Part shown: one piece after another, positions 1-64,000 of the stretch
Position numbering within the stretch: the stretch's first letter is position 1
Layout of the letters: each line of letters opens with the position of its first letter
The notes under the pieces: model-generated
The model's database searches: none
The model's input: only the letters and a program-made list of their open reading frames with translations
Told to the model about the DNA's origin: nothing
Translations under genes and position numbers: made by a program
From: Tetramitus jugosus
Taxonomy: Eukaryota; Protista; Heterolobosea
DNA: 64,000 bases
Reading direction: 5' to 3'
Assembly: GCA_937625935.1 (NCBI GenBank)
Contig: OW569364.1
Span: 62,001 to 126,000 of the forward strand

Positions 1-560
1 GGAGTTCTCAGTAGCTCCTGAAGTGCCAAAACAACTTCGTTGACAGTAATCATTGGTGACCAATCATCCTTTCTGATTATACCAAGACAGACTTTACCTT
101 CCTTGTCTATCAACAACAAAACAAGCAAGAACAACAACAACAAAAATTTCATGTTAGCTTTTCTGTGCGCACAATCCCAAAAAAAATCAAGTGTGGTGCG
201 CAACTTCCTGTAAGCTTTCAAACAACAACAACAACCAAAAAGCTTTTTGCACCAAAAAGCTTCTTCAACCAACAATGTGGGTCAAAAACAACAATAATCA
301 ACAGTAAACATACCAAAATTTGGGTGATACACTTGATGAACACACTTGATCTCTGGTGGATGGAATGGATATTCATTTGGGAACTTGAAATCAAATGTAA
401 ATGTGCCCTTTTCGTATGGTGTGCTCTTTGGTCCAATAAATGCCACTCTCCATTGATCCACCTTCTCATCAACCATGTCGACTGAACAGCCTTCCATTGG
501 CTTCTTCTTGATGTTCATGAGTTCTTTGGTTAATCTTTGTTCTCTCTTTTGTGAGCTCAT
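1..560 (-). CDS. Ubiquitin-conjugating enzyme E2 (2 exons: 560-314, 106-1; continues past window edge)
   Basis: RLTKEL...GPKSTPYEKG...YPFHPP...YHPNF spliced over a GT-AG intron (313-107) to DKEGKVCLGII...WSP, which restores the HPN...C active site. Confidence 0.93.
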
Positions 561-791
561 CTTGTTGTTGTTTGTTTTGGATGGATGGTTATCAATCACT
601 ATGTGTGTTTAGCTTTTGTGTTGCTTGTTTTTTGATTTTGTTTTGTTTCAGAACAATTTTTTTCGCATGCAAAATGGAAATCTTTATTTAGAACTTGAAA
701 GACTTTCATGACAAGTTCGAGTGAGGAACATTGGCCTTGCGGGTGATGGTTCAACTACGACATTGTTGTTCTGTGAAAAGTTCATTTTTTA

Positions 792-3700
792 TTATTGATA
801 GGTGATTGTAAAGTCAGACAAATCCTCTGTGCCTGTGATCACTAATCCCTTCTCATTGGCCAAATGCAACAGACAAATGAAGCAGAAGGGCACTGAAACA
901 TCTGAAAAATCTGGTACTTTGGTGTTGTTGGTTCGATTTGGTAGGCTCTTGGCCTTGCTTACTTCACGCAGCGAAGTGATAACCGAGGAGAAATGCTTCG
1001 TGTTTGAATCTTCTTCCTTGTCGTTTGATGCTTCTTCTTCTTCCTTCTCGATAGCTTGCCATAAGTGATCCTTGAGAGCTTTAACGTCCACCTTCTTGGC
1101 TCTCGTGGCATACTTAATATTGAGCTTTTCCACTATCCGAGGTGCTTCTGCAAGTTTAACAGTTTGGTTCAAATCATTGACAATGTGTCCAGATTCCATT
1201 GGCTCATCTGAAACAGTCTGGTCCAGGTTTGGATTGTTGATCATTTCAGGTTGTATTATACCAGGCTGAATGTTGGAGGTGCTGTCGTCGTCATCATCTG
1301 CAAACAGGTCATCACCACCGAACGCTAGATCAAAACCTACATCACCTCCACCACCAATCATGGCATCTCCATCTGCGTCATCCTCATCAACTTCTTGTGC
1401 TGACGTTCTTTCAGAGGATTGTGTCTCTACTGTTGTTACAACAGAAGATTTGGATGATTTCTTCTTATTTGTCTGTGATGCCATGTTTGGCAATAAGAAT
1501 GGCTGTTGAAGCGAAGAAATGTCATAGTGTACATCTTCTGGCAATAGGTGCGTCTTCTTCACTGACGTTTTAATTGTTCGCTCAGCAATAGATATCGAAG
1601 ATTTCTTCTCTGTCTTGTCCACTTCAAATGCCTTCTTGCTGACCTCATAAGGTTCAGTAGTAAAATCAAATGAGGCAACATTTGTCTTCTTTCGTTTCTT
1701 GGTAGTTGTTTTCGACTTGCCTCTTTTGGATCTGGTGGAGCTAAATGTCCACAGATTAGCACCCGCCCAGTTGTTACCCTTGACCTTCTCTTGATCAATA
1801 AACGAGTATTGGTTTGCAAGGTCCAATTGATCTGACTCCATCAGTTGTGACAGAGGATTTTGGCTACTGGCAGCATTCGATTGCTGTGAAGACACTTGAG
1901 AGTCAGCAGCACCATCAGTGTTGGTCATTTCTTCATCTTCATATGTGTTAAAGTCTGCATCTAGAAGTCCTTCTTCATCATCTCCATCAGACAAATCACC
2001 CATATCCATCATCATGTCCTCTCCTCCAAATCCGACCATGCCGGCATCGCTATCCATTTGGTGATCCTCTCCTTTATGATCCTCACCACGCTGCTTCAAT
2101 GTGTTTTCAATGAGATCTCTACTGAACACAGCAACTGCCGGTGAGTCCATCACCTTTTGGTCCTCATGCTGACTGTTCTCTATGCCTTGAGTGGGCAGCA
2201 TTTGAGTTGTTTCAGGTTGTTGAGTGGCAGATATGCAGCTTGCTTCCATTTCCAAATGTGCTTCACCGGGCGTCAATTGCTCCATTATTGGTACATTGAA
2301 AATTTCATCTGAAACAACAACTTCTTGACCACCGAACTCAGTGTTCTCTTCTGATGATACTTGCATGGCATCATCTGTAACAACAGCTTGTTCATCTTGA
2401 TTGTCTGATTCCACTTGTTGTTCTGGTAGAGTAGGAGTTATGATTGGTTCATAATCGATCATTTCCTTCTGACCACTCTCAAGAACGACACGATACTTTG
2501 TAGCGTCGAGAATGACCTCGGATGACTGACTCATATATAAATTATTCAACAAGAGTGAGTCAGCACTTCCAACGTCATGCTGAGCATTGTTTCCAGAAGT
2601 CCTATAGTACAGTGGTTCAATCGAGTACGCATGCTCAAACTTCTTGACGTTCAGATTGTTGATATCTGACTCTAGTGTGTTTGAGCCGTGTTGTCTCTTT
2701 CGAGTCGCCTTCTTTTGTGTGCCATCGGCGTTGGTCTCCGAGTTGCCATCTTCCGTATTCTCAGCATCACCACTCTCTTCATCATCCTCCATGGATCTCT
2801 TTCCTTTGCCTTCTGCTCGAGACAAACCTCCCAGAACCTTGTAAGTCTCCGTGTGAACTGAATCTACACGACAAGAGTAAATCTTGACACTAGCGTCCAA
2901 AGTACAGCTAGCCACTTGAAAATTCGACACTTCATTCTCACCGAGCGTACTCGAAGTAATCACTTCATCGATATAATCAATCAAGTTGAGAGACCAAGTG
3001 TTCTTGACATTAATCTTGTTCTCCGTGGACAATTTGATACAATTCTGAAACAGTTCATCCAACTGTGACGATGTGAGTGTATGAGTGGCTTGATTGGCTC
3101 TCTTTTCCGCATTTAACAAGTCCAATGCACTTCCTACGGAGGCACTGGCCTCGCCATTGGCATCTTTCGAAGAAGCAGAAGCAGGTGATGAAGAGGCAAT
3201 CGATGCAGTCGCAGAGATGAAATTGGTGTTTGACGCAAAGATGCTCTTTCGTCTTCTTTCATGCTCTCTTCTCTTCTTGTTTTGTCTCTTTTCGAGCTCA
3301 TCATCATTTTCATCTGGATCATTATTCATTGAATTGGGAGTACCACCACCATTGACTCCTACCACTGCTGGACTGCTAGTGCTTTGAAAATGAAGTGATT
3401 TTCTTCGCGAGTTTGAATTGCCTTGATCAGATCGAACAGATGAAGGAGTAGTTGTTGTTTGCTTGTTTTGAGAATGATGAGTAGATGAGAGACGAGAGAG
3501 TGATCTACGTAGTCCACTACTACCACTACTATTGTTGTTTGTTGTAGGAGTACAAAAAGTATTGCTTTTTGAGGCACTATTGTTGCCATGTGATCTTGGT
3601 GGAAGTGAGGATGGAGTGGTGTTCGCTAATGATGATAATGTTGTTGGAGTGTTAGCGGTTGTAGTGGAAGTTTTGGCTCTCTTGTGCTTGCGAAGGTGCT

Positions 3701-3863
3701 TGGATGACGGTGTGCCTGCTTGAATCTCAAGCTCTAGTTCGTCATCGTCACCTCCTTCCTGGAAACTTGTTTCTTCTTCTTCACTGCTGTCTTGAACTCT
3801 GTCATCATCTTCGTAGTCATCTTCATCTGATACTCGAAGTCTCTTTCTGCTGTTTGTTGTCAT
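792..3863 (-). CDS. NCAPH: Condensin complex subunit 2 (CAP-H/barren kleisin)
   Basis: CIKLSTENKINVKNTWSLNLID, NFQVASCTLDASVKIYSCRVDSVH and C-terminal FICLLHLANEKGL motifs; ATG start at 3863 inferred. Confidence 0.95.
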   Translation of the reverse strand: MTTNSRKRLRVSDEDDYEDDDRVQDSSEEEETSFQEGGDDDELELEIQAGTPSSKHLRKHKRAKTSTTTANTPTTLSSLANTTPSSLPPRSHGNNSASKSNTFCTPTTNNNSSGSSGLRRSLSRLSSTHHSQNKQTTTTPSSVRSDQGNSNSRRKSLHFQSTSSPAVVGVNGGGTPNSMNNDPDENDDELEKRQNKKRREHERRRKSIFASNTNFISATASIASSSPASASSKDANGEASASVGSALDLLNAEKRANQATHTLTSSQLDELFQNCIKLSTENKINVKNTWSLNLIDYIDEVITSSTLGENEVSNFQVASCTLDASVKIYSCRVDSVHTETYKVLGGLSRAEGKGKRSMEDDEESGDAENTEDGNSETNADGTQKKATRKRQHGSNTLESDINNLNVKKFEHAYSIEPLYYRTSGNNAQHDVGSADSLLLNNLYMSQSSEVILDATKYRVVLESGQKEMIDYEPIITPTLPEQQVESDNQDEQAVVTDDAMQVSSEENTEFGGQEVVVSDEIFNVPIMEQLTPGEAHLEMEASCISATQQPETTQMLPTQGIENSQHEDQKVMDSPAVAVFSRDLIENTLKQRGEDHKGEDHQMDSDAGMVGFGGEDMMMDMGDLSDGDDEEGLLDADFNTYEDEEMTNTDGAADSQVSSQQSNAASSQNPLSQLMESDQLDLANQYSFIDQEKVKGNNWAGANLWTFSSTRSKRGKSKTTTKKRKKTNVASFDFTTEPYEVSKKAFEVDKTEKKSSISIAERTIKTSVKKTHLLPEDVHYDISSLQQPFLLPNMASQTNKKKSSKSSVVTTVETQSSERTSAQEVDEDDADGDAMIGGGGDVGFDLAFGGDDLFADDDDDSTSNIQPGIIQPEMINNPNLDQTVSDEPMESGHIVNDLNQTVKLAEAPRIVEKLNIKYATRAKKVDVKALKDHLWQAIEKEEEEASNDKEEDSNTKHFSSVITSLREVSKAKSLPNRTNNTKVPDFSDVSVPFCFICLLHLANEKGLVITGTEDLSDFTITYQ

Positions 3864-4168
3864 TGTTGGTGTGTTTGGAGTGTGGTTGGTGGCGATCTGT
3901 GAGGTCAGTGTCGTGATGGTGGTTGTGTGCGAACGAAACAAGAACCGACAGAGCAGGAAAGAGAAACTGGGCGTTGGTCAATGTTTGTGTGTTGAACTGA
4001 CTTCGATTAAAATTCTGAAGGCGGGAAGCGTTATTTTTTTTTGATCGACAAACAAAAAAAAGAGCGCCAAAGAAAATTACTCCGTGTTCCTGCAAAAACA
4101 ATCGGCAGAAAAGTTACGGGAGTTGTCATCCAAAAAAGTATAATTTACAATCGTCATAATAAATACAA

Positions 4169-5437
4169 TTAGTTCTTTGTGAACGATTTGCCACCGGAAA
4201 CAATGGCATCAATCGTATTCTTCACAGTTTTCATCTGATACCCCGTGTTCGAGGCATAGTTCACTCCTTCATATCCCCACCAGTCCCAACAACCCTTTGG
4301 ATTCAAAGTGTTGACGCGAGCTTGTGGATACAGAACAATAATGTCGTTGGCTTCTGCCCATTCGTTCAATCCACTCTCCACAGCAAACGTGTCACCAATT
4401 TGAGCCACATCCTGCAAGCAACCATGCAAAGAAACATGCAGAGGACAATGAGTATTGTTACCAGAGACTGCAGATTGACAATTCAACGGAACATAAATGT
4501 ATCCAAAATCATTCAATCCCAATTCTTCCATTGTAAACAACGAGAAGGGCACAAATTGTTTCTGATCATAGGAAAAGAGACGATCCAGATTGGCATTGTT
4601 CACTCTTGGTTTCAGAGCACCTTGATCCAAAACGTGCTCCAACACCTTGCCAGGCACATCCAATCCATCACAATTGTTCATGTATGGCTCACCTAGATAA
4701 CCACATGGATTGACAGCACGAGGAGAGATCCACGAGTGCTCTGCCGGCACATTGTACACTTGAACAATATTGTTGGACGAGGAAGAAATGTAGTGCGAGT
4801 AATAATCTGCCGCTTTTTTAACCACACCCGTATCCACTACACTATCTTTTGTTCCACTGACAAGCATCACCTTGCTGTCCTTCATGTACTTTGATGGATC
4901 ATCAATATAGCCAAACATTGCCGTTGTCCTTGTAATCGCCACCAATTCTGGCACAATAATCAATGATGGATCAGTCATGCACGATGTCAGTGCAATAGCA
5001 ACATTGGCCTGAGCACAATAATAAGGTGCTCCAGCAATGATTGCAGCACCCTTGATCATGGAAGAGTAAGCCACGTGTAATTGAGTAGCAAACATGGCAC
5101 CAGAGGAAACACCAGAAACAGTCACTCTAAAATTTCGAGTCATTGATTGTCCAAGAGGAATCATGGGACGCGTATTGTTAAAGGAGTAAGGTGTAATGGG
5201 TCGATGTTCCTGTGGTAGAAAGCTTTGATGAAGATTCTTGTTCAGATCTGATGAGAGAAGATTTTGAATGTTCCATTTGGAAGCTTCTACTGCTGTTACT
5301 GTTGCTGCTATGGTACAATAACATTGAATCAAAAAGAAGAAAAAGAAGAGTGTAGTTGTTTTCAAGCTTAGTGTGTTGTTGTAGTAGTAGTTTACATGGT
5401 GGTGTTGGTGGTGATGAGAGATGATTTGACGTGTCAT
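4169..5437 (-). CDS. Secreted PHB depolymerase-family esterase
   Basis: Hydrophobic signal segment, VSGVSSGA nucleophile elbow, HVSLHGCLQ, WAEANDIIVLYPQ, NPKGCWDWWGY; start uncertain. Confidence 0.88.
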   Translation of the reverse strand: MTRQIISHHHQHHHVNYYYNNTLSLKTTTLFFFFFLIQCYCTIAATVTAVEASKWNIQNLLSSDLNKNLHQSFLPQEHRPITPYSFNNTRPMIPLGQSMTRNFRVTVSGVSSGAMFATQLHVAYSSMIKGAAIIAGAPYYCAQANVAIALTSCMTDPSLIIVPELVAITRTTAMFGYIDDPSKYMKDSKVMLVSGTKDSVVDTGVVKKAADYYSHYISSSSNNIVQVYNVPAEHSWISPRAVNPCGYLGEPYMNNCDGLDVPGKVLEHVLDQGALKPRVNNANLDRLFSYDQKQFVPFSLFTMEELGLNDFGYIYVPLNCQSAVSGNNTHCPLHVSLHGCLQDVAQIGDTFAVESGLNEWAEANDIIVLYPQARVNTLNPKGCWDWWGYEGVNYASNTGYQMKTVKNTIDAIVSGGKSFTKN

Positions 5438-5987
5438 TGAGTGTGTTTCGGTAGTAGAGCTTTTTTTTGGATGATATGAAAAAAGCTTTTTGATTTGCTG
5501 TATGGTACAAGTGTGGTGGAGTTCGTGTGATTTTTTGACGCTGTGGAAGATGACGTCCACAACAAAAGGGTCCATTTCAGAACGTGTTTTGTGTGGGATA
5601 ACCCGATCACGGAGTTTATATCCCTTCGGACTTTTCATCTTTGATTGTATGAGTGGAACGAAACATAACACCACGAAGCAATTAATAACTTGTGATAAAA
5701 TTCTTCCCCTCTATGTTGACATTTCTCTGGTATCCAGAGGATGAGGAAGTAAGTCGCGTGACATGGTCTTATCGATACACGGAAATACAATAGCAATAGA
5801 ACACGGTGCTAACTTGATTGTGACTCCTCAAAGCAGAGAGAAGATGAGTGTAGAGAACCATGTTAAATCGCAAGCCGAACAGCAATAGTCTGGAACAATG
5901 AGTACAAGACTGATTCTTGAAATAAACAGACCTACAAGTTGAAAAGTGTAGGAGGGATGATGAATTCTGAGTTTATCCTTTCAGACC

Positions 5988-6884
5988 TTAAGCAATGAAT
6001 TGAGTCATGTGGGTGATCATCTCTTGAGGAAGTTTGTTCTTGAACAAACCGTGGGTGATTGTGGAGGTAATGTTGTGCTGCATTTGTCTTCTGTGTTGAT
6101 ATCGCTGTCTGATTCGAGCTACTGCTTCACTTGTGAGACCATCACACTCCACTTCTTCGAGAGTGAGCCATGAAGGGAGCAACTCATCTGATCCATCCTC
6201 AAAGATGAGCACATAATCCGATGGAAAACGAGAGAGATCCACTGTGCGATCACCGTAATCCAACTCAGACACAGAATGATACTTTGGATTCTTCTTTCTC
6301 TCTTCAATCTGATTCATGGCATCATCGTAGCTGTCTGAACCTGGCCATAAGCAATCAGGCAGATGATAGTAGTACCAGGTATCATAAGCTTCGAGGAAAA
6401 AACCCTTTGGTGCATCAGAGAAATCACATGGAGCACCATAACCATACTCCATGTATGTCTTGAGGAGCAATGGCTTATCAGTTGGTTCGAGACGATACAC
6501 TACGTACCCCTGAACCAATCGATAGTCTGAAAAATTGACAACATCTCCATGTCTCAACTGTGCTTCCACCTTGTCCAATTCTGTCTTTAACTGATCTTGG
6601 TTCACTTCTTGGTTGTCCTTGTTGGCTTCCAAAGTAGAGTTCACAAAGGATTCCCATGGAAGATCGGCAAAGGTATCACCTTCGTCGTCCTCTTCTCCTA
6701 ACACTGGTGGTACCAAGCTATCCATGTAGAAAATTTCACTCTGTTCCCTGCGGTACACACTGGGAAAGATGCCACATTTGACATTTCGATTCACATTGAA
6801 TAGGGTGTCACTTTTGGGGATCTTGGCTTCACTTTCATCTGTGGTCGTGGGAGACATTTGTGAGGCTGATCTTTTTACGGTCAT
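5988..6884 (-). CDS. Hypothetical protein with C-terminal F-box-like motif
   Basis: 298-aa ATG ORF with coding-like composition; ends KLPQEMITHMTQF. Confidence 0.7.
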   Translation of the reverse strand: MTVKRSASQMSPTTTDESEAKIPKSDTLFNVNRNVKCGIFPSVYRREQSEIFYMDSLVPPVLGEEDDEGDTFADLPWESFVNSTLEANKDNQEVNQDQLKTELDKVEAQLRHGDVVNFSDYRLVQGYVVYRLEPTDKPLLLKTYMEYGYGAPCDFSDAPKGFFLEAYDTWYYYHLPDCLWPGSDSYDDAMNQIEERKKNPKYHSVSELDYGDRTVDLSRFPSDYVLIFEDGSDELLPSWLTLEEVECDGLTSEAVARIRQRYQHRRQMQHNITSTITHGLFKNKLPQEMITHMTQFIA

Positions 6885-7037
6885 AATTTATGGATAATCT
6901 GATTTCACTTTCTTTTCTTGCTGCCCACAGGCAGAGAAGAAATAGTTCGCCCAAAAACTGGACGAAAAATTTCTGTTTGGCGGGCATTTGTAAATCTCCT
7001 CTCTTGAAGGATTCGCTATCGCGTTGTATTGACTCTT

Positions 7038-8804
7038 TTATTCGACATCCTCGATTTCTTCCTCTTCTTCGAGTGATTTATCAGCTGGTGACACCGCAAA
7101 GTCCAGTATGGAGAAGGACAGAACAGCCACGAGCAGAATACAACTCAGAGTAATCCGAACGACATTGAAACTGGCATAGGCACCAGTGAAAAAGCCAGCG
7201 GCAAGAGCAATGGACAGAAACATGTTGTACACTGCAAATGCGTCGGATGGATTCCGTGAAAAGTAGAACATGATCAAATTGTAGGTCACGGCGTTCAATG
7301 CTGAATCTGCCAAACCGCACATGCCCAAGACAAAGTAAAACGAATAGGGCTCCCACTTGTTCATGATGAACGTGAAGCAAATGGCACTTGCATGAAGCAT
7401 AAATGCACAGAAAATAATAGGCCTTCGTCCAATCTTGTCAGACAAGAGACCAAACAGCAGTGAACCAACACATTCTGCAGCTCCGAAAAAGGTCATGACC
7501 CAACCGAGCAATTCTTGCCCGACTAGTGGTGGCAGTTCACCCCAGAAAAACGATTGAGAGAACCCATTCTGTAAAAACACGGGAATCAAGAGCAGCATTT
7601 CTTTCCGGATAATCGTTTTCCCGGTCACTGCCAAGCTCGAAATCACTGATCGACCAAAGTACTTTAGATTCTTGAGTATCCACCCACTCTCTCTTTGCGC
7701 CTTGTTTGCACGAGAGTTTCTGTTCTTGGGCTTTACCTCATTATGGTTTCGAATCAAAGATTCACCTTCTCGCTTGTCGTCAGTTGTTTCAATCAAATCT
7801 TCAGTTGATTGATTCACAGAAACACTATCATCAGTTTCATCTTCATCACTATCCACCGTAGCAGTCACATCCACACCATATCCACCACTGTTGTGATTCT
7901 TGTTGCTCGTACTAGACTTGTAGTCGGACGTGCGCAAATTGGATCTGAGCAAGAACAGTACCACATTTCCAACGAGACAAACACCCAACAACACTACAAA
8001 GAACACCCAATCTTTTGCACCATGCGCTTGCATAATACCCGATATCACACTTCCAAAAATGGCATTCAACTGAAAAATGCACAAGAAAATACCACTAAAA
8101 AGACCCATTTCATTCGCTCCACCAGCAGCACTCGACAATATCGATCCCTGAGCCGTCCAAGCCAAAGCACCCGTAAATCCAACGATCCCAGACCCCGCAA
8201 ACAACAACCACCTTGTGCTTTCATGCCGATCATTTGGATTCTTGTGTTGGCGAGAGTCCAACGCACACGACAGAGCACAACAACCAATAAACACTACATA
8301 TCCCAAATTGGCAAACACTGCACTCCACTTGGCAGCACTAGCACTTGATTTTACAATGGTGGCAGTGATGGTCGTCGAGAAAGCATAGGTAATGTACACG
8401 ATGGACAGTGCAATGAAACCATTGTGACCAAAAATGGTGGTCATAAAATTTTGGGCCGTATTGTATGAGAGGAGAGTGATCATGTAACCGATACTGAGCA
8501 CGAGCAAGTTGTAGTAGCCCATGTGAAAAATTTTGTCTCCATTGTTAGGATTGTTGTTGTCAGACCCATTTTTTTTTGTTCTCTTATTGGTAGTGGTGGT
8601 GATGGTAGTGATGGTGGTGTGCTTGTCGTTTGTTGTGTTCTTTTGATTTTTTTGGTGGAAAGCTTTTTCGCATTCGTGCATTAATTGGTTGAGTGGTTCA
8701 ACGACTGATGAAGGAGTGTTGGGTGTTGATAGGTGACCATGGTGGTGCTTTTGAGTTTTTGGTGTGGTGTTGACTGCTGTGACTGGTGGTGGTGTTTGAT
8801 CCAT
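7038..8804 (-). CDS. UNC93-like MFS transporter (MFSD11-like)
   Basis: About 12 TM helices; SYNTAQN, GALAWTAQG, GLLSDKIGRR motifs; start at MDQTPPP inferred. Confidence 0.9.
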   Translation of the reverse strand: MDQTPPPVTAVNTTPKTQKHHHGHLSTPNTPSSVVEPLNQLMHECEKAFHQKNQKNTTNDKHTTITTITTTTNKRTKKNGSDNNNPNNGDKIFHMGYYNLLVLSIGYMITLLSYNTAQNFMTTIFGHNGFIALSIVYITYAFSTTITATIVKSSASAAKWSAVFANLGYVVFIGCCALSCALDSRQHKNPNDRHESTRWLLFAGSGIVGFTGALAWTAQGSILSSAAGGANEMGLFSGIFLCIFQLNAIFGSVISGIMQAHGAKDWVFFVVLLGVCLVGNVVLFLLRSNLRTSDYKSSTSNKNHNSGGYGVDVTATVDSDEDETDDSVSVNQSTEDLIETTDDKREGESLIRNHNEVKPKNRNSRANKAQRESGWILKNLKYFGRSVISSLAVTGKTIIRKEMLLLIPVFLQNGFSQSFFWGELPPLVGQELLGWVMTFFGAAECVGSLLFGLLSDKIGRRPIIFCAFMLHASAICFTFIMNKWEPYSFYFVLGMCGLADSALNAVTYNLIMFYFSRNPSDAFAVYNMFLSIALAAGFFTGAYASFNVVRITLSCILLVAVLSFSILDFAVSPADKSLEEEEEIEDVE

Positions 8805-8959
8805 TTGTGGTGGGTCATGCAAGTGCGTTTTATGTGTCTTGTGGAATTCAAGCTTGAAGAAAAATTGGAGGAGAATCTTTGAAATGGACAGTTTTGGACT
8901 GTTTCGTTCTTTGGCTTGTGCCTGGTGGCAATTCATTTGCAGTTTTGTTGTTTGAACTG

Positions 8960-9259
8960 CTAGTTCTGACGACAAGAGCAACACCAAGGCAAGGTCTTCC
9001 ATTCAGATCCTCCAATGAATATTACAAATGCAGCAATTACGCCTGGCAGCCAACCCAACAAGGTCAAAATGAGTACAAACCCAAAGATAATATACTTATC
9101 CATTGGCACGTATTCATCATAGTCTCCATAACCTATCATGAAGACAACACTGGGTGGACAAAAAAGGCACAGCATAACACCAATGAGGGTGTACAAGGGA
9201 ATGCCAAACGAGTGACAAGCACTCTGTTGCTCATGAAAGATATCTTCCGAGCAGCACAT
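8960..9259 (-). CDS. Pmp3/UPF0057 small proteolipid membrane protein
   Basis: CLFCPPSVVFM...LTLLGWLPGVIAAF signature. Confidence 0.8.
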   Translation of the reverse strand: MCCSEDIFHEQQSACHSFGIPLYTLIGVMLCLFCPPSVVFMIGYGDYDEYVPMDKYIIFGFVLILTLLGWLPGVIAAFVIFIGGSEWKTLPWCCSCRQN

Positions 9260-9346
9260 GCCAAGTTCTTTTTGTTTTCTGAACAATCGATAAAAATTTC
9301 TTCAGAAGCAAAGTTCCACCAAAGTTCACAACCAAAAAGCAAAAGG

Positions 9347-10558
9347 ATGATTGCCAGTCAATCTCGTCTCCTATTGCTGAGATCGTCATCAATGACGGTT
9401 CGCACGCGTCAAAGTGTTCTCATCCATCAGAGTAGAGCAATCTCAAGAGATCTACTTCTTCAAACAAGTCCTCACAATGAATGTTTTCCCTTGATCAGGT
9501 ACAACAGCAACCAAAACCACCTTGTCCAATCACCCAGTGGTTTGATCACTGCTGCGAATCATCGCTCCTTTTTCTTCGCCAAGAAACAATCTCCGCCATC
9601 TACGGAAAATGGGTCATCAGAGATAAAAAGTTCTGAAGAACAGCAAGATCCTTCCAGTACTTCAAGCACCAGCAGTGATGGTAGCTTTTATGGCATGTTC
9701 AATCGTACAAAGGATTACGTAGTTGGTGGAGTCTATGATAACATGAACAGTGTTGTCAGTTATCTGAACAGTATTGGTATTGAGAAGATGGCACAGGACT
9801 CACAAAAGGAACTCATGAACACTCTCAAGGCCACTACAACTACGCCAACTGACTCATCAGGTGCAACTGCAGCAACAACAACGACCAATGTTAGCGCGAG
9901 TGGTGATGGATCAGCACAAGAGCAAGTTTCAATCGAAAAGGGACTTCTTTTGAATGAGCACGATGTATCAGTTTCCAATATGCAAGTGCAACAGGATACC
10001 ACCACTGAGAGTATTGCCTCGAGTCAGCAGAAGGTTGACCAAACTGCGACATCAACAACAGATGCTAACCATATGACTACTGATGCGAGCAGCGCAAATG
10101 CAAACAAGACATTTGTGAGTCAATTAAGTAGTGAAGGCAAAAACTTTTATCAATTGATTGTCAGTTCAATGGATGAGATGAATCAGAAGGATCATCCCAT
10201 TAATTCCATGAACGTTGAACTTAGTGGTGTGAAGAAACTGTTGGCCTGGACTCCCTATTTCAGCACTGTGGAATGGCTGTTCAAGTGTGTTGTTTTTCAG
10301 AGCTTGAACCTTGTGATGAAAATCCTATTGTACAGTAACGCGGTGTCCATGGAGCAAAAGGAGATTATTCTGAAGGATGTGTCTGGCATTGTGGTGAAGA
10401 ATGCTCTGGATCCAATGTCTCTGGGCTATGATCTGCTGATGTATGTGAGCAAGTTGGCCAATCTGGAAGAGTCTCATTCACAAGCCCTGCAAAATCTATT
10501 GCCTCTTCTGCCCCATGTGAAAACAGCATTCAACTGGTTCAGAAAGAAAAAAGCTTGA
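9347..10558 (+). CDS. Hypothetical protein, probable mitochondrial presequence
   Basis: Long ORF; Arg/Ser/Leu-rich acid-free N-terminus MIASQSRLLLLRSSSMTVRTR. Confidence 0.7.
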   Translation: MIASQSRLLLLRSSSMTVRTRQSVLIHQSRAISRDLLLQTSPHNECFPLIRYNSNQNHLVQSPSGLITAANHRSFFFAKKQSPPSTENGSSEIKSSEEQQDPSSTSSTSSDGSFYGMFNRTKDYVVGGVYDNMNSVVSYLNSIGIEKMAQDSQKELMNTLKATTTTPTDSSGATAATTTTNVSASGDGSAQEQVSIEKGLLLNEHDVSVSNMQVQQDTTTESIASSQQKVDQTATSTTDANHMTTDASSANANKTFVSQLSSEGKNFYQLIVSSMDEMNQKDHPINSMNVELSGVKKLLAWTPYFSTVEWLFKCVVFQSLNLVMKILLYSNAVSMEQKEIILKDVSGIVVKNALDPMSLGYDLLMYVSKLANLEESHSQALQNLLPLLPHVKTAFNWFRKKKA

Positions 10559-10770
10559 GATTTATTTTTGGCGACTTGTGACATCGGGTAACACTCCTTA
10601 TTTTTATCGCATCATCTTTGCCACCCGATTACCCTGTGAATCTGCAATCCAATAATGAAACCTGGGTAACATCTGGAGAACATCACCAAGTGTAAACGAG
10701 GTATAAAAGCAGTGTGCTATCCTCAGTCCATCACAAAAAAAACAACCAACACACACTAATCATCTTTTAA

Positions 10771-12897
10771 ATGTTACATAGAGAGAAAGGATCGAGTGGT
10801 GCTCCCATTCTTTCCCTAGCGATCATATTCGCATTAATCTGTGCTTTTTACACCAATTTGTCTGATGCTAGAACTTCTGCAAGAATCAATGCAGGAGCAA
10901 GTAAAGACTATACTGATCCAGCAGGCAACCTGTGGATGTCAGATCGTAACTTTTCTGGAGGAAAGACTGGCAACATTGACACATCATTGTTCAACAGTAC
11001 TCAAGTTCAATTGCATGCTAATTACAGAGTTGCAAACAACAGAAGAGTTGGACTGAAGTATGCTATCGATACAATGGATGCCGGCAATTACACTTGTGCC
11101 CTCTACTTTACTGAATCAAATCCAGCGGCAGCTGCAGCTTCCAGAAGAGTTTTCCATGTGAGCATCAATGGTCAACGTGTTGCAACTAGTTTCGATATCT
11201 ACAAGCAATCTGGTGATCTCTACCTCCCTCTCGTCAAAACCTTTGCTTGTACTCCAGACGCTAAGGGTATCATCGCCATTTCATTTGACTACTTTATCGG
11301 AGATCCAATTGTTTCTGCATTGGAAGTGACCCAAGTAAATACACCTGATCCAGAGCCTTCTACCTCTACACCTCCTCCACCTCCACCATCAAGTGGTGGT
11401 GAAGAAGAGATTGATGTAGGAGTGTCTCCGCTTCCTGGTGCTCCACCAACTTATGTTAGACCACCAGCTGGAAATCCAAACCCAACGAACTTGCCAGTGG
11501 AAAGAGCCTTGTACAGAATCAATTGTGGTAGCACTGTGGATTACACTGACACCAGAGGAAAGAAATGGGCCAAGGATCAATACTACGTTGATCCAACCAT
11601 TGTTGATCGTTTTGACAACATTCCATGGGCACCACTGGAACCTCATCCATATGGTGTTGATGGTTGCTATGACGAAACCATTTACTTGACAGAGAGATTC
11701 CATCCTGACGGTTTCTCTTATCTCTTCCCTAATGTTCCAAATGGCAAATGGCTCGTCAGAGTTCACTTTGCAGAATTGTACACTGGCAATTTCATCTTGT
11801 ATGATCCACTGAATCCAAATCAAGGATTGAAGGGTACAAATGCGAGAGTGTTCAGTGTCAGAGCTAACGGTGCGACAAAGCTACCAAGGGTTGACGTGTT
11901 CCAATCTATTGGACCTTACTCTGCAATTGTTAGAGAGTTTTATGTTGATATCAATGGAGAGAACCAAATCAAGTTGGACTTTGTGAAGATTATTGAATCA
12001 CCAATGGTTTTCGCCATTGAAATTGTTCATGCTGCTGATGTTGTTCCAGCTCAATTGCTACCAACAGGAAGAAGACAAGGTATTGCATCGTTGTACATGG
12101 ACTATGGAGATTATTACCAGAATCCTATTATGACAATGCCAGAGGGTGGTAAATTCACCAAGCCCGTCAGCTATGTTGAGATTGCTGATTACTACAACAA
12201 TCCAAACAATTATCCATTCGCTGGATGGAGAAGCACTCCATACTCTTTCCAATTTGCAATGAAGGCTTACACTTATCTGAGAGTTCCTAAGGCAGGTGAT
12301 TACAAGATTTCACTTGAGAGTAACGACGGTTCTATCATGTGGGTCTGGAAGGACACACAGGGCAAGGGAACACCAGTAGAGATCAACTGTGATGGTAACC
12401 ACGTTGCAACACAAGTCGCTGCTGTCGTCAACTTCCCAGCTGCAGGTTTCTATCCAGTTCTCTTGTACTACTTCAACGGTAATATCAACTGTGCTTTGAG
12501 AATTTATTGGATGACACCAGATGATGACTGGAGCACCTATATTCCATACAGAAACGCTGGTCGTGTCATTGCACCAGAATTCTGGTCCTATGATCCTGCT
12601 GTCATCACTCCAGTCGTCACTGCTGTCAATCCAAACCATGGTCCAGTTGGCGGTGGCAATGTTATTACGGTTACTGGTGCCGGTTTCAGTGATAGAAAGA
12701 ACACAAAGTGCAGATTCAACCATCCAGGCAAGGGATCCACTTATTCGGCTGCCACTTATGATATCACTGGCAGCAATGTTTCTTGTACTGTTCCAGAAAT
12801 GTTGGGAGGTATGGGAAGTGTTCAAGTGGTCATCTTCAGTACCGCTGGAGCAGTACTCAAAGAATCTAATAACTTCAATTACTTCTTTGACGCCTAA
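10771..12897 (+). CDS. Secreted malectin-malectin-PA14-IPT/TIG protein
   Basis: Signal peptide; RINAG...RRVFHVSING and RINCGS...VRVHFAE malectin repeats; SNDGS PA14; VNPNHGPVGGGNVITVTGAGF IPT domain. Confidence 0.9.
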   Translation: MLHREKGSSGAPILSLAIIFALICAFYTNLSDARTSARINAGASKDYTDPAGNLWMSDRNFSGGKTGNIDTSLFNSTQVQLHANYRVANNRRVGLKYAIDTMDAGNYTCALYFTESNPAAAAASRRVFHVSINGQRVATSFDIYKQSGDLYLPLVKTFACTPDAKGIIAISFDYFIGDPIVSALEVTQVNTPDPEPSTSTPPPPPPSSGGEEEIDVGVSPLPGAPPTYVRPPAGNPNPTNLPVERALYRINCGSTVDYTDTRGKKWAKDQYYVDPTIVDRFDNIPWAPLEPHPYGVDGCYDETIYLTERFHPDGFSYLFPNVPNGKWLVRVHFAELYTGNFILYDPLNPNQGLKGTNARVFSVRANGATKLPRVDVFQSIGPYSAIVREFYVDINGENQIKLDFVKIIESPMVFAIEIVHAADVVPAQLLPTGRRQGIASLYMDYGDYYQNPIMTMPEGGKFTKPVSYVEIADYYNNPNNYPFAGWRSTPYSFQFAMKAYTYLRVPKAGDYKISLESNDGSIMWVWKDTQGKGTPVEINCDGNHVATQVAAVVNFPAAGFYPVLLYYFNGNINCALRIYWMTPDDDWSTYIPYRNAGRVIAPEFWSYDPAVITPVVTAVNPNHGPVGGGNVITVTGAGFSDRKNTKCRFNHPGKGSTYSAATYDITGSNVSCTVPEMLGGMGSVQVVIFSTAGAVLKESNNFNYFFDA

Positions 12898-13273
12898 GTT
12901 TAGTAAATAAAACAATTTGTTATCATATTATACTCGTCTGAACACGCAAATAGAAAAGTCGCATGTACCACAGGGTGCATATTATGTGAAGGAGGATGTT
13001 GCTGTTTGGAGTTTTCCACTATTTGGTCATAACTATGGGCACGCCTTCATCAAAGTTCTTCAAAAGGACGGTGCTGTTCAGTTCAGGTGTGCACGATCTG
13101 GTTGTTCCCCATGAAATTCATGCATACAGGAGCACTTTTACCAATCCGTTATCTTCAGGATTTGTCGCTTCTGACACCAGACCAATCAACAGGCAGTCTG
13201 TCAACACAAAAATCCAACCACGCAGAATCCTATTAATAGATCACAACCATTGTTTCCCAAGCAAAAGAAAAAG

Positions 13274-15631
13274 ATGAAGGGGGATCTGGCAAATGCATCC
13301 ACCTATGAACTGGTCAGTCAGATTGTACAAGAACCCAGTTGGACCAGTGCAAAACGTTCCATTCCTTTGCTCTGTGGGGGCCAATCCAACACCAATCAAG
13401 ATGACAAATCTCTGAAGAGAACATTGAACAACAAGATTGATTTCTGCTTGCGTAGTGGTATCATGTTTTCTCTGGATGAAGAAGTCATGAAGGGTTTTGC
13501 TATACTGATACACACGATCCTCGATCGTTTCTTGTCCTGTAAACTCATTTCCAGTGCCACTGCTAGCAGTGAGAAGCAAGATGATGCTGAGGAACAGGAT
13601 AATAGTTGCAACAGTCATCCAATCTCAGTTGACGATTGGTTGGTTCAAATGTTTCTTGACAGTGACATCAAAATTAAAAAGTATTCACTCATGGACTGGC
13701 TTGTTGAGTGCATGAAGTACATCATGGCTGAAAGGGATATCGAAGATGAGGAGGAACAAGACACCGATAGCGATAGTGAACGCTCTGACAGAGATGAAGA
13801 CGAGCCAATGGAAATGAAGAACGAAGACGAGGATAATGAGGAGAAGAAGTGGCTGGTCGATGAATTCAAACAATTGAATCAATTGTATGACAAGTGGAGT
13901 GAAGAACCATTCTTTAGTTTTGTGGCCCAGAACGAGGAATTGAAAAAGTTCTTAAAGACACTGTTTAAGTTCTTCCATGATAGAATCGAAACACGAGAGC
14001 AATTGGTGAATTCATATCGCATCTACTCCTTGTCTCTCAATTTGGAAATTGTGAGTTACATTCTATCCTGTGCACCTATATTCAACGGGTCTCATGACAA
14101 GAAGATGGAGAAGCTATTTGTGAGGGTCCCATCCTTCTTTTATGATGATGATGCTCAGGTGTTGGCACTGGAGTTTATTCGTGATGAGTTGTTGGTACAG
14201 GGACGTGAGAAGTACAAGAGTGTGGATGACGTATGGAAGAATAGACCTTTGACGGTTGCTCTCTATACTGTACTCAACACTGAACAACTCACTGCTATCG
14301 TGACTCAGTTGCCGTCATACTTGTTTCCGGTTCATGGAACGATTGATGACTCCTTTTCGTCTTTGATACACTTGATACTGGTCTACCATGGGCTTAACTT
14401 TGACTCTGCGATCCAAAAGGCCAACAAGACAGATGTTAGACAGTTTATGACTCAAGGGCTAGAAAGTAAGGATGTTGACAGGAGGATGTTATGCATTCGT
14501 ATCATTGACAAGTTGAGTCGTTCTGTATTCGTGGAAATGTTTGATGGCTTGAAACCGATACTATGGAGCGTGGCAATGAAATTAACGAATTCTGAGGAAC
14601 AAAGACAACTTAGTGAAACATTGGAATTGCAGGCCAGACGAGCGCTCCAAAAAGACCCAATCTTCGCACAAATTATCATTCAATTCATTTTCGACTTGGC
14701 TTTTGAGTTCAGAGAAAGCTCAGATTTGGCATTTCCTGTTGTGTTGTCTCGAGTGATGAGCGACAAAAATGCCAAATTGGAGTCTGATAAGTTGTCAGAG
14801 TATGTGAGATCATTGACTATCACATTAGAGAACAGAGAGAAGGGCTATCTCTCAAATCGTCGTGAAAATTCTAGGAACAACTTTGTCGAGGCTATCTCTG
14901 CGATATCCTTGGTCCTGGATAAGGCAGATTCGATTGCTATTGAATCTTTGAATGGATTACAACGTGTCGTATATCGTTGCTTATCTGTCAGAGATAGCAC
15001 AATCAGAAAAATCAGTTGGACTCTCTACAGTCGTTTGATTCAAAACCAAGTTCTTGGCGGTATGGAGACAACTCACCAGAAGAACTCATCTTCAAAGCAT
15101 ATGAGTTTGTTTCATTACACATTCTCGTTGATATGCAAGAGGCCTTTGGAGGCATTCAAGATAAAAGCAGGAAGGAAGTTGTTGCTTCAACAATATCAAG
15201 ATCAAACACGGGAGGAACTTGAACTCTTCCATGATCAACTGCTTCCACTCTATCTACAAAAGATTTCGAAAGGCTTTGCCTCGCAAGATACTCTTTTGAC
15301 AGAAGAGAGTTTTCTCTCATTGGGTCTGTTGTATTGTACAGCTCCCAGCTTGATTCGAAGTTCTACTTCCTTTCCAGCCCAAGAATTTCTTGATTACCTC
15401 GAGTATGACTATTTGAACATTTCTGATTCGAAGCCAACCTATGTCGCGTGTTGGTTGACATATTTGGAGCTCCGTTGCGATCATATTTCATTGAGCTCTG
15501 AAAACCAGGTAAGGTTAATATTGGATGAACTATATGAAACTGATGTTTATCAAACGAACCAACAGATTCTTCAGCCACTCGTCTCTCGTTTACTCGTGGC
15601 GGGTTGCTGCAAACACAGAAAAAGAAACTGA
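13274..15631 (+). CDS. Hypothetical alpha-helical (ARM/HEAT-like) protein
   Basis: About 785-aa ORF, Leu-rich helical with an acidic loop; fold assignment tentative. Confidence 0.7.
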   Translation: MKGDLANASTYELVSQIVQEPSWTSAKRSIPLLCGGQSNTNQDDKSLKRTLNNKIDFCLRSGIMFSLDEEVMKGFAILIHTILDRFLSCKLISSATASSEKQDDAEEQDNSCNSHPISVDDWLVQMFLDSDIKIKKYSLMDWLVECMKYIMAERDIEDEEEQDTDSDSERSDRDEDEPMEMKNEDEDNEEKKWLVDEFKQLNQLYDKWSEEPFFSFVAQNEELKKFLKTLFKFFHDRIETREQLVNSYRIYSLSLNLEIVSYILSCAPIFNGSHDKKMEKLFVRVPSFFYDDDAQVLALEFIRDELLVQGREKYKSVDDVWKNRPLTVALYTVLNTEQLTAIVTQLPSYLFPVHGTIDDSFSSLIHLILVYHGLNFDSAIQKANKTDVRQFMTQGLESKDVDRRMLCIRIIDKLSRSVFVEMFDGLKPILWSVAMKLTNSEEQRQLSETLELQARRALQKDPIFAQIIIQFIFDLAFEFRESSDLAFPVVLSRVMSDKNAKLESDKLSEYVRSLTITLENREKGYLSNRRENSRNNFVEAISAISLVLDKADSIAIESLNGLQRVVYRCLSVRDSTIRKISWTLYSRLIQNQVLGGMETTHQKNSSSKHMSLFHYTFSLICKRPLEAFKIKAGRKLLLQQYQDQTREELELFHDQLLPLYLQKISKGFASQDTLLTEESFLSLGLLYCTAPSLIRSSTSFPAQEFLDYLEYDYLNISDSKPTYVACWLTYLELRCDHISLSSENQVRLILDELYETDVYQTNQQILQPLVSRLLVAGCCKHRKRN

Positions 15632-16608
15632 ACTGCTATCGGTTTGGTGGAACCAAGCAACCTTCAATGTTTAACGTAAAACAATACAAAAAAAAGTTAA
15701 ATGATCACCACATAGGACAATTCCGAAAGTTGAATTTCAACTCTCATGGACCAAGTAAGATGGATGGCCACGGCCAAAAAAGTTTCTCGGAGTTGGAAAC
15801 AAATGATAAGAATTAGAAAGAGAATATTAATTATTTGTACATTCGAGCGAAAAGAGATAAAGAGTTGCGTAAAATTTGGAAACTCAATACATTACACACT
15901 TCGTCACAATTTCTATTCGTCCAAAGTGAACGTGAGGTCTGAAGCAAGAGATAGACGATATCATTTCCTTTGATAATGATCTCACTGAGATATTGATCAA
16001 GGAATTTCACTCTACTTTCATTCATGATTGCGAGTGGTGATACTACAATGATCAATTATCTCACTTACTTCTTGATGATCACTGCTCATCAGACTTTTGA
16101 ATTGATGGTTCATTGACTCAGCAGAGTTGCTACCAAGATCACTGACTTTCTCACAGACTTTAGCATCACTTTTGATTGGCTGATTTATATACTTGTCAAA
16201 TACCCCTTGCCAAAGAATGTAATGTTCATCTTTCGAACTTGCTATTCCTTAATTTTCAACTCATACAGCTTCCTGAGAAGATACCTCAATTGTCTCTCTG
16301 AAGTATCTCTAACACAGGGGATTGACTACTGAGGGATAAGAGCTTCTGATTGTATCAACAATACCATGTTCAGAGTCGGGCTAAACTTTGATCGTACAGC
16401 CTAGCTCATGACATGGAAAAAAGATACTTGCTCATTTTTTGTGTTAGGGTTCTGTTAAAACATTTGCACGTAGTTGACAAGACGCTCAGAAAACACCTTC
16501 AATATTACCACCTTCATTTGTTTGACTCCGTTGACTTCAAAACAGATCTGGACATCCATTGCTTTCCCCCTATCCTAATCCAAGACCCAAATCCGTCGCT
16601 TCAGTGCG

Positions 16609-16630
16609 ATATATATATATATATATATAT
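16609..16630. repeat. (AT)n microsatellite
   Basis: atatatatatatatatatatat run. Confidence 0.9.
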
Positions 16631-16909
16631 TCTTTGCTTCAAACAGAACTGTTTTGAATGTCTGATTGTAAAAATGGACATCCTTGTTCAGAAATGGGAA
16701 ACCTTAAGGGATAGGTAATTGTTATTTTCGTTTCTTCTGCTTTTACTTCAAGTAATTGACTTGGACCAATTCTCCCCAAATATTCGCCCATTTAAACCCG
16801 TCTACGAAAAATTATCTCTTTACATTCGTGTATCTGTGCTTGACAATATTAACACCCGTTTTATGTTGCATATTTTTTTGTTCGGTCAAATTTCCAGTTA
16901 GCAACAAAC

Positions 16910-17460
16910 AATAAAATAGAGTCTCTTCTTCCATCCAAGTTTTTCAACGACAACATTATAGATTTTTGTTTAACGGACATACCATACGAGAGTGGTGTTT
17001 ATATACTTAACTCACAGTTCTATCCACTACTCGCGCAACACACAGATGCATTCAAAGAATTCTCCAACATGATGTTTTTTGTGACAGAGCAACATTGCTC
17101 CCAGTATGTGTGAATAACCACTGGATACTATTTATTATCCAACCAACTCAAAGGAGCTTAGAGTTGATCTATTGTGACAGCCTTGCCACCTGGAATATGT
17201 CTCTGGTCAACCATTTGACAAATTTTTGCAGAGAGCTTGGAAGTATAGGAACAATAACGGTGGAAGCCTTTCATCCGCTGGGATTCATATCAATATAAGG
17301 AAACCGAAGCTTCCACAACAATCAAATTCTTTTGATTGTGGTTTGTATGTTTTGCGAGAAAATATATCGAGTTGTTGAGCGAGCTTGAACTGTTTTTGTC
17401 TGGAGATATCGGGGTCAGTCCAGATTCGGTTCACATGTACCGTCGTGAGCTGAAGCAAAG
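16910..17460 (+). pseudogene. Ulp1/C48 SUMO-protease remnant
   Basis: SLLPSKFFNDNIIDF...NSQFY, LPVCVNNHW, YCDSL, PQQSNSFDCGLYV (His, Asp, Gln, Cys) split by frameshifts. Confidence 0.85.
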
Positions 17461-18795
17461 ATAGTATCAAATGTTATTAAAGAACCAAAGACTTCTGAGG
17501 AGAGAAGTGAGAAGCAACAACCGAGGAGTATATGCAAAAATTTGGAATCCATTTTTGAGAAAGAAGAGAAGAAGACCTTCACACAAAACTGGTGATTCAT
17601 ATCTGCATTGCTCCTACTCATTTGACAAATGGACAATGGTTAAGGCATGTGACCCAAGTGATTTGGATGCAGAGAGAAGGTTTTGGTCAACATTTTCAGA
17701 GATCCAAGAGATTTGCTGAAGATCATTTCGAAGCTTTTAAACTCAGGCTTAAAGAGTTGAGCAAGAAGATATGTACAACAAAACTATAGATGACTTGACA
17801 GAACAAAATTTCTCAGTGCTTATCCTCTCAAAAAATTTGGTAGATTACGCAGTAGAGGAGAGATCATCAGTATTCTAAATACTGGAATTCGAGTGATAGA
17901 AGTCTTCGTTCTAACAGCCTTGGCTCTACTAATAATGTTACCAAAACAGCAATACGTTTGCTTGAGAAGAAACTTTTCTGTTTTTCAGCTCCCTGCTTTT
18001 TCAACCTTCACTTAACGGTGTTGCTTTTCTCAAATGAAAAATGAAAAATGCAATTAAAAATTCACTGTTACGTAACTGGTCACTCATGTCCGTGATATTC
18101 CAAGATCTTGGTAGAAATTCTAGCTATGAAGTTAATGAGACTGCCGCTGTGTTATAGTCTCATAGGACAACAAAATGATTTCCAAGTGCTGTACAACTGG
18201 TCCAAATCAACAACACTCCATGGCAAATACAAGAACAACAAGACGAAAAAGAAGAGTTCTTCCAGTGTTTCAGAAACTGAGCAAGTGGTCTGATGACCTT
18301 ATTGAAGAATTGAAGATCTCTTGGGTAGCCTTAAGAAGAATTATTCGTGTGAAACAGACGCAATTTGTGATTTCATCAAGCTCATATTGGCTACCAGAAG
18401 GATAATTATATGTAAATTTCATCACTTTAAGCTTAAAGTGAAATGAGACAGTAGGTGATGTTGTGAATGTTTTCTTACCTATTTTATCTTTTCCTCAATT
18501 CTTGTCGGATATAATCATTCCTACAAAAATTGAATAGAAACATATCCAACTGTTGTATAAGTGTATTATTGAAAAACAATTTCAAATTTTTCCGGGTTCT
18601 ATTGTATTGTTCAACCCTATCATATATTTATTTATTTGGTATTCAATGCATTACTATGCATTTCTTAAAACATAGATTTTTATTGATTTACAGATCAATC
18701 TCGACAAAGATGATATCTCCTAATTATGAATTGTGAATGGGATCAATATTAGTTTTGTTACGTTCCTTTTTCTGAAAAAATAACATCACAAAGGC

Positions 18796-20252
18796 CTCCA
18801 CCAACTTATGTTAGACCACCAGCTGGAAATCCAAACCCAGCAAACTTGCCAGTGGAAAGAGCCTTGTACAGAATCAATTGTGGTAGCACTGTGGATTACA
18901 CTGACACCAGAGGAAAGAAATGGGCCAAGGATCAATACTACGTTGACCCGACTACTGTTGATCGTTTTGATAACATTCCATGGGCACCATTGGAACCTCA
19001 TCCATATGGTGTTGATGGTTGCTATGACGAAACCATTTACTTGACCGAGAGATACTTCCCTGACGGGTTCTCTTATCTCTTCCCTAATGTTCCAAATGGC
19101 AAATGGCTCGTCAGAGTTCACTTTGCTGAGTTGTACGCTGGCAATTTCATCTTGTATGATCCACTGAATCCAAATCAAGGATTGAAAGGTACAGGTGCAA
19201 GAGTGTTCAGTGTGCGAGCCAATGGTGTTACAATGTTGCCAAAGGTCGACGTTTTCCAATCTATTGGACCTTACTCTGCAATTGTTCGAGAGTTCTATGT
19301 TGATATCAATGGAGAAAACCAAATCAAGTTGGACTTTGTGAAGATTGTGGAATCACCAATGGTTTTCGCCATTGAAATAGTTCATGCTGCTGATGTTGTT
19401 CCAGCTCAATTGCTACCAACAGGAAGAAAACAAGGTATTCCGTCATTGTACATGGACTACGGTGATTATTATCAAAATCCTATTATGACAATGCCAGAGG
19501 GTGGTAAACTCACCAAGCCCGTCAGCTATGTTGAGATTGCTGATTACTACAACAATCCAAACAACTTCCCATTCACTGGATGGAGAAGCACTCCATACTC
19601 TGCCCAGTTCGCAATGAAGGCTTACACTTATCTGAGAGTTCCTAAGGCAGGTGACTACAAGATTACACTTGACAGTAATGATGGTTCAATCATGTGGATC
19701 TGGACTGACACACAGGGCAAGGGAACACCAGTAGAGATCAACGACGACGGTAACCACGTTGCAACACAAATCCCTGCTGTAGTGAAATTCCCATCCCCTG
19801 GTTTCTATCCTGTCCTTTTGTACTACTTCCAAGGTCAAATCAACTGTGCATTGAGACTCTATTGGATGACACCAGATGACGACTGGAACACCTATGTGCC
19901 ATACAGAAACACTGGTCGTGTCATCGCTCCAGAATTCTGGTCGTATGATCCTTCGGCCATTCCAGCGGTCATCAGTGCTGTCAATCCAAACCATGGGCCA
20001 GTTGCCGGTGGTAACGTTGTCACAATCTCTGGTGCTGGTTTCAGTGATAGAAAGAACACAAAGTGCAGATTCAACCATCCAGGCAAGGGATCCGCTAACG
20101 CTACTGCCACATATGATGTCACTGGTAACAATGTTTCTTGTACTGTTCCAGAAATGTTGGGAGGCATGGGAAGTGTTCAAGTTGTTGTTTTTGATGCAGC
20201 TGGGGCTGTGCTCAAAGAATCCAACAACGCCAATTACTTCTACGATTTTTAA
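18796..20252 (+). pseudogene. 5'-truncated paralog of the malectin-PA14-IPT gene (frame still open)
   Basis: Homology to the first copy begins abruptly at ctccaccaacttatg (=11441); no signal peptide or first malectin; no upstream in-frame ATG before TAG at 18750. Confidence 0.75.
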
Positions 20253-20321
20253 TATCGATTTAAACCAATAAAAAATTGGAGATGGGAAGCTTGTTTTATT
20301 GATGCTGTATACAAAGTTAAC

Positions 20322-21131
20322 TCAACATCCCAAAACACCCTTGGCTCTATTCCAGAACTTGTCACGGTCAGCCTTTCCATTGTAACCACCATTGATCTTC
20401 TTGGTGATGATATCAAAGGAGGCTTGAGTGTTCTGATCAGCATACTGGTTCAATGATCTAGTTTTCCAGTACCAAGCAGCAATCTTGAATCCCCATTGTG
20501 GTGTAGCAGCAAGTGTTGGGTTTTCTTCCAAATCGACACCCAAGTCTGCACCAGCAGTTCTGTAGTTGGCTCTGCCTGTCAATTGGATTGGACCTCTGCC
20601 CTTGTATCTTGTACCATCACCTGGGTAAATGTTGCCAAGGTTCTTTCTGCCTTCATAAGCAGCACCAGAGGCAATTTCTTCCATGTATCTCAACTCTGCA
20701 GACTCGTGAGCCAATTGAGCCAAGAAGGACGACATTCTTGAACAGGTGGTAATACTGCCCCAGGACAAGGCATCGTTAATGTGGCTAATGTAGCCGTTGG
20801 CCTTTGAGTTGGACAAGTTTGGCATAATGGCCTTGAGTTGATCCATGGAAAGGACGCCATTAGATGAATCAGAGGCAACTTCTTCGGTAGTATTCTTGTT
20901 AATGTACTTCTTCTTGAGGGAGGCAACAATAGTTTTGGCGTTTTTAGCCTTATGGATAGCATTGTTCCACTTTCCCAAGACCTTCTTGACCTTTGGATCA
21001 GAAATCTTGGACAAGTCAACCTTCTTTTGAACCAGCTTTTTGGAGAGCTTTGAGTTGGATGGGGCAGCTTGGGAGACGGCCAAGATTGCCAACAACAAAA
21101 TGGCAGCAATTGCAATAAGAGAGAATCTCAT
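20322..21131 (-). CDS. Secreted glycoside hydrolase family 19 (lysozyme/chitinase, endolysin-like)
   Basis: Signal peptide MRFSLIAIAAILL; FLAQLAHES, GDGTRYKGRGPIQLTGRANY, INGGYNG motifs. Confidence 0.93.
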   Translation of the reverse strand: MRFSLIAIAAILLLAILAVSQAAPSNSKLSKKLVQKKVDLSKISDPKVKKVLGKWNNAIHKAKNAKTIVASLKKKYINKNTTEEVASDSSNGVLSMDQLKAIMPNLSNSKANGYISHINDALSWGSITTCSRMSSFLAQLAHESAELRYMEEIASGAAYEGRKNLGNIYPGDGTRYKGRGPIQLTGRANYRTAGADLGVDLEENPTLAATPQWGFKIAAWYWKTRSLNQYADQNTQASFDIITKKINGGYNGKADRDKFWNRAKGVLGC

Positions 21132-21555
21132 TATAGTTTGTAGTAGTGTGAATGTAATATGTTTCTTGGTAACCCCACGAACGAAGAACGAAAAGAACAA
21201 AAAACGCCAAGTGAGGGGGATCAAGTTCCAGGTGGTAATTGGATGATGGAGTTTTCTTTGTGCTACCCTATCTTGCGCAGCAACCTTGCTGCCCCGAGCG
21301 GAGCTATCAGCGAAACGTCATCAGTCCTTCCCGTTAGACAGCTGAAATCACCAAAAGAGTGGTCTCCTCTGTTGCTTTTCAATCCTAACACTGTATCTCC
21401 TACCGAGGAAGGGATGATGATTCTTCTCAGACCTTGCAACCAAATGTTTGTTGCCCCTTTGTTCTTTAGATCATCCATTCGTCAAATTGATTCGTCAGAC
21501 TTCTCTTCATCTAGGATGTTTCTTCGTCCAAGTTCTGTTAAAACATATAATAGAT

Positions 21556-21675
21556 GTCTACGTTCATACAATGGTGGAACCACCTCTTCCCATTTCGAAT
21601 AGAGAAGTTAAGCACCATCTGGCTGAGTTAGTATTGAGATAGGAGACTACTCGAGAACCCTCAGTAATGTAGGCT
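21556..21675 (+). rRNA. 5S rRNA
   Basis: GTCTACGTTCATAC...GAAGTTAAGCA (box A)...GTTAGTATTGAGATAGGAGACT (box C)...TGTAGGC followed by TTTT Pol III terminator; ~120 nt; 5' and 3' ends pair. Confidence 0.93.
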
Positions 21676-21786
21676 TTTGGCCTTGTTTTATGCCCTTTTA
21701 ACTTTGAAAGAGTGAAGGCAAATTTGAATGTTACTCGCTCAATTGCAAAACACTAGAATACCTGACTGTACGAATTGCGCAATAGT

Positions 21787-22212
21787 TTATTGATTCACCC
21801 AGTTGTTAATGGCTTCTTCTTGATCAGAAGAAATCTCATTTCGTCCCTGAGTCGTAATCACCTTACCGCTCTGATCCACAACGATCAACGAAGGAATGCC
21901 AGTAATCTTGAACTTGCTCTTGAGTTCCTGAGCCTTGGAATCAGTCAAAGGAACAGCCAACCATGGCATACTCTCCAAATATTCCTTGAAGCTGTTCTCG
22001 TCACGGTCAGACGAGATGAAAACAATTTCAAAGTCAGGACTGGCTGCGTTCTGGTAACAGGAGGCCAAGATGGGTGTGAAGCCTCTGCATGGTGGGCACC
22101 AATGAGCACTAAAGTACAATCCAATAGCCTTCTTGTTCTTGAGGGCTTCTTGAGCAGATATGGACTCTCCCTTGGCGTTGGTAAGCTTGATATCACCGAA
22201 TAGACTGGCCAT
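21787..22212 (-). CDS. Nucleoredoxin/tryparedoxin-like thioredoxin
   Basis: GLYFSAHWCPPCRGFTP, FEIVFISSD, MPWLAVP. Confidence 0.95.
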   Translation of the reverse strand: MASLFGDIKLTNAKGESISAQEALKNKKAIGLYFSAHWCPPCRGFTPILASCYQNAASPDFEIVFISSDRDENSFKEYLESMPWLAVPLTDSKAQELKSKFKITGIPSLIVVDQSGKVITTQGRNEISSDQEEAINNWVNQ

Positions 22213-22436
22213 GATTATGTAGTAGTATAAGAAGTTAAGGTACCTGTTGTTTTTCTTTGTTGTTTGTGGAAGTGTTTTTTCAGATCGTGATCGGGCATCC
22301 AAAGATTATTTATAGGAAGAAGACTTGAGGACATGTGCGGAACTTCATAGTCAAGTACGAGCAGTTACAGGACAAACTACGGAGAAACCTTGAATACACA
22401 TTTATCATATATATAGACGCAAAGGTGCGCAATCCA

Positions 22437-23732
22437 TTAGTACACGACATTGTAGTACCCCTTGTGTTTCCGTCTAAATGTAAAGCAATAGCATGCGGTA
22501 ATCACTACAGCCACCAACACAATGACGACGACGGGCACAAGAGCAAGCACCACAATCAAAATATATTTACCGCTCATGTCTTGTTTGCTATTGTAGGGAG
22601 AATAGACACCTGAGCGCGTTATGGGCTGTGTTTTGTCCCGTGCAATCATATTGAACAACAAGTTGGATGCAGAAGCAATCGCACTGTTCTCATAAATGAA
22701 GAATATTTCCGAGTACGTAAAGGTCGAGCTGTCCAGGTCAAACTGCTGATAGTCATCCGTTATGGCCGTACCACAACTGTCTGATCCACACACAGTGTTC
22801 ATCAAACAGGGTGCGCGTGTATCAGGGTCCATTTTGCCTCCTTCACCGCCCAGTACATAAACAAACTTGTACTCCAAGTTCGATAGCAACGTCTGACGGT
22901 TCGGCAGACTCCACTGCACCTGAACTTTTAAGCATGGCCCCATGGGACACTCTTGCTGCTTCATATCCATGGACAACATGGAGGCAGATGAATCTACAAA
23001 TCGAGAGGTCAAGGATTGGAGGCTAGGCGTCAATGATATCATTGCCATGTTCTTTGAATCATTGTTCAATAAACCGACATAGACAATCATTTTAGAGCTA
23101 TAATTTACAGTGGCAACAGCAGTAGCACTACTTGATTTGCCATTTGAGGGAAGTACTTTTGTAGAGGCATCATACGACTCCATGGTTGGTTTCCGATTGA
23201 CTCCCAATACGAGCGTTACGCCACCACCATTGGCATTGTCACTCGAAGAGGAAGAAGAAGTTTTCTGGGAACAGATTTGAATACGCAGAGAGAGCTTCAT
23301 TCCACCCATGGGAGGTCCTTCTTGATTGGTAAAGTCAATGACGAGCATCTTTTGAGGAGATGTTGAACCGAGTTGATTGGGAGTGAGAATGAACTTTGAG
23401 TCACTGTCAGGCAACAGTGGAAAATCATCCCTTGCTTGGTAGTTGGTTGTATGATTATAGTTGTATATTTTTTGATCATCATCGTTGCACCATTTTTCTT
23501 GCCGCAGCTCCAGCTGAGAAACCGTAGTCGGAACAGTCGGAGTCGGAGTTAATAATTCTAGGGCACGATGGGATTGGATGAAGAGGGATGCAATGATAAC
23601 GAGTACACTGAGACATGTGAGGACAGATAATGATTTTGTTTGAGAACGACGACCCATCGAACATTTGTTGTGTGCCATGTGTCTTTGTTTTTTTGGCATC
23701 GGCTTTTTTGTCCTGGACATTCTCCGATCCAT
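22437..23732 (-). CDS. Hypothetical type I membrane protein
   Basis: N-terminal hydrophobic segment, Cys-containing ectodomain, C-terminal TM helix and RRKHKGYYNVVY tail; start uncertain. Confidence 0.7.
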   Translation of the reverse strand: MDRRMSRTKKPMPKKQRHMAHNKCSMGRRSQTKSLSVLTCLSVLVIIASLFIQSHRALELLTPTPTVPTTVSQLELRQEKWCNDDDQKIYNYNHTTNYQARDDFPLLPDSDSKFILTPNQLGSTSPQKMLVIDFTNQEGPPMGGMKLSLRIQICSQKTSSSSSSDNANGGGVTLVLGVNRKPTMESYDASTKVLPSNGKSSSATAVATVNYSSKMIVYVGLLNNDSKNMAMISLTPSLQSLTSRFVDSSASMLSMDMKQQECPMGPCLKVQVQWSLPNRQTLLSNLEYKFVYVLGGEGGKMDPDTRAPCLMNTVCGSDSCGTAITDDYQQFDLDSSTFTYSEIFFIYENSAIASASNLLFNMIARDKTQPITRSGVYSPYNSKQDMSGKYILIVVLALVPVVVIVLVAVVITACYCFTFRRKHKGYYNVVY

Positions 23733-23810
23733 CGTCAAAGCACAAGTTCGAACAATTCGCAAAAACTCCCCCGACTTGAATAAAAAAAAGCAAACCTACT
23801 TGAAAAAAAA

Positions 23811-26664
23811 ATGAGAGACAGAGAAGAATCAGGTGGAAGACGCAATTCGCATCGTAGCAACACCCATAGCTATGATCATCATAGAGCTCACTATCATCAC
23901 AATGAGAATGATAGGTAATTTTGATCCCTATATAATAACAAATCAACAATGCGTTAAAACACATACACGTGAAATTCATATGCATTTTCATGTATTGCAA
24001 ACACACACACATATGTGACTGGTTCACTCAATCATTGACACTTGTATATTTGTTCGTTCAACAACAACAATGAAAAAACAAAACACAAAAACTTTTTTTT
24101 GACGTCATTAGAAAAAGTGAACAACAAGAGCAAGAACAACATGAACAGCAGTATGAAAGACGACCATACAAGAGTTTTGACAAACGTCATGACGATAAAT
24201 CTAGCGACTATGATGATGATGATGATGATGATGAAAGAGAAGATGATTGGAACAAAAATCGTCGTCATCATAATCATCATAGTAGTAGTAGACAATCATA
24301 TCAACCACAAAACAATAGGAACAATTATCATGCGATTCAACCATCATCCAGTGTCGTATTGAAAGGATTAGGTCCACAAGTCACTGAGGACGATGTACGT
24401 GCTTATCAATTTTTTTTTGTTGATTTTTTTCGTCATGTTGATCATCACTCACAATGCATGTAACAACAAAAACAGATTCGCAACACCATTTTTCGAAATT
24501 ATAATCTGACGGCGATTGGAATCAAAGTGATTCGTGATCGCATGACTGGTGCATCCAGAGGATTTGGTTTTTTGGATTTTGATAGTGTAGAAACATCGAA
24601 AAATTTGATTCAAATGACAAATGGTGGTATGTTTATAGGTGATGACTTTGTGACGATTGAGTATAGCATGGGAGCAAGGAAGCAACAACAAGTACCTTTA
24701 TCAACGACAACAACAGATGAGCAAGAATCATCATCATCATCATCCGTGTTGTCGTCAAAGGAAGAATCTTTGAATGATCGATTGAGTGAGAACAGTAAGA
24801 AAACAATGATGACAACGTACAATGATTGGATTTGTTCACACTGTAAAGCACACAACTTTGCCTATCGATCAAAGTGCTTTCAATGCAGTCAAGTCAAGTC
24901 TGATGATGCTGAAATTGTTCCCATGAGTGACAAGGTGAGTGAGAGTGGTGAAACTTCAAGTACTTTGAATCATCAGAGTGATCATCATTCATCGACGTTG
25001 AAACCAGTGGAAGAAATTATTGTTCGTGGTTTGGCACCACACACGACAGAGGACACTGTAATGTATTTTTGTTTGCACTTGTGAGCGCGCACCACAGCAC
25101 ATACCATGATACTATACATCAATGTAGTGTTGTGCATGTGCGGTTGTTCTATACCACATTTGATTGATCATTGAACATGTTGTTGTTAACAAAATTGTCT
25201 CTCTCTCTATTTGATTCCCATAATATATAGCTTGTTTCAGTGTTTTCGAGCTTGGCCACAGTGAAGACATGTAGAGTGATTAGAGACAAGGCTACACTTC
25301 AATCGAGACAATTCGCCTTTGTTGAATTTGAGTCTGTTGAGGATGCATCACTCGTGTTACAGGCAATCAGGAAGGATCATCCATTTTTGATTGATGAATG
25401 TGCAATTAATGCCACTTTTGCAAAGAGACAGCATATTTCTGATGATGCAACTGCAGCAGCAAAGAACAATGACTCTACATTGATTGCCGAGTGGCAATCC
25501 TATTACAACTATTCGAGTCAAAAGAGCAACGATCCATTGTCACAAGTTGTTGATATGCCTGGATACACATATGATTCGGCAACAGGGTACTACTACAACC
25601 AGCAAACCAATTTTTACTACGATCCAAAGACGACATATTTCTTTGATGTGACAAATCAATGTTGGATGTATTTTGACCAAGAGAAGCAAGCGTATCAAGT
25701 GGTTGGCGGATCAGGTGAGAGTCAACAAGAACATAAACCAATTATTGGACCTTCATTGCCACAAACAGAGGAAAAGACCACTTCATCCGCTGATTTGCAA
25801 CAACAACTTCTCCTCTCGCAACAGCAATCAATGGCAGAACACTTATCGAAGCCTGTTGTTTCAATCGGAAGAAGAAAACGTGATAAACAAGACAAGAGTA
25901 TTGCACAGTGGAACAAACAGTCAAAAGAGTTGAAGGAGCATGATGTGTTGGCAGAATTCCAAAAGAGTATTGCGGATACTGTCATACCATCTTCGTCATC
26001 ACTATCTGATCAATGTGTCGCGGTTGTGCCCGAGAGTAGTACAACAACTGCCATCACAAGTCAAGTAAGTCAAAGCTCTACTTCTACCTCTGCACTGGCA
26101 TCATCATCAGACAAGGGAGTAGTCATTGGCAAGGGATTTGTACCAAACGAACAATACAAGAAGGCATTGCATCAAGTGGAGCAGAGAGAGAAAGAAAAAG
26201 AATTCCAAAGGTTTCAAAAAGACATGGAAACACTGCTTGGCGAAGTGACAAAGAAGAAGAAACAACAAGTCACTAGTGGACAAAAACGAAAGGCCTCTGA
26301 ATTGACGTCCAATGATCGATCTTCCATTGTCGAAGCTGCACCCTTGCCAGAGTCCAACATTGGCAACAAGTTGCTCAAAAAGTTTGGATGGAACGAAGGA
26401 GAAGGGCTGGGAAAGAACAAGACTGGTATTACTGCACCCATCGGACCTGTCATCTCAACGGGAACAGGCCTCGGTTTCGCATCAACATCGTCTCACACTC
26501 ACACGACCACTCTGGAACAGTTTAGTCAGCATGCACAACAACTGACACGAATGGAACGTCTACCAGGTGAGACCTACCAAGACGTGTGCCGTAAACGAGC
26601 AAGAGCTCGCTACGAAAGCATCAGCGGCAACAACAGTCAACCATCCAACCCACCGCCACCATAG
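23811..26664 (+). CDS. RBM5/RBM10/SUA-like splicing factor (exons ~23811-23914, 24112-24395, 24476-25057, 25231-26664)
   Basis: RRM (SRGFGF), RanBP2 zinc finger (WICSHC...CFQC), second RRM, OCRE (YDSATGYYY), G-patch (NIGNKLLKKFGWNEGEGLGK); GT-AG introns. Confidence 0.9.
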
Positions 26665-26819
26665 TAAACACTCCTCTCCCTTCATTTGCTTGCTCCATAT
26701 ACAACAAAATTTTGGCGCGCGTCATCCGTTGTGTGGAAAATGATATCTCCAAACAGAGAAACAAACCACTCGCAGAGAAAAAAAAAAGCTTTCACACAAC
26801 ACAACAAACACCACACAAA

Positions 26820-28067
26820 ATGTCCACCACCACCATTACCACCACTGACATTTACACCACGATCGCACCAGTCAACATTGCCATCATCAAATACTGGGGC
26901 AAAAAAGACACCAAACTCCACATTCCTCTCAACAGTTCCCTCAGCTTCACACTCAACATGAGTGATCTCAAGAGCAAGACCACTGTTGTTGCCACCAATG
27001 ATCCCAACCAACAAAACACCATGATTCTCAACAACAAGACTGAAGATTTTGACAACAATAAGCGTATCCAAAACGTTGTTTCACTCATTCAAGAGAGAGC
27101 CACTGCTCCATGGTACCTCCAAGCCAAACAGAATGGTACACTTGATCAATTCAAGTTGCGAATTGTCAGTGAAAATAATTTTCCGACTGCGGCTGGATTG
27201 GCCTCTAGTGCCAGTGGTTATTGCTGTCTCGTGTATGCATTGGCTCAACTGTATCAAGTACAAGGTGATTTGAGCATTATTATGAGATTGGGTAGTGGAA
27301 GTGCATGTCGTAGTGTCTATGGTGGATTTGTGGCGTGGGAAATGGGTCACGATCATGAATCATCAAGAGCTGTTCAAGTCAAGGATGAACACTGGTGGCC
27401 AAACATTCAAATTTTGGTCGCAGTGGCCAGTTCTGAGAAGAAGGCAGTTTCCAGTAGCTCTGGTATGCAGTTGAGTGTGGCAACGAGCAAGAAATTGGCT
27501 GTTCGTGCATCGGATGTCGTCCCTGTGAGAATGAAGGAGATGGAAAAGGCGATTGAGGACAAGGACTTTGCTACGGTGGCTCATTTGGCAATGATTGACT
27601 CTGACAATTTCCACGAGTGCTGTGCAGATACTGAACCAGCCATCTTTTACATGAATGAGGCATCTCATTTGGTTGTACGAGTGGTGAACGCGTTCAACAA
27701 GGTCAAGGGTGAGATTTCTGCCGGTTACACTTTTGATGCCGGTCCAAACGCTGTCCTCTTCTTTGAGAATGAACAGACCATGCAAGAATTCTTGTTTACT
27801 CTGATTCATATGATCCCTAGAGCGGACACTCAATCCGAGTCGGAATACTTTGCAAAGAGTGAGCTCGCACCAGAGTACTTGCGCAACAGTGCACCAATTC
27901 AAAAGTTTGTTCAAGCTGTGCAAGAGGAGTTGGGTATGGATGAGGCTCAATTGGAGAAGAACAAGGGAATGCTCAGATACATTCTTCACACAACTGTCGG
28001 TGGTGGTCCACAAGTCATCTCTGAACACTTGATTGACGCTGAGACACTTGCTCCAAAGACCCATTAA
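26820..28067 (+). CDS. MVD: Diphosphomevalonate decarboxylase
   Basis: APVNIAIIKYWGK, NNFPTAAGLASSASG, GSGSACRS, YTFDAGPNAV. Confidence 0.97.
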   Translation: MSTTTITTTDIYTTIAPVNIAIIKYWGKKDTKLHIPLNSSLSFTLNMSDLKSKTTVVATNDPNQQNTMILNNKTEDFDNNKRIQNVVSLIQERATAPWYLQAKQNGTLDQFKLRIVSENNFPTAAGLASSASGYCCLVYALAQLYQVQGDLSIIMRLGSGSACRSVYGGFVAWEMGHDHESSRAVQVKDEHWWPNIQILVAVASSEKKAVSSSSGMQLSVATSKKLAVRASDVVPVRMKEMEKAIEDKDFATVAHLAMIDSDNFHECCADTEPAIFYMNEASHLVVRVVNAFNKVKGEISAGYTFDAGPNAVLFFENEQTMQEFLFTLIHMIPRADTQSESEYFAKSELAPEYLRNSAPIQKFVQAVQEELGMDEAQLEKNKGMLRYILHTTVGGGPQVISEHLIDAETLAPKTH

Positions 28068-28128
28068 TTTATATAAAGAAGAAGAATGAGGATGTATTTT
28101 GATTATAAATAATTGCTGTTGTAATGAT

Positions 28129-30468
28129 TTACAAATCCTTTGTTATTCTTCCGAACACCCACCCTCCATGTCCGTCAATGAGCAGTGAGAAATCATGGAA
28201 CTGTTGCAAAGTAGGTCGGTGTCCCACGGAAACGATTGTGACACCTGGTAGTGCTCGTATGTTCTTGTACATGAATTCTTCTACATCAATATCGACAGCA
28301 CTAGTTGATTCATCGAGAATCACAAATCGAGGTTGACGGTAGAACACACGGGCAAGGGACAATCTCTGTTTTTCTCCTGGACTGAGTGCCTCTGGCCAAT
28401 CATAGGATATTTCCCAGTCGTTGTTCACACGATTGAGCAAGTATTCGAGACGAGACTTTTGCAGAGTTTCCACCAATTGTGGCCTAATCATTTCCTTCTC
28501 CTCTGGGTCTCGTATCTTCCGAGGATATGTAATTTGATCCATGAGAGTTCCTCGAAAGGTGTATGGTACTTGAGGAACAAACAGCAAATTGTCCCTTGAA
28601 GGCCTAGCAATAAATCCTGTCTTGTATGGCCACAAGTTACCCAACAGACGCAATATCGAACTCTTTGGACATATTCGTTGCTAGAGTTAGTACATGTATG
28701 GGACAAGTAAAAAAGTGGTTGCCATTCAATACATACCTTTCCTGCACCTGAAGGACCTTGAATCAATAGGTGCTCTCCTGGAGACACCTTGAATGTCAAG
28801 TCATTCACAAGACATCTGGAATCAGAGTTGAACACGTCCGAAGCATCATTTTGTTGATCGGACATGGGAGTATAAACAGAGACACCTCTGAACTCAATGT
28901 AATCAGCATCATTCTCATCCAGAGCATTAAACAGCTCTTGATAACCAACAGTGCTATCAGCGTTACGAGATGCTTCTCTCTGTTTCAACTCTGCCAACAC
29001 TTCTGTCATATGACCGATACGAGCAGTGTAGCCGGCCAACTCGGACAAGTCACTAGCCAATTGAATAAACTGTGTAAAACCGTAGACAAGCATAATGACA
29101 CCAAAGGAATCCATTTGAATTCGGGCCATGAGCTCACCAGGTGTCTCATTATCTCTTCCGTACGTTTGCAACACAAATGTCGCAAAAGCAATAATAAAGA
29201 GATTGAGAATGGACCCAATGTAGCCAAACAAATTGGTATGGACTTCATCACAATAATCAAACAAAAAACACCATTGAACAGAAAACAAAAAGTTAGAATC
29301 ATTATTTCTTAACTGAACCACCGCTTGCAACAAAAGTGATTATTCGTTAGTTTGTACATACAATTGAGGAAAAAGTTTCGTTTGACAATGAACCATCGAT
29401 TCCGAATGATTTTGGCAAAGAACTTTTCATTTCTCTCACGTTCTCTCTCTTCACCACCAAAGAACGCAATGGACTCTGCGTTGGTTCGTAGCGAGACATG
29501 AGAAAATCTAAAGTTGCCCTCAGCAATCTCCTGTCGATACCACAAGTTGGCAATTGGTGAGATTAAAAACTTGTTAATGATCGAGCCCAGTGCAAAATAG
29601 GCATAGCAGAACAAGGGACCTTGCCAACCGAGTGACTTGTATGTCAACACAGTATAAGTAATGACATTTGTCGGAGATTGAAACAATTTTTCAAGGATAG
29701 TACCCATGGCCTTTGAAAACGCCTCAACATCTCTCGTCACTCTCTGATCTCTATATTATCGAACCACAAAGTTTACCAAAAAGAAAGTTTACAAAACTTG
29801 TTAATAAAACAAAATACAAAAGAATAAACAACAGTGCAAAAGCTCAATAATGAATAGTCAAACAACAACAAACAAACGTACGGATTATCAACTCTCTTAT
29901 CCAACAGTAGCATCTGATAAAATGAATCCTTGTTCAAATACCTCGATTGTAGATGCAATGTCAAATTCTTTCTCCAACCAACGAGCAATGCATCATTAAT
30001 GAGCATGCGAACCGTCTTTAGTGCATTCACACCCAAAATCCAAGCTACAGTCAACAACATGACCAAAATAAATTTCCGAGTCGCTTCGCGCGATTGATTC
30101 AAGCAACCGTCTACGATAGCGCTGGTAAATTTCGACGCAGCTTTCATCACTTCATTTCCAACGTACACTTCAGCCAAGCAGAAGCAAAAGAGAAGAACGA
30201 CACAGAGGAGATTAAACCAAGAGACACAGGATAACCACGACATGACACGAACAAGAGAAGACTGAGGAAGACAAGAAGGCATCTGAACTTGACTCAAAAA
30301 AGACCAAAGCTTTGTTGTTGACTGAACATCATGATGATCAGTTCCCTCTGACTGTAGAGACTTGGTTGACGTGAGTGCCAATTTGCAACAACGAAGCCAT
30401 CTCTTGAGAAACAAGAGATCGAAACGATGTTTTCCCACCTCTTGATTCAAAGCTTGCTTGTTCTTCAT
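28129..30468 (-). CDS. ABCD4: ABC transporter subfamily D, ABCD4-like (exons 30468-29882, 29750-29362, 29242-28737, 28662-28129)
   Basis: VDNP/DQR, EGNFRF...NAESIAF (EAA motif), spliced Walker A GPSGAGKSS, LSPGEKQR, LDESTSA, SVGHR. Confidence 0.88.
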
Positions 30469-30881
30469 TCGTCTAGATGATGATGTTTTTTTGTGTTGCA
30501 GTTGTTTTTGAGCTAATAGCAATGCTCCGCTCAGTATTTTTCCGCGCCTCTTTCCCAAAGGACACGTGCTATTGGGTCTTCCAATGTGAGAGATATGAAG
30601 GAAAAGTTTTTCTCTTCACACTTCAATCCTTCTTCGTATGAAATAAATGTCTTCATTTTTTTGCCCTGAAGATTTTCTTTTTCATTTGATATTCAATTTC
30701 TCCTCTCTGGTGGCGGATCACCGAAATGATTGGGTGACATCATCAAAAATCAGATCGTTACGACCTGTATCCTTCAATAAACATGTATGTGTGTTGGTTG
30801 GATCATACCACACTGGCAAAACCAAAAAAATCCACTCCCAACAACTCCCACAAAAACAACAATAACTCATAAAAAATTATC

Positions 30882-32174
30882 ATGTTCAAACAACTCACCC
30901 AAAAGTCCCTTGCTGGTGTCTTGCACAACAGCAACAAAGCAGCACTACGACCATTGTCTCAACGTTCCTATGCTAGCAGCAGTCAACAAAAAGGTATGGT
31001 CCCATACGATTGGCAAGATCCACTCAGACTCAATGACTTGTTGAGTGACGAGGAACGTGAGATCCAACATCAGGTCCACCAGTACTGTCAAAGCAAGTTG
31101 ATGCCTCGTGTCACTGAGAGCTTTAGACAAGAAAAGTTTGATAGAGACATTTTCCGTGAGTTTGGTGAGATGGGTATGCTAGGAAGCACGATTGAAGGAT
31201 ATGGTTGCCCTGGTGTCAACTATGTGAGCTATGGTTTGATTGCTCGTGAAGTGGAGCGTGTGGACAGTGGTTTTCGATCTGCGCTCTCTGTTCAGAGTTC
31301 GTTGGTCATGCATCCCATCTATACGTTCGGAACAGAAGCTCAAAAACAAAAGTATTTGCCAAGGTTGGCCACTGGTGAGATTGTGGGTTGCTTTGGTTTG
31401 ACTGAACCAAATCACGGTTCTGATCCTGGTTCCATGGAAACAAGAGCTGTTCGTGACTCAGCTTCTGGTGACTATATTCTCAACGGTGCAAAGATGTGGA
31501 TTACCAATTCTCCGATTGCTGACATTTGTGTCGTCTGGGCAAAGAATATGGAGGAGAATGGTGCCATTAGAGGTTTCATTCTCGAGAGAGGAATGCCTGG
31601 TTTGACCACTCCTAGAATCAAGGGCAAGGTATCTCTGAGAACATCGGAGACTGGTGAGATTGTCATGGACAATGTTCGTGTTCCAGCAGAGAACATGCTG
31701 CCTGGTGTTCAGGGATTGAAGGGACCATTCAGTTGTTTGAACAGCGCAAGATATGGTATCTCATGGGGTGCTTTGGGTGCTGCAGAATTCTGCTTCCACT
31801 TTGCAAGACAATACCAGTTGGACAGAAAGCAATTTGGACGACCATTGGCAGCCAATCAGATTAGTCAAAAGAAGTTTGCTGACATGTCAACTGAGATTAC
31901 TCTCGGATTGCACGCATGTCTCCAATTGGGTCGATTGAGAGATGCAGGAAAGTACTCTCCAGAGATGATTTCCATGCTCAAGAGAAACAATGCTGGAAAG
32001 GCGTTGGATATTGCCAGAGTTTGCAGAGACATGCTCGGTGGTAACGGTGTCAGTGACGAGTATCACATCATTAGACATTCTGTCAATTTGGAGAGTGTAA
32101 ACACATACGAGGGTACTCACGATATTCATGCATTGATCTTGGGAAGAGCCATCACTGGCATTGCTGCTTTCTAA
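30882..32174 (+). CDS. GCDH: Glutaryl-CoA dehydrogenase, mitochondrial
   Basis: [40 protein letters not shown]; presequence. Confidence 0.97.
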
Positions 32175-32373
32175 ATTGCAGTCGAACAAACAACAATAAC
32201 AACAACAAAGGAGGTGACTTCGAAACAAAGATTTCAACAAAAATAAACATGTACTGTAACATACCTGCATTTTGGATTGGATTGTGGCTAAACTCTGATT
32301 TGTTCTCCCAAACCTGGAACAACGAAATTATCTCTCTGAGAAAAACAGAAAAGCAAAAACAAAAATCAAAACA

Positions 32374-33054
32374 ATGAGTGACAATACTGCAACACCAATA
32401 TTGAATAATAACCTCAATATGAGCGATAACAATAACGCAAATATCGCCATTGACCAACTTTCTTCGAATCCTGCTGAAGGCCTTCAACAAGTGACACAAA
32501 AAACAAAAATTTTCGCGCTTTTTTCGAATTGGAAATTTTCGCGGTCATCTACAGTTGATGGTCAGTGCTCGTACACGGATCGGTTGCACCGTTACTTTGA
32601 ACAATGTCGTGTTCGACTCTCGAGCTCCAAGATGTCAGGACTAGTTCCCAGGTATGAGAATCAAGGTGCTTCCTCTTCTATTGATTCTGGAACAACAGTC
32701 AGCTCCCCGAAAAAGACTGGATTCATTACAAGCTATATTCTGAGTCTCTATGGTGAGAGTGTAGGTGAATCAGTGTCAAGAACTTCTCATGGATTACAAA
32801 ACTTGTTCAACAGTGCTGCAGTTGCCATACAGTGGGGCACTATTCTTTTTGGTTCAGCTGCGCTGATTGCGAGCTTGACTCCACTGATAATGACGCTTTT
32901 GCGACTGTACTTTAAGGATGAGTTCAAGAGCTTTTCATCATCCGACACGAGTCCATCTCCAAAAAGCGTACCGAAACAAGACAGTATCTCCCTGCCAGAA
33001 GAGAATTCTAAGACGAAGGAGGAAGATGGTCCTGATGAGTCACGGAGTGCTTAA
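32374..33054 (+). CDS. Hypothetical membrane protein
   Basis: 226-aa ORF with one TM segment; start uncertain. Confidence 0.5.
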   Translation: MSDNTATPILNNNLNMSDNNNANIAIDQLSSNPAEGLQQVTQKTKIFALFSNWKFSRSSTVDGQCSYTDRLHRYFEQCRVRLSSSKMSGLVPRYENQGASSSIDSGTTVSSPKKTGFITSYILSLYGESVGESVSRTSHGLQNLFNSAAVAIQWGTILFGSAALIASLTPLIMTLLRLYFKDEFKSFSSSDTSPSPKSVPKQDSISLPEENSKTKEEDGPDESRSA

Positions 33055-33122
33055 TGTTACACGAGAGAACATAAATATGTAATTTAATTGTATTTTATTC
33101 GATTGGCTTAGCATCTCATTGA

Positions 33123-34049
33123 CTAATTGCGGAACAAGAAAGATATTACAATGGTCGCTACTAATAGACACATTGAGATAATGAATCTAGGAGTATGGTT
33201 ATCTGCATCACTGGCGTGTGGATGAGAACTGCTTCTCGCACCTGTAGGACTGGACGGAGTCGGAGAAGGACGAGAGGACTGGATAGGTGCAGGACTGCTG
33301 GTAGCAGGGACAGATGGAGAAGGAATAGGAGTTGGAACAGGTGATGGTGCTCCACTTGGGAGGGCAGATGGTTGAGGACCAGTGCTGGTACTGGGACTTG
33401 GTGATGGGCTTGGTCCGATGCAATTACTTGAGATTTTCATTGGATTGAACTGGTACTTTTGATTGTATTGATGAATGAACCAACTAGTTGATGCATCTGG
33501 TCCCTGAGGTGTTCTGCTCGTATGCATAGCGACCATGATTTCCATGGTTGCATCCTTGATCGTCACACTTCTTTCTGTGGCATATTGGAATTTCTTGGAG
33601 AACTTGACTGTGACGGAGCCGTCGTCATTTTCAATCACCGAGAGATTGTTTTCAAAGATGGTACCGTTGGCCTGATGTGGCTTCCCTACAGTTTCGACCG
33701 CTTGTTTCATCGAGTGCTTAATCTCACCATTTTCTTTCCAAATGAGCATGATGTCAGCTGGAGCCATACCATACTGAAGATTTGTTCCAAGTCCGAATGC
33801 AATCCATCCTGCATCAAGCTTGTTGTCCCGATTAAAGACAACCATACCATTCATTACATCATTCTGAGTGTTCCACTCCAGGTAGGAGCCCACTCTCTTT
33901 GGTCCAAATAGGGCAAAGTTGACACATCCATTGTTGTTCTGTCCATGAGTGTATTCGGGCATCATCGTCAGCAGCAATGCCATTGATGCTACAATTGCCA
34001 AGAGTATCGGCCTCCAGAGGTGCTTGAATTCTCGTGTTCTTGTGTGCAT
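33123..34049 (-). CDS. DOMON-domain surface protein with Pro/Ser stalk and probable GPI signal
   Basis: GWIAFGLG...GMAPADIM...H heme-ligand pattern; PS-rich tail; hydrophobic C-terminus. Confidence 0.85.
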   Translation of the reverse strand: MHTRTREFKHLWRPILLAIVASMALLLTMMPEYTHGQNNNGCVNFALFGPKRVGSYLEWNTQNDVMNGMVVFNRDNKLDAGWIAFGLGTNLQYGMAPADIMLIWKENGEIKHSMKQAVETVGKPHQANGTIFENNLSVIENDDGSVTVKFSKKFQYATERSVTIKDATMEIMVAMHTSRTPQGPDASTSWFIHQYNQKYQFNPMKISSNCIGPSPSPSPSTSTGPQPSALPSGAPSPVPTPIPSPSVPATSSPAPIQSSRPSPTPSSPTGARSSSHPHASDADNHTPRFIISMCLLVATIVISFLFRN

Positions 34050-34309
34050 AGTTTGGATCTGGACTTGTTGTTTCTTTTCTTCCTGTAGTCTTGTTGTTTG
34101 GGATTCATAGGCCAGTGCACTTAATAGATTGTTATTCGAAGCAATTCATCTTCCCAAAGATACTCTCTGGGCATCCGTTATTTTTCCGAAGAGACATCCG
34201 ATTGTTGCTGTTTTTGGTGACCCGTCAATATGATTCCACGATGCTGCAACGAGGACAATGTGATGAACATTCTGGGAATATGTGCAAGGGAGTTTAGCTA
34301 ATGATTTAT

Positions 34310-34579
34310 TCACAACACTCTGAGTGTTCTTAATTCTTTGCCGTAATTGATGGCTGCAAGTGTGTCTCCTCTTCCTACAGCCTCCTCCAACGAAATATCT
34401 AGCTCTATTATCCTCTCTTGGATTGTGAGAATATGGTTTAGGGATAGGTGTCGAAAGTTGTCAACAAGATTCATCTTTACTCCCGGAGTGTCATTCTTTC
34501 TGCCTTGTTGGTCCTTGTTGGGTTCGAGGCGTTGGTTCGTCAAGCTACTCTTGAACAATTTCTGTGCCAATTCTTCCAT
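34310..34579 (-). CDS. Small protein (possibly a last exon) with UVR-like motif
   Basis: LEEAVGRGDTLAAINYGKELR; an AG immediately precedes the ATG, but no in-frame upstream exon was found. Confidence 0.4.
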   Translation of the reverse strand: MEELAQKLFKSSLTNQRLEPNKDQQGRKNDTPGVKMNLVDNFRHLSLNHILTIQERIIELDISLEEAVGRGDTLAAINYGKELRTLRVL

Positions 34580-34951
34580 CTATTCAGAGTGTACAAGTAT
34601 TGTCAGTCAGTTTGATTTGTTTTCACAAACGTTCTATCCTGCAAGCTCTCTTTTTGGTGGTCCAACCATCACCTCAGAGGAGAAAGGGAGGAACTGCCAC
34701 AGCATCAGGCCTTTTATGGAGATCCGAGGCATGAAACCGGTTTCCTTTTTCTCAACCAAAATCTAACCATCCAATACTTCATACCATTCATCAAAAGGAG
34801 CAACTTCACACACAGATGAAGCATTAACTTTCACCTCCTCTTTGTCGTTCAACCCGCAAATGTGGCAAAAAATAGTTTGTTGTTACAAAAACCGAATTCG
34901 CTGATCCAGCCACATCATCAAGCAAAAAGATAGCAACCCTCGAAAAGAAAA

Positions 34952-36376
34952 ATGAATGAACAAGAAGAGGATGACCACGATCGTGACACCACTCAAAGGC
35001 AATCATCAGGGACAACTTCTCCCGCAATCGACAGATCTGGAGAACAAAATGAAGGAGAAGAAAATGCACAAAATGACAGTCGAGTGACAGGTGATGATGC
35101 TTCAAGAACAAATCAGGAAAACAATGACGTCGCACACACAACAACGACGATTGTTGAAGAGACGGAAGAAGGAGAAGAAATTCAAGATGATTCTCTCCCG
35201 CCTAATGTGTATAGAATTGCACAAAGGTTCTGGAGAAGTGTTCTGAATAATTATCGTGTGATCGTGTCTCGAAATACAATGCTCTCGTCGAGCCACATGT
35301 CTCGTATCATTCGTGATTTGCGACCAATCATCCAACAGACCCAAGGAGCTTGTACAGATTTTGTTTGGTCATTGGATTTGGGTCATAACACGTTTACTGA
35401 AATTCCCAATGGATTACAGTGGTTTCATCGAGTGGAGCGATTGGATCTAAGTTCGAATTTGATTGAGTCATTGACTACGTTGCCATCATCTCCTTCGAAA
35501 CATGGAGATCATAAGAAGAGTTCATCGTCTTCCACTCTTAAATCCGATAGTGTCGATGATCGTGAGAGCGAGGATGATGCGATAAACGAAGTAAGTGGAG
35601 TGTTGTGTCGAATGACAATGTTAAAAATTCTCAACTTGTCGACGAATCGATTAATGGAGATTGAGACACCTCGGCCATCGATCGGAGCGTTTACTTGGCC
35701 ACATCAGTATCAATATTTGTTTCCAGAGAGCTTGCGAGTACTGGACTTGCAAAACAATCAAATAGTCAAGATATCAGACGATGCTTTTTCAAATTTGAAA
35801 CAATTGGTTCGACTCAGTCTAGCATACAATCAACTGCAGATGCTTCCGAGTTCGATATGCGATCTTTCACAACTGTTAGAGCTAGAATTGAATGATAATC
35901 AACTCACTTTTTTGCCGCAAAGAATGCAACGCTTGAACAAGTTGAACGTACTGACTCTGATGCGTAATTCATTCCATCTGCACAAGCCTATGGATATTCG
36001 AGAGAATATTACGGTAGAAAACCCTCTGTCTTTACAGGAGTTGTGCCGAAGGTATATTAGACAGAATCGGATACATTCTGGCAAATCACTCACAGATATT
36101 GTGCCGAGTAGTGTAATGGAAGTGGAGGAAGATATCGAACTAGAAAACAAATTGTGTTTCCAGAGTCTTAAGCGACAAGAAAAGTTGGAGCAGGAGGTTG
36201 CAGTGTGTCCTCTCTGTGGATATGAGTTTTCAATCAAATTTACAACGACAGTCATCAGTAGGGGAAGGGTGTTGTCGCCCACTGTACAAAAGGAACTTGT
36301 TCCAATCAAATGGCGGTGCTGTAGTTTCAATTGTGCTGTGATCATGCTAAGACGTTCGCTTCAGAACCCAAGATAA
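34952..36376 (+). CDS. Leucine-rich-repeat protein with BC-box-like and Cys-rich C-terminus (LRRC58-like)
   Basis: LxxLxLxxN repeats; PLSLQELCRR; CPLCG...WRCCS. Confidence 0.8.
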   Translation: MNEQEEDDHDRDTTQRQSSGTTSPAIDRSGEQNEGEENAQNDSRVTGDDASRTNQENNDVAHTTTTIVEETEEGEEIQDDSLPPNVYRIAQRFWRSVLNNYRVIVSRNTMLSSSHMSRIIRDLRPIIQQTQGACTDFVWSLDLGHNTFTEIPNGLQWFHRVERLDLSSNLIESLTTLPSSPSKHGDHKKSSSSSTLKSDSVDDRESEDDAINEVSGVLCRMTMLKILNLSTNRLMEIETPRPSIGAFTWPHQYQYLFPESLRVLDLQNNQIVKISDDAFSNLKQLVRLSLAYNQLQMLPSSICDLSQLLELELNDNQLTFLPQRMQRLNKLNVLTLMRNSFHLHKPMDIRENITVENPLSLQELCRRYIRQNRIHSGKSLTDIVPSSVMEVEEDIELENKLCFQSLKRQEKLEQEVAVCPLCGYEFSIKFTTTVISRGRVLSPTVQKELVPIKWRCCSFNCAVIMLRRSLQNPR

Positions 36377-36669
36377 GGTGAAACTAATAGAAGACGACAC
36401 TATATAACCTTCTGATCTTCAAATCGATGTGCACGGAACATGAACAACAAGAATGAATGTGAGTAAGTTTATTATCTCAACCTGCGCAAGTGAAATTCAA
36501 CGATCGTGGTTTTACCATTTCGTTTCAGAATGACATCACACCAATGGGCATCGCACAATCCCCTTAAGCTCATATGTCATCTGTCTCCTTCTAGCCTGGC
36601 AATTTTTCTCTCTCTGAATTATTGTGGATAACAACAAAAAGCATCATCATAAACAGCAAAAAAAAAACG

Positions 36670-37977
36670 ATGACCACAACCACAATCATCAACCAACAAC
36701 AACAACAACAAAAAAAGAGTTCCAATAATGTCGTCTACTCTGCTCACTTGTTCAGAGTCGTGACAATCGTCTCCTGTACACTCATGTTATGCATTGTTGG
36801 TTTCTTTGTTTTGCTTTCCATGCTAGAAGGCTCGTGGTCCAACTGGAGTCAAGCTACATGTATGCCCAATGATTGCTTTTGTGAGAAACCAACGGGAACT
36901 TTGCTTCAACAGCCTGTGAACACGTTCAGTAATTTGGCGTTTTGTTTGACCGGAGTAATTGTTTTTGTAATGATTGGGTATGCGTTGGACAAAAATAGAG
37001 ATGACAGTGAGGAGGATTACAAGAATGAAGCTCAACCAGAGAGTGCCTTTTGGTTGTATGGAGCAGTGTATGGAATGGGTAATGTGTTCTTGGGACTAGG
37101 TAGTGGCATGTATCATGCCTCCATGGCCTTTGTGCCTCAAGTCATGGACAATGTAGGCATGTACTTTATCATTTGTTGGGCATTTGCTTATAACATGGTT
37201 CGATTGGCACCTAGAAGAGTTCAGAGAAGTGTCTTCTTTAGTGTCTACCTGTCCATGTTGATCATCTTTACATTGATCAATATTTATATGGCCAATGTGA
37301 GAAGATATGCCTTCTTTGCCATGGTTCTATTCTACATGGCCAGTGAATACTATGTCGATAGTCATATGAAGGTGAGATTTGAGCTCGCACCACAAAACTA
37401 TCAAATGAATATGAAGGTTTGGGTGAGTGCTCTCGTTTCGATCGCTGTTGGATTCGTCTTCTGGATCCTGGATCAGAACAAGATTCTCTGTAATCCTACT
37501 GGTTACTTCCAGGGTCATGCTGTTTGGCATGCCTTGTGTGCTCTGTCTTCTTGGTTGCTCTTTTACTATTACTATGCAGAGAAGAAGAAGCCTGCTCTGT
37601 ATTCTGGTGACTGTTCTAGTAGCAACAAGGTGCTCGGAGAAAGAATTCAATCGGATGATGAAGTCATTGGTCTCATGAACGAAAGAGGTCACAGCTCTGC
37701 AATTGTTGAGGATGAAATGTCAGAGTACAACCAACCTATTGTACAACAAGCAGATCAAGTGTATCATATGGATCAAGGCTACGTCGTGAACAACCATATC
37801 TATATGCCATCTGGCAACCATGTGGCTCCTCATCAGCATTACCCATTGGCACACATGGGAGCTCCTATGATGATGAATCCATCGTATGTCATGCCAGCTC
37901 CACAGTACGCAGCGCCAGCTTCTCTCTATCCAATCACTGCTCCAAGCAGCTCAGAGAAGAACTCTCGTCGCATGTAA
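36670..37977 (+). CDS. CREST-superfamily ceramidase-like 7TM hydrolase
   Basis: FCEKP...QPVNTFSNLAF, SGMYHAS, HAVWH metal-ligand motifs. Confidence 0.85.
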   Translation: MTTTTIINQQQQQQKKSSNNVVYSAHLFRVVTIVSCTLMLCIVGFFVLLSMLEGSWSNWSQATCMPNDCFCEKPTGTLLQQPVNTFSNLAFCLTGVIVFVMIGYALDKNRDDSEEDYKNEAQPESAFWLYGAVYGMGNVFLGLGSGMYHASMAFVPQVMDNVGMYFIICWAFAYNMVRLAPRRVQRSVFFSVYLSMLIIFTLINIYMANVRRYAFFAMVLFYMASEYYVDSHMKVRFELAPQNYQMNMKVWVSALVSIAVGFVFWILDQNKILCNPTGYFQGHAVWHALCALSSWLLFYYYYAEKKKPALYSGDCSSSNKVLGERIQSDDEVIGLMNERGHSSAIVEDEMSEYNQPIVQQADQVYHMDQGYVVNNHIYMPSGNHVAPHQHYPLAHMGAPMMMNPSYVMPAPQYAAPASLYPITAPSSSEKNSRRM

Positions 37978-38073
37978 TTTACTGGACCCAACGCTTGTAA
38001 TCATTTTGTAAAGGACACATCCGGACTTAAATTAAAAGTAAAATTTTTATTTTGGCATTGTTTGAAGGAAACG

Positions 38074-39607
38074 TTAAAGGTATTCTTCCGGTATATCCTT
38101 CAATGAAGCTTCTCGTTGTTTTGCAATAATCCTCTCATACACACCAAATTTGTTCATGAGCTTGCTCATTGTGTCCCGGAAGAAGCAACCCAAGGTCGAG
38201 GATGCCAATTGGAACTTGCCCATTCTCATAGAAGTACCCAAAACCTGGGTTGTTTTTGGTTCCCGTATTTCATAGAACATTTTGAACACTTGTTCGAAGC
38301 TCAGGTCATCTCGAGAAAGAAGGCTAGCAAGAACGGCCGCATCTTCTATGGCCAAATTTGCTCCTTGTCCCATATATGGACTGTCATAAGTACAGGTTGA
38401 ATACAATAAATGAAATGTTGTTAGCTTACACTTAATATATAGACGAGCAACAACGAAACAAAACGCACACAACTACATACAGAATTGGATGAGCAGCATC
38501 ACCAATCAGCACAACTCTACCCTGATGCCACTTGCCTTTGAGTGGAGGGCGATAATACAATCCAAAGTGCATCAATCGTTCTGCATGCTGCACAACGGTA
38601 GGGAATGGCTCTACAATATCATTAGATGAATAATAGAGCTTCATCCTGGCATGATACAGTTCCGCCCGATCCCAAGTCTCTCTCTTTGGCTTCTCATTCA
38701 AATGAGTTTTCCAAAAGACGACTTTTCCCTCAGAGTCAGCACAGTACATTCCAGTGTAGAAACCCTTACCTGACTGAGTGATCATCTTGTGCTTCATTTT
38801 CTTATATACATCACTCTCTGGATCCAACTTTGATACACCGTACCACATGGAGTGACCAGAGTAAATTGGATCCGAATAGCCAAAGATTTGAGTCCGAACA
38901 GTGGAACGAATACCATCGGCACCAATCAATAGCTCACACTCATTCATAGTTCCGTCAGTGAACTGAGAAACAACGATTTTGCCTCTCGTTTCACAGAAAT
39001 CGAGGTCCTTGTTGAAATGAATGGAAACGCCACGAGACAGTTGTTTCACAAGGTTGGCACGCAACGCACAGCTCACAGCACATGTTTGATCACTGTTGAG
39101 CATGCTTGCAGTACCGAGAGGAGTGGTATCAGAAGCTTGATATTGCTCCAATGTGTGAATTGGCTCAAAGAGCTCTGGTGTAAGCTCTTCACTCAATCCC
39201 AAGCTTCTCAAAATAATTCGACCAGACTGTAAAGAAAAACCGCCTCCTAGAGCGGGGGAAAGTTCCCGCGATTTTTCATAAACGTTTACAATGAAGCGTT
39301 CTGGTCTTTTCATGAGGAGTCGAGCTAATACCAGGCCAGAAACACCTGCTCCAATAATATTAATCCGTATGGGTTGTGCTTGATCATCACCACTTCCATC
39401 GTCACTACCACAAGAGTTCAGTCTTGGTGATGACGTTGGTGATACTACTGAAGCGAAGCTTTTGCTTTGACGTTGGTTACTACCCTTGTAAAAAAACCAG
39501 ACCAAGGCGGAGGACAGAACCACAGAGGACACCAGGATCAGAGAACTGTTGTTGCTATGCAACAAGTGCAAATAAAGATCCCTCACGTAATCATTCAAAA
39601 AAATCAT
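38074..39607 (-). CDS. FAD-dependent monooxygenase (intron 38480-38381)
   Basis: IIGAGVSGL, LIGADGIRS, spliced GDAAHPILPYMGQGANLAIEDA. Confidence 0.92.
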
Positions 39608-40047
39608 TTTCCAAGGTTTGTTGATGGATCCAAACAAAACTCAAATTCCACTGCGTGTTGTGCAGATAACAAAAAATAAAGACTAGGTGCGTACACACGT
39701 TGGAACGTTTGTGTGTGGTTGTTTTGGGTTCTCAATTCTGATGTCAAATACTCACATGCACCTTATCTGAACAGTTTTTCCGTCCATCAATCCAATCAAC
39801 TTGAATCCCTCCGCAGGAAAAAGCGAAAAAATCCGTGCGTCGAAAAAAAAGCGGGATGTTTTCTTGGCGCCAAAGGAGCAGAAAAAATTATCGTTACTTA
39901 TGAAAAATATTTCGGTAGTGTCCCATTTCGCCTTGCTAACAAGTAAAACGCAACGGTAAAAGCAACAAGTACGAGAGAAGTTAGTTGTTACGTAGACCAA
40001 CAACAGCAGTTCGAATTCATTATTCATTTCTCTGAACATCAAACAAC

Positions 40048-43000
40048 ATGGATCCAACACCACCCTTCCATCACAACAACATGCTAAGTCACAACAACAA
40101 TACATTGACGAGTCATCTGAATCATCACATGGTGAATGGTGAAAACGTCATGACTGATACGATTGACTCCGTCTCAATGCCAAGAACTCCACTCGTCGCA
40201 AAGAAGATTCACACTACTTCTTCGACGCCCTTTACAACAAACGAAATAATAAGGAAACCTTTACAACAAATGCCACTTCAAGTAATTAACCAGAATATTG
40301 TACAACCACCACAACAACAATTACAACATCCTCAAAAACCAACCACCAATCAATCACTGCACAGTCCTACTCCATCAAACAACAATACGACTGGAGCGAC
40401 AAAGCAAAACAACACTCCAAACAACAAGAGAAAGAGACAGTTTAGTGTCTATGCAGAGAAGAAGAGACTTGTGGATCAAGTATCTGAAACAACGGGCCAA
40501 GTGCAAACTACAGTTGTCAGTGTGGTGAATGATGATCCCAATCACACAGTTGATGATTATGAAGAGCTGAAGAGAGATGTGAACAACTTGAAAATCAAGC
40601 TTAAGAATACAGAGTCTGATGTAAGAGAGTACAAGAGCTTGTTGGAGGCAGAACGAAGTGAAAAGGACAGTAACCAACAATTTGTCTTCTCAATGAGAGC
40701 ACAGAAGAAGCATTACAAGCAAGGCATTGAAAAATTGAAGCTTGAAGTACAATTGGCCAACAATGAAGTCACTCGGTTGCAAGACAGTCTCCGTGAGGCA
40801 GAAGAGATTGCAGATCAGTGGCAAAACAAGTTTAGAGAACAACAGAGTTCATTACAAGACAAGTTTGCAATGTTTAAAACGTTGCGAGATCAAGCCAAAG
40901 AACTAGAACAAGAAGTGAAAACACTCAGGGTAACCAATGCAGAATTGGAAGACAAGTGGCAAAAACAACAAGTGAGTAACGAACAAGCAAGTACCAACCC
41001 GGACAAGAACAAGAAGAAGGTGACTGTGCCAGCTGTAGCAAAGGCACGTCAAAGCATTGCTCCTTCAATGATGAAGAGCAATCAAGCAAATCTAGATTTG
41101 GAGAAGTTAAAGGAAGATTATGATAACATCAAGATTTCTCATGACTTGTTGAGAGATGAAAGACGTCAAATGGAGGACCAAGTAGAGAAGTTTAAATCTT
41201 CTTTGGAGACACTTCAAGCACAAAGCAATACTGTGCAGGAAGAGAGAGATTCATTGAAGAAGCAATTGGCTGCTCTTCAGTCTGAATATTCAAATACTTC
41301 TATGATGCTCCTTGATTCTAATACCAAATTGTCTTTGGCTGAAGCACAGTCTTTTGAAATGCAAAAGCAACTCAAGGACACTAGAGTACAGTACCAAATG
41401 GAGATTGAAGCAATACAGACAAAGGATAACAAGGATCAAATTGCTGATAGATATAGAGAGGTACTGATCTTGAATGCAGAGTATCAGAGACAAATTGATG
41501 TTATCCAACAAATCGTCTCCCATGATTTGAAGCCTACAGTTGCTACGTCGTCTTCGGTGAAGAATCAAGTTTTTAACTATCAGGAACATGTTTCATCGCT
41601 ATCCAACACGTATCAATCTGCATTGAGAAAAGCACGTGATGCACTTGGTGAATACAAGGCGTTGTGCGATGAAGCTGAGGAGATTGCTTCTGAAGTCACC
41701 ATGGAGAATGATCGATTATCTGAGGAATTGGAAGAGTCCAGTGTTAGAGAAATGAACCTTGCTCAAGAGAATGTGGTTCTTTCAGACACTGTATCTGAGC
41801 AACAGAATCAGATTGATTCGCTGTGCCAAACTATCTATCTTCTCCAACATCACCTGGAGGAACAATCAATTCAGTTGAGATGTGTCAGAGAAGAAATACA
41901 GCTCCAAACCATGCAAGTAGACGATATGATGTTCGATGAAATTCCTGAGTTGGAAGACAACGTAGTACATCTCGAAATTAAGAACTTTACTACAAAATCA
42001 CTGGCTAACGTGGTGAGTCGCCATAATTCTGCATCTTTTGAAGATGTGAGCCGTCTTCGTGGTACTATTGCTCAACTTGAAGAGCAGAACAATATCCTCA
42101 AGGATCGTCTCGAGCAATCCGAAGAGGACATGTATCTCTTCTATCAGAGTTCAAAGGAGTCTATCGCCTATTTGGAACATCGTATCCAACATTTACTAGG
42201 TGCTCTCGCTGAGTCTGAAAAGCGTTACACAGAGCTGTTAGAGTTTACTAAGATTGAGAGACAAGTAGTAGAGGAAGCAGTTGAGAAGGAGAAAGCACAA
42301 ACAGCCAGTCTGCAATTCAAATGCAATCAATTAGATTCCAAGTATATGCAATCCAATGTGAAGAGAGAAGAACTTGAGCGTCAAAATATGTCTTTGCAAG
42401 ATGAACTCGAACAAAAGAACAACCTGATTGACTCCCTAAAGAAGTCGATTTCAACATCAGAGAACGAGCTCGAATCTGTCAAATCATCTTGTGCCACGTT
42501 GAGACAGTGCATCAGTGATGCTGAATCCAATGAACGAGCACTTCGTTCACAATTTGATGATGAAATAACGACGGCTCACAATGAGATTGATCAATTGAGA
42601 ATCATTCGTGCATCCATCGAACAGGAGGTAAGAAACTGTGCTGCCAATGAGAAGCAATTAGTGGAGCAGTTTAACAAGGATATTTCAAATGCAAAGGCTG
42701 AGATTGAACGGTTGAAGGAAGTGTACAACAAAGATATCGAACAAGAAAGGACTCGGTCAGAATCACTCCAATCTGGTGTGAGCCAACTAGAAACTCAACT
42801 GCAAAGAAGTACAACAATGAAGGAACAACTCGAAAAGACGAATCAGACCCTGCAACAAACTCTTACTAAATTAACAACGGACTATGGCGTCGCTCAAACG
42901 GAATTAAAGGATGCTGTAGATGAGATTGAGAGACTAACTGGTTTGTATTACGAATTGGAAGTTGAACTACGTGCTCGTCTTAACAATGAGAAGCTGTTAG

Positions 43001-43527
43001 TTGACAAGTTCCACAGAGATATGTCCCAGTTTTGTGATGAAAAACAAAAGGTAGACGCCAAACTCAGGGATGCTCGTTTCGAGTGTACTACACTGAAGAA
43101 TGATAACAAACAGCTCACTCTTCAACTCGAGCTCATCTTGGCAAAGACTCAAAAGAAGGACTGGATGAAATCTGAGGGATTAAGCGACATTACTTCAATC
43201 GAGTTGGCCAAGAAGGAAATTGACCAACTGCACATACAGGTCACTAACTTGACGAAACAAGTATCGAACGTTGTAGAACAAAACAAACTGTTGGGTAAGG
43301 AGTTGTCCAACAGCAGGCACTCTTTTGCTACCCGAGAGAAGGTTATGCAAGAAAACATGAAGAGAGCAGAGATGGAGATACGCTGTCTAGAGTCATCCCT
43401 CGAACACATCGAACAAACTCTCGTATCTCATGCCTCAGAAATTAGTGACATCCCAGCTCTGTCAAAGTTGATCAGTGGTTTTGGTAAGACCGAATCACAG
43501 GAGATGGAAGATGTCGAGGAACAGTGA
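40048..43527 (+). CDS. Large coiled-coil protein
   Basis: 1159-aa ORF with E/Q/K/L-rich heptads. Confidence 0.85.
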   Translation: MDPTPPFHHNNMLSHNNNTLTSHLNHHMVNGENVMTDTIDSVSMPRTPLVAKKIHTTSSTPFTTNEIIRKPLQQMPLQVINQNIVQPPQQQLQHPQKPTTNQSLHSPTPSNNNTTGATKQNNTPNNKRKRQFSVYAEKKRLVDQVSETTGQVQTTVVSVVNDDPNHTVDDYEELKRDVNNLKIKLKNTESDVREYKSLLEAERSEKDSNQQFVFSMRAQKKHYKQGIEKLKLEVQLANNEVTRLQDSLREAEEIADQWQNKFREQQSSLQDKFAMFKTLRDQAKELEQEVKTLRVTNAELEDKWQKQQVSNEQASTNPDKNKKKVTVPAVAKARQSIAPSMMKSNQANLDLEKLKEDYDNIKISHDLLRDERRQMEDQVEKFKSSLETLQAQSNTVQEERDSLKKQLAALQSEYSNTSMMLLDSNTKLSLAEAQSFEMQKQLKDTRVQYQMEIEAIQTKDNKDQIADRYREVLILNAEYQRQIDVIQQIVSHDLKPTVATSSSVKNQVFNYQEHVSSLSNTYQSALRKARDALGEYKALCDEAEEIASEVTMENDRLSEELEESSVREMNLAQENVVLSDTVSEQQNQIDSLCQTIYLLQHHLEEQSIQLRCVREEIQLQTMQVDDMMFDEIPELEDNVVHLEIKNFTTKSLANVVSRHNSASFEDVSRLRGTIAQLEEQNNILKDRLEQSEEDMYLFYQSSKESIAYLEHRIQHLLGALAESEKRYTELLEFTKIERQVVEEAVEKEKAQTASLQFKCNQLDSKYMQSNVKREELERQNMSLQDELEQKNNLIDSLKKSISTSENELESVKSSCATLRQCISDAESNERALRSQFDDEITTAHNEIDQLRIIRASIEQEVRNCAANEKQLVEQFNKDISNAKAEIERLKEVYNKDIEQERTRSESLQSGVSQLETQLQRSTTMKEQLEKTNQTLQQTLTKLTTDYGVAQTELKDAVDEIERLTGLYYELEVELRARLNNEKLLVDKFHRDMSQFCDEKQKVDAKLRDARFECTTLKNDNKQLTLQLELILAKTQKKDWMKSEGLSDITSIELAKKEIDQLHIQVTNLTKQVSNVVEQNKLLGKELSNSRHSFATREKVMQENMKRAEMEIRCLESSLEHIEQTLVSHASEISDIPALSKLISGFGKTESQEMEDVEEQ

Positions 43528-43636
43528 ATCGTAAAATAAAGCAAGTATTCATCCCACCAACAAAATATTAATTAATTTCAGGGAGCGAGAAATTTACAAG
43601 TGACATAATACAACAGTCGCTGGCTGGAGAAAAAAA

Positions 43637-46583
43637 TTATAGCATGGCAGATTCGAAAGAGTCTGTGGCACGAGAATCAGTGTCCTTCCGCAACTTTTCC
43701 CTTGCAGCTTGCTCGCGCTTCTTATCTGCGTCTGCTCTCCTAGCTTTTCGCAGCTTGAGGATGTCCTTGACCCGACGAACACCCTCTCGTACACTGTCCA
43801 TTAAATTGTCTTCAGAGATTGTTTTCGTGTGTTTCAACTTCCACACTCGATGAAAGCCCTCATGCTTAAATTTAACGAGCACCATCTTGGATGAATTCGC
43901 TGTCCGATCATCTCCACTCTCATCATCGGTGTGATCACCCGTAAGTAATTCTACGTTCTGTACAGCAATGAAAGGCAGGCGATATTTGACTGATCTCTTA
44001 TCAACTTCCAAAATATGATCATTTGAAAACTTCAAAATTCTCGTTTCTCGATTCTTCTTACGACTCATTTGAGTGAAGGCCTCTTCATGTGAAACTGAAG
44101 AGTTCTCATCACCAACAAAAACTTGAGTCACTTTGTAGGCCACCGGAGCAGCAACAAACTGACTTCGAACAGTGGTTTCAAATAAATCTTCCAGGAGCAG
44201 TGCCCTCTCCTGGACAGAGTTCAAGACATACTTTCTGAAAATACTATCAATATCAACTGAAGAATCACTGTAGCTCAACTCCTTTTCGATATCATCCTTG
44301 GACTTACCAGAGAAGAATGGCTTTCCATTGTCGTCCAATGTTTGATAGGTTGTAGGCTTAAATTTCATATGTATATCAAGATTCGATGTAGGTGCGACAA
44401 CTTCTTCAATCTCGCTCAGCAGTCTCTCGTTCTTGATGCTCAAACTCTTTGGATCAATGTTTAGTATACTCTTTGGAGTGATGACAATGAGTCTGTCTTG
44501 GTGCTTGCCCTTGGAGTTAACCTTGATCACTCTATAACTCTGATCAACAAATATTCTTGTCTCTTCAGTGACAATTGTCTGCGGTAGAGTAACATAGTCT
44601 GGTAGTTTCTCCCAGTGCGCCAAATCATAAAGTTTGTACTCCTCCTTCTTGCTCAAGCTCCTCAGCATGCTGTATAGCATGGATTGAACTTGAAGGCTTG
44701 CTGTATTCACACAACCGGAAGCTTGAAGAACAACAAGATTCTTGATTTTAACTCCAGCAAAATAAGCCTTAAAACAATTGAATACCTAAAATTGATCACG
44801 TGATAAGATTGTGTTAGTTCAGCTGAACCCATTCACAAAAAAAGGTCAAACTATAAGGTTCACATACTGTTGCAATCAATGGTTTGTGCTGATTCCCAAT
44901 AAAGGTTAAACTGCAATCAAACACCACGTGAAGCGTCTTCAAATCCTTGTAACCAAAAATCAATTTGCACAATGCAAACAAAAAGCAACCGAAATAACCA
45001 GGAACATTCCAAATTTTCATATCGAATCGATTCATCACAAAATAAATGGTTCTGTTGTTGATTGCTGATGGATCAGGAGAATACAACATGGACTTCCTTT
45101 CAAAATCCGAGTTGTCCACTTCATTGTAGCAACCATTGAGAGATGAAATAATAGACTTGAATGTTTCTGCCACCTTCTCTCGCACACTCTCATCTGTTTG
45201 TCCACTGGGTAGCTCAAGACGTCGCAGAACCATGACACACTCGGACATGAAATCTCCACAGCGCCGCAACGACTTGATTCCCTTTGAAACCAGGTAGGCA
45301 ACAACGGCTGGTGCACTCTCCCAGAGCAACCTCTGCAATTTGATGCAGTCCTTGTCTGGAATCTCCAACGCATCAAAATCAATGTGCTCTATCGTGTACT
45401 CTGTATTGTCATCCATATTCGGATACTGTTCGACTTTTGGATACTCGTTGCTCGACGGCAGTGTATCGTGAGACAATCTTTGACCGCCAACGTCATTGGC
45501 ATCGGATGTGGGTACCTTGGCATCCACATCCACCACACTGGACAAATACTCTCGCATCTCTGAAATCTTCTCTCCCAAAAAATCGTTCAACGATGTCATG
45601 TACTGCTCCTTTTGTCCAAACAAGACACCATTCGCCAAATTTTGAATAATCTTCGATATCAGAATCAAATTTCTTTGACCGTGATCTCCCTTGCCCTTCT
45701 TCACAAGGCCATAGACATCTGGTGTCGCAATCGCCGGATTAAAGAATCGAAGCATAATGTATCCACCAATCAACACTGGTGTATCGAGTTGCAACGAGTC
45801 GGAAATTTGTGCAATATAGGACGCAACGGTCCGCACTTCGCTCGGCATCATTTCCTTCAATTTTTGGTCCATGATACGCTCAAGGAAACGTTCGGTCCAC
45901 TGAACCAATCTTGTTCGATTTTCCAACTGTTTTTGTTCCGAGTTTTCACCCAATTTCAATGGGTCAATCTCCAAATCACAATCCTCTGTCAACAGTTCAT
46001 TGATCACGTCACCTAGCACCATTCTCAAGTAATTTCCACCAACTTCTCTCACATAGAATCCAAGTACTTTGCCTATTCATTTCATATCATTCATCATTAT
46101 CATCACAACAATTGTTATGATCATTCATCAGAGTGAAAATTGCCAAAAAAAACAAGCAGCACAACAACACAATAATGCCATAATGAAAAAGTAAAGTTAT
46201 GTCAGTTTTCTTCCATGATCGAACATAAGATCACAAGATGAAAATGTTGTTTTCGGTTTTTCACATGAACAATAACAAGAACAAGAACAAGAACATAGAC
46301 ACATACTCGCCAATGAATTACTCCTAAAAATATTTTGAAACATGTGTTGATATTTGACTAATTCGTGACCAATCAACGATTTAATCAACTGCATTCGATA
46401 ACCTCCCTTTTCTGTCACCTTCAACAACACTTTTGCCAAGAAATCACATTCATTTGCACTGATGGACTCTGAAAAGGCAACGACAAAGTGAGGATGTCTC
46501 TGAAGAAGGATACACAGAGAGCTAAAGGGTGAAGTATCCCTCTTGTTATTGTTGTTGCTGTTATTGTTGATGTGATTGCTCAT
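43637..46583 (-). CDS. RasGAP protein with neurofibromin-like Sec14/PH-type C-terminal region (exons 46583-46307, 46072-44868, 44785-43637)
   Basis: FRSNSLASK arginine finger, MLRFFNPAIATP, RNLILISKIIQNLAN; KVNSKGKHQDR PH-like motif; GT-AG introns in frame. Confidence 0.88.
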
Positions 46584-46970
46584 ATGTTGCTTGTGTATTG
46601 GTGTATTGGTTGTTGTTGTTGTGTATTAGTAGTCCACTCTCAGAGAGTTGATGTTGGTACCGGTGTTGGTGTTGGTGATTGTTGAGAAGAGAAGAAGCGA
46701 AACTTGGGGTGGAAGAAAAAAAGAATTTTGAATTTTTTTTTGAGAGCTGCGAGCTTTTTGAGATGTGTGCTTGATGGCGACTGTACAGGGATGATGGGTG
46801 ATTGCTTTTGGCGGTTTTCATCTCAGTCTGTCGGAAAATTTCGACATCCGCCAGATTTACAAAGTGGGCAATGGATCAAACGACCATCAACAGTGACGAG
46901 AATGGAACCTGATAAATTAGGATGAATGATAGAACCGATCGGTTCTTACCACAACAAAAAGAAAGATAAT

Positions 46971-48038
46971 ATGAAACAGATAGTTACTCTTGTGTTGCTC
47001 ATTGCTGTGCTGGGCATAGTTACTCACCGGTTCCAGGTGAATGCAGAGACTTGTGTGGTTAAAAATGGAAAGGTATGTTTGAGAGCTATACCAAGAATAG
47101 ATTTTTTTGACAGTCGGTTCACACAATTATGATATTAGATGCCACCTGAAGGTTCGTGTGAAGGGCCGATAGCAAGAATTGTGCTCCAACGACAAAGTAC
47201 GAAAGAACTAGGTGTCAATGGAGTATGCAATGAAAAAACTGTATTGTACTTTGTTGATGGGGATCAAGATCAACCAAAGTGTGGTCAGTGTACACCAGGT
47301 ACATCTGGCTTTCATGGAGCTGAAAGGACCTGTAAGGTCGATGAATTTTGTTCAGACGATGGCAAGTGCTCAAAAATCAAGTCTCACAAATTGTATGGAG
47401 CAGCTTGTCCGTACGACAATGGAATACGAGATAGTATAAACGGTTTCTGTGGTCCTGGTTTGAGATGTATTCAACACAAATGCTTGCCATGCGAGAATGG
47501 TGAGATAGATATGGACACTGGAATGGTCTGTGTAAATAACCAGTATACATACAGTGCTGTTGACAAGATGCTCTATGAACCAACTCCAATGATTCTAGTC
47601 TCTATCATAGCTCTGTACGTTGCCTATCAGGCAGTGTTGGGTACAGGAGTATTCGTGAAGTTTATCGTCAAGAGAAGAAGGAGAGCAAACAGAAACAAAC
47701 AATTAGAACTCCAAAGTAACCAAGGCGAAGACCAAGATCCAGCATCACTATTCCTTAGCCAGTCTCGAAAGGGATTCGTTGATCCTTATGCCGATAGTAG
47801 TGACGAAGAAGAACCGGACGAAAGTGAAGATGATTATGACAATTCTGAAGACGACGACAGCTATGAAGGGAGAATATTTGAAGACAGAGATGAGAATGGA
47901 GGAGTTAGGTACTACACTGTTCGGAATGGAAGATCTGTCTGGTTGTCAGAGGCAGAGCTAGCGCAGAATAGAAGATCTCTACCAACAAGGAATAGAACCA
48001 CTCCTAAAGAACTACCAAAGGTACCCTTTCATAGATAA
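46971..48038 (+). CDS. Cys-rich type I membrane protein (intron 47073-47138)
   Basis: Signal-peptide exon spliced in phase 0 to a Cys-rich ectodomain, TM helix and acidic tail. Confidence 0.8.
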
Positions 48039-48099
48039 TCAAATCTCCCCGAGATCTTGCTCCTGTGTAAATAAAAATTCTCAACGAACATATCCCGGC

Positions 48100-48545
48100 C
48101 GTAAATTATGGTTCCCTAGCAGTGGGGCAACTTTCGGGCACTCAATTGATATTCTTGAGCAACTCCTGTAGTATCTTCGGAGCAACAACAGGCTCCAAGT
48201 AGGCCAAGGTATGATGGCAGCAACAAACTTCAAAATTGCCCAGATTTGCCACAATTCACTGTTAATCACTTGCTCTTGAAGTCTTCCCAAGAGAATGTAG
48301 AATCAGAACTCTCAGGTCTATTGTCAGTAAATCGTATCTCCACTAGTTCCATACCATTGCTCAAGAGCATACTCTCAAAAAGCCATTGTTATATAGCTTC
48401 AAGAAGTGTGATGTTCACCACTGGTTCTGCCAAAGTGGTCAAATTCAAGGTCAAACCAGTCATAGACCTCCTTGTGAATCTTGTGGTACTTGTTTCATAC
48501 TTCAAGAGGAATTCAATTCTCTTCCATAGTTTTGGTAAAAACTGG
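48100..48545 (-). pseudogene. Methionyl-tRNA synthetase pseudogene fragment
   Basis: KYHKIHKEVYDWFDLEFDHFGRTS (48492-48420) and RPESSDSTFSWEDFKSK (~48318-48268) match eukaryotic cytosolic MetRS; stops, frameshifts and large deletions. Confidence 0.8.
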
Positions 48546-48637
48546 AAGAGCTCAAGACTGGTTAAAAAACAAAACTTGCGTCTGATGTTTATTGAGTACA
48601 TTGTGAATTGTTGAACGTAACTTCTCCAAGATCTATC

Positions 48638-48997
48638 TCACGATAGGCCTGCGTACTGCTTGTCGCATCCCTTGATATGATTGACCAAACACTGCTTCAG
48701 AAAACCTATCGCTTCATCATTGATTGTTTGGATATTTTTGAGTTGGCTTTCGAACTTTTCATGTTCTGCTCTATGTCGTATCCCTTCCAAATGGTTGTAT
48801 TGGGAGATGAGCTTTTCCTCACAAGCAAAGTGAATTCCAAAGTAATTTAACAGGTTGTTGAGGCTTTCCTGAGTCCGTTTCTGATCCAGTTTATTTACTA
48901 GAGAGAAGATGGTTTTGTGTTGTGAGTTCAACTCGTCATTCTTGACATCGAATGATAGATCCCACTCAAAAGGAGAAGGAATTTCGAACTGGGTCAT
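48638..48997 (-). CDS. Myohemerythrin-like protein (Naegleria Nfa1 type)
   Basis: IPSPFEW, QH, HFACEE, HRAEH, LVNHIKGCD: complete di-iron ligand set in 119 aa. Confidence 0.92.
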   Translation of the reverse strand: MTQFEIPSPFEWDLSFDVKNDELNSQHKTIFSLVNKLDQKRTQESLNNLLNYFGIHFACEEKLISQYNHLEGIRHRAEHEKFESQLKNIQTINDEAIGFLKQCLVNHIKGCDKQYAGLS

Positions 48998-49883
48998 CGG
49001 TGTGTGTTCGTTTTTTGTTGTTGAGTATTGTTGGAGGGTTTATTTACGTCATTCACATGATTGCTATTTGACTCGTTTTGGATATGGTGATAGCGTACAG
49101 TTCATTTATTGGAGGTCAGTTCATACTGCTCAATCAACTGCTCCAGTGAGGGTAGATGTTCTTCAGATAACTCTCTGGTACTCAAAAATTCATCATTGTA
49201 GAGTTTGCAACTGTGAAAGAATTTCTAAAGCTTTAGAATTGTTTTCCATACGCCCAATTACTTGACGAACTTCAGTTAGAATGAGTTTCGAACAATCAGC
49301 CTTTCTGCGATAGTATACTCTGGCATTTTGAGAGAAATGTTTGTAGAATTTCTCCAGAACTTGCACAAGCCCGAGTGCAGTTACACCCATTGGTAATTTT
49401 CGTACAGAAGAAAATGAGTATCTTTTGTCTTCAAGTAGAAATGGTTGAAGTGCTGGGATTGTATTGGCCCATATTTTGTTAACATGATATTGTTTGGGTT
49501 AAAAAATATATTACCAATCCTCAAGTTATTTCCATTGGTCTTCTCGAAATCCTTTTTGTTGATTGCATGTGTGTAAAGCCAATCTTCATATGCCTTCTCA
49601 TACGAGTATCGACTTTTCTTGTCAGATTCTGGAGAATATAGCGGCAGATTATTCCAAGCTTCTTCTGTTTCATTTGCTGGTCCCTTCCAGTTCTTGACGA
49701 AGTAGTCGTATGAACTGGTGTACATCAATGGTACACGATCTTCAGGTCTATCGTGTTGGTTAACATTCCATTCTAAATCAGTAGCACTCATCAACCTGAT
49801 CCCAAATTCACTGTCATTGTTGTTGACTTCTGTGATAATTTCATTTCTTGAGAGATGAATTTGACAATTGATGCAAGAAAAGT

Positions 49884-51625
49884 TTACAGTTCCGACGGTT
49901 TAACAAGATGATGTTCGATTAGGACTTGCTTCTTCACCACCAAATTGGATATGAACGTCTGGTAATGGCGGTCGTGGTACACATGATTCCCTGTCACAAT
50001 TCCCATTTGCAGTTTCATCCACACTTGTTCCCTTGTTTCAGTGGACAAAAGATTCTCTTGTGTTACACCCACTGTTCTGCAAAACTTTCTGTAGAGATGA
50101 GTGAATATCTGAATTGGTACCAAATCATTAGGATTGTTTGTTCTCTCAATCTCTTCAGACTCGAGAATGAACTTGATGAGAGAGTTAACAGAAGCTTTCA
50201 ATTTCATACCAGTGTTTGAAAAGTACGCTGGAAGGGCTGGCCAGATATTGGTTCTGCTATATCTGTTGGTAAAGTCGATATAGGCAGAGTTCATCTTCTT
50301 CAATAGTAGAGCAATCTCTGTACTCTCAATTTGTTTGGCTATATCAATTGGCTGCTTGACCTCCTGTGTAAACTCGCAAACAACAAATCTTCTGGAAATT
50401 GCACCTTTTGAGTCGTCCCAATTACCAAAATGATTGCCAAAGAACATTCCATGACTCTTCCATTTTTGTGTCTTCGCTGTGTTATACTTGGACGATATTG
50501 ATACTCTCACCACAGATGATTTTCTGGATATCCTGTGGCATTCCAAAATCTTTCTTCGCTTCAGGACAAGTATACATTAACTTGCTAGAGAGTGCATCCA
50601 AACCAAAGCTCTTCTCAAAGTTACCACAAGTCAACACTCCAACTTGAGTTTCATCAAAGAACATTTCCAATATTTGTGCGATGGTAGATTTTCCAGATTT
50701 GCTTACTCCAAAAATGTAGGGGGCAATCTGCCAACTATCTCTTTCTCCAATTTCATACAGCATTCTGCCACAAAACACATATATCCAATCAATTACAGAT
50801 CTCTCCAAATTTTTGGTGAGTCAATATACGTTCGAAAAGAGGTGTCTGAATAGTTCTCCAGTCTGTAACAATATCTTCAGTAAAATCTACTGGAAAATAT
50901 TTGCAAGCAACAAGCTCCCTCTCAGCTACAGTCAAATCTGAATACTTCTTGAATATATCCTCTCTTCCGAAATAAATACCATTGGTGAATGAATAGACAA
51001 GCCTATCTGGTGTCAATTCAGGAAATTCTCTCGTGGTTGTTATACCCCTCAAACTTTTGATGGAATGCTCCACACAACTACGGTTAGCAGTAATCATCAT
51101 TAAATATTTCAGACCAAATACATGTCTGTTAGGAGTATTGTTGACAAATGATTCAATAGTTTCGAAAAACTCCCAAGTTTGTGTTGCTATTCCATCATCT
51201 GTATAAATGGGCTTCATCACATTGCCGTTGCATTTTCTGTAATGATGCATGTTCGCGTATCTGTATAAAAACTATAGATAGCGTTGATTGTCATTCTTGA
51301 CTTCACCCAGTTCTGACCTTCTAAAAAAGTTATAATTCTCTGGTAGTGGTGTACCATTGCTCAATTCACAAAGTTTAACTTGATGCTTCAGAATCTGGAA
51401 TGTATTTGAGCAAATGGCTTCATTTACTGGTAAAACTTCTGTCTCCTCCTCTGACATCAATTCGTTATTCTCATTCTCTTCATCATAATCTTCTTCCATC
51501 AGTGCTAGAGAGAGCTCTCCACCTTCAAGTTCATTGTCATGCTCTTCGGATATTAATTCGTGACTCTTTTCAGAACTTGTGTTAATGAGTGCATTGTTCC
51601 CTGTTTCACTTTCTGCTGAATTCAT
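49884..51625 (-). pseudogene. D5-like SF3 helicase of NCLDV/PLV type
   Basis: VYSFTNGIY, FCGRMLY...WQ, Walker A GVSKSGKST, TCPE Walker B, FGN...ISRRFVV; one TAG (51274-51272) and two frameshifts (~50810, ~50490). Confidence 0.88.
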
Positions 51626-52197
51626 TGCACCATCTTCAACAGTGTCATCAAATTGTTTGTCTTCTTCACTGACGTGTTCTACTGTTTGCTATGTCAGAAC
51701 CTCTGTACTCTTCTTTCTTCTCTTTGAAGAAGACTTGTGTGTTTACAATTTGCTTCTTCGAAGAATTACGACTGATAGTGCTTTAAAATGCTCAACACAT
51801 GCGATTCTCCAACCATTTACTTTGAGTTTTGTCAAATTATCCACAAGTATATCTCTTCTAACAGCTTCACGAATATCTTGTGATGCAGTTTTGTTGAAAT
51901 AATTCTTCACATCTTCCAGAAAGTAACTGAATACATCTCTGATGAAGGACTCAAAACCATACCTATCTGTAATTCTTCTTTCAACAGATTTATTTCTGCC
52001 AGACAGAAGTCCACGACAGAACTGCCGAAACAACAAAAGCATCCTTTCTATAGAATGAACTGTATTCAAATCAACAAGTTGACTCAAGCTGAACATTGCT
52101 TTACTATACTCAGATATACTTTAGAAGAATGGATGTTATCAGGACTCGTGTGAATTGAAAAATGACCGAGGTTTACAAAGATAACTAAAGCTAGCAT

Positions 52198-52965
52198 CTA
52201 CAAGCAATATATACTATGCACTCTTTTCGTTGTTTTAGGAGCCTTATTTCCTCCGACGCCGCTATCCGAATATTTTCGGTGTTTGCACTTCACATGGAGC
52301 AAATTCTCCAACTGTTCTGACTTCTCGGCAGTGTTGGTAGCATCATCAGCATTATCTCCAACATACAACTGTGCTACTATTATCATATAATGAAATCCCT
52401 CCCCTTTGTACTTTTTACCGTATCTGCTGACTACACCCGCTTGTAGATGATCGTTGTCTGAGGCAGATGCTCTACCAACATAGAATTCCTGAACATCATC
52501 GTGATCAACCCAATGAAGAACATCTAAAAAATAAGGGTAGCGATAGTATCGACATCCAGATTGTAGAATTGGGTGTACGCTAGTTTGACTTCTGGTACGT
52601 TGCTTGCAATGGACTTCCCATCTAAAGAGAATATGTATTTCCCTTGTCCTCTGTGTGTTATCTGTACACAACTTTTTGGACTCATCACAGGGTGGTGGAA
52701 ATCGTCAATTTGTTGCAAGAACTGGAAGAGTGGACTATCAGTCTTCATGTGTTTCAGAAACAGGTTGATTAAGCTTTTGTCAAGAGCAATGAGCTTCCAA
52801 CGATACTGTTTCATATCCTCTTCATCAACTCTCACAGTGTTGTCATCATCAGCTCCAATATTGGCATCATTGTCGTCTCGAACAGGACTTCTATCACCAT
52901 CATCCACTGTGCCTTGTGGACTATCAGTTGCCAATTCTTCATCATCAAACTCTATTGTCCAGTAG
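52198..52965 (-). pseudogene. GIY-YIG-like nuclease remnant (frameshifted; possibly circularly permuted)
   Basis: FYVGR...SRY...Y...MIIV...EQLENLL...GG...SIYCL; two overlapping ORFs joined by one frameshift. Confidence 0.45.
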
Positions 52966-53080
52966 CTTCTTCTGACATGTTAGCAGTTGTGATGTTTTCC
53001 TGTTTATTTTGAATTTCACGTTGGTTTACAAAATGTTATCAAAATTGAAGGTGCGAATTCAACAACACCAGAGAACTATT

Positions 53081-54187
53081 CTAATAAAATTGAAAGTTGG
53101 TGTCATTGCGAAGAAAGTGTTCAGTTCTTTGCCTTCTAGATCGATTGGGAACCAGTTGAGGTACTGCAATAGTGCTGGACTCAAAGTCCATTCTTACAAT
53201 TGTTGCTCTTTGTCTGTGATCCTCTCTGTAACTGAATTGTCTATTCCTCTGGCGATTTGAGCCATCTGTCACACGAGGATTTAGACTTGGGATTAGCTGT
53301 AAATTGTCTCTGTAAACTTGCATTACCTTGTCACTGGAAACACCTTTCACTTTGTACACGGGTAGATGTGAAGCACTTATAGTTAGCAACAACATCATCA
53401 AGGATATCTACCCAGACTTTTGTTTTGAATCTCGCCATATGTAAGTAAAACAACCGTTTCAGTGTACCGTTGAATCGTTCTATACATCCTTGTGATTGAG
53501 GTCTATATGCAGAACTGAATACTTGTTTCACAGAAAACTTTTTACACAGGGCCGTCATCAGTTTGTTCTTGAATTCACCACCATTATCAGATTGAATGAT
53601 TGTTGGACGAGTGTTAACTTCCAACACTGATTTCACTTCTTTAGGTTTCAATTGTTTTACCCAAACATACTTGGAGAATATGTCAATTACTGTTAGACAG
53701 TATTGATAACTCTAGATTCTCATGTTTTCTACTGTCACCCATATCAATCAAATCCATTTGCCAGCGCACATGTGGTCCTTCTGGAACTGCTACAGGACGA
53801 ACTACCTTCATTTTGTTTGCAGCTGGTCTGTATAGTTGCCTCGTTTCGTCATTGGATATGAACTTTTCTACATCTGGATATGCCAATGTATTGTTGTTTT
53901 ACACGTTCATAGAATTTGTCTCTTCCAAATCCACCTGTTAGAGGATTGTCTTATAACTTGCTCAGAATTTCATCAATGCTGTTCTGTGGAATAATCTGAC
54001 GTAGATCCATCACTAGAATATCCTTTTCATTGAAGGTTTCTATCTTGGCTGAACTCCACCTTCTTTTGAATCTAGCCAAAGCTGACCTCGAGTTCTTTGT
54101 TGGTAATTTTCCATCTCTGACAAAATCCAAAGCTTGGTTGTACTCTTCATCAGTTATATGATGGATGTAGTTTGGATTGATACCCAT
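53081..54187 (-). pseudogene. rve/DDE integrase of Polinton/virophage type
   Basis: GGFGRDKFY, WQMDLIDM, LTVIDIFSKYVW, IQSDNGGEF, PQSQGCIERFNGTLKR; one stop and three frameshifts. Confidence 0.92.
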
Positions 54188-54373
54188 TTACATTGACTGT
54201 ATATAAAGTTTAATCTTCTTCGAATAAAGTTATTCGTTATTCTCTATACCTCTGTACTGGTCAGTGTCCTGTTACCATGCACTATAGCATGTCCCTCTAG
54301 TCACCCATTGTCCATATACATATACTCAACCGCGTTACTCCCAAACTGTTATAGGTCTTTTGACCAAAAACAA

Positions 54374-54998
54374 GTAATTCGTTATTCGTATATACACCAA
54401 ACACTCTACAATGCAGAATACAAATGCAGTAACATATAATTGAATTTATTGAAACAGATAATTATTGAATGTAACAATCTGACTAACACAGAAAGTAAAT
54501 CCAGAATTCCACAGATTGCCCCCAGTTTCACCTCAAAAAATTCAAAAACACATGACAGCACTCCAATAGCGAACTGATGCAACGAATAACATTCTCTTTA
54601 CTTGAATAGTAACAGAGCAGTATTGAAATTTGGGACAACTTTGTGAATATTTTCCTCAATTATTGAAATACCCTGAAGTCCCGCTATGAATATGTATGGA
54701 GAGTGGTATCAAATCACCAGATAAGTGCCACTATCGATATACATATTCATAGTGGGACTTAACTAACACTCAAATCTGGGTGGAAATATGGTTGGATATA
54801 CTGTCAGATTTCTGGTTTATTATATGAGGAAAATATTTTGAATGAAGTCCCATTATTCGAGAAATGCCTGTTACTCTATCTCAATATTTAGTTCTAAACT
54901 TGTGTATTGGATTTGACATGTTTTTGAGGATATTTAGGAAGGCTATAGAATTGCAATAATTTGTTGTTTCTTGGTGTAGATATAGAATAACGAATAAC
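54374..54998. repeat. Nested imperfect inverted repeat (~630 bp) with central 22-bp-stem hairpin
   Basis: Arm pairs 54374-54400/54971-54998, 54646-54658/54825-54837 (13 bp perfect) and 54676-54697/54739-54760 (21/22). Confidence 0.85.
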
Positions 54999-55183
54999 GG
55001 GTCTTCTGTTACTGACTGGTAAATACTTGTATAACTGATTGTGCTTTACTACGAATACAGTAGATTGTTTTCATCTTGCATCTAGATGGGACTAAAGAAA
55101 TGTTGGTATCACTGTTCGCTTCTTAATTTGGACGAATAACTAGTTTCACTAGAATAGTTGAAACCACTACAAAAAAACCCATT

Positions 55184-55219
55184 GTTGTGTATAAATGGGC
55201 ATGCCTATTTATACACAAC
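55184..55219. promoter_or_regulatory. 36-bp palindrome with a TATAAA box on each strand
   Basis: gttgtgtataaatgggcatgcctatttatacacaac, one mismatch, 30 bp upstream of ATG 55250; promoter role is inference. Confidence 0.65.
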
Positions 55220-55249
55220 CACACAAACTCATCAGAAACAAACAAAAAA

Positions 55250-56416
55250 ATGTTGCCAATCATCAACCGACACATCAACAAACGCAATGGTTTGGTGAGT
55301 ACCTTGTTTAGAACAATACAAACGAGTGCACAAGAGACTCCTACTGAGACTACGGTTCTTCATTGGGCCAACTCATATGACCTTGATGATCAGAGGAAAT
55401 TTCGACACCTCATCAAGGCCGTTGTAGAGAATGATACTAGCCGGAAGAGAATTGCACAGGATGATGAAATCATGAAGAAACTTTTGCAAGAGAGAGCCAA
55501 AAGATCTAGAGAACTCAAGCTAGAAGTAATCAAACAAATGCCATACGAGGAAGAATTTGACCAAGAGGTAGAAGGATGGAGAGAGAGACATACAGGAAAA
55601 TTCAATGAGGGACAGAATGAAGCCTTGGAGGAACTTCATCAAAGATTGTTCAATGTTCTTGGAGGCAAGATCCACCAGCTAGAGACTTATCTTGACAAGA
55701 AACACGCAGTGTTTGGATGGGCCCAGATTCTAAGTTCATTAGAGGCTGCGATTGTACTGTTTTTGAATGCCAACATTGCTACAAAGTCTTACAAAATCGG
55801 CAGTCTTGAGCTGCTTGAGGGAGTGGTGGCCCGGGCAGAAGATGAAAATAAGCAGATATACGAAAAGATAGCCACGTTCATTAATACCATTGAGTGTGTG
55901 TTGGGAGTGTCTTTGAACTCTTTGCTCAGCTTGATGCTGTTATTGAACAGGTTGAAGAGGAATCCTGCTGCTCATAGAAACTGTTCAAGAGAGGATGTGA
56001 AGGAAGCTACGACGATACTTGTTGCGATTGATAGCAACATTTTGACTCCTTCAGATCCAAGATTATACGTTTCTCACATGATGAAAAATCCACACAATTG
56101 TCCCATTTTAGAGGAACCAGAGCAACGTGCTACTTTGGAGAGAATCACAACAGTCTATATGAATGCTTTGGACTGTATGGGATCATTTTGTTATTATTTT
56201 GGTCTGGATGCACAGCAGTTTGAGGATGAGTATGATGTCGTTAAGGATAGAGATCTGAAGATAGTTCAAACCAAGTTACTTGCATTTTGGATTGATTGTC
56301 AATTGAGAAATAAGGATGTTGTACGAATATCAAAGCTGGTCAAGGAACCAACATTTTTTCACGAAATCAAGTTGCCTAAGGGAACTCCAGAGAGCTCAGA
56401 AGCTGATGGGGAGTAG
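55250..56416 (+). CDS. Intact hypothetical protein with HEPN-like RNxxAH motif and presequence-like N-terminus
   Basis: 388-aa intronless ORF; SSLEAAI ... RLKRNPAAHRNCSREDVKEA; ORF is confident, HEPN call is moderate. Confidence 0.7.
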   Translation: MLPIINRHINKRNGLVSTLFRTIQTSAQETPTETTVLHWANSYDLDDQRKFRHLIKAVVENDTSRKRIAQDDEIMKKLLQERAKRSRELKLEVIKQMPYEEEFDQEVEGWRERHTGKFNEGQNEALEELHQRLFNVLGGKIHQLETYLDKKHAVFGWAQILSSLEAAIVLFLNANIATKSYKIGSLELLEGVVARAEDENKQIYEKIATFINTIECVLGVSLNSLLSLMLLLNRLKRNPAAHRNCSREDVKEATTILVAIDSNILTPSDPRLYVSHMMKNPHNCPILEEPEQRATLERITTVYMNALDCMGSFCYYFGLDAQQFEDEYDVVKDRDLKIVQTKLLAFWIDCQLRNKDVVRISKLVKEPTFFHEIKLPKGTPESSEADGE

Positions 56417-57149
56417 GCTTTTGATGAAGGAGATAGTAGGGTCTTTTTTCGTTTTCTCTATCCATATCCAGAAGAAACAATTCTTGTTTGTAAATCAGCA
56501 ATACTTGTATGAGGTACAGTAGATCCATGACCGAATCCATCTTGCTTCAGGAACCAAAACCAGTTATTCTTCAGTTGTAGATATCTCCTTTTTTAATTGA
56601 GAATAACGAATAACTAGTTTTCATTCTGGAAGTATTCACAACACTGACTTTACGGGTCACTTCACAAATCCACAAACAACAAACTCGCACATCAAAATTA
56701 AACACAAAATTTTTTCATCACACCCTCCGTGGTGAGCGGATGCCGAACAAGCCGGCACCAGTGAACAAGAGTTCACCAATGTATGCTGGTAGTGTCATGC
56801 AAAGTGCCCAAATGAGTTGGTGGTGGTCAATGCGTTGAATTAGGATGATTGCAGCAGTATTCTGGGTCAATGTTGGCCACCAATGTCAGGTGTACCTCTC
56901 TCCGCGTTTCACATGTATGCACAGTGCTGTGCCAACACAAACGAGTGCCATGCCCACATACACTCGCAATCGATGCTCAATCTTTCCAGTGCTTTTGTGC
57001 TTGTTACTAAACAGTAGGGAGTCAATTGTTCTTTGTCCACCATCACAAAGGAAGGTCAAAATATTTCTGTTCTGATCTCTCATATCCATATCGTTGGTTT
57101 CTTCAAAGCACCGCAATCATTGAGAGCTGCACTTGATCCAAGGGGAATG

Positions 57150-57480
57150 CCATCACGTACATACTTTGAGATTTTGACCACATGTGAATCCGTGAAGCTG
57201 TTCGAAGAGAAAATAGTGCTGTCGACAGATAGAAGGATTTAAACTCGTTACAATATATTTTTTCACTAAAGTTGCTCAAAGGCTTTCCAGATCCTAGTAG
57301 CTATTCAGTTCTGAGATTTATAGACTTTGATCCAGATATGAAAGCAGAACAGATCTGATACTTACAATTTCTATTGAGATATGCACAAGAGAATAACTTC
57401 AGAAAGTACAATGGAAATGTTCTACAACATGTTTACACTGGAAATGGAACCGCTTCTCAGACTTGGAGAGCATCCAGAAT
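57150..57480 (+). pseudogene. Second D5-helicase N-terminal remnant
   Basis: *YLQFLLRYAQENNFRKYNGNVLQHVYTGNGTASQTW aligns with RYL*FLYRYANMHHYRKCNGNVMKPIYTDDGIATQTW at 51283-51172. Confidence 0.8.
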
Positions 57481-57769
57481 TGCTCGTTATTCAACACATA
57501 TATGTGACTTGCTTTGATCAAGGTTAGTCAACATATCAAGACTATGAACGGGAAGCGAAATCACCGCTTGGGTAGTTGATCGCTTTCCTTGACGTTGAGT
57601 GCATTGACGCACAAATGGCGCCCAAAAGATCCGTTAACCCAACAACAGAATTCCAGAAATTTCAGTTCCTCTCATATTTCCAAAGGTCCAAATTGACACA
57701 AACAAAAAAGAAAGTTGGACCTGGCCTTGTAACGGTATTTTCCCCCAAACAAACAAAACACAGAAGAAT

Positions 57770-58522
57770 ATGAGTTTTTTGACACCCAAAGTTGTCCAAC
57801 GTCTCTCCAAAGAAATTGCCGATTTGCACAAGAATCCAATTGAAGGGATCACTCTCAGTCAAAATTTGGATGACTTGAGTGAGATTCAAGCCACGATTAC
57901 CGGTCCAACAGGAACACCCTATGAAGGAGGTCTTTTCACGATCAAACTTGTTTTGAGTGAAGAATTTCCCGCTAAACCGCCAAAAGGTTACTTTACAACA
58001 AAAATTTTCCATCCTAATGTCGCGAGAGAGGGCGATATTTGTGTGAATACGTTGAAGAGAGACTGGGTTTCCTCATTGGGTTTGAGACATGTGTTTCTTG
58101 TCATTCGGTGCCTCATGATTGAACCGAATCCCGATAGTGCACTGAATGCAGACGCAGGAAGGTTGATTCAAGACAATTTTGAAGCTTTCTCAGAGAAGGC
58201 CAGAATGTTTACGAGTATCCATGCGAGATCTGCTCCTTCACCTGCCAATACCTTGTGTCCAACTCCTCAAAAGTCGTCCGGTTCACAGACAGATAATAAG
58301 ACGCTATCTCCGACGGGCAGTCCCTCTGAAGTACTCTTTACAACAGAGGATTCAAGTAAGGAGAACATTAATGTGAACAATTTAGCTTCGACTTCCATGC
58401 AATCTGTCAAGAAAACAACGACAGGTCTGAAGGCGAGTGCACTATTAACCAAAAAATCCGCAGTCACGAAGGTAAATGCGAAGAATGATGCCGCTAAAAA
58501 GAAGGCATTGAACAGACTCTAA
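57770..58522 (+). CDS. UBE2S: Ubiquitin-conjugating enzyme E2 S
   Basis: PPKGYFTTKIFHPNV...GDICVNTLKRDW, PNPDSALN, basic tail KKKALNRL. Confidence 0.92.
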   Translation: MSFLTPKVVQRLSKEIADLHKNPIEGITLSQNLDDLSEIQATITGPTGTPYEGGLFTIKLVLSEEFPAKPPKGYFTTKIFHPNVAREGDICVNTLKRDWVSSLGLRHVFLVIRCLMIEPNPDSALNADAGRLIQDNFEAFSEKARMFTSIHARSAPSPANTLCPTPQKSSGSQTDNKTLSPTGSPSEVLFTTEDSSKENINVNNLASTSMQSVKKTTTGLKASALLTKKSAVTKVNAKNDAAKKKALNRL

Positions 58523-58609
58523 GCGAGGCGTATAATAGCGTGCTCAATTAAATTACTACGACAAAGTAGAAAAGTGTATAGAAACAAAGTTTATTGTATT
58601 CAAGTACTG

Positions 58610-61600
58610 TTAGTTGTATTTTAACTTTCCAACATCTTGCAATTCGTTGACCATTTGTTTGACATGCATGTACTGAGCATACTCGGGAGAAACACTGAAT
58701 CTGGTGTACGTGTCGCATATATTGACCAACACTTCATTGGACACTACCAAGAAAATCTCTTCACAATCCGTTGCGGTCGGGTCACTCCTATTCAACACAT
58801 CTCTATACTTTTTGACAACCTTCGCAGGCAGATTACATTCGAAAGGACTGCCTCTTGCAATACAGTCATCGTACAGCCCTATCAAGTGTTGTTGTCGAGT
58901 TTCCAATGTCGCTGTCATATTGTCCATTCTGACTTTCTCCAAGCGTTTCCAGAGGATAACATTCTCCAAGGCAAACTCCTTCTTGGCGTACGATGCAATT
59001 GCATTGTACCCATGTTCATCTCTCAGAAGATTTTGCAATTCCGATTCGATCGTGCTGGTGGCTGTTTTTAACTCACTCATGTAAGTTTTCAGTTTCTCAT
59101 AATTCTCATTTTCGTTATGCAATCTAATTCTTTGGATGAAATGTACGATGACAGGTGTACCACCAAACGCCATAATTCTCAATGAGATGTACAAAATGTC
59201 GAATAGGAACTCAATTATTTTTGCTGCAGAATTAGACGAGGCATTAGCATCGAAGCGGTCAGAGATTCCAATAATATATGAAACTGTCATGATCATCATC
59301 GCTGATACCATGAATATTGATTCAACTCTAAACATTAATGGATCATCCGATCTAAAATGATTCACCACAGTTGATGTAATCTTTTGCAAAAACTTGAAGT
59401 CTGCATTACCCTCTGAATTCTTTTTCAGCTCTCTTCTAATAATTTTCCTGCTCATGATAATTGTACAGTCCCAAACAAATGTAGCGACTATCAGTGCTCC
59501 AATAGACAGAGACATGATAGAGAAGGAGAGAGCATTCACTGCAGAGGCAGCATTTGGCTTGATCACATTCGTTGCTTCCAATATAGAGATAATGACAAAA
59601 TATGAACATGAGGAAATCAATATTGCTGCTCCAATCGTGACATAGAGTAACTTTGATGAGAGAATTCTGAGGAATCTTATCTTCTTTACATTTCGCTTGT
59701 CTAGATCCATGATGGCATACAAGTTTTTCAAGAAAAAGTAGCGCAGCATCTGCCAAAAGTAGATAAATAATGACAACAATACGATCGGGTTCACAATTGT
59801 TAGAATGAGGTAAGCAATGCTATTAACTCCCTTATAGTCTTTAGCATTGTTTGCAGCTATCAACAGAGAGTTTCGTATGATGCCATTTAAAATACATTCG
59901 AGGATAATTGCTGTTAATCCAATATAAGGAGCAAGGAAGCGAGATCTGATTGGCTGCTTTCCTCTCCAAATCATTATCATACAAAGTAAAGCAATAGATA
60001 TCAGTACAAGCATAACGTTGATTATAATACTAGTGATATAGAGTCCGTCAGATGCCTTGTTTGGAGCACTCGAGTCGTAGATTATCATAGCACTGAAGCT
60101 TGTTGTGTGAGTGCAGTGACAAGTAACACTATCATCATCTTCTTTATGAAGCCAACATCCCTGTGTGTACCATGATGAATTGGTATTCTCATCTAAAAAT
60201 CGACATTCATACTTAAGTGATGAATTAAAGTATTGAGTCTCTTTTTTCAATATAATTTCTAACGGATACTCCATGTCAGACAACTTGACCTTTCTGTCTC
60301 CATTTTTGATTTCAAAGTCTACTATTGCTGTGCTGAAGTTTTGATATGTTAGTACATAAGGATTATGTCGTTGATTGTAACTGATTGATTGAACAGTGTA
60401 TACTTGTTGGGGATCCAATGTTCCCACATTAGCAGGCATTGAGACTTCTACCTCGTTAGTATAAATTGAAGCACCACCAATGAGTGAGCCACTCTCCTTT
60501 TTCACTGATAATTGATAGGCAGCAGTGGCGATACTTGTTTGATTTTCTGAAACTAGCTTTGTGCTGGCAATCAATGTTGAGATCTTGGATATTGTGGAGA
60601 GTATTGGATTAACTGTGTGAAGAGGTTCAGCTTGATACTGCACGAACAAATTTGAAATTGCTCTGGCTAAGGATTTCGTCGGTGAGTCTCTTAGTTCAAC
60701 CTTTCCTCGTGTGCATAATCCAATGACCTTATCAACTAGTAAATGGGTATTCTTTGTGATATTTGACGTATTATCGTCCAGCTGTAATTCAGATAGAATC
60801 TCCATAGTATCTATCTTACTTGTAAGAGAATCAATGGTGATGAGTGTATTATTTAGAGTTTCTTCGTCCAATGTTGAATCCATGAATTCAATCACTTTCT
60901 CCACAATAGCAGATTGATTCTTCACCTGAATCCTGTTCAATGATGTCGCAATGATCGGCAGTAAGTTACTTGAGGACTGATCCTTGAGTTTTGATAATAA
61001 GTTAATGAGTGAGCTCGATGTATTATTTGATTCAATTAGACTGATATTGAATTGGGTTACTGATTCAATTCCATAGAAATTGGCGACCAAACCTTGGATT
61101 GTTATACAACTGGAATTTAAATAGGGTAAAACCGTATAAATTGTTGGGATATTAGAAGATTGCTGTAGAGGTATAAATCTCTGGCGCAATGTGTCAAAGT
61201 AGGAAAATGAATATTGCAAGGGGTAGGAGTCGATATGATCAGTTGCATTGATGCTCAACTCAAATTGAGTGTCCAGAGCAGCACCGACACATGGAGAACA
61301 TGTTGCAAATCGTATTGTGGAAGCAGTCGCAGTTCGTGCAGTCACTGAAGCCTCTCCATATTGTGTTAAGTTCTTATAGTTCACTCGCAGAATGAACGAA
61401 TAGCTGCAATTTGGCTCTAGATAATTTTCGTCTAATACCAGCGGTACAACTTGATACGCGTCACCGTACACTGTTAGTTGGCTCTTCGTATCATTATTCT
61501 TCATTACGAGCCATTTGTATCCCAGCAAGTGATTAATTCGATTTTTTGAGACTGTGGCTTCTATTCGGATCCTCTTTCTTGGGTCGATCACACTTGATAA

Positions 61601-64000
61601 GGACGTAATTATTTGAGGAATAGGAATATCCTCGTTCTCATCTATTACAGTAATTATGACTTGAGCACTTGCAAAACGAGAGGGATCCTGGAAATCAGGA
61701 GCAAACATTACAACGATCACATATGTACCGATAGATTCGTTGAACAAGAATAATGAGCCAGAGGGATTCATATTGTTGCAGGACTGACAATACCAAGTGA
61801 ATCGTGGAATAGTACCATTTTTGACTACCAGATCACGACTTTCAGCTGCACTAATGTTGTAGGTTTTGTGGGCATACACCATTCGATTTCCACCAGAGAT
61901 CACCGCTTGAGGCAACACTGGGATAGTCGTAACATTAATGAATACATTTGCGGAGCTTGGACCTACTGTCAGAGTTATTTCAGAATATCCAGACTGAACG
62001 GGTATAAATTCTATTCTCTGAAAGTTTTGTAATGTGGAGTAGTTCTTGCCACTAAACGACCATATTCTATACTCATCATCGGCACACGTTGGCAGATTTT
62101 GAACTCTCGCAATGAATGAATAAGGTTCGAACTGTCTTACTACAATATGCGGATCTTCAATGAGTATATTGGTGTTATCAAGCAGCAAATCTGGCATTTG
62201 GAAAGATGCATGTGCTATTCCAACTTTCCTTGCATTGTGAAATACTTCTACCTCAATAATCGAAGGTAAACGACCCATAAATCTAGCCGGCAGGGATATG
62301 TTCGCTGTATTGAGAGTTGACAAATAGGAAATCACACTCGATTTCATATCAGCTATTTCATGCATTGACCATGTATAAGTAAAATCTCCCTCAAAACCTG
62401 CTATTGTTGCAGTAAAAGTTGCATCTTCACAGTATTTTGTTGGTTGTATGATTACAATAGTGACTGTGACAGTTTTGTTGCATGATGATCCTGCAAATCC
62501 TTCGTTACAAACGCAAATATCGCTACCTAAACATGTTCCATTCCCAGAGCATACAAGAGGATCACTCACACTCCTACCAAAACATTGGCCACACATCATG
62601 TCCTCTCTAGTAGTATTGTTGGGTTGAAGTTTTAACAAGGTAATGGAAAGAGGTCGATAAGAGCCAAATTGTATGCCATCGAGATAAAGTCCATTTAAAT
62701 TCCACGATTGAGGATCGTGACAATTACTGAACCACCATCCAGATTCTTGTGAAATTGCACAATTAAGAGCGGCGACACTTGAATAATTATCGTACGTGCT
62801 GAAGGGCACTCCCATTTGCGATATCTCTGGTCCCATTTGAACTGTCAGAGGATAGTTTTGTGTAGAAGAACCAACTTGCATTTGTCCAACATATGATGAT
62901 AGTTCGATGTCAGATCCCCAAATATCCAAACTAGCTTGTTGTGAAGAATTTGCTAATAGGTTCAGATTTTCAAGACCAATGAAAAAGTCACCATCCAGTT
63001 CACCAAAACCATTGACATAATCCGTCCATGGCTTGTTAAAATCGACGGTCCCATGTATTCTCTTCTGAATAACGAGAGATGCAGCGGTCATATCACAATA
63101 GACGAGCATCGACTTACAATACGGATAAATTCGATAAACCCCAGAAGGAGAGCTTGGCCATAAATCGAGAATACTTTTACAGTCAATCAACTCACTAGCT
63201 TCTGTAATGTTAAAGAATTGAACTTCCACTACTGAACCGGTCGAATTAAGATAGGGAGCATAGAGTACTGTTATGTTTCGGGTGATATCCGCGCCATTGC
63301 CAGTCATTTGGCTTACAATTGAAGACATTGATGCTCCCCAGTCATTGTACTGAGCATTCAACACTGAGTGACCATTATACACAATACTCTTGTTAGTAAA
63401 TTGAAACCTATTACGATTGACTCTCACTTGCCCTGAAATCCTTAATAGACTGTCAAACCCTGTCGAATGGTTGTCAGTAAAATTGTTCCCTCTAAAGTCA
63501 GATAGCGAACATATCTCTGGGAATACGAGAGAAACGAACACGTCTGATACTATATTATCAATGAAAGTATTACCAATGATAGACATTGGACCTGTGCAGT
63601 AAACAGGACTTTCGAGAGAGAGAAGTGAAGAAGCAGTCATATTTTGAAAAATATTCCCTCGAATCGTCAAGATCCCTTCTCCCTTCTTGTTCACTCTCAC
63701 CGGACCTGAACATCCTTGAAATGAATTGGCTCCTATCGATAAAGTCCAACCTGTTCCTGATTCACTTGTGGTGTTGAGAGGCTCTTGTAAATTAAAAAAC
63801 ATATTGCTTGATACACTGACAGCTACAGAAGCTACATCTACCTGGACGCCCTGTGATGGTCCTGCGAATGAATTACCATCGATCAAGAGCGTTCTCCCAG
63901 ACTTCATGACTATATTCATGATCTGAGTTCCATTCGTTTCAAATATATTGGTGCTAATAAGAGAGGATGCTGTTGGTACTAGGTCGGTTGTAGATAAGGA
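58610..64000 (-). CDS. Large receptor: beta-helix, fibrinogen-C, EGF, REJ/PKD, GAIN/GPS, multi-TM and C-terminal RGS (5' end outside window)
   Basis: VYCDM...IQKR...GWWFSNC fibrinogen; CSGNGTC EGF; WYTQGC...TCHCTHTTSFSA GPS; KKEFALENVILW...DTYTRF RGS; frame open to 64000. Confidence 0.9.
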   Translation of the reverse strand, partial: SLSTTDLVPTASSLISTNIFETNGTQIMNIVMKSGRTLLIDGNSFAGPSQGVQVDVASVAVSVSSNMFFNLQEPLNTTSESGTGWTLSIGANSFQGCSGPVRVNKKGEGILTIRGNIFQNMTASSLLSLESPVYCTGPMSIIGNTFIDNIVSDVFVSLVFPEICSLSDFRGNNFTDNHSTGFDSLLRISGQVRVNRNRFQFTNKSIVYNGHSVLNAQYNDWGASMSSIVSQMTGNGADITRNITVLYAPYLNSTGSVVEVQFFNITEASELIDCKSILDLWPSSPSGVYRIYPYCKSMLVYCDMTAASLVIQKRIHGTVDFNKPWTDYVNGFGELDGDFFIGLENLNLLANSSQQASLDIWGSDIELSSYVGQMQVGSSTQNYPLTVQMGPEISQMGVPFSTYDNYSSVAALNCAISQESGWWFSNCHDPQSWNLNGLYLDGIQFGSYRPLSITLLKLQPNNTTREDMMCGQCFGRSVSDPLVCSGNGTCLGSDICVCNEGFAGSSCNKTVTVTIVIIQPTKYCEDATFTATIAGFEGDFTYTWSMHEIADMKSSVISYLSTLNTANISLPARFMGRLPSIIEVEVFHNARKVGIAHASFQMPDLLLDNTNILIEDPHIVVRQFEPYSFIARVQNLPTCADDEYRIWSFSGKNYSTLQNFQRIEFIPVQSGYSEITLTVGPSSANVFINVTTIPVLPQAVISGGNRMVYAHKTYNISAAESRDLVVKNGTIPRFTWYCQSCNNMNPSGSLFLFNESIGTYVIVVMFAPDFQDPSRFASAQVIITVIDENEDIPIPQIITSLSSVIDPRKRIRIEATVSKNRINHLLGYKWLVMKNNDTKSQLTVYGDAYQVVPLVLDENYLEPNCSYSFILRVNYKNLTQYGEASVTARTATASTIRFATCSPCVGAALDTQFELSINATDHIDSYPLQYSFSYFDTLRQRFIPLQQSSNIPTIYTVLPYLNSSCITIQGLVANFYGIESVTQFNISLIESNNTSSSLINLLSKLKDQSSSNLLPIIATSLNRIQVKNQSAIVEKVIEFMDSTLDEETLNNTLITIDSLTSKIDTMEILSELQLDDNTSNITKNTHLLVDKVIGLCTRGKVELRDSPTKSLARAISNLFVQYQAEPLHTVNPILSTISKISTLIASTKLVSENQTSIATAAYQLSVKKESGSLIGGASIYTNEVEVSMPANVGTLDPQQVYTVQSISYNQRHNPYVLTYQNFSTAIVDFEIKNGDRKVKLSDMEYPLEIILKKETQYFNSSLKYECRFLDENTNSSWYTQGCWLHKEDDDSVTCHCTHTTSFSAMIIYDSSAPNKASDGLYITSIIINVMLVLISIALLCMIMIWRGKQPIRSRFLAPYIGLTAIILECILNGIIRNSLLIAANNAKDYKGVNSIAYLILTIVNPIVLLSLFIYFWQMLRYFFLKNLYAIMDLDKRNVKKIRFLRILSSKLLYVTIGAAILISSCSYFVIISILEATNVIKPNAASAVNALSFSIMSLSIGALIVATFVWDCTIIMSRKIIRRELKKNSEGNADFKFLQKITSTVVNHFRSDDPLMFRVESIFMVSAMMIMTVSYIIGISDRFDANASSNSAAKIIEFLFDILYISLRIMAFGGTPVIVHFIQRIRLHNENENYEKLKTYMSELKTATSTIESELQNLLRDEHGYNAIASYAKKEFALENVILWKRLEKVRMDNMTATLETRQQHLIGLYDDCIARGSPFECNLPAKVVKKYRDVLNRSDPTATDCEEIFLVVSNEVLVNICDTYTRFSVSPEYAQYMHVKQMVNELQDVGKLKYN

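What the first reader, a model, noticed from the sequence alone, without database searches (positions are those of the whole stretch)
49100..57500. Endogenous virus/Polinton-like element combining an NCLDV-type D5 helicase with an rve integrase
Seen: co-oriented, intronless minus-strand remnants of a DDE integrase, a GIY-YIG-like ORF, a D5/SF3 helicase and several orphan ORFs. No capsid, packaging ATPase or pPolB is recognisable. Established: SF3 helicase plus rve integrase occurs in Mavirus-type virophages and some Polinton-like viruses, and the FCGRMLY..WQ..GxxxSGKST context looks like giant-virus D5 proteins. Inference: a possibly undescribed integrating element family of amoebae, capsid-less or with capsid genes lost.
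Basis: partly seen in the sequence, partly recalled or inferred. Interest (0 to 1): 0.8.

Follow-up and report, generated by a model that had tools for sequence, protein, structure and literature searches.

The report
Broken polinton-like element with giant-virus helicase
A single-celled eukaryote carries a broken 7.8-kb stretch of DNA, missing from sister alleles, that holds a retrovirus-type integrase and a giant-virus-type helicase; it is likely the cut-down remains of a polinton-like integrating virus, and this copy cannot show whether the family has capsid genes.

Summary
The core observation holds. A decayed rve integrase (53081-54187) and a decayed D5-type SF3 helicase (49884 to about 51790) lie co-oriented among orphan frames. 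The integrase groups with polinton, PLV and virophage integrases, not LTR pol (moderate support). The helicase belongs to the D5 type found on giant-virus contigs.

Block 48040-57603 is absent from a sister allele, and an inner 7.8-kb piece (about 49209-57021) is absent from a third allele. Near-identical and divergent copies occur in the same genome and in soil and groundwater samples, with different breaks. The inner piece has no TIR or TSD, and another copy runs on past its right end. It is therefore a truncated fragment, and 'capsid-less' is unsupported.

GIY-YIG was not confirmed. The right third holds an intact plus-strand orphan of 388 aa, a later 220-nt insert and a second, opposite D5 remnant.

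Best reading (0.55): a dead fragment of a polinton-like element, copied here by recombination or repair. No independent intact contig joins this helicase and this integrase. SF3 helicase plus rve is a known pairing; the giant-virus-type helicase is the new twist.

The parts
48040..57603 (.). Polymorphic block, absent from a sister allele
   Evidence: Joint 48039->57604 in X1 (depth 33), X4 and X5; letters between the sides not known; no TIR/TSD above shuffles
48399..48548 (-). Broken fragment of a methionyl-tRNA synthetase gene, likely copied from a host gene
   Evidence: Pfam tRNA-synt_1g E 2e-7; best PDB match cytoplasmic MetRS; 48424-48503 matches a longer contig in all 4 runs
48638..48997 (-). 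Intact hemerythrin ORF, outside the inner insert
   Evidence: Pfam PF01814 E 4e-9
49209..57021 (.). Inner 7.8-kb insert: truncated element fragment, no TIR or TSD
   Evidence: X5 joint 49201->57027; other copies diverge after 57024 in X1, X8, X10; TIR score 18 vs shuffle mean 19
49193..49498 (-). Orphan frame D, crossing the left junction
   Evidence: no family hit at threshold
49381..49899 (-). Orphan frame C, with a junction near 49813 relative to L001
   Evidence: L001 and the P0002 lineage share a different frame right after D5 (50% over 46 aa)
49884..51790 (-). Decayed D5-type SF3 helicase, no primase domain detected; 2 stops, 2 frameshifts, 285-nt and 44-nt deletions; start position approximate
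   Evidence: tree; AEP test negative
51743..52120 (-). Orphan frame B upstream of D5
   Evidence: a 23-nt piece recurs inverted at 57188-57210 upstream of the second D5 remnant
52198..52979 (-).
   Evidence: covered without difference by an X4 contig 51947-52969
53081..54187 (-). Decayed polinton-type rve integrase; 1 stop, 1-2 frameshifts, about 90 codons missing
54188..55249 (.). AT-rich spacer between divergent genes, with an 85-nt hairpin (54676-54760), a 36-nt palindrome (55184-55219) and three copies of a 14-nt motif
   Evidence: GC 0.337; hairpin region z -5.1, 0 of 200 shuffles as stable
55250..56416 (+). Intact 388-aa helical orphan (ORF-H), multi-copy, with a conserved R-x4-H motif and a basic N-terminus
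   Evidence: P0005 and P0154 about 40% identical; X10 contig 55244-56526 and X4, X8 contigs cover it; folds unusable
56601..56614 (+). Fourth copy of the 14-nt motif
56696..56915 (.). Secondary 220-nt insert absent from other copies
   Evidence: Joint 56695->56916 in X1, X4, X5
57188..57472 (+). Remnant of a second, different D5-family copy in the opposite orientation, outside the inner insert
   Evidence: 57272-57472 is 76% identical to P0004 but 48% to the window's main D5

Best explanation
This is a dead, truncated piece of mobile DNA with an rve integrase and a giant-virus-type D5 helicase, likely derived from one polinton-like integrating virus family and likely copied into this spot by repair or recombination, not by its own integrase. 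Shown: both genes, their decay, the presence/absence alleles, extra copies, and no TIR or TSD. Inferred: the intact parent would integrate with the DDE integrase and replicate with the SF3 helicase, borrowing primase and polymerase from genes lost here or from a host or helper giant virus. The helicase was likely taken from a giant virus. Capsid genes, if any, would lie beyond the cut ends or in the deletions. The fragment landed in an older polymorphic patch that already held host-gene scraps and a remnant of a second family member, and it is now decaying differently in different strains.
For: The integrase's closest relatives are stand-alone rve proteins of 250-590 aa. In a quick ML tree of 88 rows it sits in a 7-row clade (SH-aLRT 97) inside a 41-row group (89) with 15 viral-contig integrases and 0 of 21 rows I labelled pol-like from Pfam RT/H2C2 domains or source names. 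Five of those 15 contigs have Pfam-confirmed double-jelly-roll or virophage capsids. D5 relatives in IMG/VR lie on giant-virus contigs (13 loci, 5 named GVMAG; NCLDV-type neighbours in 3 of the 5 loci checked); the only hit in the phage collection is a 620-kb mollivirus. At least three D5 subfamilies exist, with conserved neighbours, as expected of a mobile family. Intact integrases (P0218, P0226) and an intact D5 (P0004) exist in metagenomes. The integrase and D5 blocks are missing together from the X5 allele. A 14-nt motif occurs 4 times in 64 kb, all within 54229-56614. L001 shares one D5 frameshift with the window but differs at six indels.
Against: No independent contig joins this D5 clade to this integrase clade, and the nearest relatives lie on contigs of 8 kb or less that could not be fetched. 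No capsid, ATPase, TIR or TSD was found. In X1 the D5 block is single-copy (depth 33) while the integrase core is doubled (56), so the two parts do not always travel together. The motif does not occur beside D5, was chosen after seeing the repeats, and 1 of 100 shuffles reached 4 matches. Tree support is moderate, the careful search did not finish, and a virophage integrase (L007) fell outside the group. GC (0.38) is only a little below the flanks (0.39-0.42).
Confidence: 0.55

Rival explanations
1. Patchwork: a scrap of an endogenized giant virus (D5 and its orphan neighbours) recombined after insertion with an unrelated integrase-bearing unit, and the chimera was then duplicated by host processes.
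For: The D5 is of the giant-virus core type; its starred 18-row clade includes P0016 from a 334-kb contig. Copy number differs between the D5 and integrase parts. Other alleles differ right at 52975, between the two blocks. The locus also holds host-gene scraps. Chimeric, allele-specific, TIR-less giant-virus insertions are described in Acanthamoeba (PMC12210455, section 9).
Against: No other giant-virus gene was recognised in 9.5 kb. None of the 12 giant-virus-contig D5 rows falls in the window family's clade. Several D5 subfamilies with conserved neighbours fit a small mobile unit better. X1 depth doubles from about 52940, so a second copy likely keeps the integrase-to-frame-A junction (inferred).
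Confidence: 0.22
2. A capsid-less, self-copying DNA transposon or giant-virus satellite: integrase plus SF3 helicase plus cargo, with no morphogenetic genes, relying on host or helper polymerases.
For: No capsid or ATPase in 7.8 kb. Multiple copies with internal deletions, as in non-autonomous transposon derivatives. A strong central hairpin could be an origin.
Against: The copy is truncated, so absence is uninformative. Related integrases sit with capsid genes. PLV capsids can escape HHpred (PMC11296320, passages).
Confidence: 0.2
3. Assembly artefact or contaminant contig.
For: One frameshift base is not in the X1 contig; Bellas et al. report false stop codons in EVE assemblies (PMC10120064, passages).
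Against: X1 contigs cross the junctions into flanking DNA with no difference (47909-49263, 56995-57633) and match the D5 block exactly; 20 runs in 14 studies hold parts of the stretch.
Confidence: 0.03

Closest known systems
Endogenous polinton-like viruses with primase-helicase and rve integrase (Bellas et al. 2023, PMC10120064; metagenomic contig L002)
   Same: rve integrase of the same broad group; SF3/D5 helicase in place of pPolB; integrated in a protist genome, multi-copy
   Different: No primase domain detected on the helicase, which is of the giant-virus type and only distantly related to that of L002 (E 0.004); no capsid, ATPase or TIR in this copy
Mavirus-type virophages
   Same: rve integrase near an SF3-type helicase (PMC11296320, passages; SF3 class recalled)
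   Different: No pPolB, virophage capsid, ATPase or protease; GIY-YIG unconfirmed
Polintons/Mavericks
   Same: Stand-alone retrovirus-like integrase
   Different: No pPolB, protease, capsid, TIR or TSD in this copy
Tlr1 elements and transpovirons
   Same: Tlr1 pairs rve with a helicase and lacks a canonical pPolB; transpovirons are capsid-less (PMC11161782, introduction)
   Different: Their helicase is SF1; this one is SF3/D5
Degraded giant-virus insertions of Acanthamoeba (PMC12210455)
   Same: Allele-specific, partial duplicated copies, chimeric, no TIRs
   Different: Those lack mobility genes and are silenced; here an integrase is present and parts occur in RNA libraries

Membership tests
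Polinton/Maverick | rve integrase of polinton type | tested here: met
   (group support 89)
Polinton/Maverick | protein-primed PolB | tested here: not met
   No hit in ORF and six-frame Pfam scans of the block; copy is truncated
Polinton/Maverick | TIRs and 5-6 bp TSD | tested here: not met
   TIR scores 18 and 20 vs shuffle means 19; no TSD at the junctions
Polinton-like virus | Double-jelly-roll major capsid, minor capsid, packaging ATPase | tested here: inconclusive
   0 of 19 candidate proteins hit the block; no Pfam/PHROG hit; the fragment is cut at both ends and the orphans were not folded
Polinton-like virus | SF3 helicase-based replication gene | tested here: met
   no primase domain detected
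Mavirus-type virophage | Virophage MCP, protease, pPolB | tested here: not met
   for this copy only
Endogenous giant virus (Nucleocytoviricota) | Core D5 helicase of giant-virus type | tested here: met
Endogenous giant virus (Nucleocytoviricota) | Other hallmark genes (PolB, MCP, A32, RNA polymerase) nearby | tested here: not met
   None found in the block; flanking ORFs look like ordinary eukaryotic genes by eye, three confirmed by Pfam
LTR retrotransposon | Integrase fused to RT/RNase H; LTRs | tested here: not met
   Integrase begins at its own ATG like P0218; no RT; no long direct repeats
Ginger transposons | Integrase clade; lone integrase between TIRs | not tested
   No labelled Ginger sequence was available for the tree
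Tlr1 / transpoviron | SF1 helicase | tested here: not met
   Helicase is SF3/D5
GIY-YIG nuclease (52198-52704) | Profile match | tested here: not met
   weak test (single query, 4-sequence profile)
HEPN RNase (ORF-H) | R-x4-H motif in a HEPN fold (definition recalled) | tested here: inconclusive
   Motif conserved in 3 of 3 sequences; no profile hit over it; models at pLDDT 37-38

The most novel reading that the evidence does not exclude
An undescribed capsid-less integrating satellite of protists that pairs a polinton-type integrase with a captured giant-virus D5 helicase, has no polymerase of its own, replicates from a hairpin origin with a helper giant virus's machinery, and carries an organelle-targeted HEPN-like RNase as an antiviral or addiction effector that stays intact and expressed while the rest decays.
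Probability: 0.12. Interest if true: 0.75.

Novelty: new variant of a known kind. Interest (0 to 1): 0.42.

Why it matters
If the two genes belong to one element, it is a case of a small integrating element taking the core helicase of a giant virus, a transfer so far suggested from trees (10.64898/2026.10.13.758929, passages). It sits in a widespread soil and groundwater protist where the insertion is polymorphic, so intact copies can be sought. The locus also records, allele by allele, how such elements are cut down and reshuffled. ORF-H is the only intact, multi-copy orphan and is the part most worth a functional test. As it stands, the copy is dead and the gene pairing is broadly known.

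Tried and rejected
No whole genome is held, so intact copies could not be sought by tblastn. Viral-contig scans with the window's D5 piece, close D5 relatives, frame G, ORF-H and P0218 gave no locus. The prokaryote collection gave nothing for D5 and only distant integrases (44 loci). A tblastx hit of 56973-57107 to a capsid-like ORF of L003 did not reappear in tblastn and was rejected as a likely linking artefact. Two folds of ORF-H were unusable, so no fold search was run. The ESM Atlas gave only hits of 0.81 or below. The Pfam HepT-like hit (E 0.025) does not cover the R-x4-H motif and is not counted. Rfam found nothing. The spacer is not a long TIR-TIR junction: only short arms were found. 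An open frame across the inner empty site was considered by eye and dropped, because neither observed allele shows it. Bins without cover in RNA-type runs and the small-share runs X13-X20 are not used as evidence. Earlier-finding look-ups by place and sequence were empty. Host lineage was not determined.
Full report
Setting. The window is gene-dense, intron-poor eukaryotic DNA (a 66-nt GT..AG intron is skipped in an X4 contig). No whole genome is held.

Integrase. Pfam finds rve at 53334-53711(-) (E 2e-8). A search of longer proteins returned 59 of 188 candidates; the best are stand-alone rve proteins, some with a chromodomain, and RT-fused proteins rank far lower. The 470-aa P0218 maps over 54187-53084 in four pieces at 71, 70, 60 and 51% identity, with about 90 residues missing. 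In a quick IQ-TREE run (88 rows, 186 columns; the careful search did not finish) the window core lies in a 7-row clade (SH-aLRT 97) within a 41-row group (89). That group holds 15 viral-contig integrases and none of the 21 rows I labelled pol-like. Five of those contigs have Pfam-confirmed capsids, and L011 has an A32 ATPase. One virophage integrase (L007) fell outside the group, and no Ginger reference was included.

Helicase. Four close relatives were found among 61 candidates; P0004 is an intact 733-aa protein. It has 796 relatives at E<=1e-30; 130 of 148 listed ones are 600-850 aa. Profiles give D5/SF3, and no primase domain was detected. Neighbours in L082, L085 and L086 are giant-virus-type genes; the three ORFs tested from L089 and L092 had no hit. 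The phage collection gave one hit, in a 620-kb mollivirus. In a FastTree of 79 rows (L002 dropped for gaps) the window family nests among these D5s but in its own clade, with none of the 12 giant-virus-contig rows.

Decay is real. An X1 contig matches 49910-52969 exactly. L001 has 16 mismatches over 1,930 aligned bases, shares the frameshift near 50814, keeps 285 and 44 nt that the window lacks, and has its own deletions. Base 53711 is absent from the X1 contig, so one integrase frameshift may be an assembly slip.

Architecture from public contigs. Twenty runs in 14 studies hold part of the stretch, 7 of them half or more; I laid 6 of the 20. Three alleles appear. One joins 48039 to 57604 (X1, X4, X5). 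One joins 49201 to 57027 (X5). The third is the window. In X1, unique parts of the block have depth 33-39, against about 53 for collapsed flanks and 33 for the empty allele, which suggests one chromosome copy carries it (inference; contig depth is coarse). X1 also holds a further copy of about 49210-49930 and 52940-57024; this rests on depth and variant joints, and whether the two parts are joined was not displayed. That copy, and contigs in X8 and X10, continue with other DNA after 57024. The ends of homology thus coincide with the X5 empty site, which favours insertion of a 7.8-kb piece over deletion. No TIR or TSD exceeds chance at either pair of ends, and frame D runs across the left junction. 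I infer a truncated internal fragment placed by repair or recombination.

The outer patch. It holds a MetRS scrap, a hemerythrin ORF and a plus-strand D5 remnant that is 76% identical to P0004 but 48% to the main copy. A piece of frame B precedes that remnant. A 220-nt insert at 56696-56915 is missing from other copies.

Other parts. GIY-YIG was not confirmed. No capsid, ATPase or polymerase was found. The spacer holds a hairpin (z -5.1) and a 14-nt motif seen 4 times, all within 54229-56614 (chance mean 0.52; 1 of 100 shuffles reached 4; pattern chosen after the fact). Its copies in the spacer point into the integrase and ORF-H, so a promoter role is plausible but untested. ORF-H (388 aa) is intact and has two stored relatives at about 40% identity, with an identical 26-residue basic N-terminus and a conserved R-x4-H motif. 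It is covered by contigs in X8 (RNA on record), X10 (RNA guessed) and X4 (spliced contig). These contigs show presence in the library, not strand or level. HEPN activity and organelle targeting are my recalled resemblances and are not shown.

Linkage, the weak point. None of 13 D5 loci has rve in the fetched flanks. Two of 125 integrase loci have a D5-type gene, both distant. One is L002, a 22.5-kb viral contig with D5 helicase, rve-chromodomain and ATPase-like genes. Support for one element rests on joint absence from the X5 allele, tight co-oriented packing and conserved neighbours across D5 subfamilies.

Literature. Read as passages: PMC10120064, PMC11702301, PMC7805220, PMC11296320, PMC4642659, 10.1101/2024.09.03.611062 and 10.64898/2026.10.13.758929. 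PMC11161782: first of six parts (abstract and introduction). PMC12210455: abstract, outline and section 9. Endogenous PLVs with a primase-helicase and either recombinase or rve are described. D5-like PLV helicases closest to nucleocytoviruses and occasional D5 capture from them are reported. Five searches showed no paper, by listing, on this particular family; supplements were not read.

Verdict. Real, polymorphic and dead. It likely works like a polinton-like integrating element but cannot be filed as a member of any family from this copy. New variant of a known kind; interest 0.42.

Noticed in passing
window 47600-48010: The two alleles of the flanking gene differ at dozens of sites in run X1, so the host is highly heterozygous or hybrid here.
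   Followed up: no
window 55250-55330: The first 26 residues of ORF-H are identical to those of relatives only about 40% identical overall; identity comes in blocks, suggesting recombination between paralogues or a constrained targeting peptide.
   Followed up: partly
window 55113-55236: Replaced by 32 other letters in another copy (X1, X3, X4), removing the 36-nt palindrome upstream of ORF-H.
   Followed up: no
window 10771-12897 and 18753-20252: Two near-duplicate plus-strand genes that look malectin/PA14/IPT-like by eye (labels recalled).
   Followed up: no
window 20322-21317: Secreted protein resembling glycoside hydrolase family 19 chitinase/lysozyme by eye (label recalled), a possible bacterial or phage-derived gene.
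   Followed up: no
window 58610-64000: Large receptor-like protein with fibrinogen, EGF, GPS and RGS domains.
   Followed up: partly
L004:1152-4049: rve integrase fused to an OTU protease domain on a contig named as a giant-virus MAG.
   Followed up: no
L002 and L003: Two viral contigs of 22-23 kb with sister rve-chromodomain integrases (support 99); L002 has a D5 helicase gene, L003 several GIY-YIG genes.
   Followed up: partly
window 49399 to 51954: Run X8 shows a joint that skips the whole D5 gene, another deletion variant.
   Followed up: no

Follow-up and report, generated by a model that had tools for sequence, protein, structure and literature searches.

A candidate HEPN-like cargo gene with a presequence-like leader in a polymorphic virus-like island of Tetramitus jugosus

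RESULTS

A polymorphic island with broken viral genes

The window analysed here (64,000 nucleotides of Tetramitus jugosus contig OW569364.1) contains a polymorphic virus-like island at 49202–57026, a remnant of 7.8 kb, whose empty site is seen in run X6, where only 10 letters separate 49201 from 57027 in a contig of depth 3.5. The same limits fit loose ends found before 49204 (X2) and behind 57024 (X5, X7 and X9). The plus-strand frames at 48885–49201 and 57027–57242 had no Pfam match; they continue each other in frame across the X6 joint, so the island appears to interrupt a gene. Its minus strand carries a broken rve-type integrase (53331–54187; an in-frame stop and frame changes; rve E 2e-8) and a broken D5-type primase-helicase (49884–51271; in pieces over three frames; DNA primase PHROGs E 7e-5 to 2e-4), and to this extent we agree with the earlier note, in which the recognisable viral genes were described as broken. 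The description of the element as dead applies to the window copy but not elsewhere, given the empty site in X6 and a 5.7-kb contig of the same run that is about 99% identical to the primase region and has 278, 125 and 254 extra letters; because that contig has the longer primase region, less decayed copies of the element exist.

An integrase accompanied by a primase-helicase (or pPolB), the combination used to recognise Polinton-like viruses and virophages, is thus present, and the label ‘Polinton-like’ rests on this pair because other hallmarks were not recognised: neither a capsid gene nor a packaging ATPase among the island ORFs (Pfam and PHROGs, libraries that are weak for such capsids, applied to a copy that has suffered deletions), no terminal inverted repeat in the form of an exact inverted match of at least 13 nt between the island ends, which may be truncated, and no target-site duplication at those ends. 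Given the empty site in X6, the island appears to be a recent Polinton-like insertion, still polymorphic, in the genome of a heterolobosean amoeba. The adjoining gene for a ubiquitin-conjugating enzyme has named matches in Willaertia, Naegleria and Acrasis, in keeping with a heterolobosean host. Among the 22 runs listed, 20, representing 15 studies, contain all or part of the stretch; the comparison of contigs covered eight runs.

An intact reading frame of an orphan family

Within the island the plus-strand frame 55250–56416 is open without interruption for 388 aa, as the ORF list and translation confirm. With at least six lesions in about 5 kb of the island (a count from the ORF list), a 1.2-kb gene would escape about 1 time in 4–5, and we regard the intactness of the ORF amid broken neighbours as weakly surprising. 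The product consists of an acid-free leader, a predicted long helical region (approximately residues 45–115), a likely HEPN-like core (55640–56035, plus strand; approximately residues 131–262, with a conserved block at 129–165, a variable stretch at 166–236, the motif and then a helix) and a helical C-terminal part. The candidate catalytic Rx4H motif, RNPAAH (R237–H242; 55958–55975, plus strand), lies at the end of a predicted helix (222–237), and the words SSLEAAI, which contains E165, and SREDVKEA are found N-terminal and C-terminal to it, respectively, just as had been noticed earlier. E165 (55742–55744, plus strand) is acidic (E or D) in 7/7 reliably aligned rows of the family, a count that leaves out P0008 and P0011, where the alignment is uncertain, and it stands outside any Ex3[KR] motif. 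A 30-nt tandem duplication within 55443–55478 is in frame and polymorphic (L001, X7 and X16; 30-letter gaps also occur in X5 and X12).

A search of 5.8 billion proteins returned P0001 as the sole full-length homolog (41% identity), and each of the eight matches of a profile search against 1.84 billion representatives was a family member or a fragment of one; the ORF belongs to a tiny orphan family. Seven of the 11 rows of the family alignment cover the motif, and all seven, representing four sequence types, carry RNP[AV][AV]H, so that the conservation check set beforehand came out in favour of the motif. Between the ORF and P0001, identity amounts to 26/26 residues in the leader, 33/37 at residues 129–165, 19/71 at residues 166–236, 7/7 in RNPAAHR and 37/124 C-terminal to the motif, and beyond residue 161, in the C-terminal 60% of the protein, no stretch of five or more residues other than RNPAAHR is identical. 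The paralogs are mosaic, with long near-identical tracts (L001 is near-identical to the ORF over the first 400 nt and about 78% identical over the remainder), and for this reason gene conversion could partly explain the conservation of RNPAAH. Several paralogs are broken: L001 itself, P0003/P0004, which are split, and P0008, which has an internal deletion. Element flanks are found on every gene copy whose flanks are visible, the downstream element sequence being carried by L001 and by a paralog contig in X7.

Relationship to HEPN domains

HEPN domains are defined by Rx4–6H with a polar residue (N, D or H) following the R, the motif being placed at the end of helix 3, ahead of the loop to helix 4 of an all-helical, four-helix up-down fold, and many families, though not all, have an upstream Ex3[KR] (PMC3710099). 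Their RNase activity is independent of metal and needs the R and the H. The ORF product has a conserved Rx4H with N after the R, situated at a predicted helix end. By itself R-x4–6-H is no evidence, because 89% of shuffles of the 388-aa protein contain it, and R[NDH]x3H is found in 9%. The family has no Ex3[KR] motif, and no K or R occurs at +4 of position 165 in the aligned rows.

Three family members matched Pfam Ymh (PF09509) over the motif with E values of 0.085–0.16 and 12.3–13.2 bits, below the gathering cut-off of 25 bits. When the ORF core was compared by hhalign with 19 Ymh sequences, the match (56%, E 1e-4) extended over 38 columns, comprising the motif helices alone; it reached 104 columns under a lax threshold only and broke down in global mode (0.2%). 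The ORF nevertheless ranked first against Ymh among 32 ORFs of the window, and none of 60 block shuffles attained its score against seven Ymh sequences. RNPxAH is found in 9/19 Ymh sequences and exactly RNPAAH in 2/19, and the position of the conserved Ymh Glu is apparently Gly in the family (HAVFG versus HAVFE). For HEPN_Swt1 (PF18731) there was no Pfam match, and the hhalign value against 10 bacterial domains (2.8%) was reached by 1/60 shuffles. The domains of both kinds were gathered from prokaryotic genomes; two duplicates and four partial matches were dropped in arriving at the 19 Ymh sequences, and one short match out of 11 for Swt1.

Named entries of the ESM Atlas at 0.78–0.80, which we take as leads only, were RnlA-toxin_DBD (11% of a cluster), HEPN_Swt1 (20%) and Csm6_HEPN; elsewhere, the searches for named matches gave no significant family or structure match for the ORF product. 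Both structure models have the helix 222–237, the motif, a loop and a helix at 247–261/263, with low confidence past residue 238 (the better model has a mean pLDDT of 53, and below 50 across 238–286), and four fold searches, in which the N-terminal helix dominated the results, gave no significant match. Overall, the evidence converges on HEPN but is weak. For the HEPN RNase identity proposed earlier, the family-wide motif, its place at a predicted helix end and a weak match to Ymh provide genuine though partial support, and we consider a HEPN fold with RNase activity to be probable.

A leader with features of a mitochondrial presequence

The acid-free leader comprises 28 residues (55250–55333, plus strand), the first acidic residue being at position 29 and preceded by three R and one K; the basic, acid-free N-terminus pointed out previously is therefore real. 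Its hydrophobic moment is 0.64, and RTIQTS (with R21) matches the R-10 consensus (PMC7996597). The window has 32 ORFs that start with ATG and reach 150 aa; five of them have an acid-free start of at least 28 residues, and the 388-aa ORF is the only one (1/32) with an R-10 motif within the first 45 residues. The only other leader in the window that is acid-free, basic and non-hydrophobic belongs to an acyl-CoA dehydrogenase ORF, an enzyme that is normally mitochondrial. The R-10 motif and this internal control agree with a predicted mitochondrial presequence, likewise part of the earlier description, and heuristics alone find the features of a cleavable presequence (basic, acid-free and amphipathic, with an MPP/MIP motif). 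On balance we lean slightly towards import of the ORF product into mitochondria. The complete identity of residues 1–26 (55250–55327) in a paralog as divergent as P0001 suggests, as far as sequence comparison goes, that the leader may be a shared or recently shuffled module.

An element-wide motif and a variable upstream segment

The two exact copies of a 15-mer that had been described as direct repeats bracketing the gene are present, at 55132–55146 (plus strand; 118 nt upstream of the ORF ATG) and at 56606–56620, and an exact 15-mer repeat occurs in only 2/500 shuffles of a 2.5-kb stretch. They do not, however, form a private pair: the 9-mer core ACGAATAAC has six copies in 54229–56614, on both strands, and none elsewhere in the 64-kb window (expectation 0.27), and longer shared versions of the motif link 56601 with 54985 (plus strand) and 54229 (minus strand). 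On the plus strand, further copies lie at 54984–54998 (260 nt upstream of the ORF ATG) and, as the core, at 54582–54590 (668 nt from the ORF); together with the left 15-mer, these two copies point at the ORF. On the minus strand, the copy at 54229–54248 points at the integrase start, with its core 50 nt before the integrase ATG, and a second copy directed towards that start lies at 54374–54389, 202 nt away.

Breakpoints recur at the right copy (56596–56620, plus strand), with which a downstream module begins: within 56589–56599, joints or loose ends are seen in L001, which jumps from 56304 to 56596, in X9 (56119 to 56599), in X7 (a loose end before 56589) and in X6 (an inverted joint at 56589). 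The left 15-mer lies in a polymorphic segment of 124 bp (55113–55236; start at 55110 or 55113) that is swapped for 32–34 unrelated letters in contigs of X2, X4, X6 and X7, both forms being present in X4, and further contigs of X6 and X7 join 54931 to 55243. The repeat is spread over the element, and other gene copies lack the left 15-mer, so the suggestion of a repeat-bounded unit is not supported. We think it quite likely that the GAATAACGAATAAC motif is a promoter or a module boundary of the element and, on that reading of the motif, that the gene occupies a variable slot for cargo instead of forming a cassette of its own. A strong hairpin (54676–54760; 22-nt arms, z = −9.4) lies between the integrase and the ORF, and a contig of X2 ends at 54671, at the foot of this hairpin.

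Selection and transcription

Compared with L001, itself a broken copy, dN/dS over codons 146–352 is 0.91 (bootstrap 0.62–1.46), which leaves the dN/dS below 1 looked for in paralogs without support; by segment it is 0.11 at codons 150–175, 1.4 at 176–230 and 0.96 at 231–265, which include the motif. Five of seven allelic changes, picked among the changes listed, are non-synonymous. A neutral simulation of the divergence from L001 predicts 4.7 stops and one is observed (P about 0.05), and most of the ORF indels among those listed keep the frame (30, 15, net +36 and net −6). The selection signal on the ORF is ambiguous, and the pattern fits a cargo gene that changes fast and turns over by birth and death. 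Retention by the host, the other suggestion made earlier, is not supported, given the element flanks on all copies with visible flanks, a dN/dS near 1 and the several broken copies.

Contigs of the metatranscriptome X9 span 55334–56439 with few differences, one contig of X5 covers 55244–56526, and the ORF is also covered by contigs of X2, an RNA library in which a spliced host intron is seen as well. These contigs suggest that the ORF is transcribed.

DISCUSSION

The analyses presented above describe a gene of a tiny family carried by a young element, and we tentatively favour, with rather less than even confidence, the view that it encodes an element-borne, likely mitochondrion-addressed and divergent Ymh-like HEPN RNase serving as a triggered effector of the abortive-infection type. 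The ORF would be a cargo gene of a young, polymorphic integrase plus primase-helicase (Polinton-like) element, and its product, a predicted HEPN RNase, would be imported into mitochondria and may remain inactive until a trigger, for example giant-virus infection, is encountered, the latter being the most speculative step. Once triggered, the enzyme could cut RNA, so that the cell is stalled or killed, and this shutdown might protect clonal neighbours with the same element. A triggered role is suggested by analogy with the prophage-encoded Tha (PMC11087260) and with the defence-like cargo that a recent preprint proposes for small eukaryotic DNA viruses (bioRxiv 10.64898/2026.10.13.758929). The most specific form of this proposal, in which a HEPN RNase of bacterial type, carried in the satellite-style variable cargo slot of a Polinton-like element of amoebae, has acquired a mitochondrial presequence and cuts mitochondrial RNA to shut the cell down, we consider unlikely in all its parts together.

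That the product is not a HEPN protein at all, being instead an all-helical orphan of the element in which RNPAAH is a structural or binding motif or lies in a gene-conversion tract, is somewhat unlikely, and it is the alternative that we take most seriously: significant family or structure matches were not found, the Ymh match is restricted to 38 columns and the paralogs are mosaic with long near-identical tracts, but a motif named beforehand proved conserved in 7/7 rows against a background of about 29% identity, and the leads from Pfam, hhalign and the ESM Atlas all point towards HEPN families. It is also conceivable, with a distinctly lower probability, that the gene is a HEPN-derived and nearly neutral passenger whose copies arise together with the element and then degrade, the window copy being intact by chance. 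A dN/dS of about 0.9, the preponderance of non-synonymous changes among the picked allelic ones (5/7), the several broken copies and an escape from lesions that is plausible at the lesion density of the island are all compatible with a passenger, against which speak the single stop where neutrality predicts 4.7 (P about 0.05), the in-frame nature of most listed ORF indels and the dN/dS of 0.11 at codons 150–175.

The two remaining alternatives are less probable again. In one, the gene is a selfish addiction toxin: an antidote encoded by the element would neutralise an RNase that is constitutively active in mitochondria, and loss of the element would kill the cell. HEPN domains are common as toxins in toxin–antitoxin systems (PMC3710099), and the gene is open while its neighbours decay and is covered by RNA-library contigs, but no intact partner ORF was found adjacent to it, an empty site and broken copies occur naturally, and the antidote is the part that we would expect to persist in such a pair; we hold an addiction toxin to be very unlikely. 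Lower still we place the original proposal, in which the gene was captured, or moved, as one unit between 15-bp direct repeats and has since been retained by the host: the two identical 15-mers do exist and would seldom arise by chance, and breakpoints recur at the right one, yet there are six copies of the core on both strands, the left copy is missing from copies of the gene in four runs, and the joints listed for the eight runs compared include none that links the left 15-mer with the right. The cassette claim thus falls, and the claim of a cargo combining a HEPN domain with a presequence survives as a lead.

Among the closest known systems is Ymh (PF09509), which is classed as HEPN and is found alone or in fusion with paraMORC or Abi N-terminal domains (PMC3710099). 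The two share RNPxAH closing a helix, with a loop and the last helix after it, a similar domain length and a HAVF-like word upstream; unlike Ymh, the ORF product is eukaryotic, has a presequence-like leader, a long helical N-terminal region and an extra C-terminal helical part, matches the domain below the cut-off and locally, and apparently has Gly at the position of the Ymh Glu. In the same source, solo Swt1/Ava_2192-like HEPN proteins of Naegleria, dictyostelids and Daphnia are described as bacterial-type, multi-copy and proposed antiviral RNases, and its available text describes no link of these to mobile elements or mitochondria (PMC3710099). The ORF resembles them as a candidate bacterial-type HEPN domain, in several copies, in a heterolobosean and differs in the hhalign value of 2.8% and the lack of a Pfam HEPN_Swt1 match. 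Among HEPN defence genes borne by prophages and satellites, Tha of Staphylococcus aureus prophages (PMC11087260) and the P2/P4 hotspots (PMC9122126) offer the combination of an integrated element, a variable cargo slot and a triggered RNase that protects the host; they are bacterial, with a known trigger and inhibitor and without organelle targeting, and no sequence link to the ORF is shown.

Endogenous Polinton-like viruses and virophages of protists, as described in PMC10120064, likewise present an rve integrase and a primase-helicase as an island in a protist genome, in contrast to which the 7.8-kb remnant has no recognised capsid, packaging ATPase, TIR or target duplication. Putative defence cargo has been described for the Polinton-like/virophage group (bioRxiv 10.64898/2026.10.13.758929), although the main text of that preprint never uses the word ‘HEPN’. 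A literature search whose coverage left out most subscription titles turned up neither a report of HEPN genes in Polinton-like elements nor one of mitochondrion-targeted HEPN effectors.

Endogenous virophages and Polinton-like viruses have been proposed as a defence of protists against giant viruses, with few effectors named. If true, the presence of a HEPN RNase there would carry the pattern of antiviral cargo in prophages and satellites over to eukaryotes, and delivery of a HEPN effector to mitochondria would be a route without precedent in the mostly open-access literature searched. Should the HEPN assignment not hold, there would still be a family of orphan cargo genes and, in the element motif, a useful finding.

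Finally, several minor features of the locus deserve mention. A contig of X2 joins 48039 to 57604 (with 30 letters on the short side), and this joint may mark a larger outer insertion, 48040–57603, that includes an intact hemerythrin gene (48638–49039). Near the right end of the island, 56696–57024 consists of repeated segments with many differing junctions across several runs; 56696–56915 is skipped in X2, X6 and X7, and X6 joins the 56696–57024 region, inverted, to the integrase ends. The segment 51947–52969, for which an X2 contig has zero differences, includes an unassigned frame and a second frame with the word FYVG, which is reminiscent of GIY-YIG nucleases; a Pfam search of the latter frame gave no match. 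In the host gene to the left of the island (47137–48039), 46 of about 900 letters differ from an X2 contig, compared with 1/734 in the gene to the right, and divergent haplotypes meet at the island locus.
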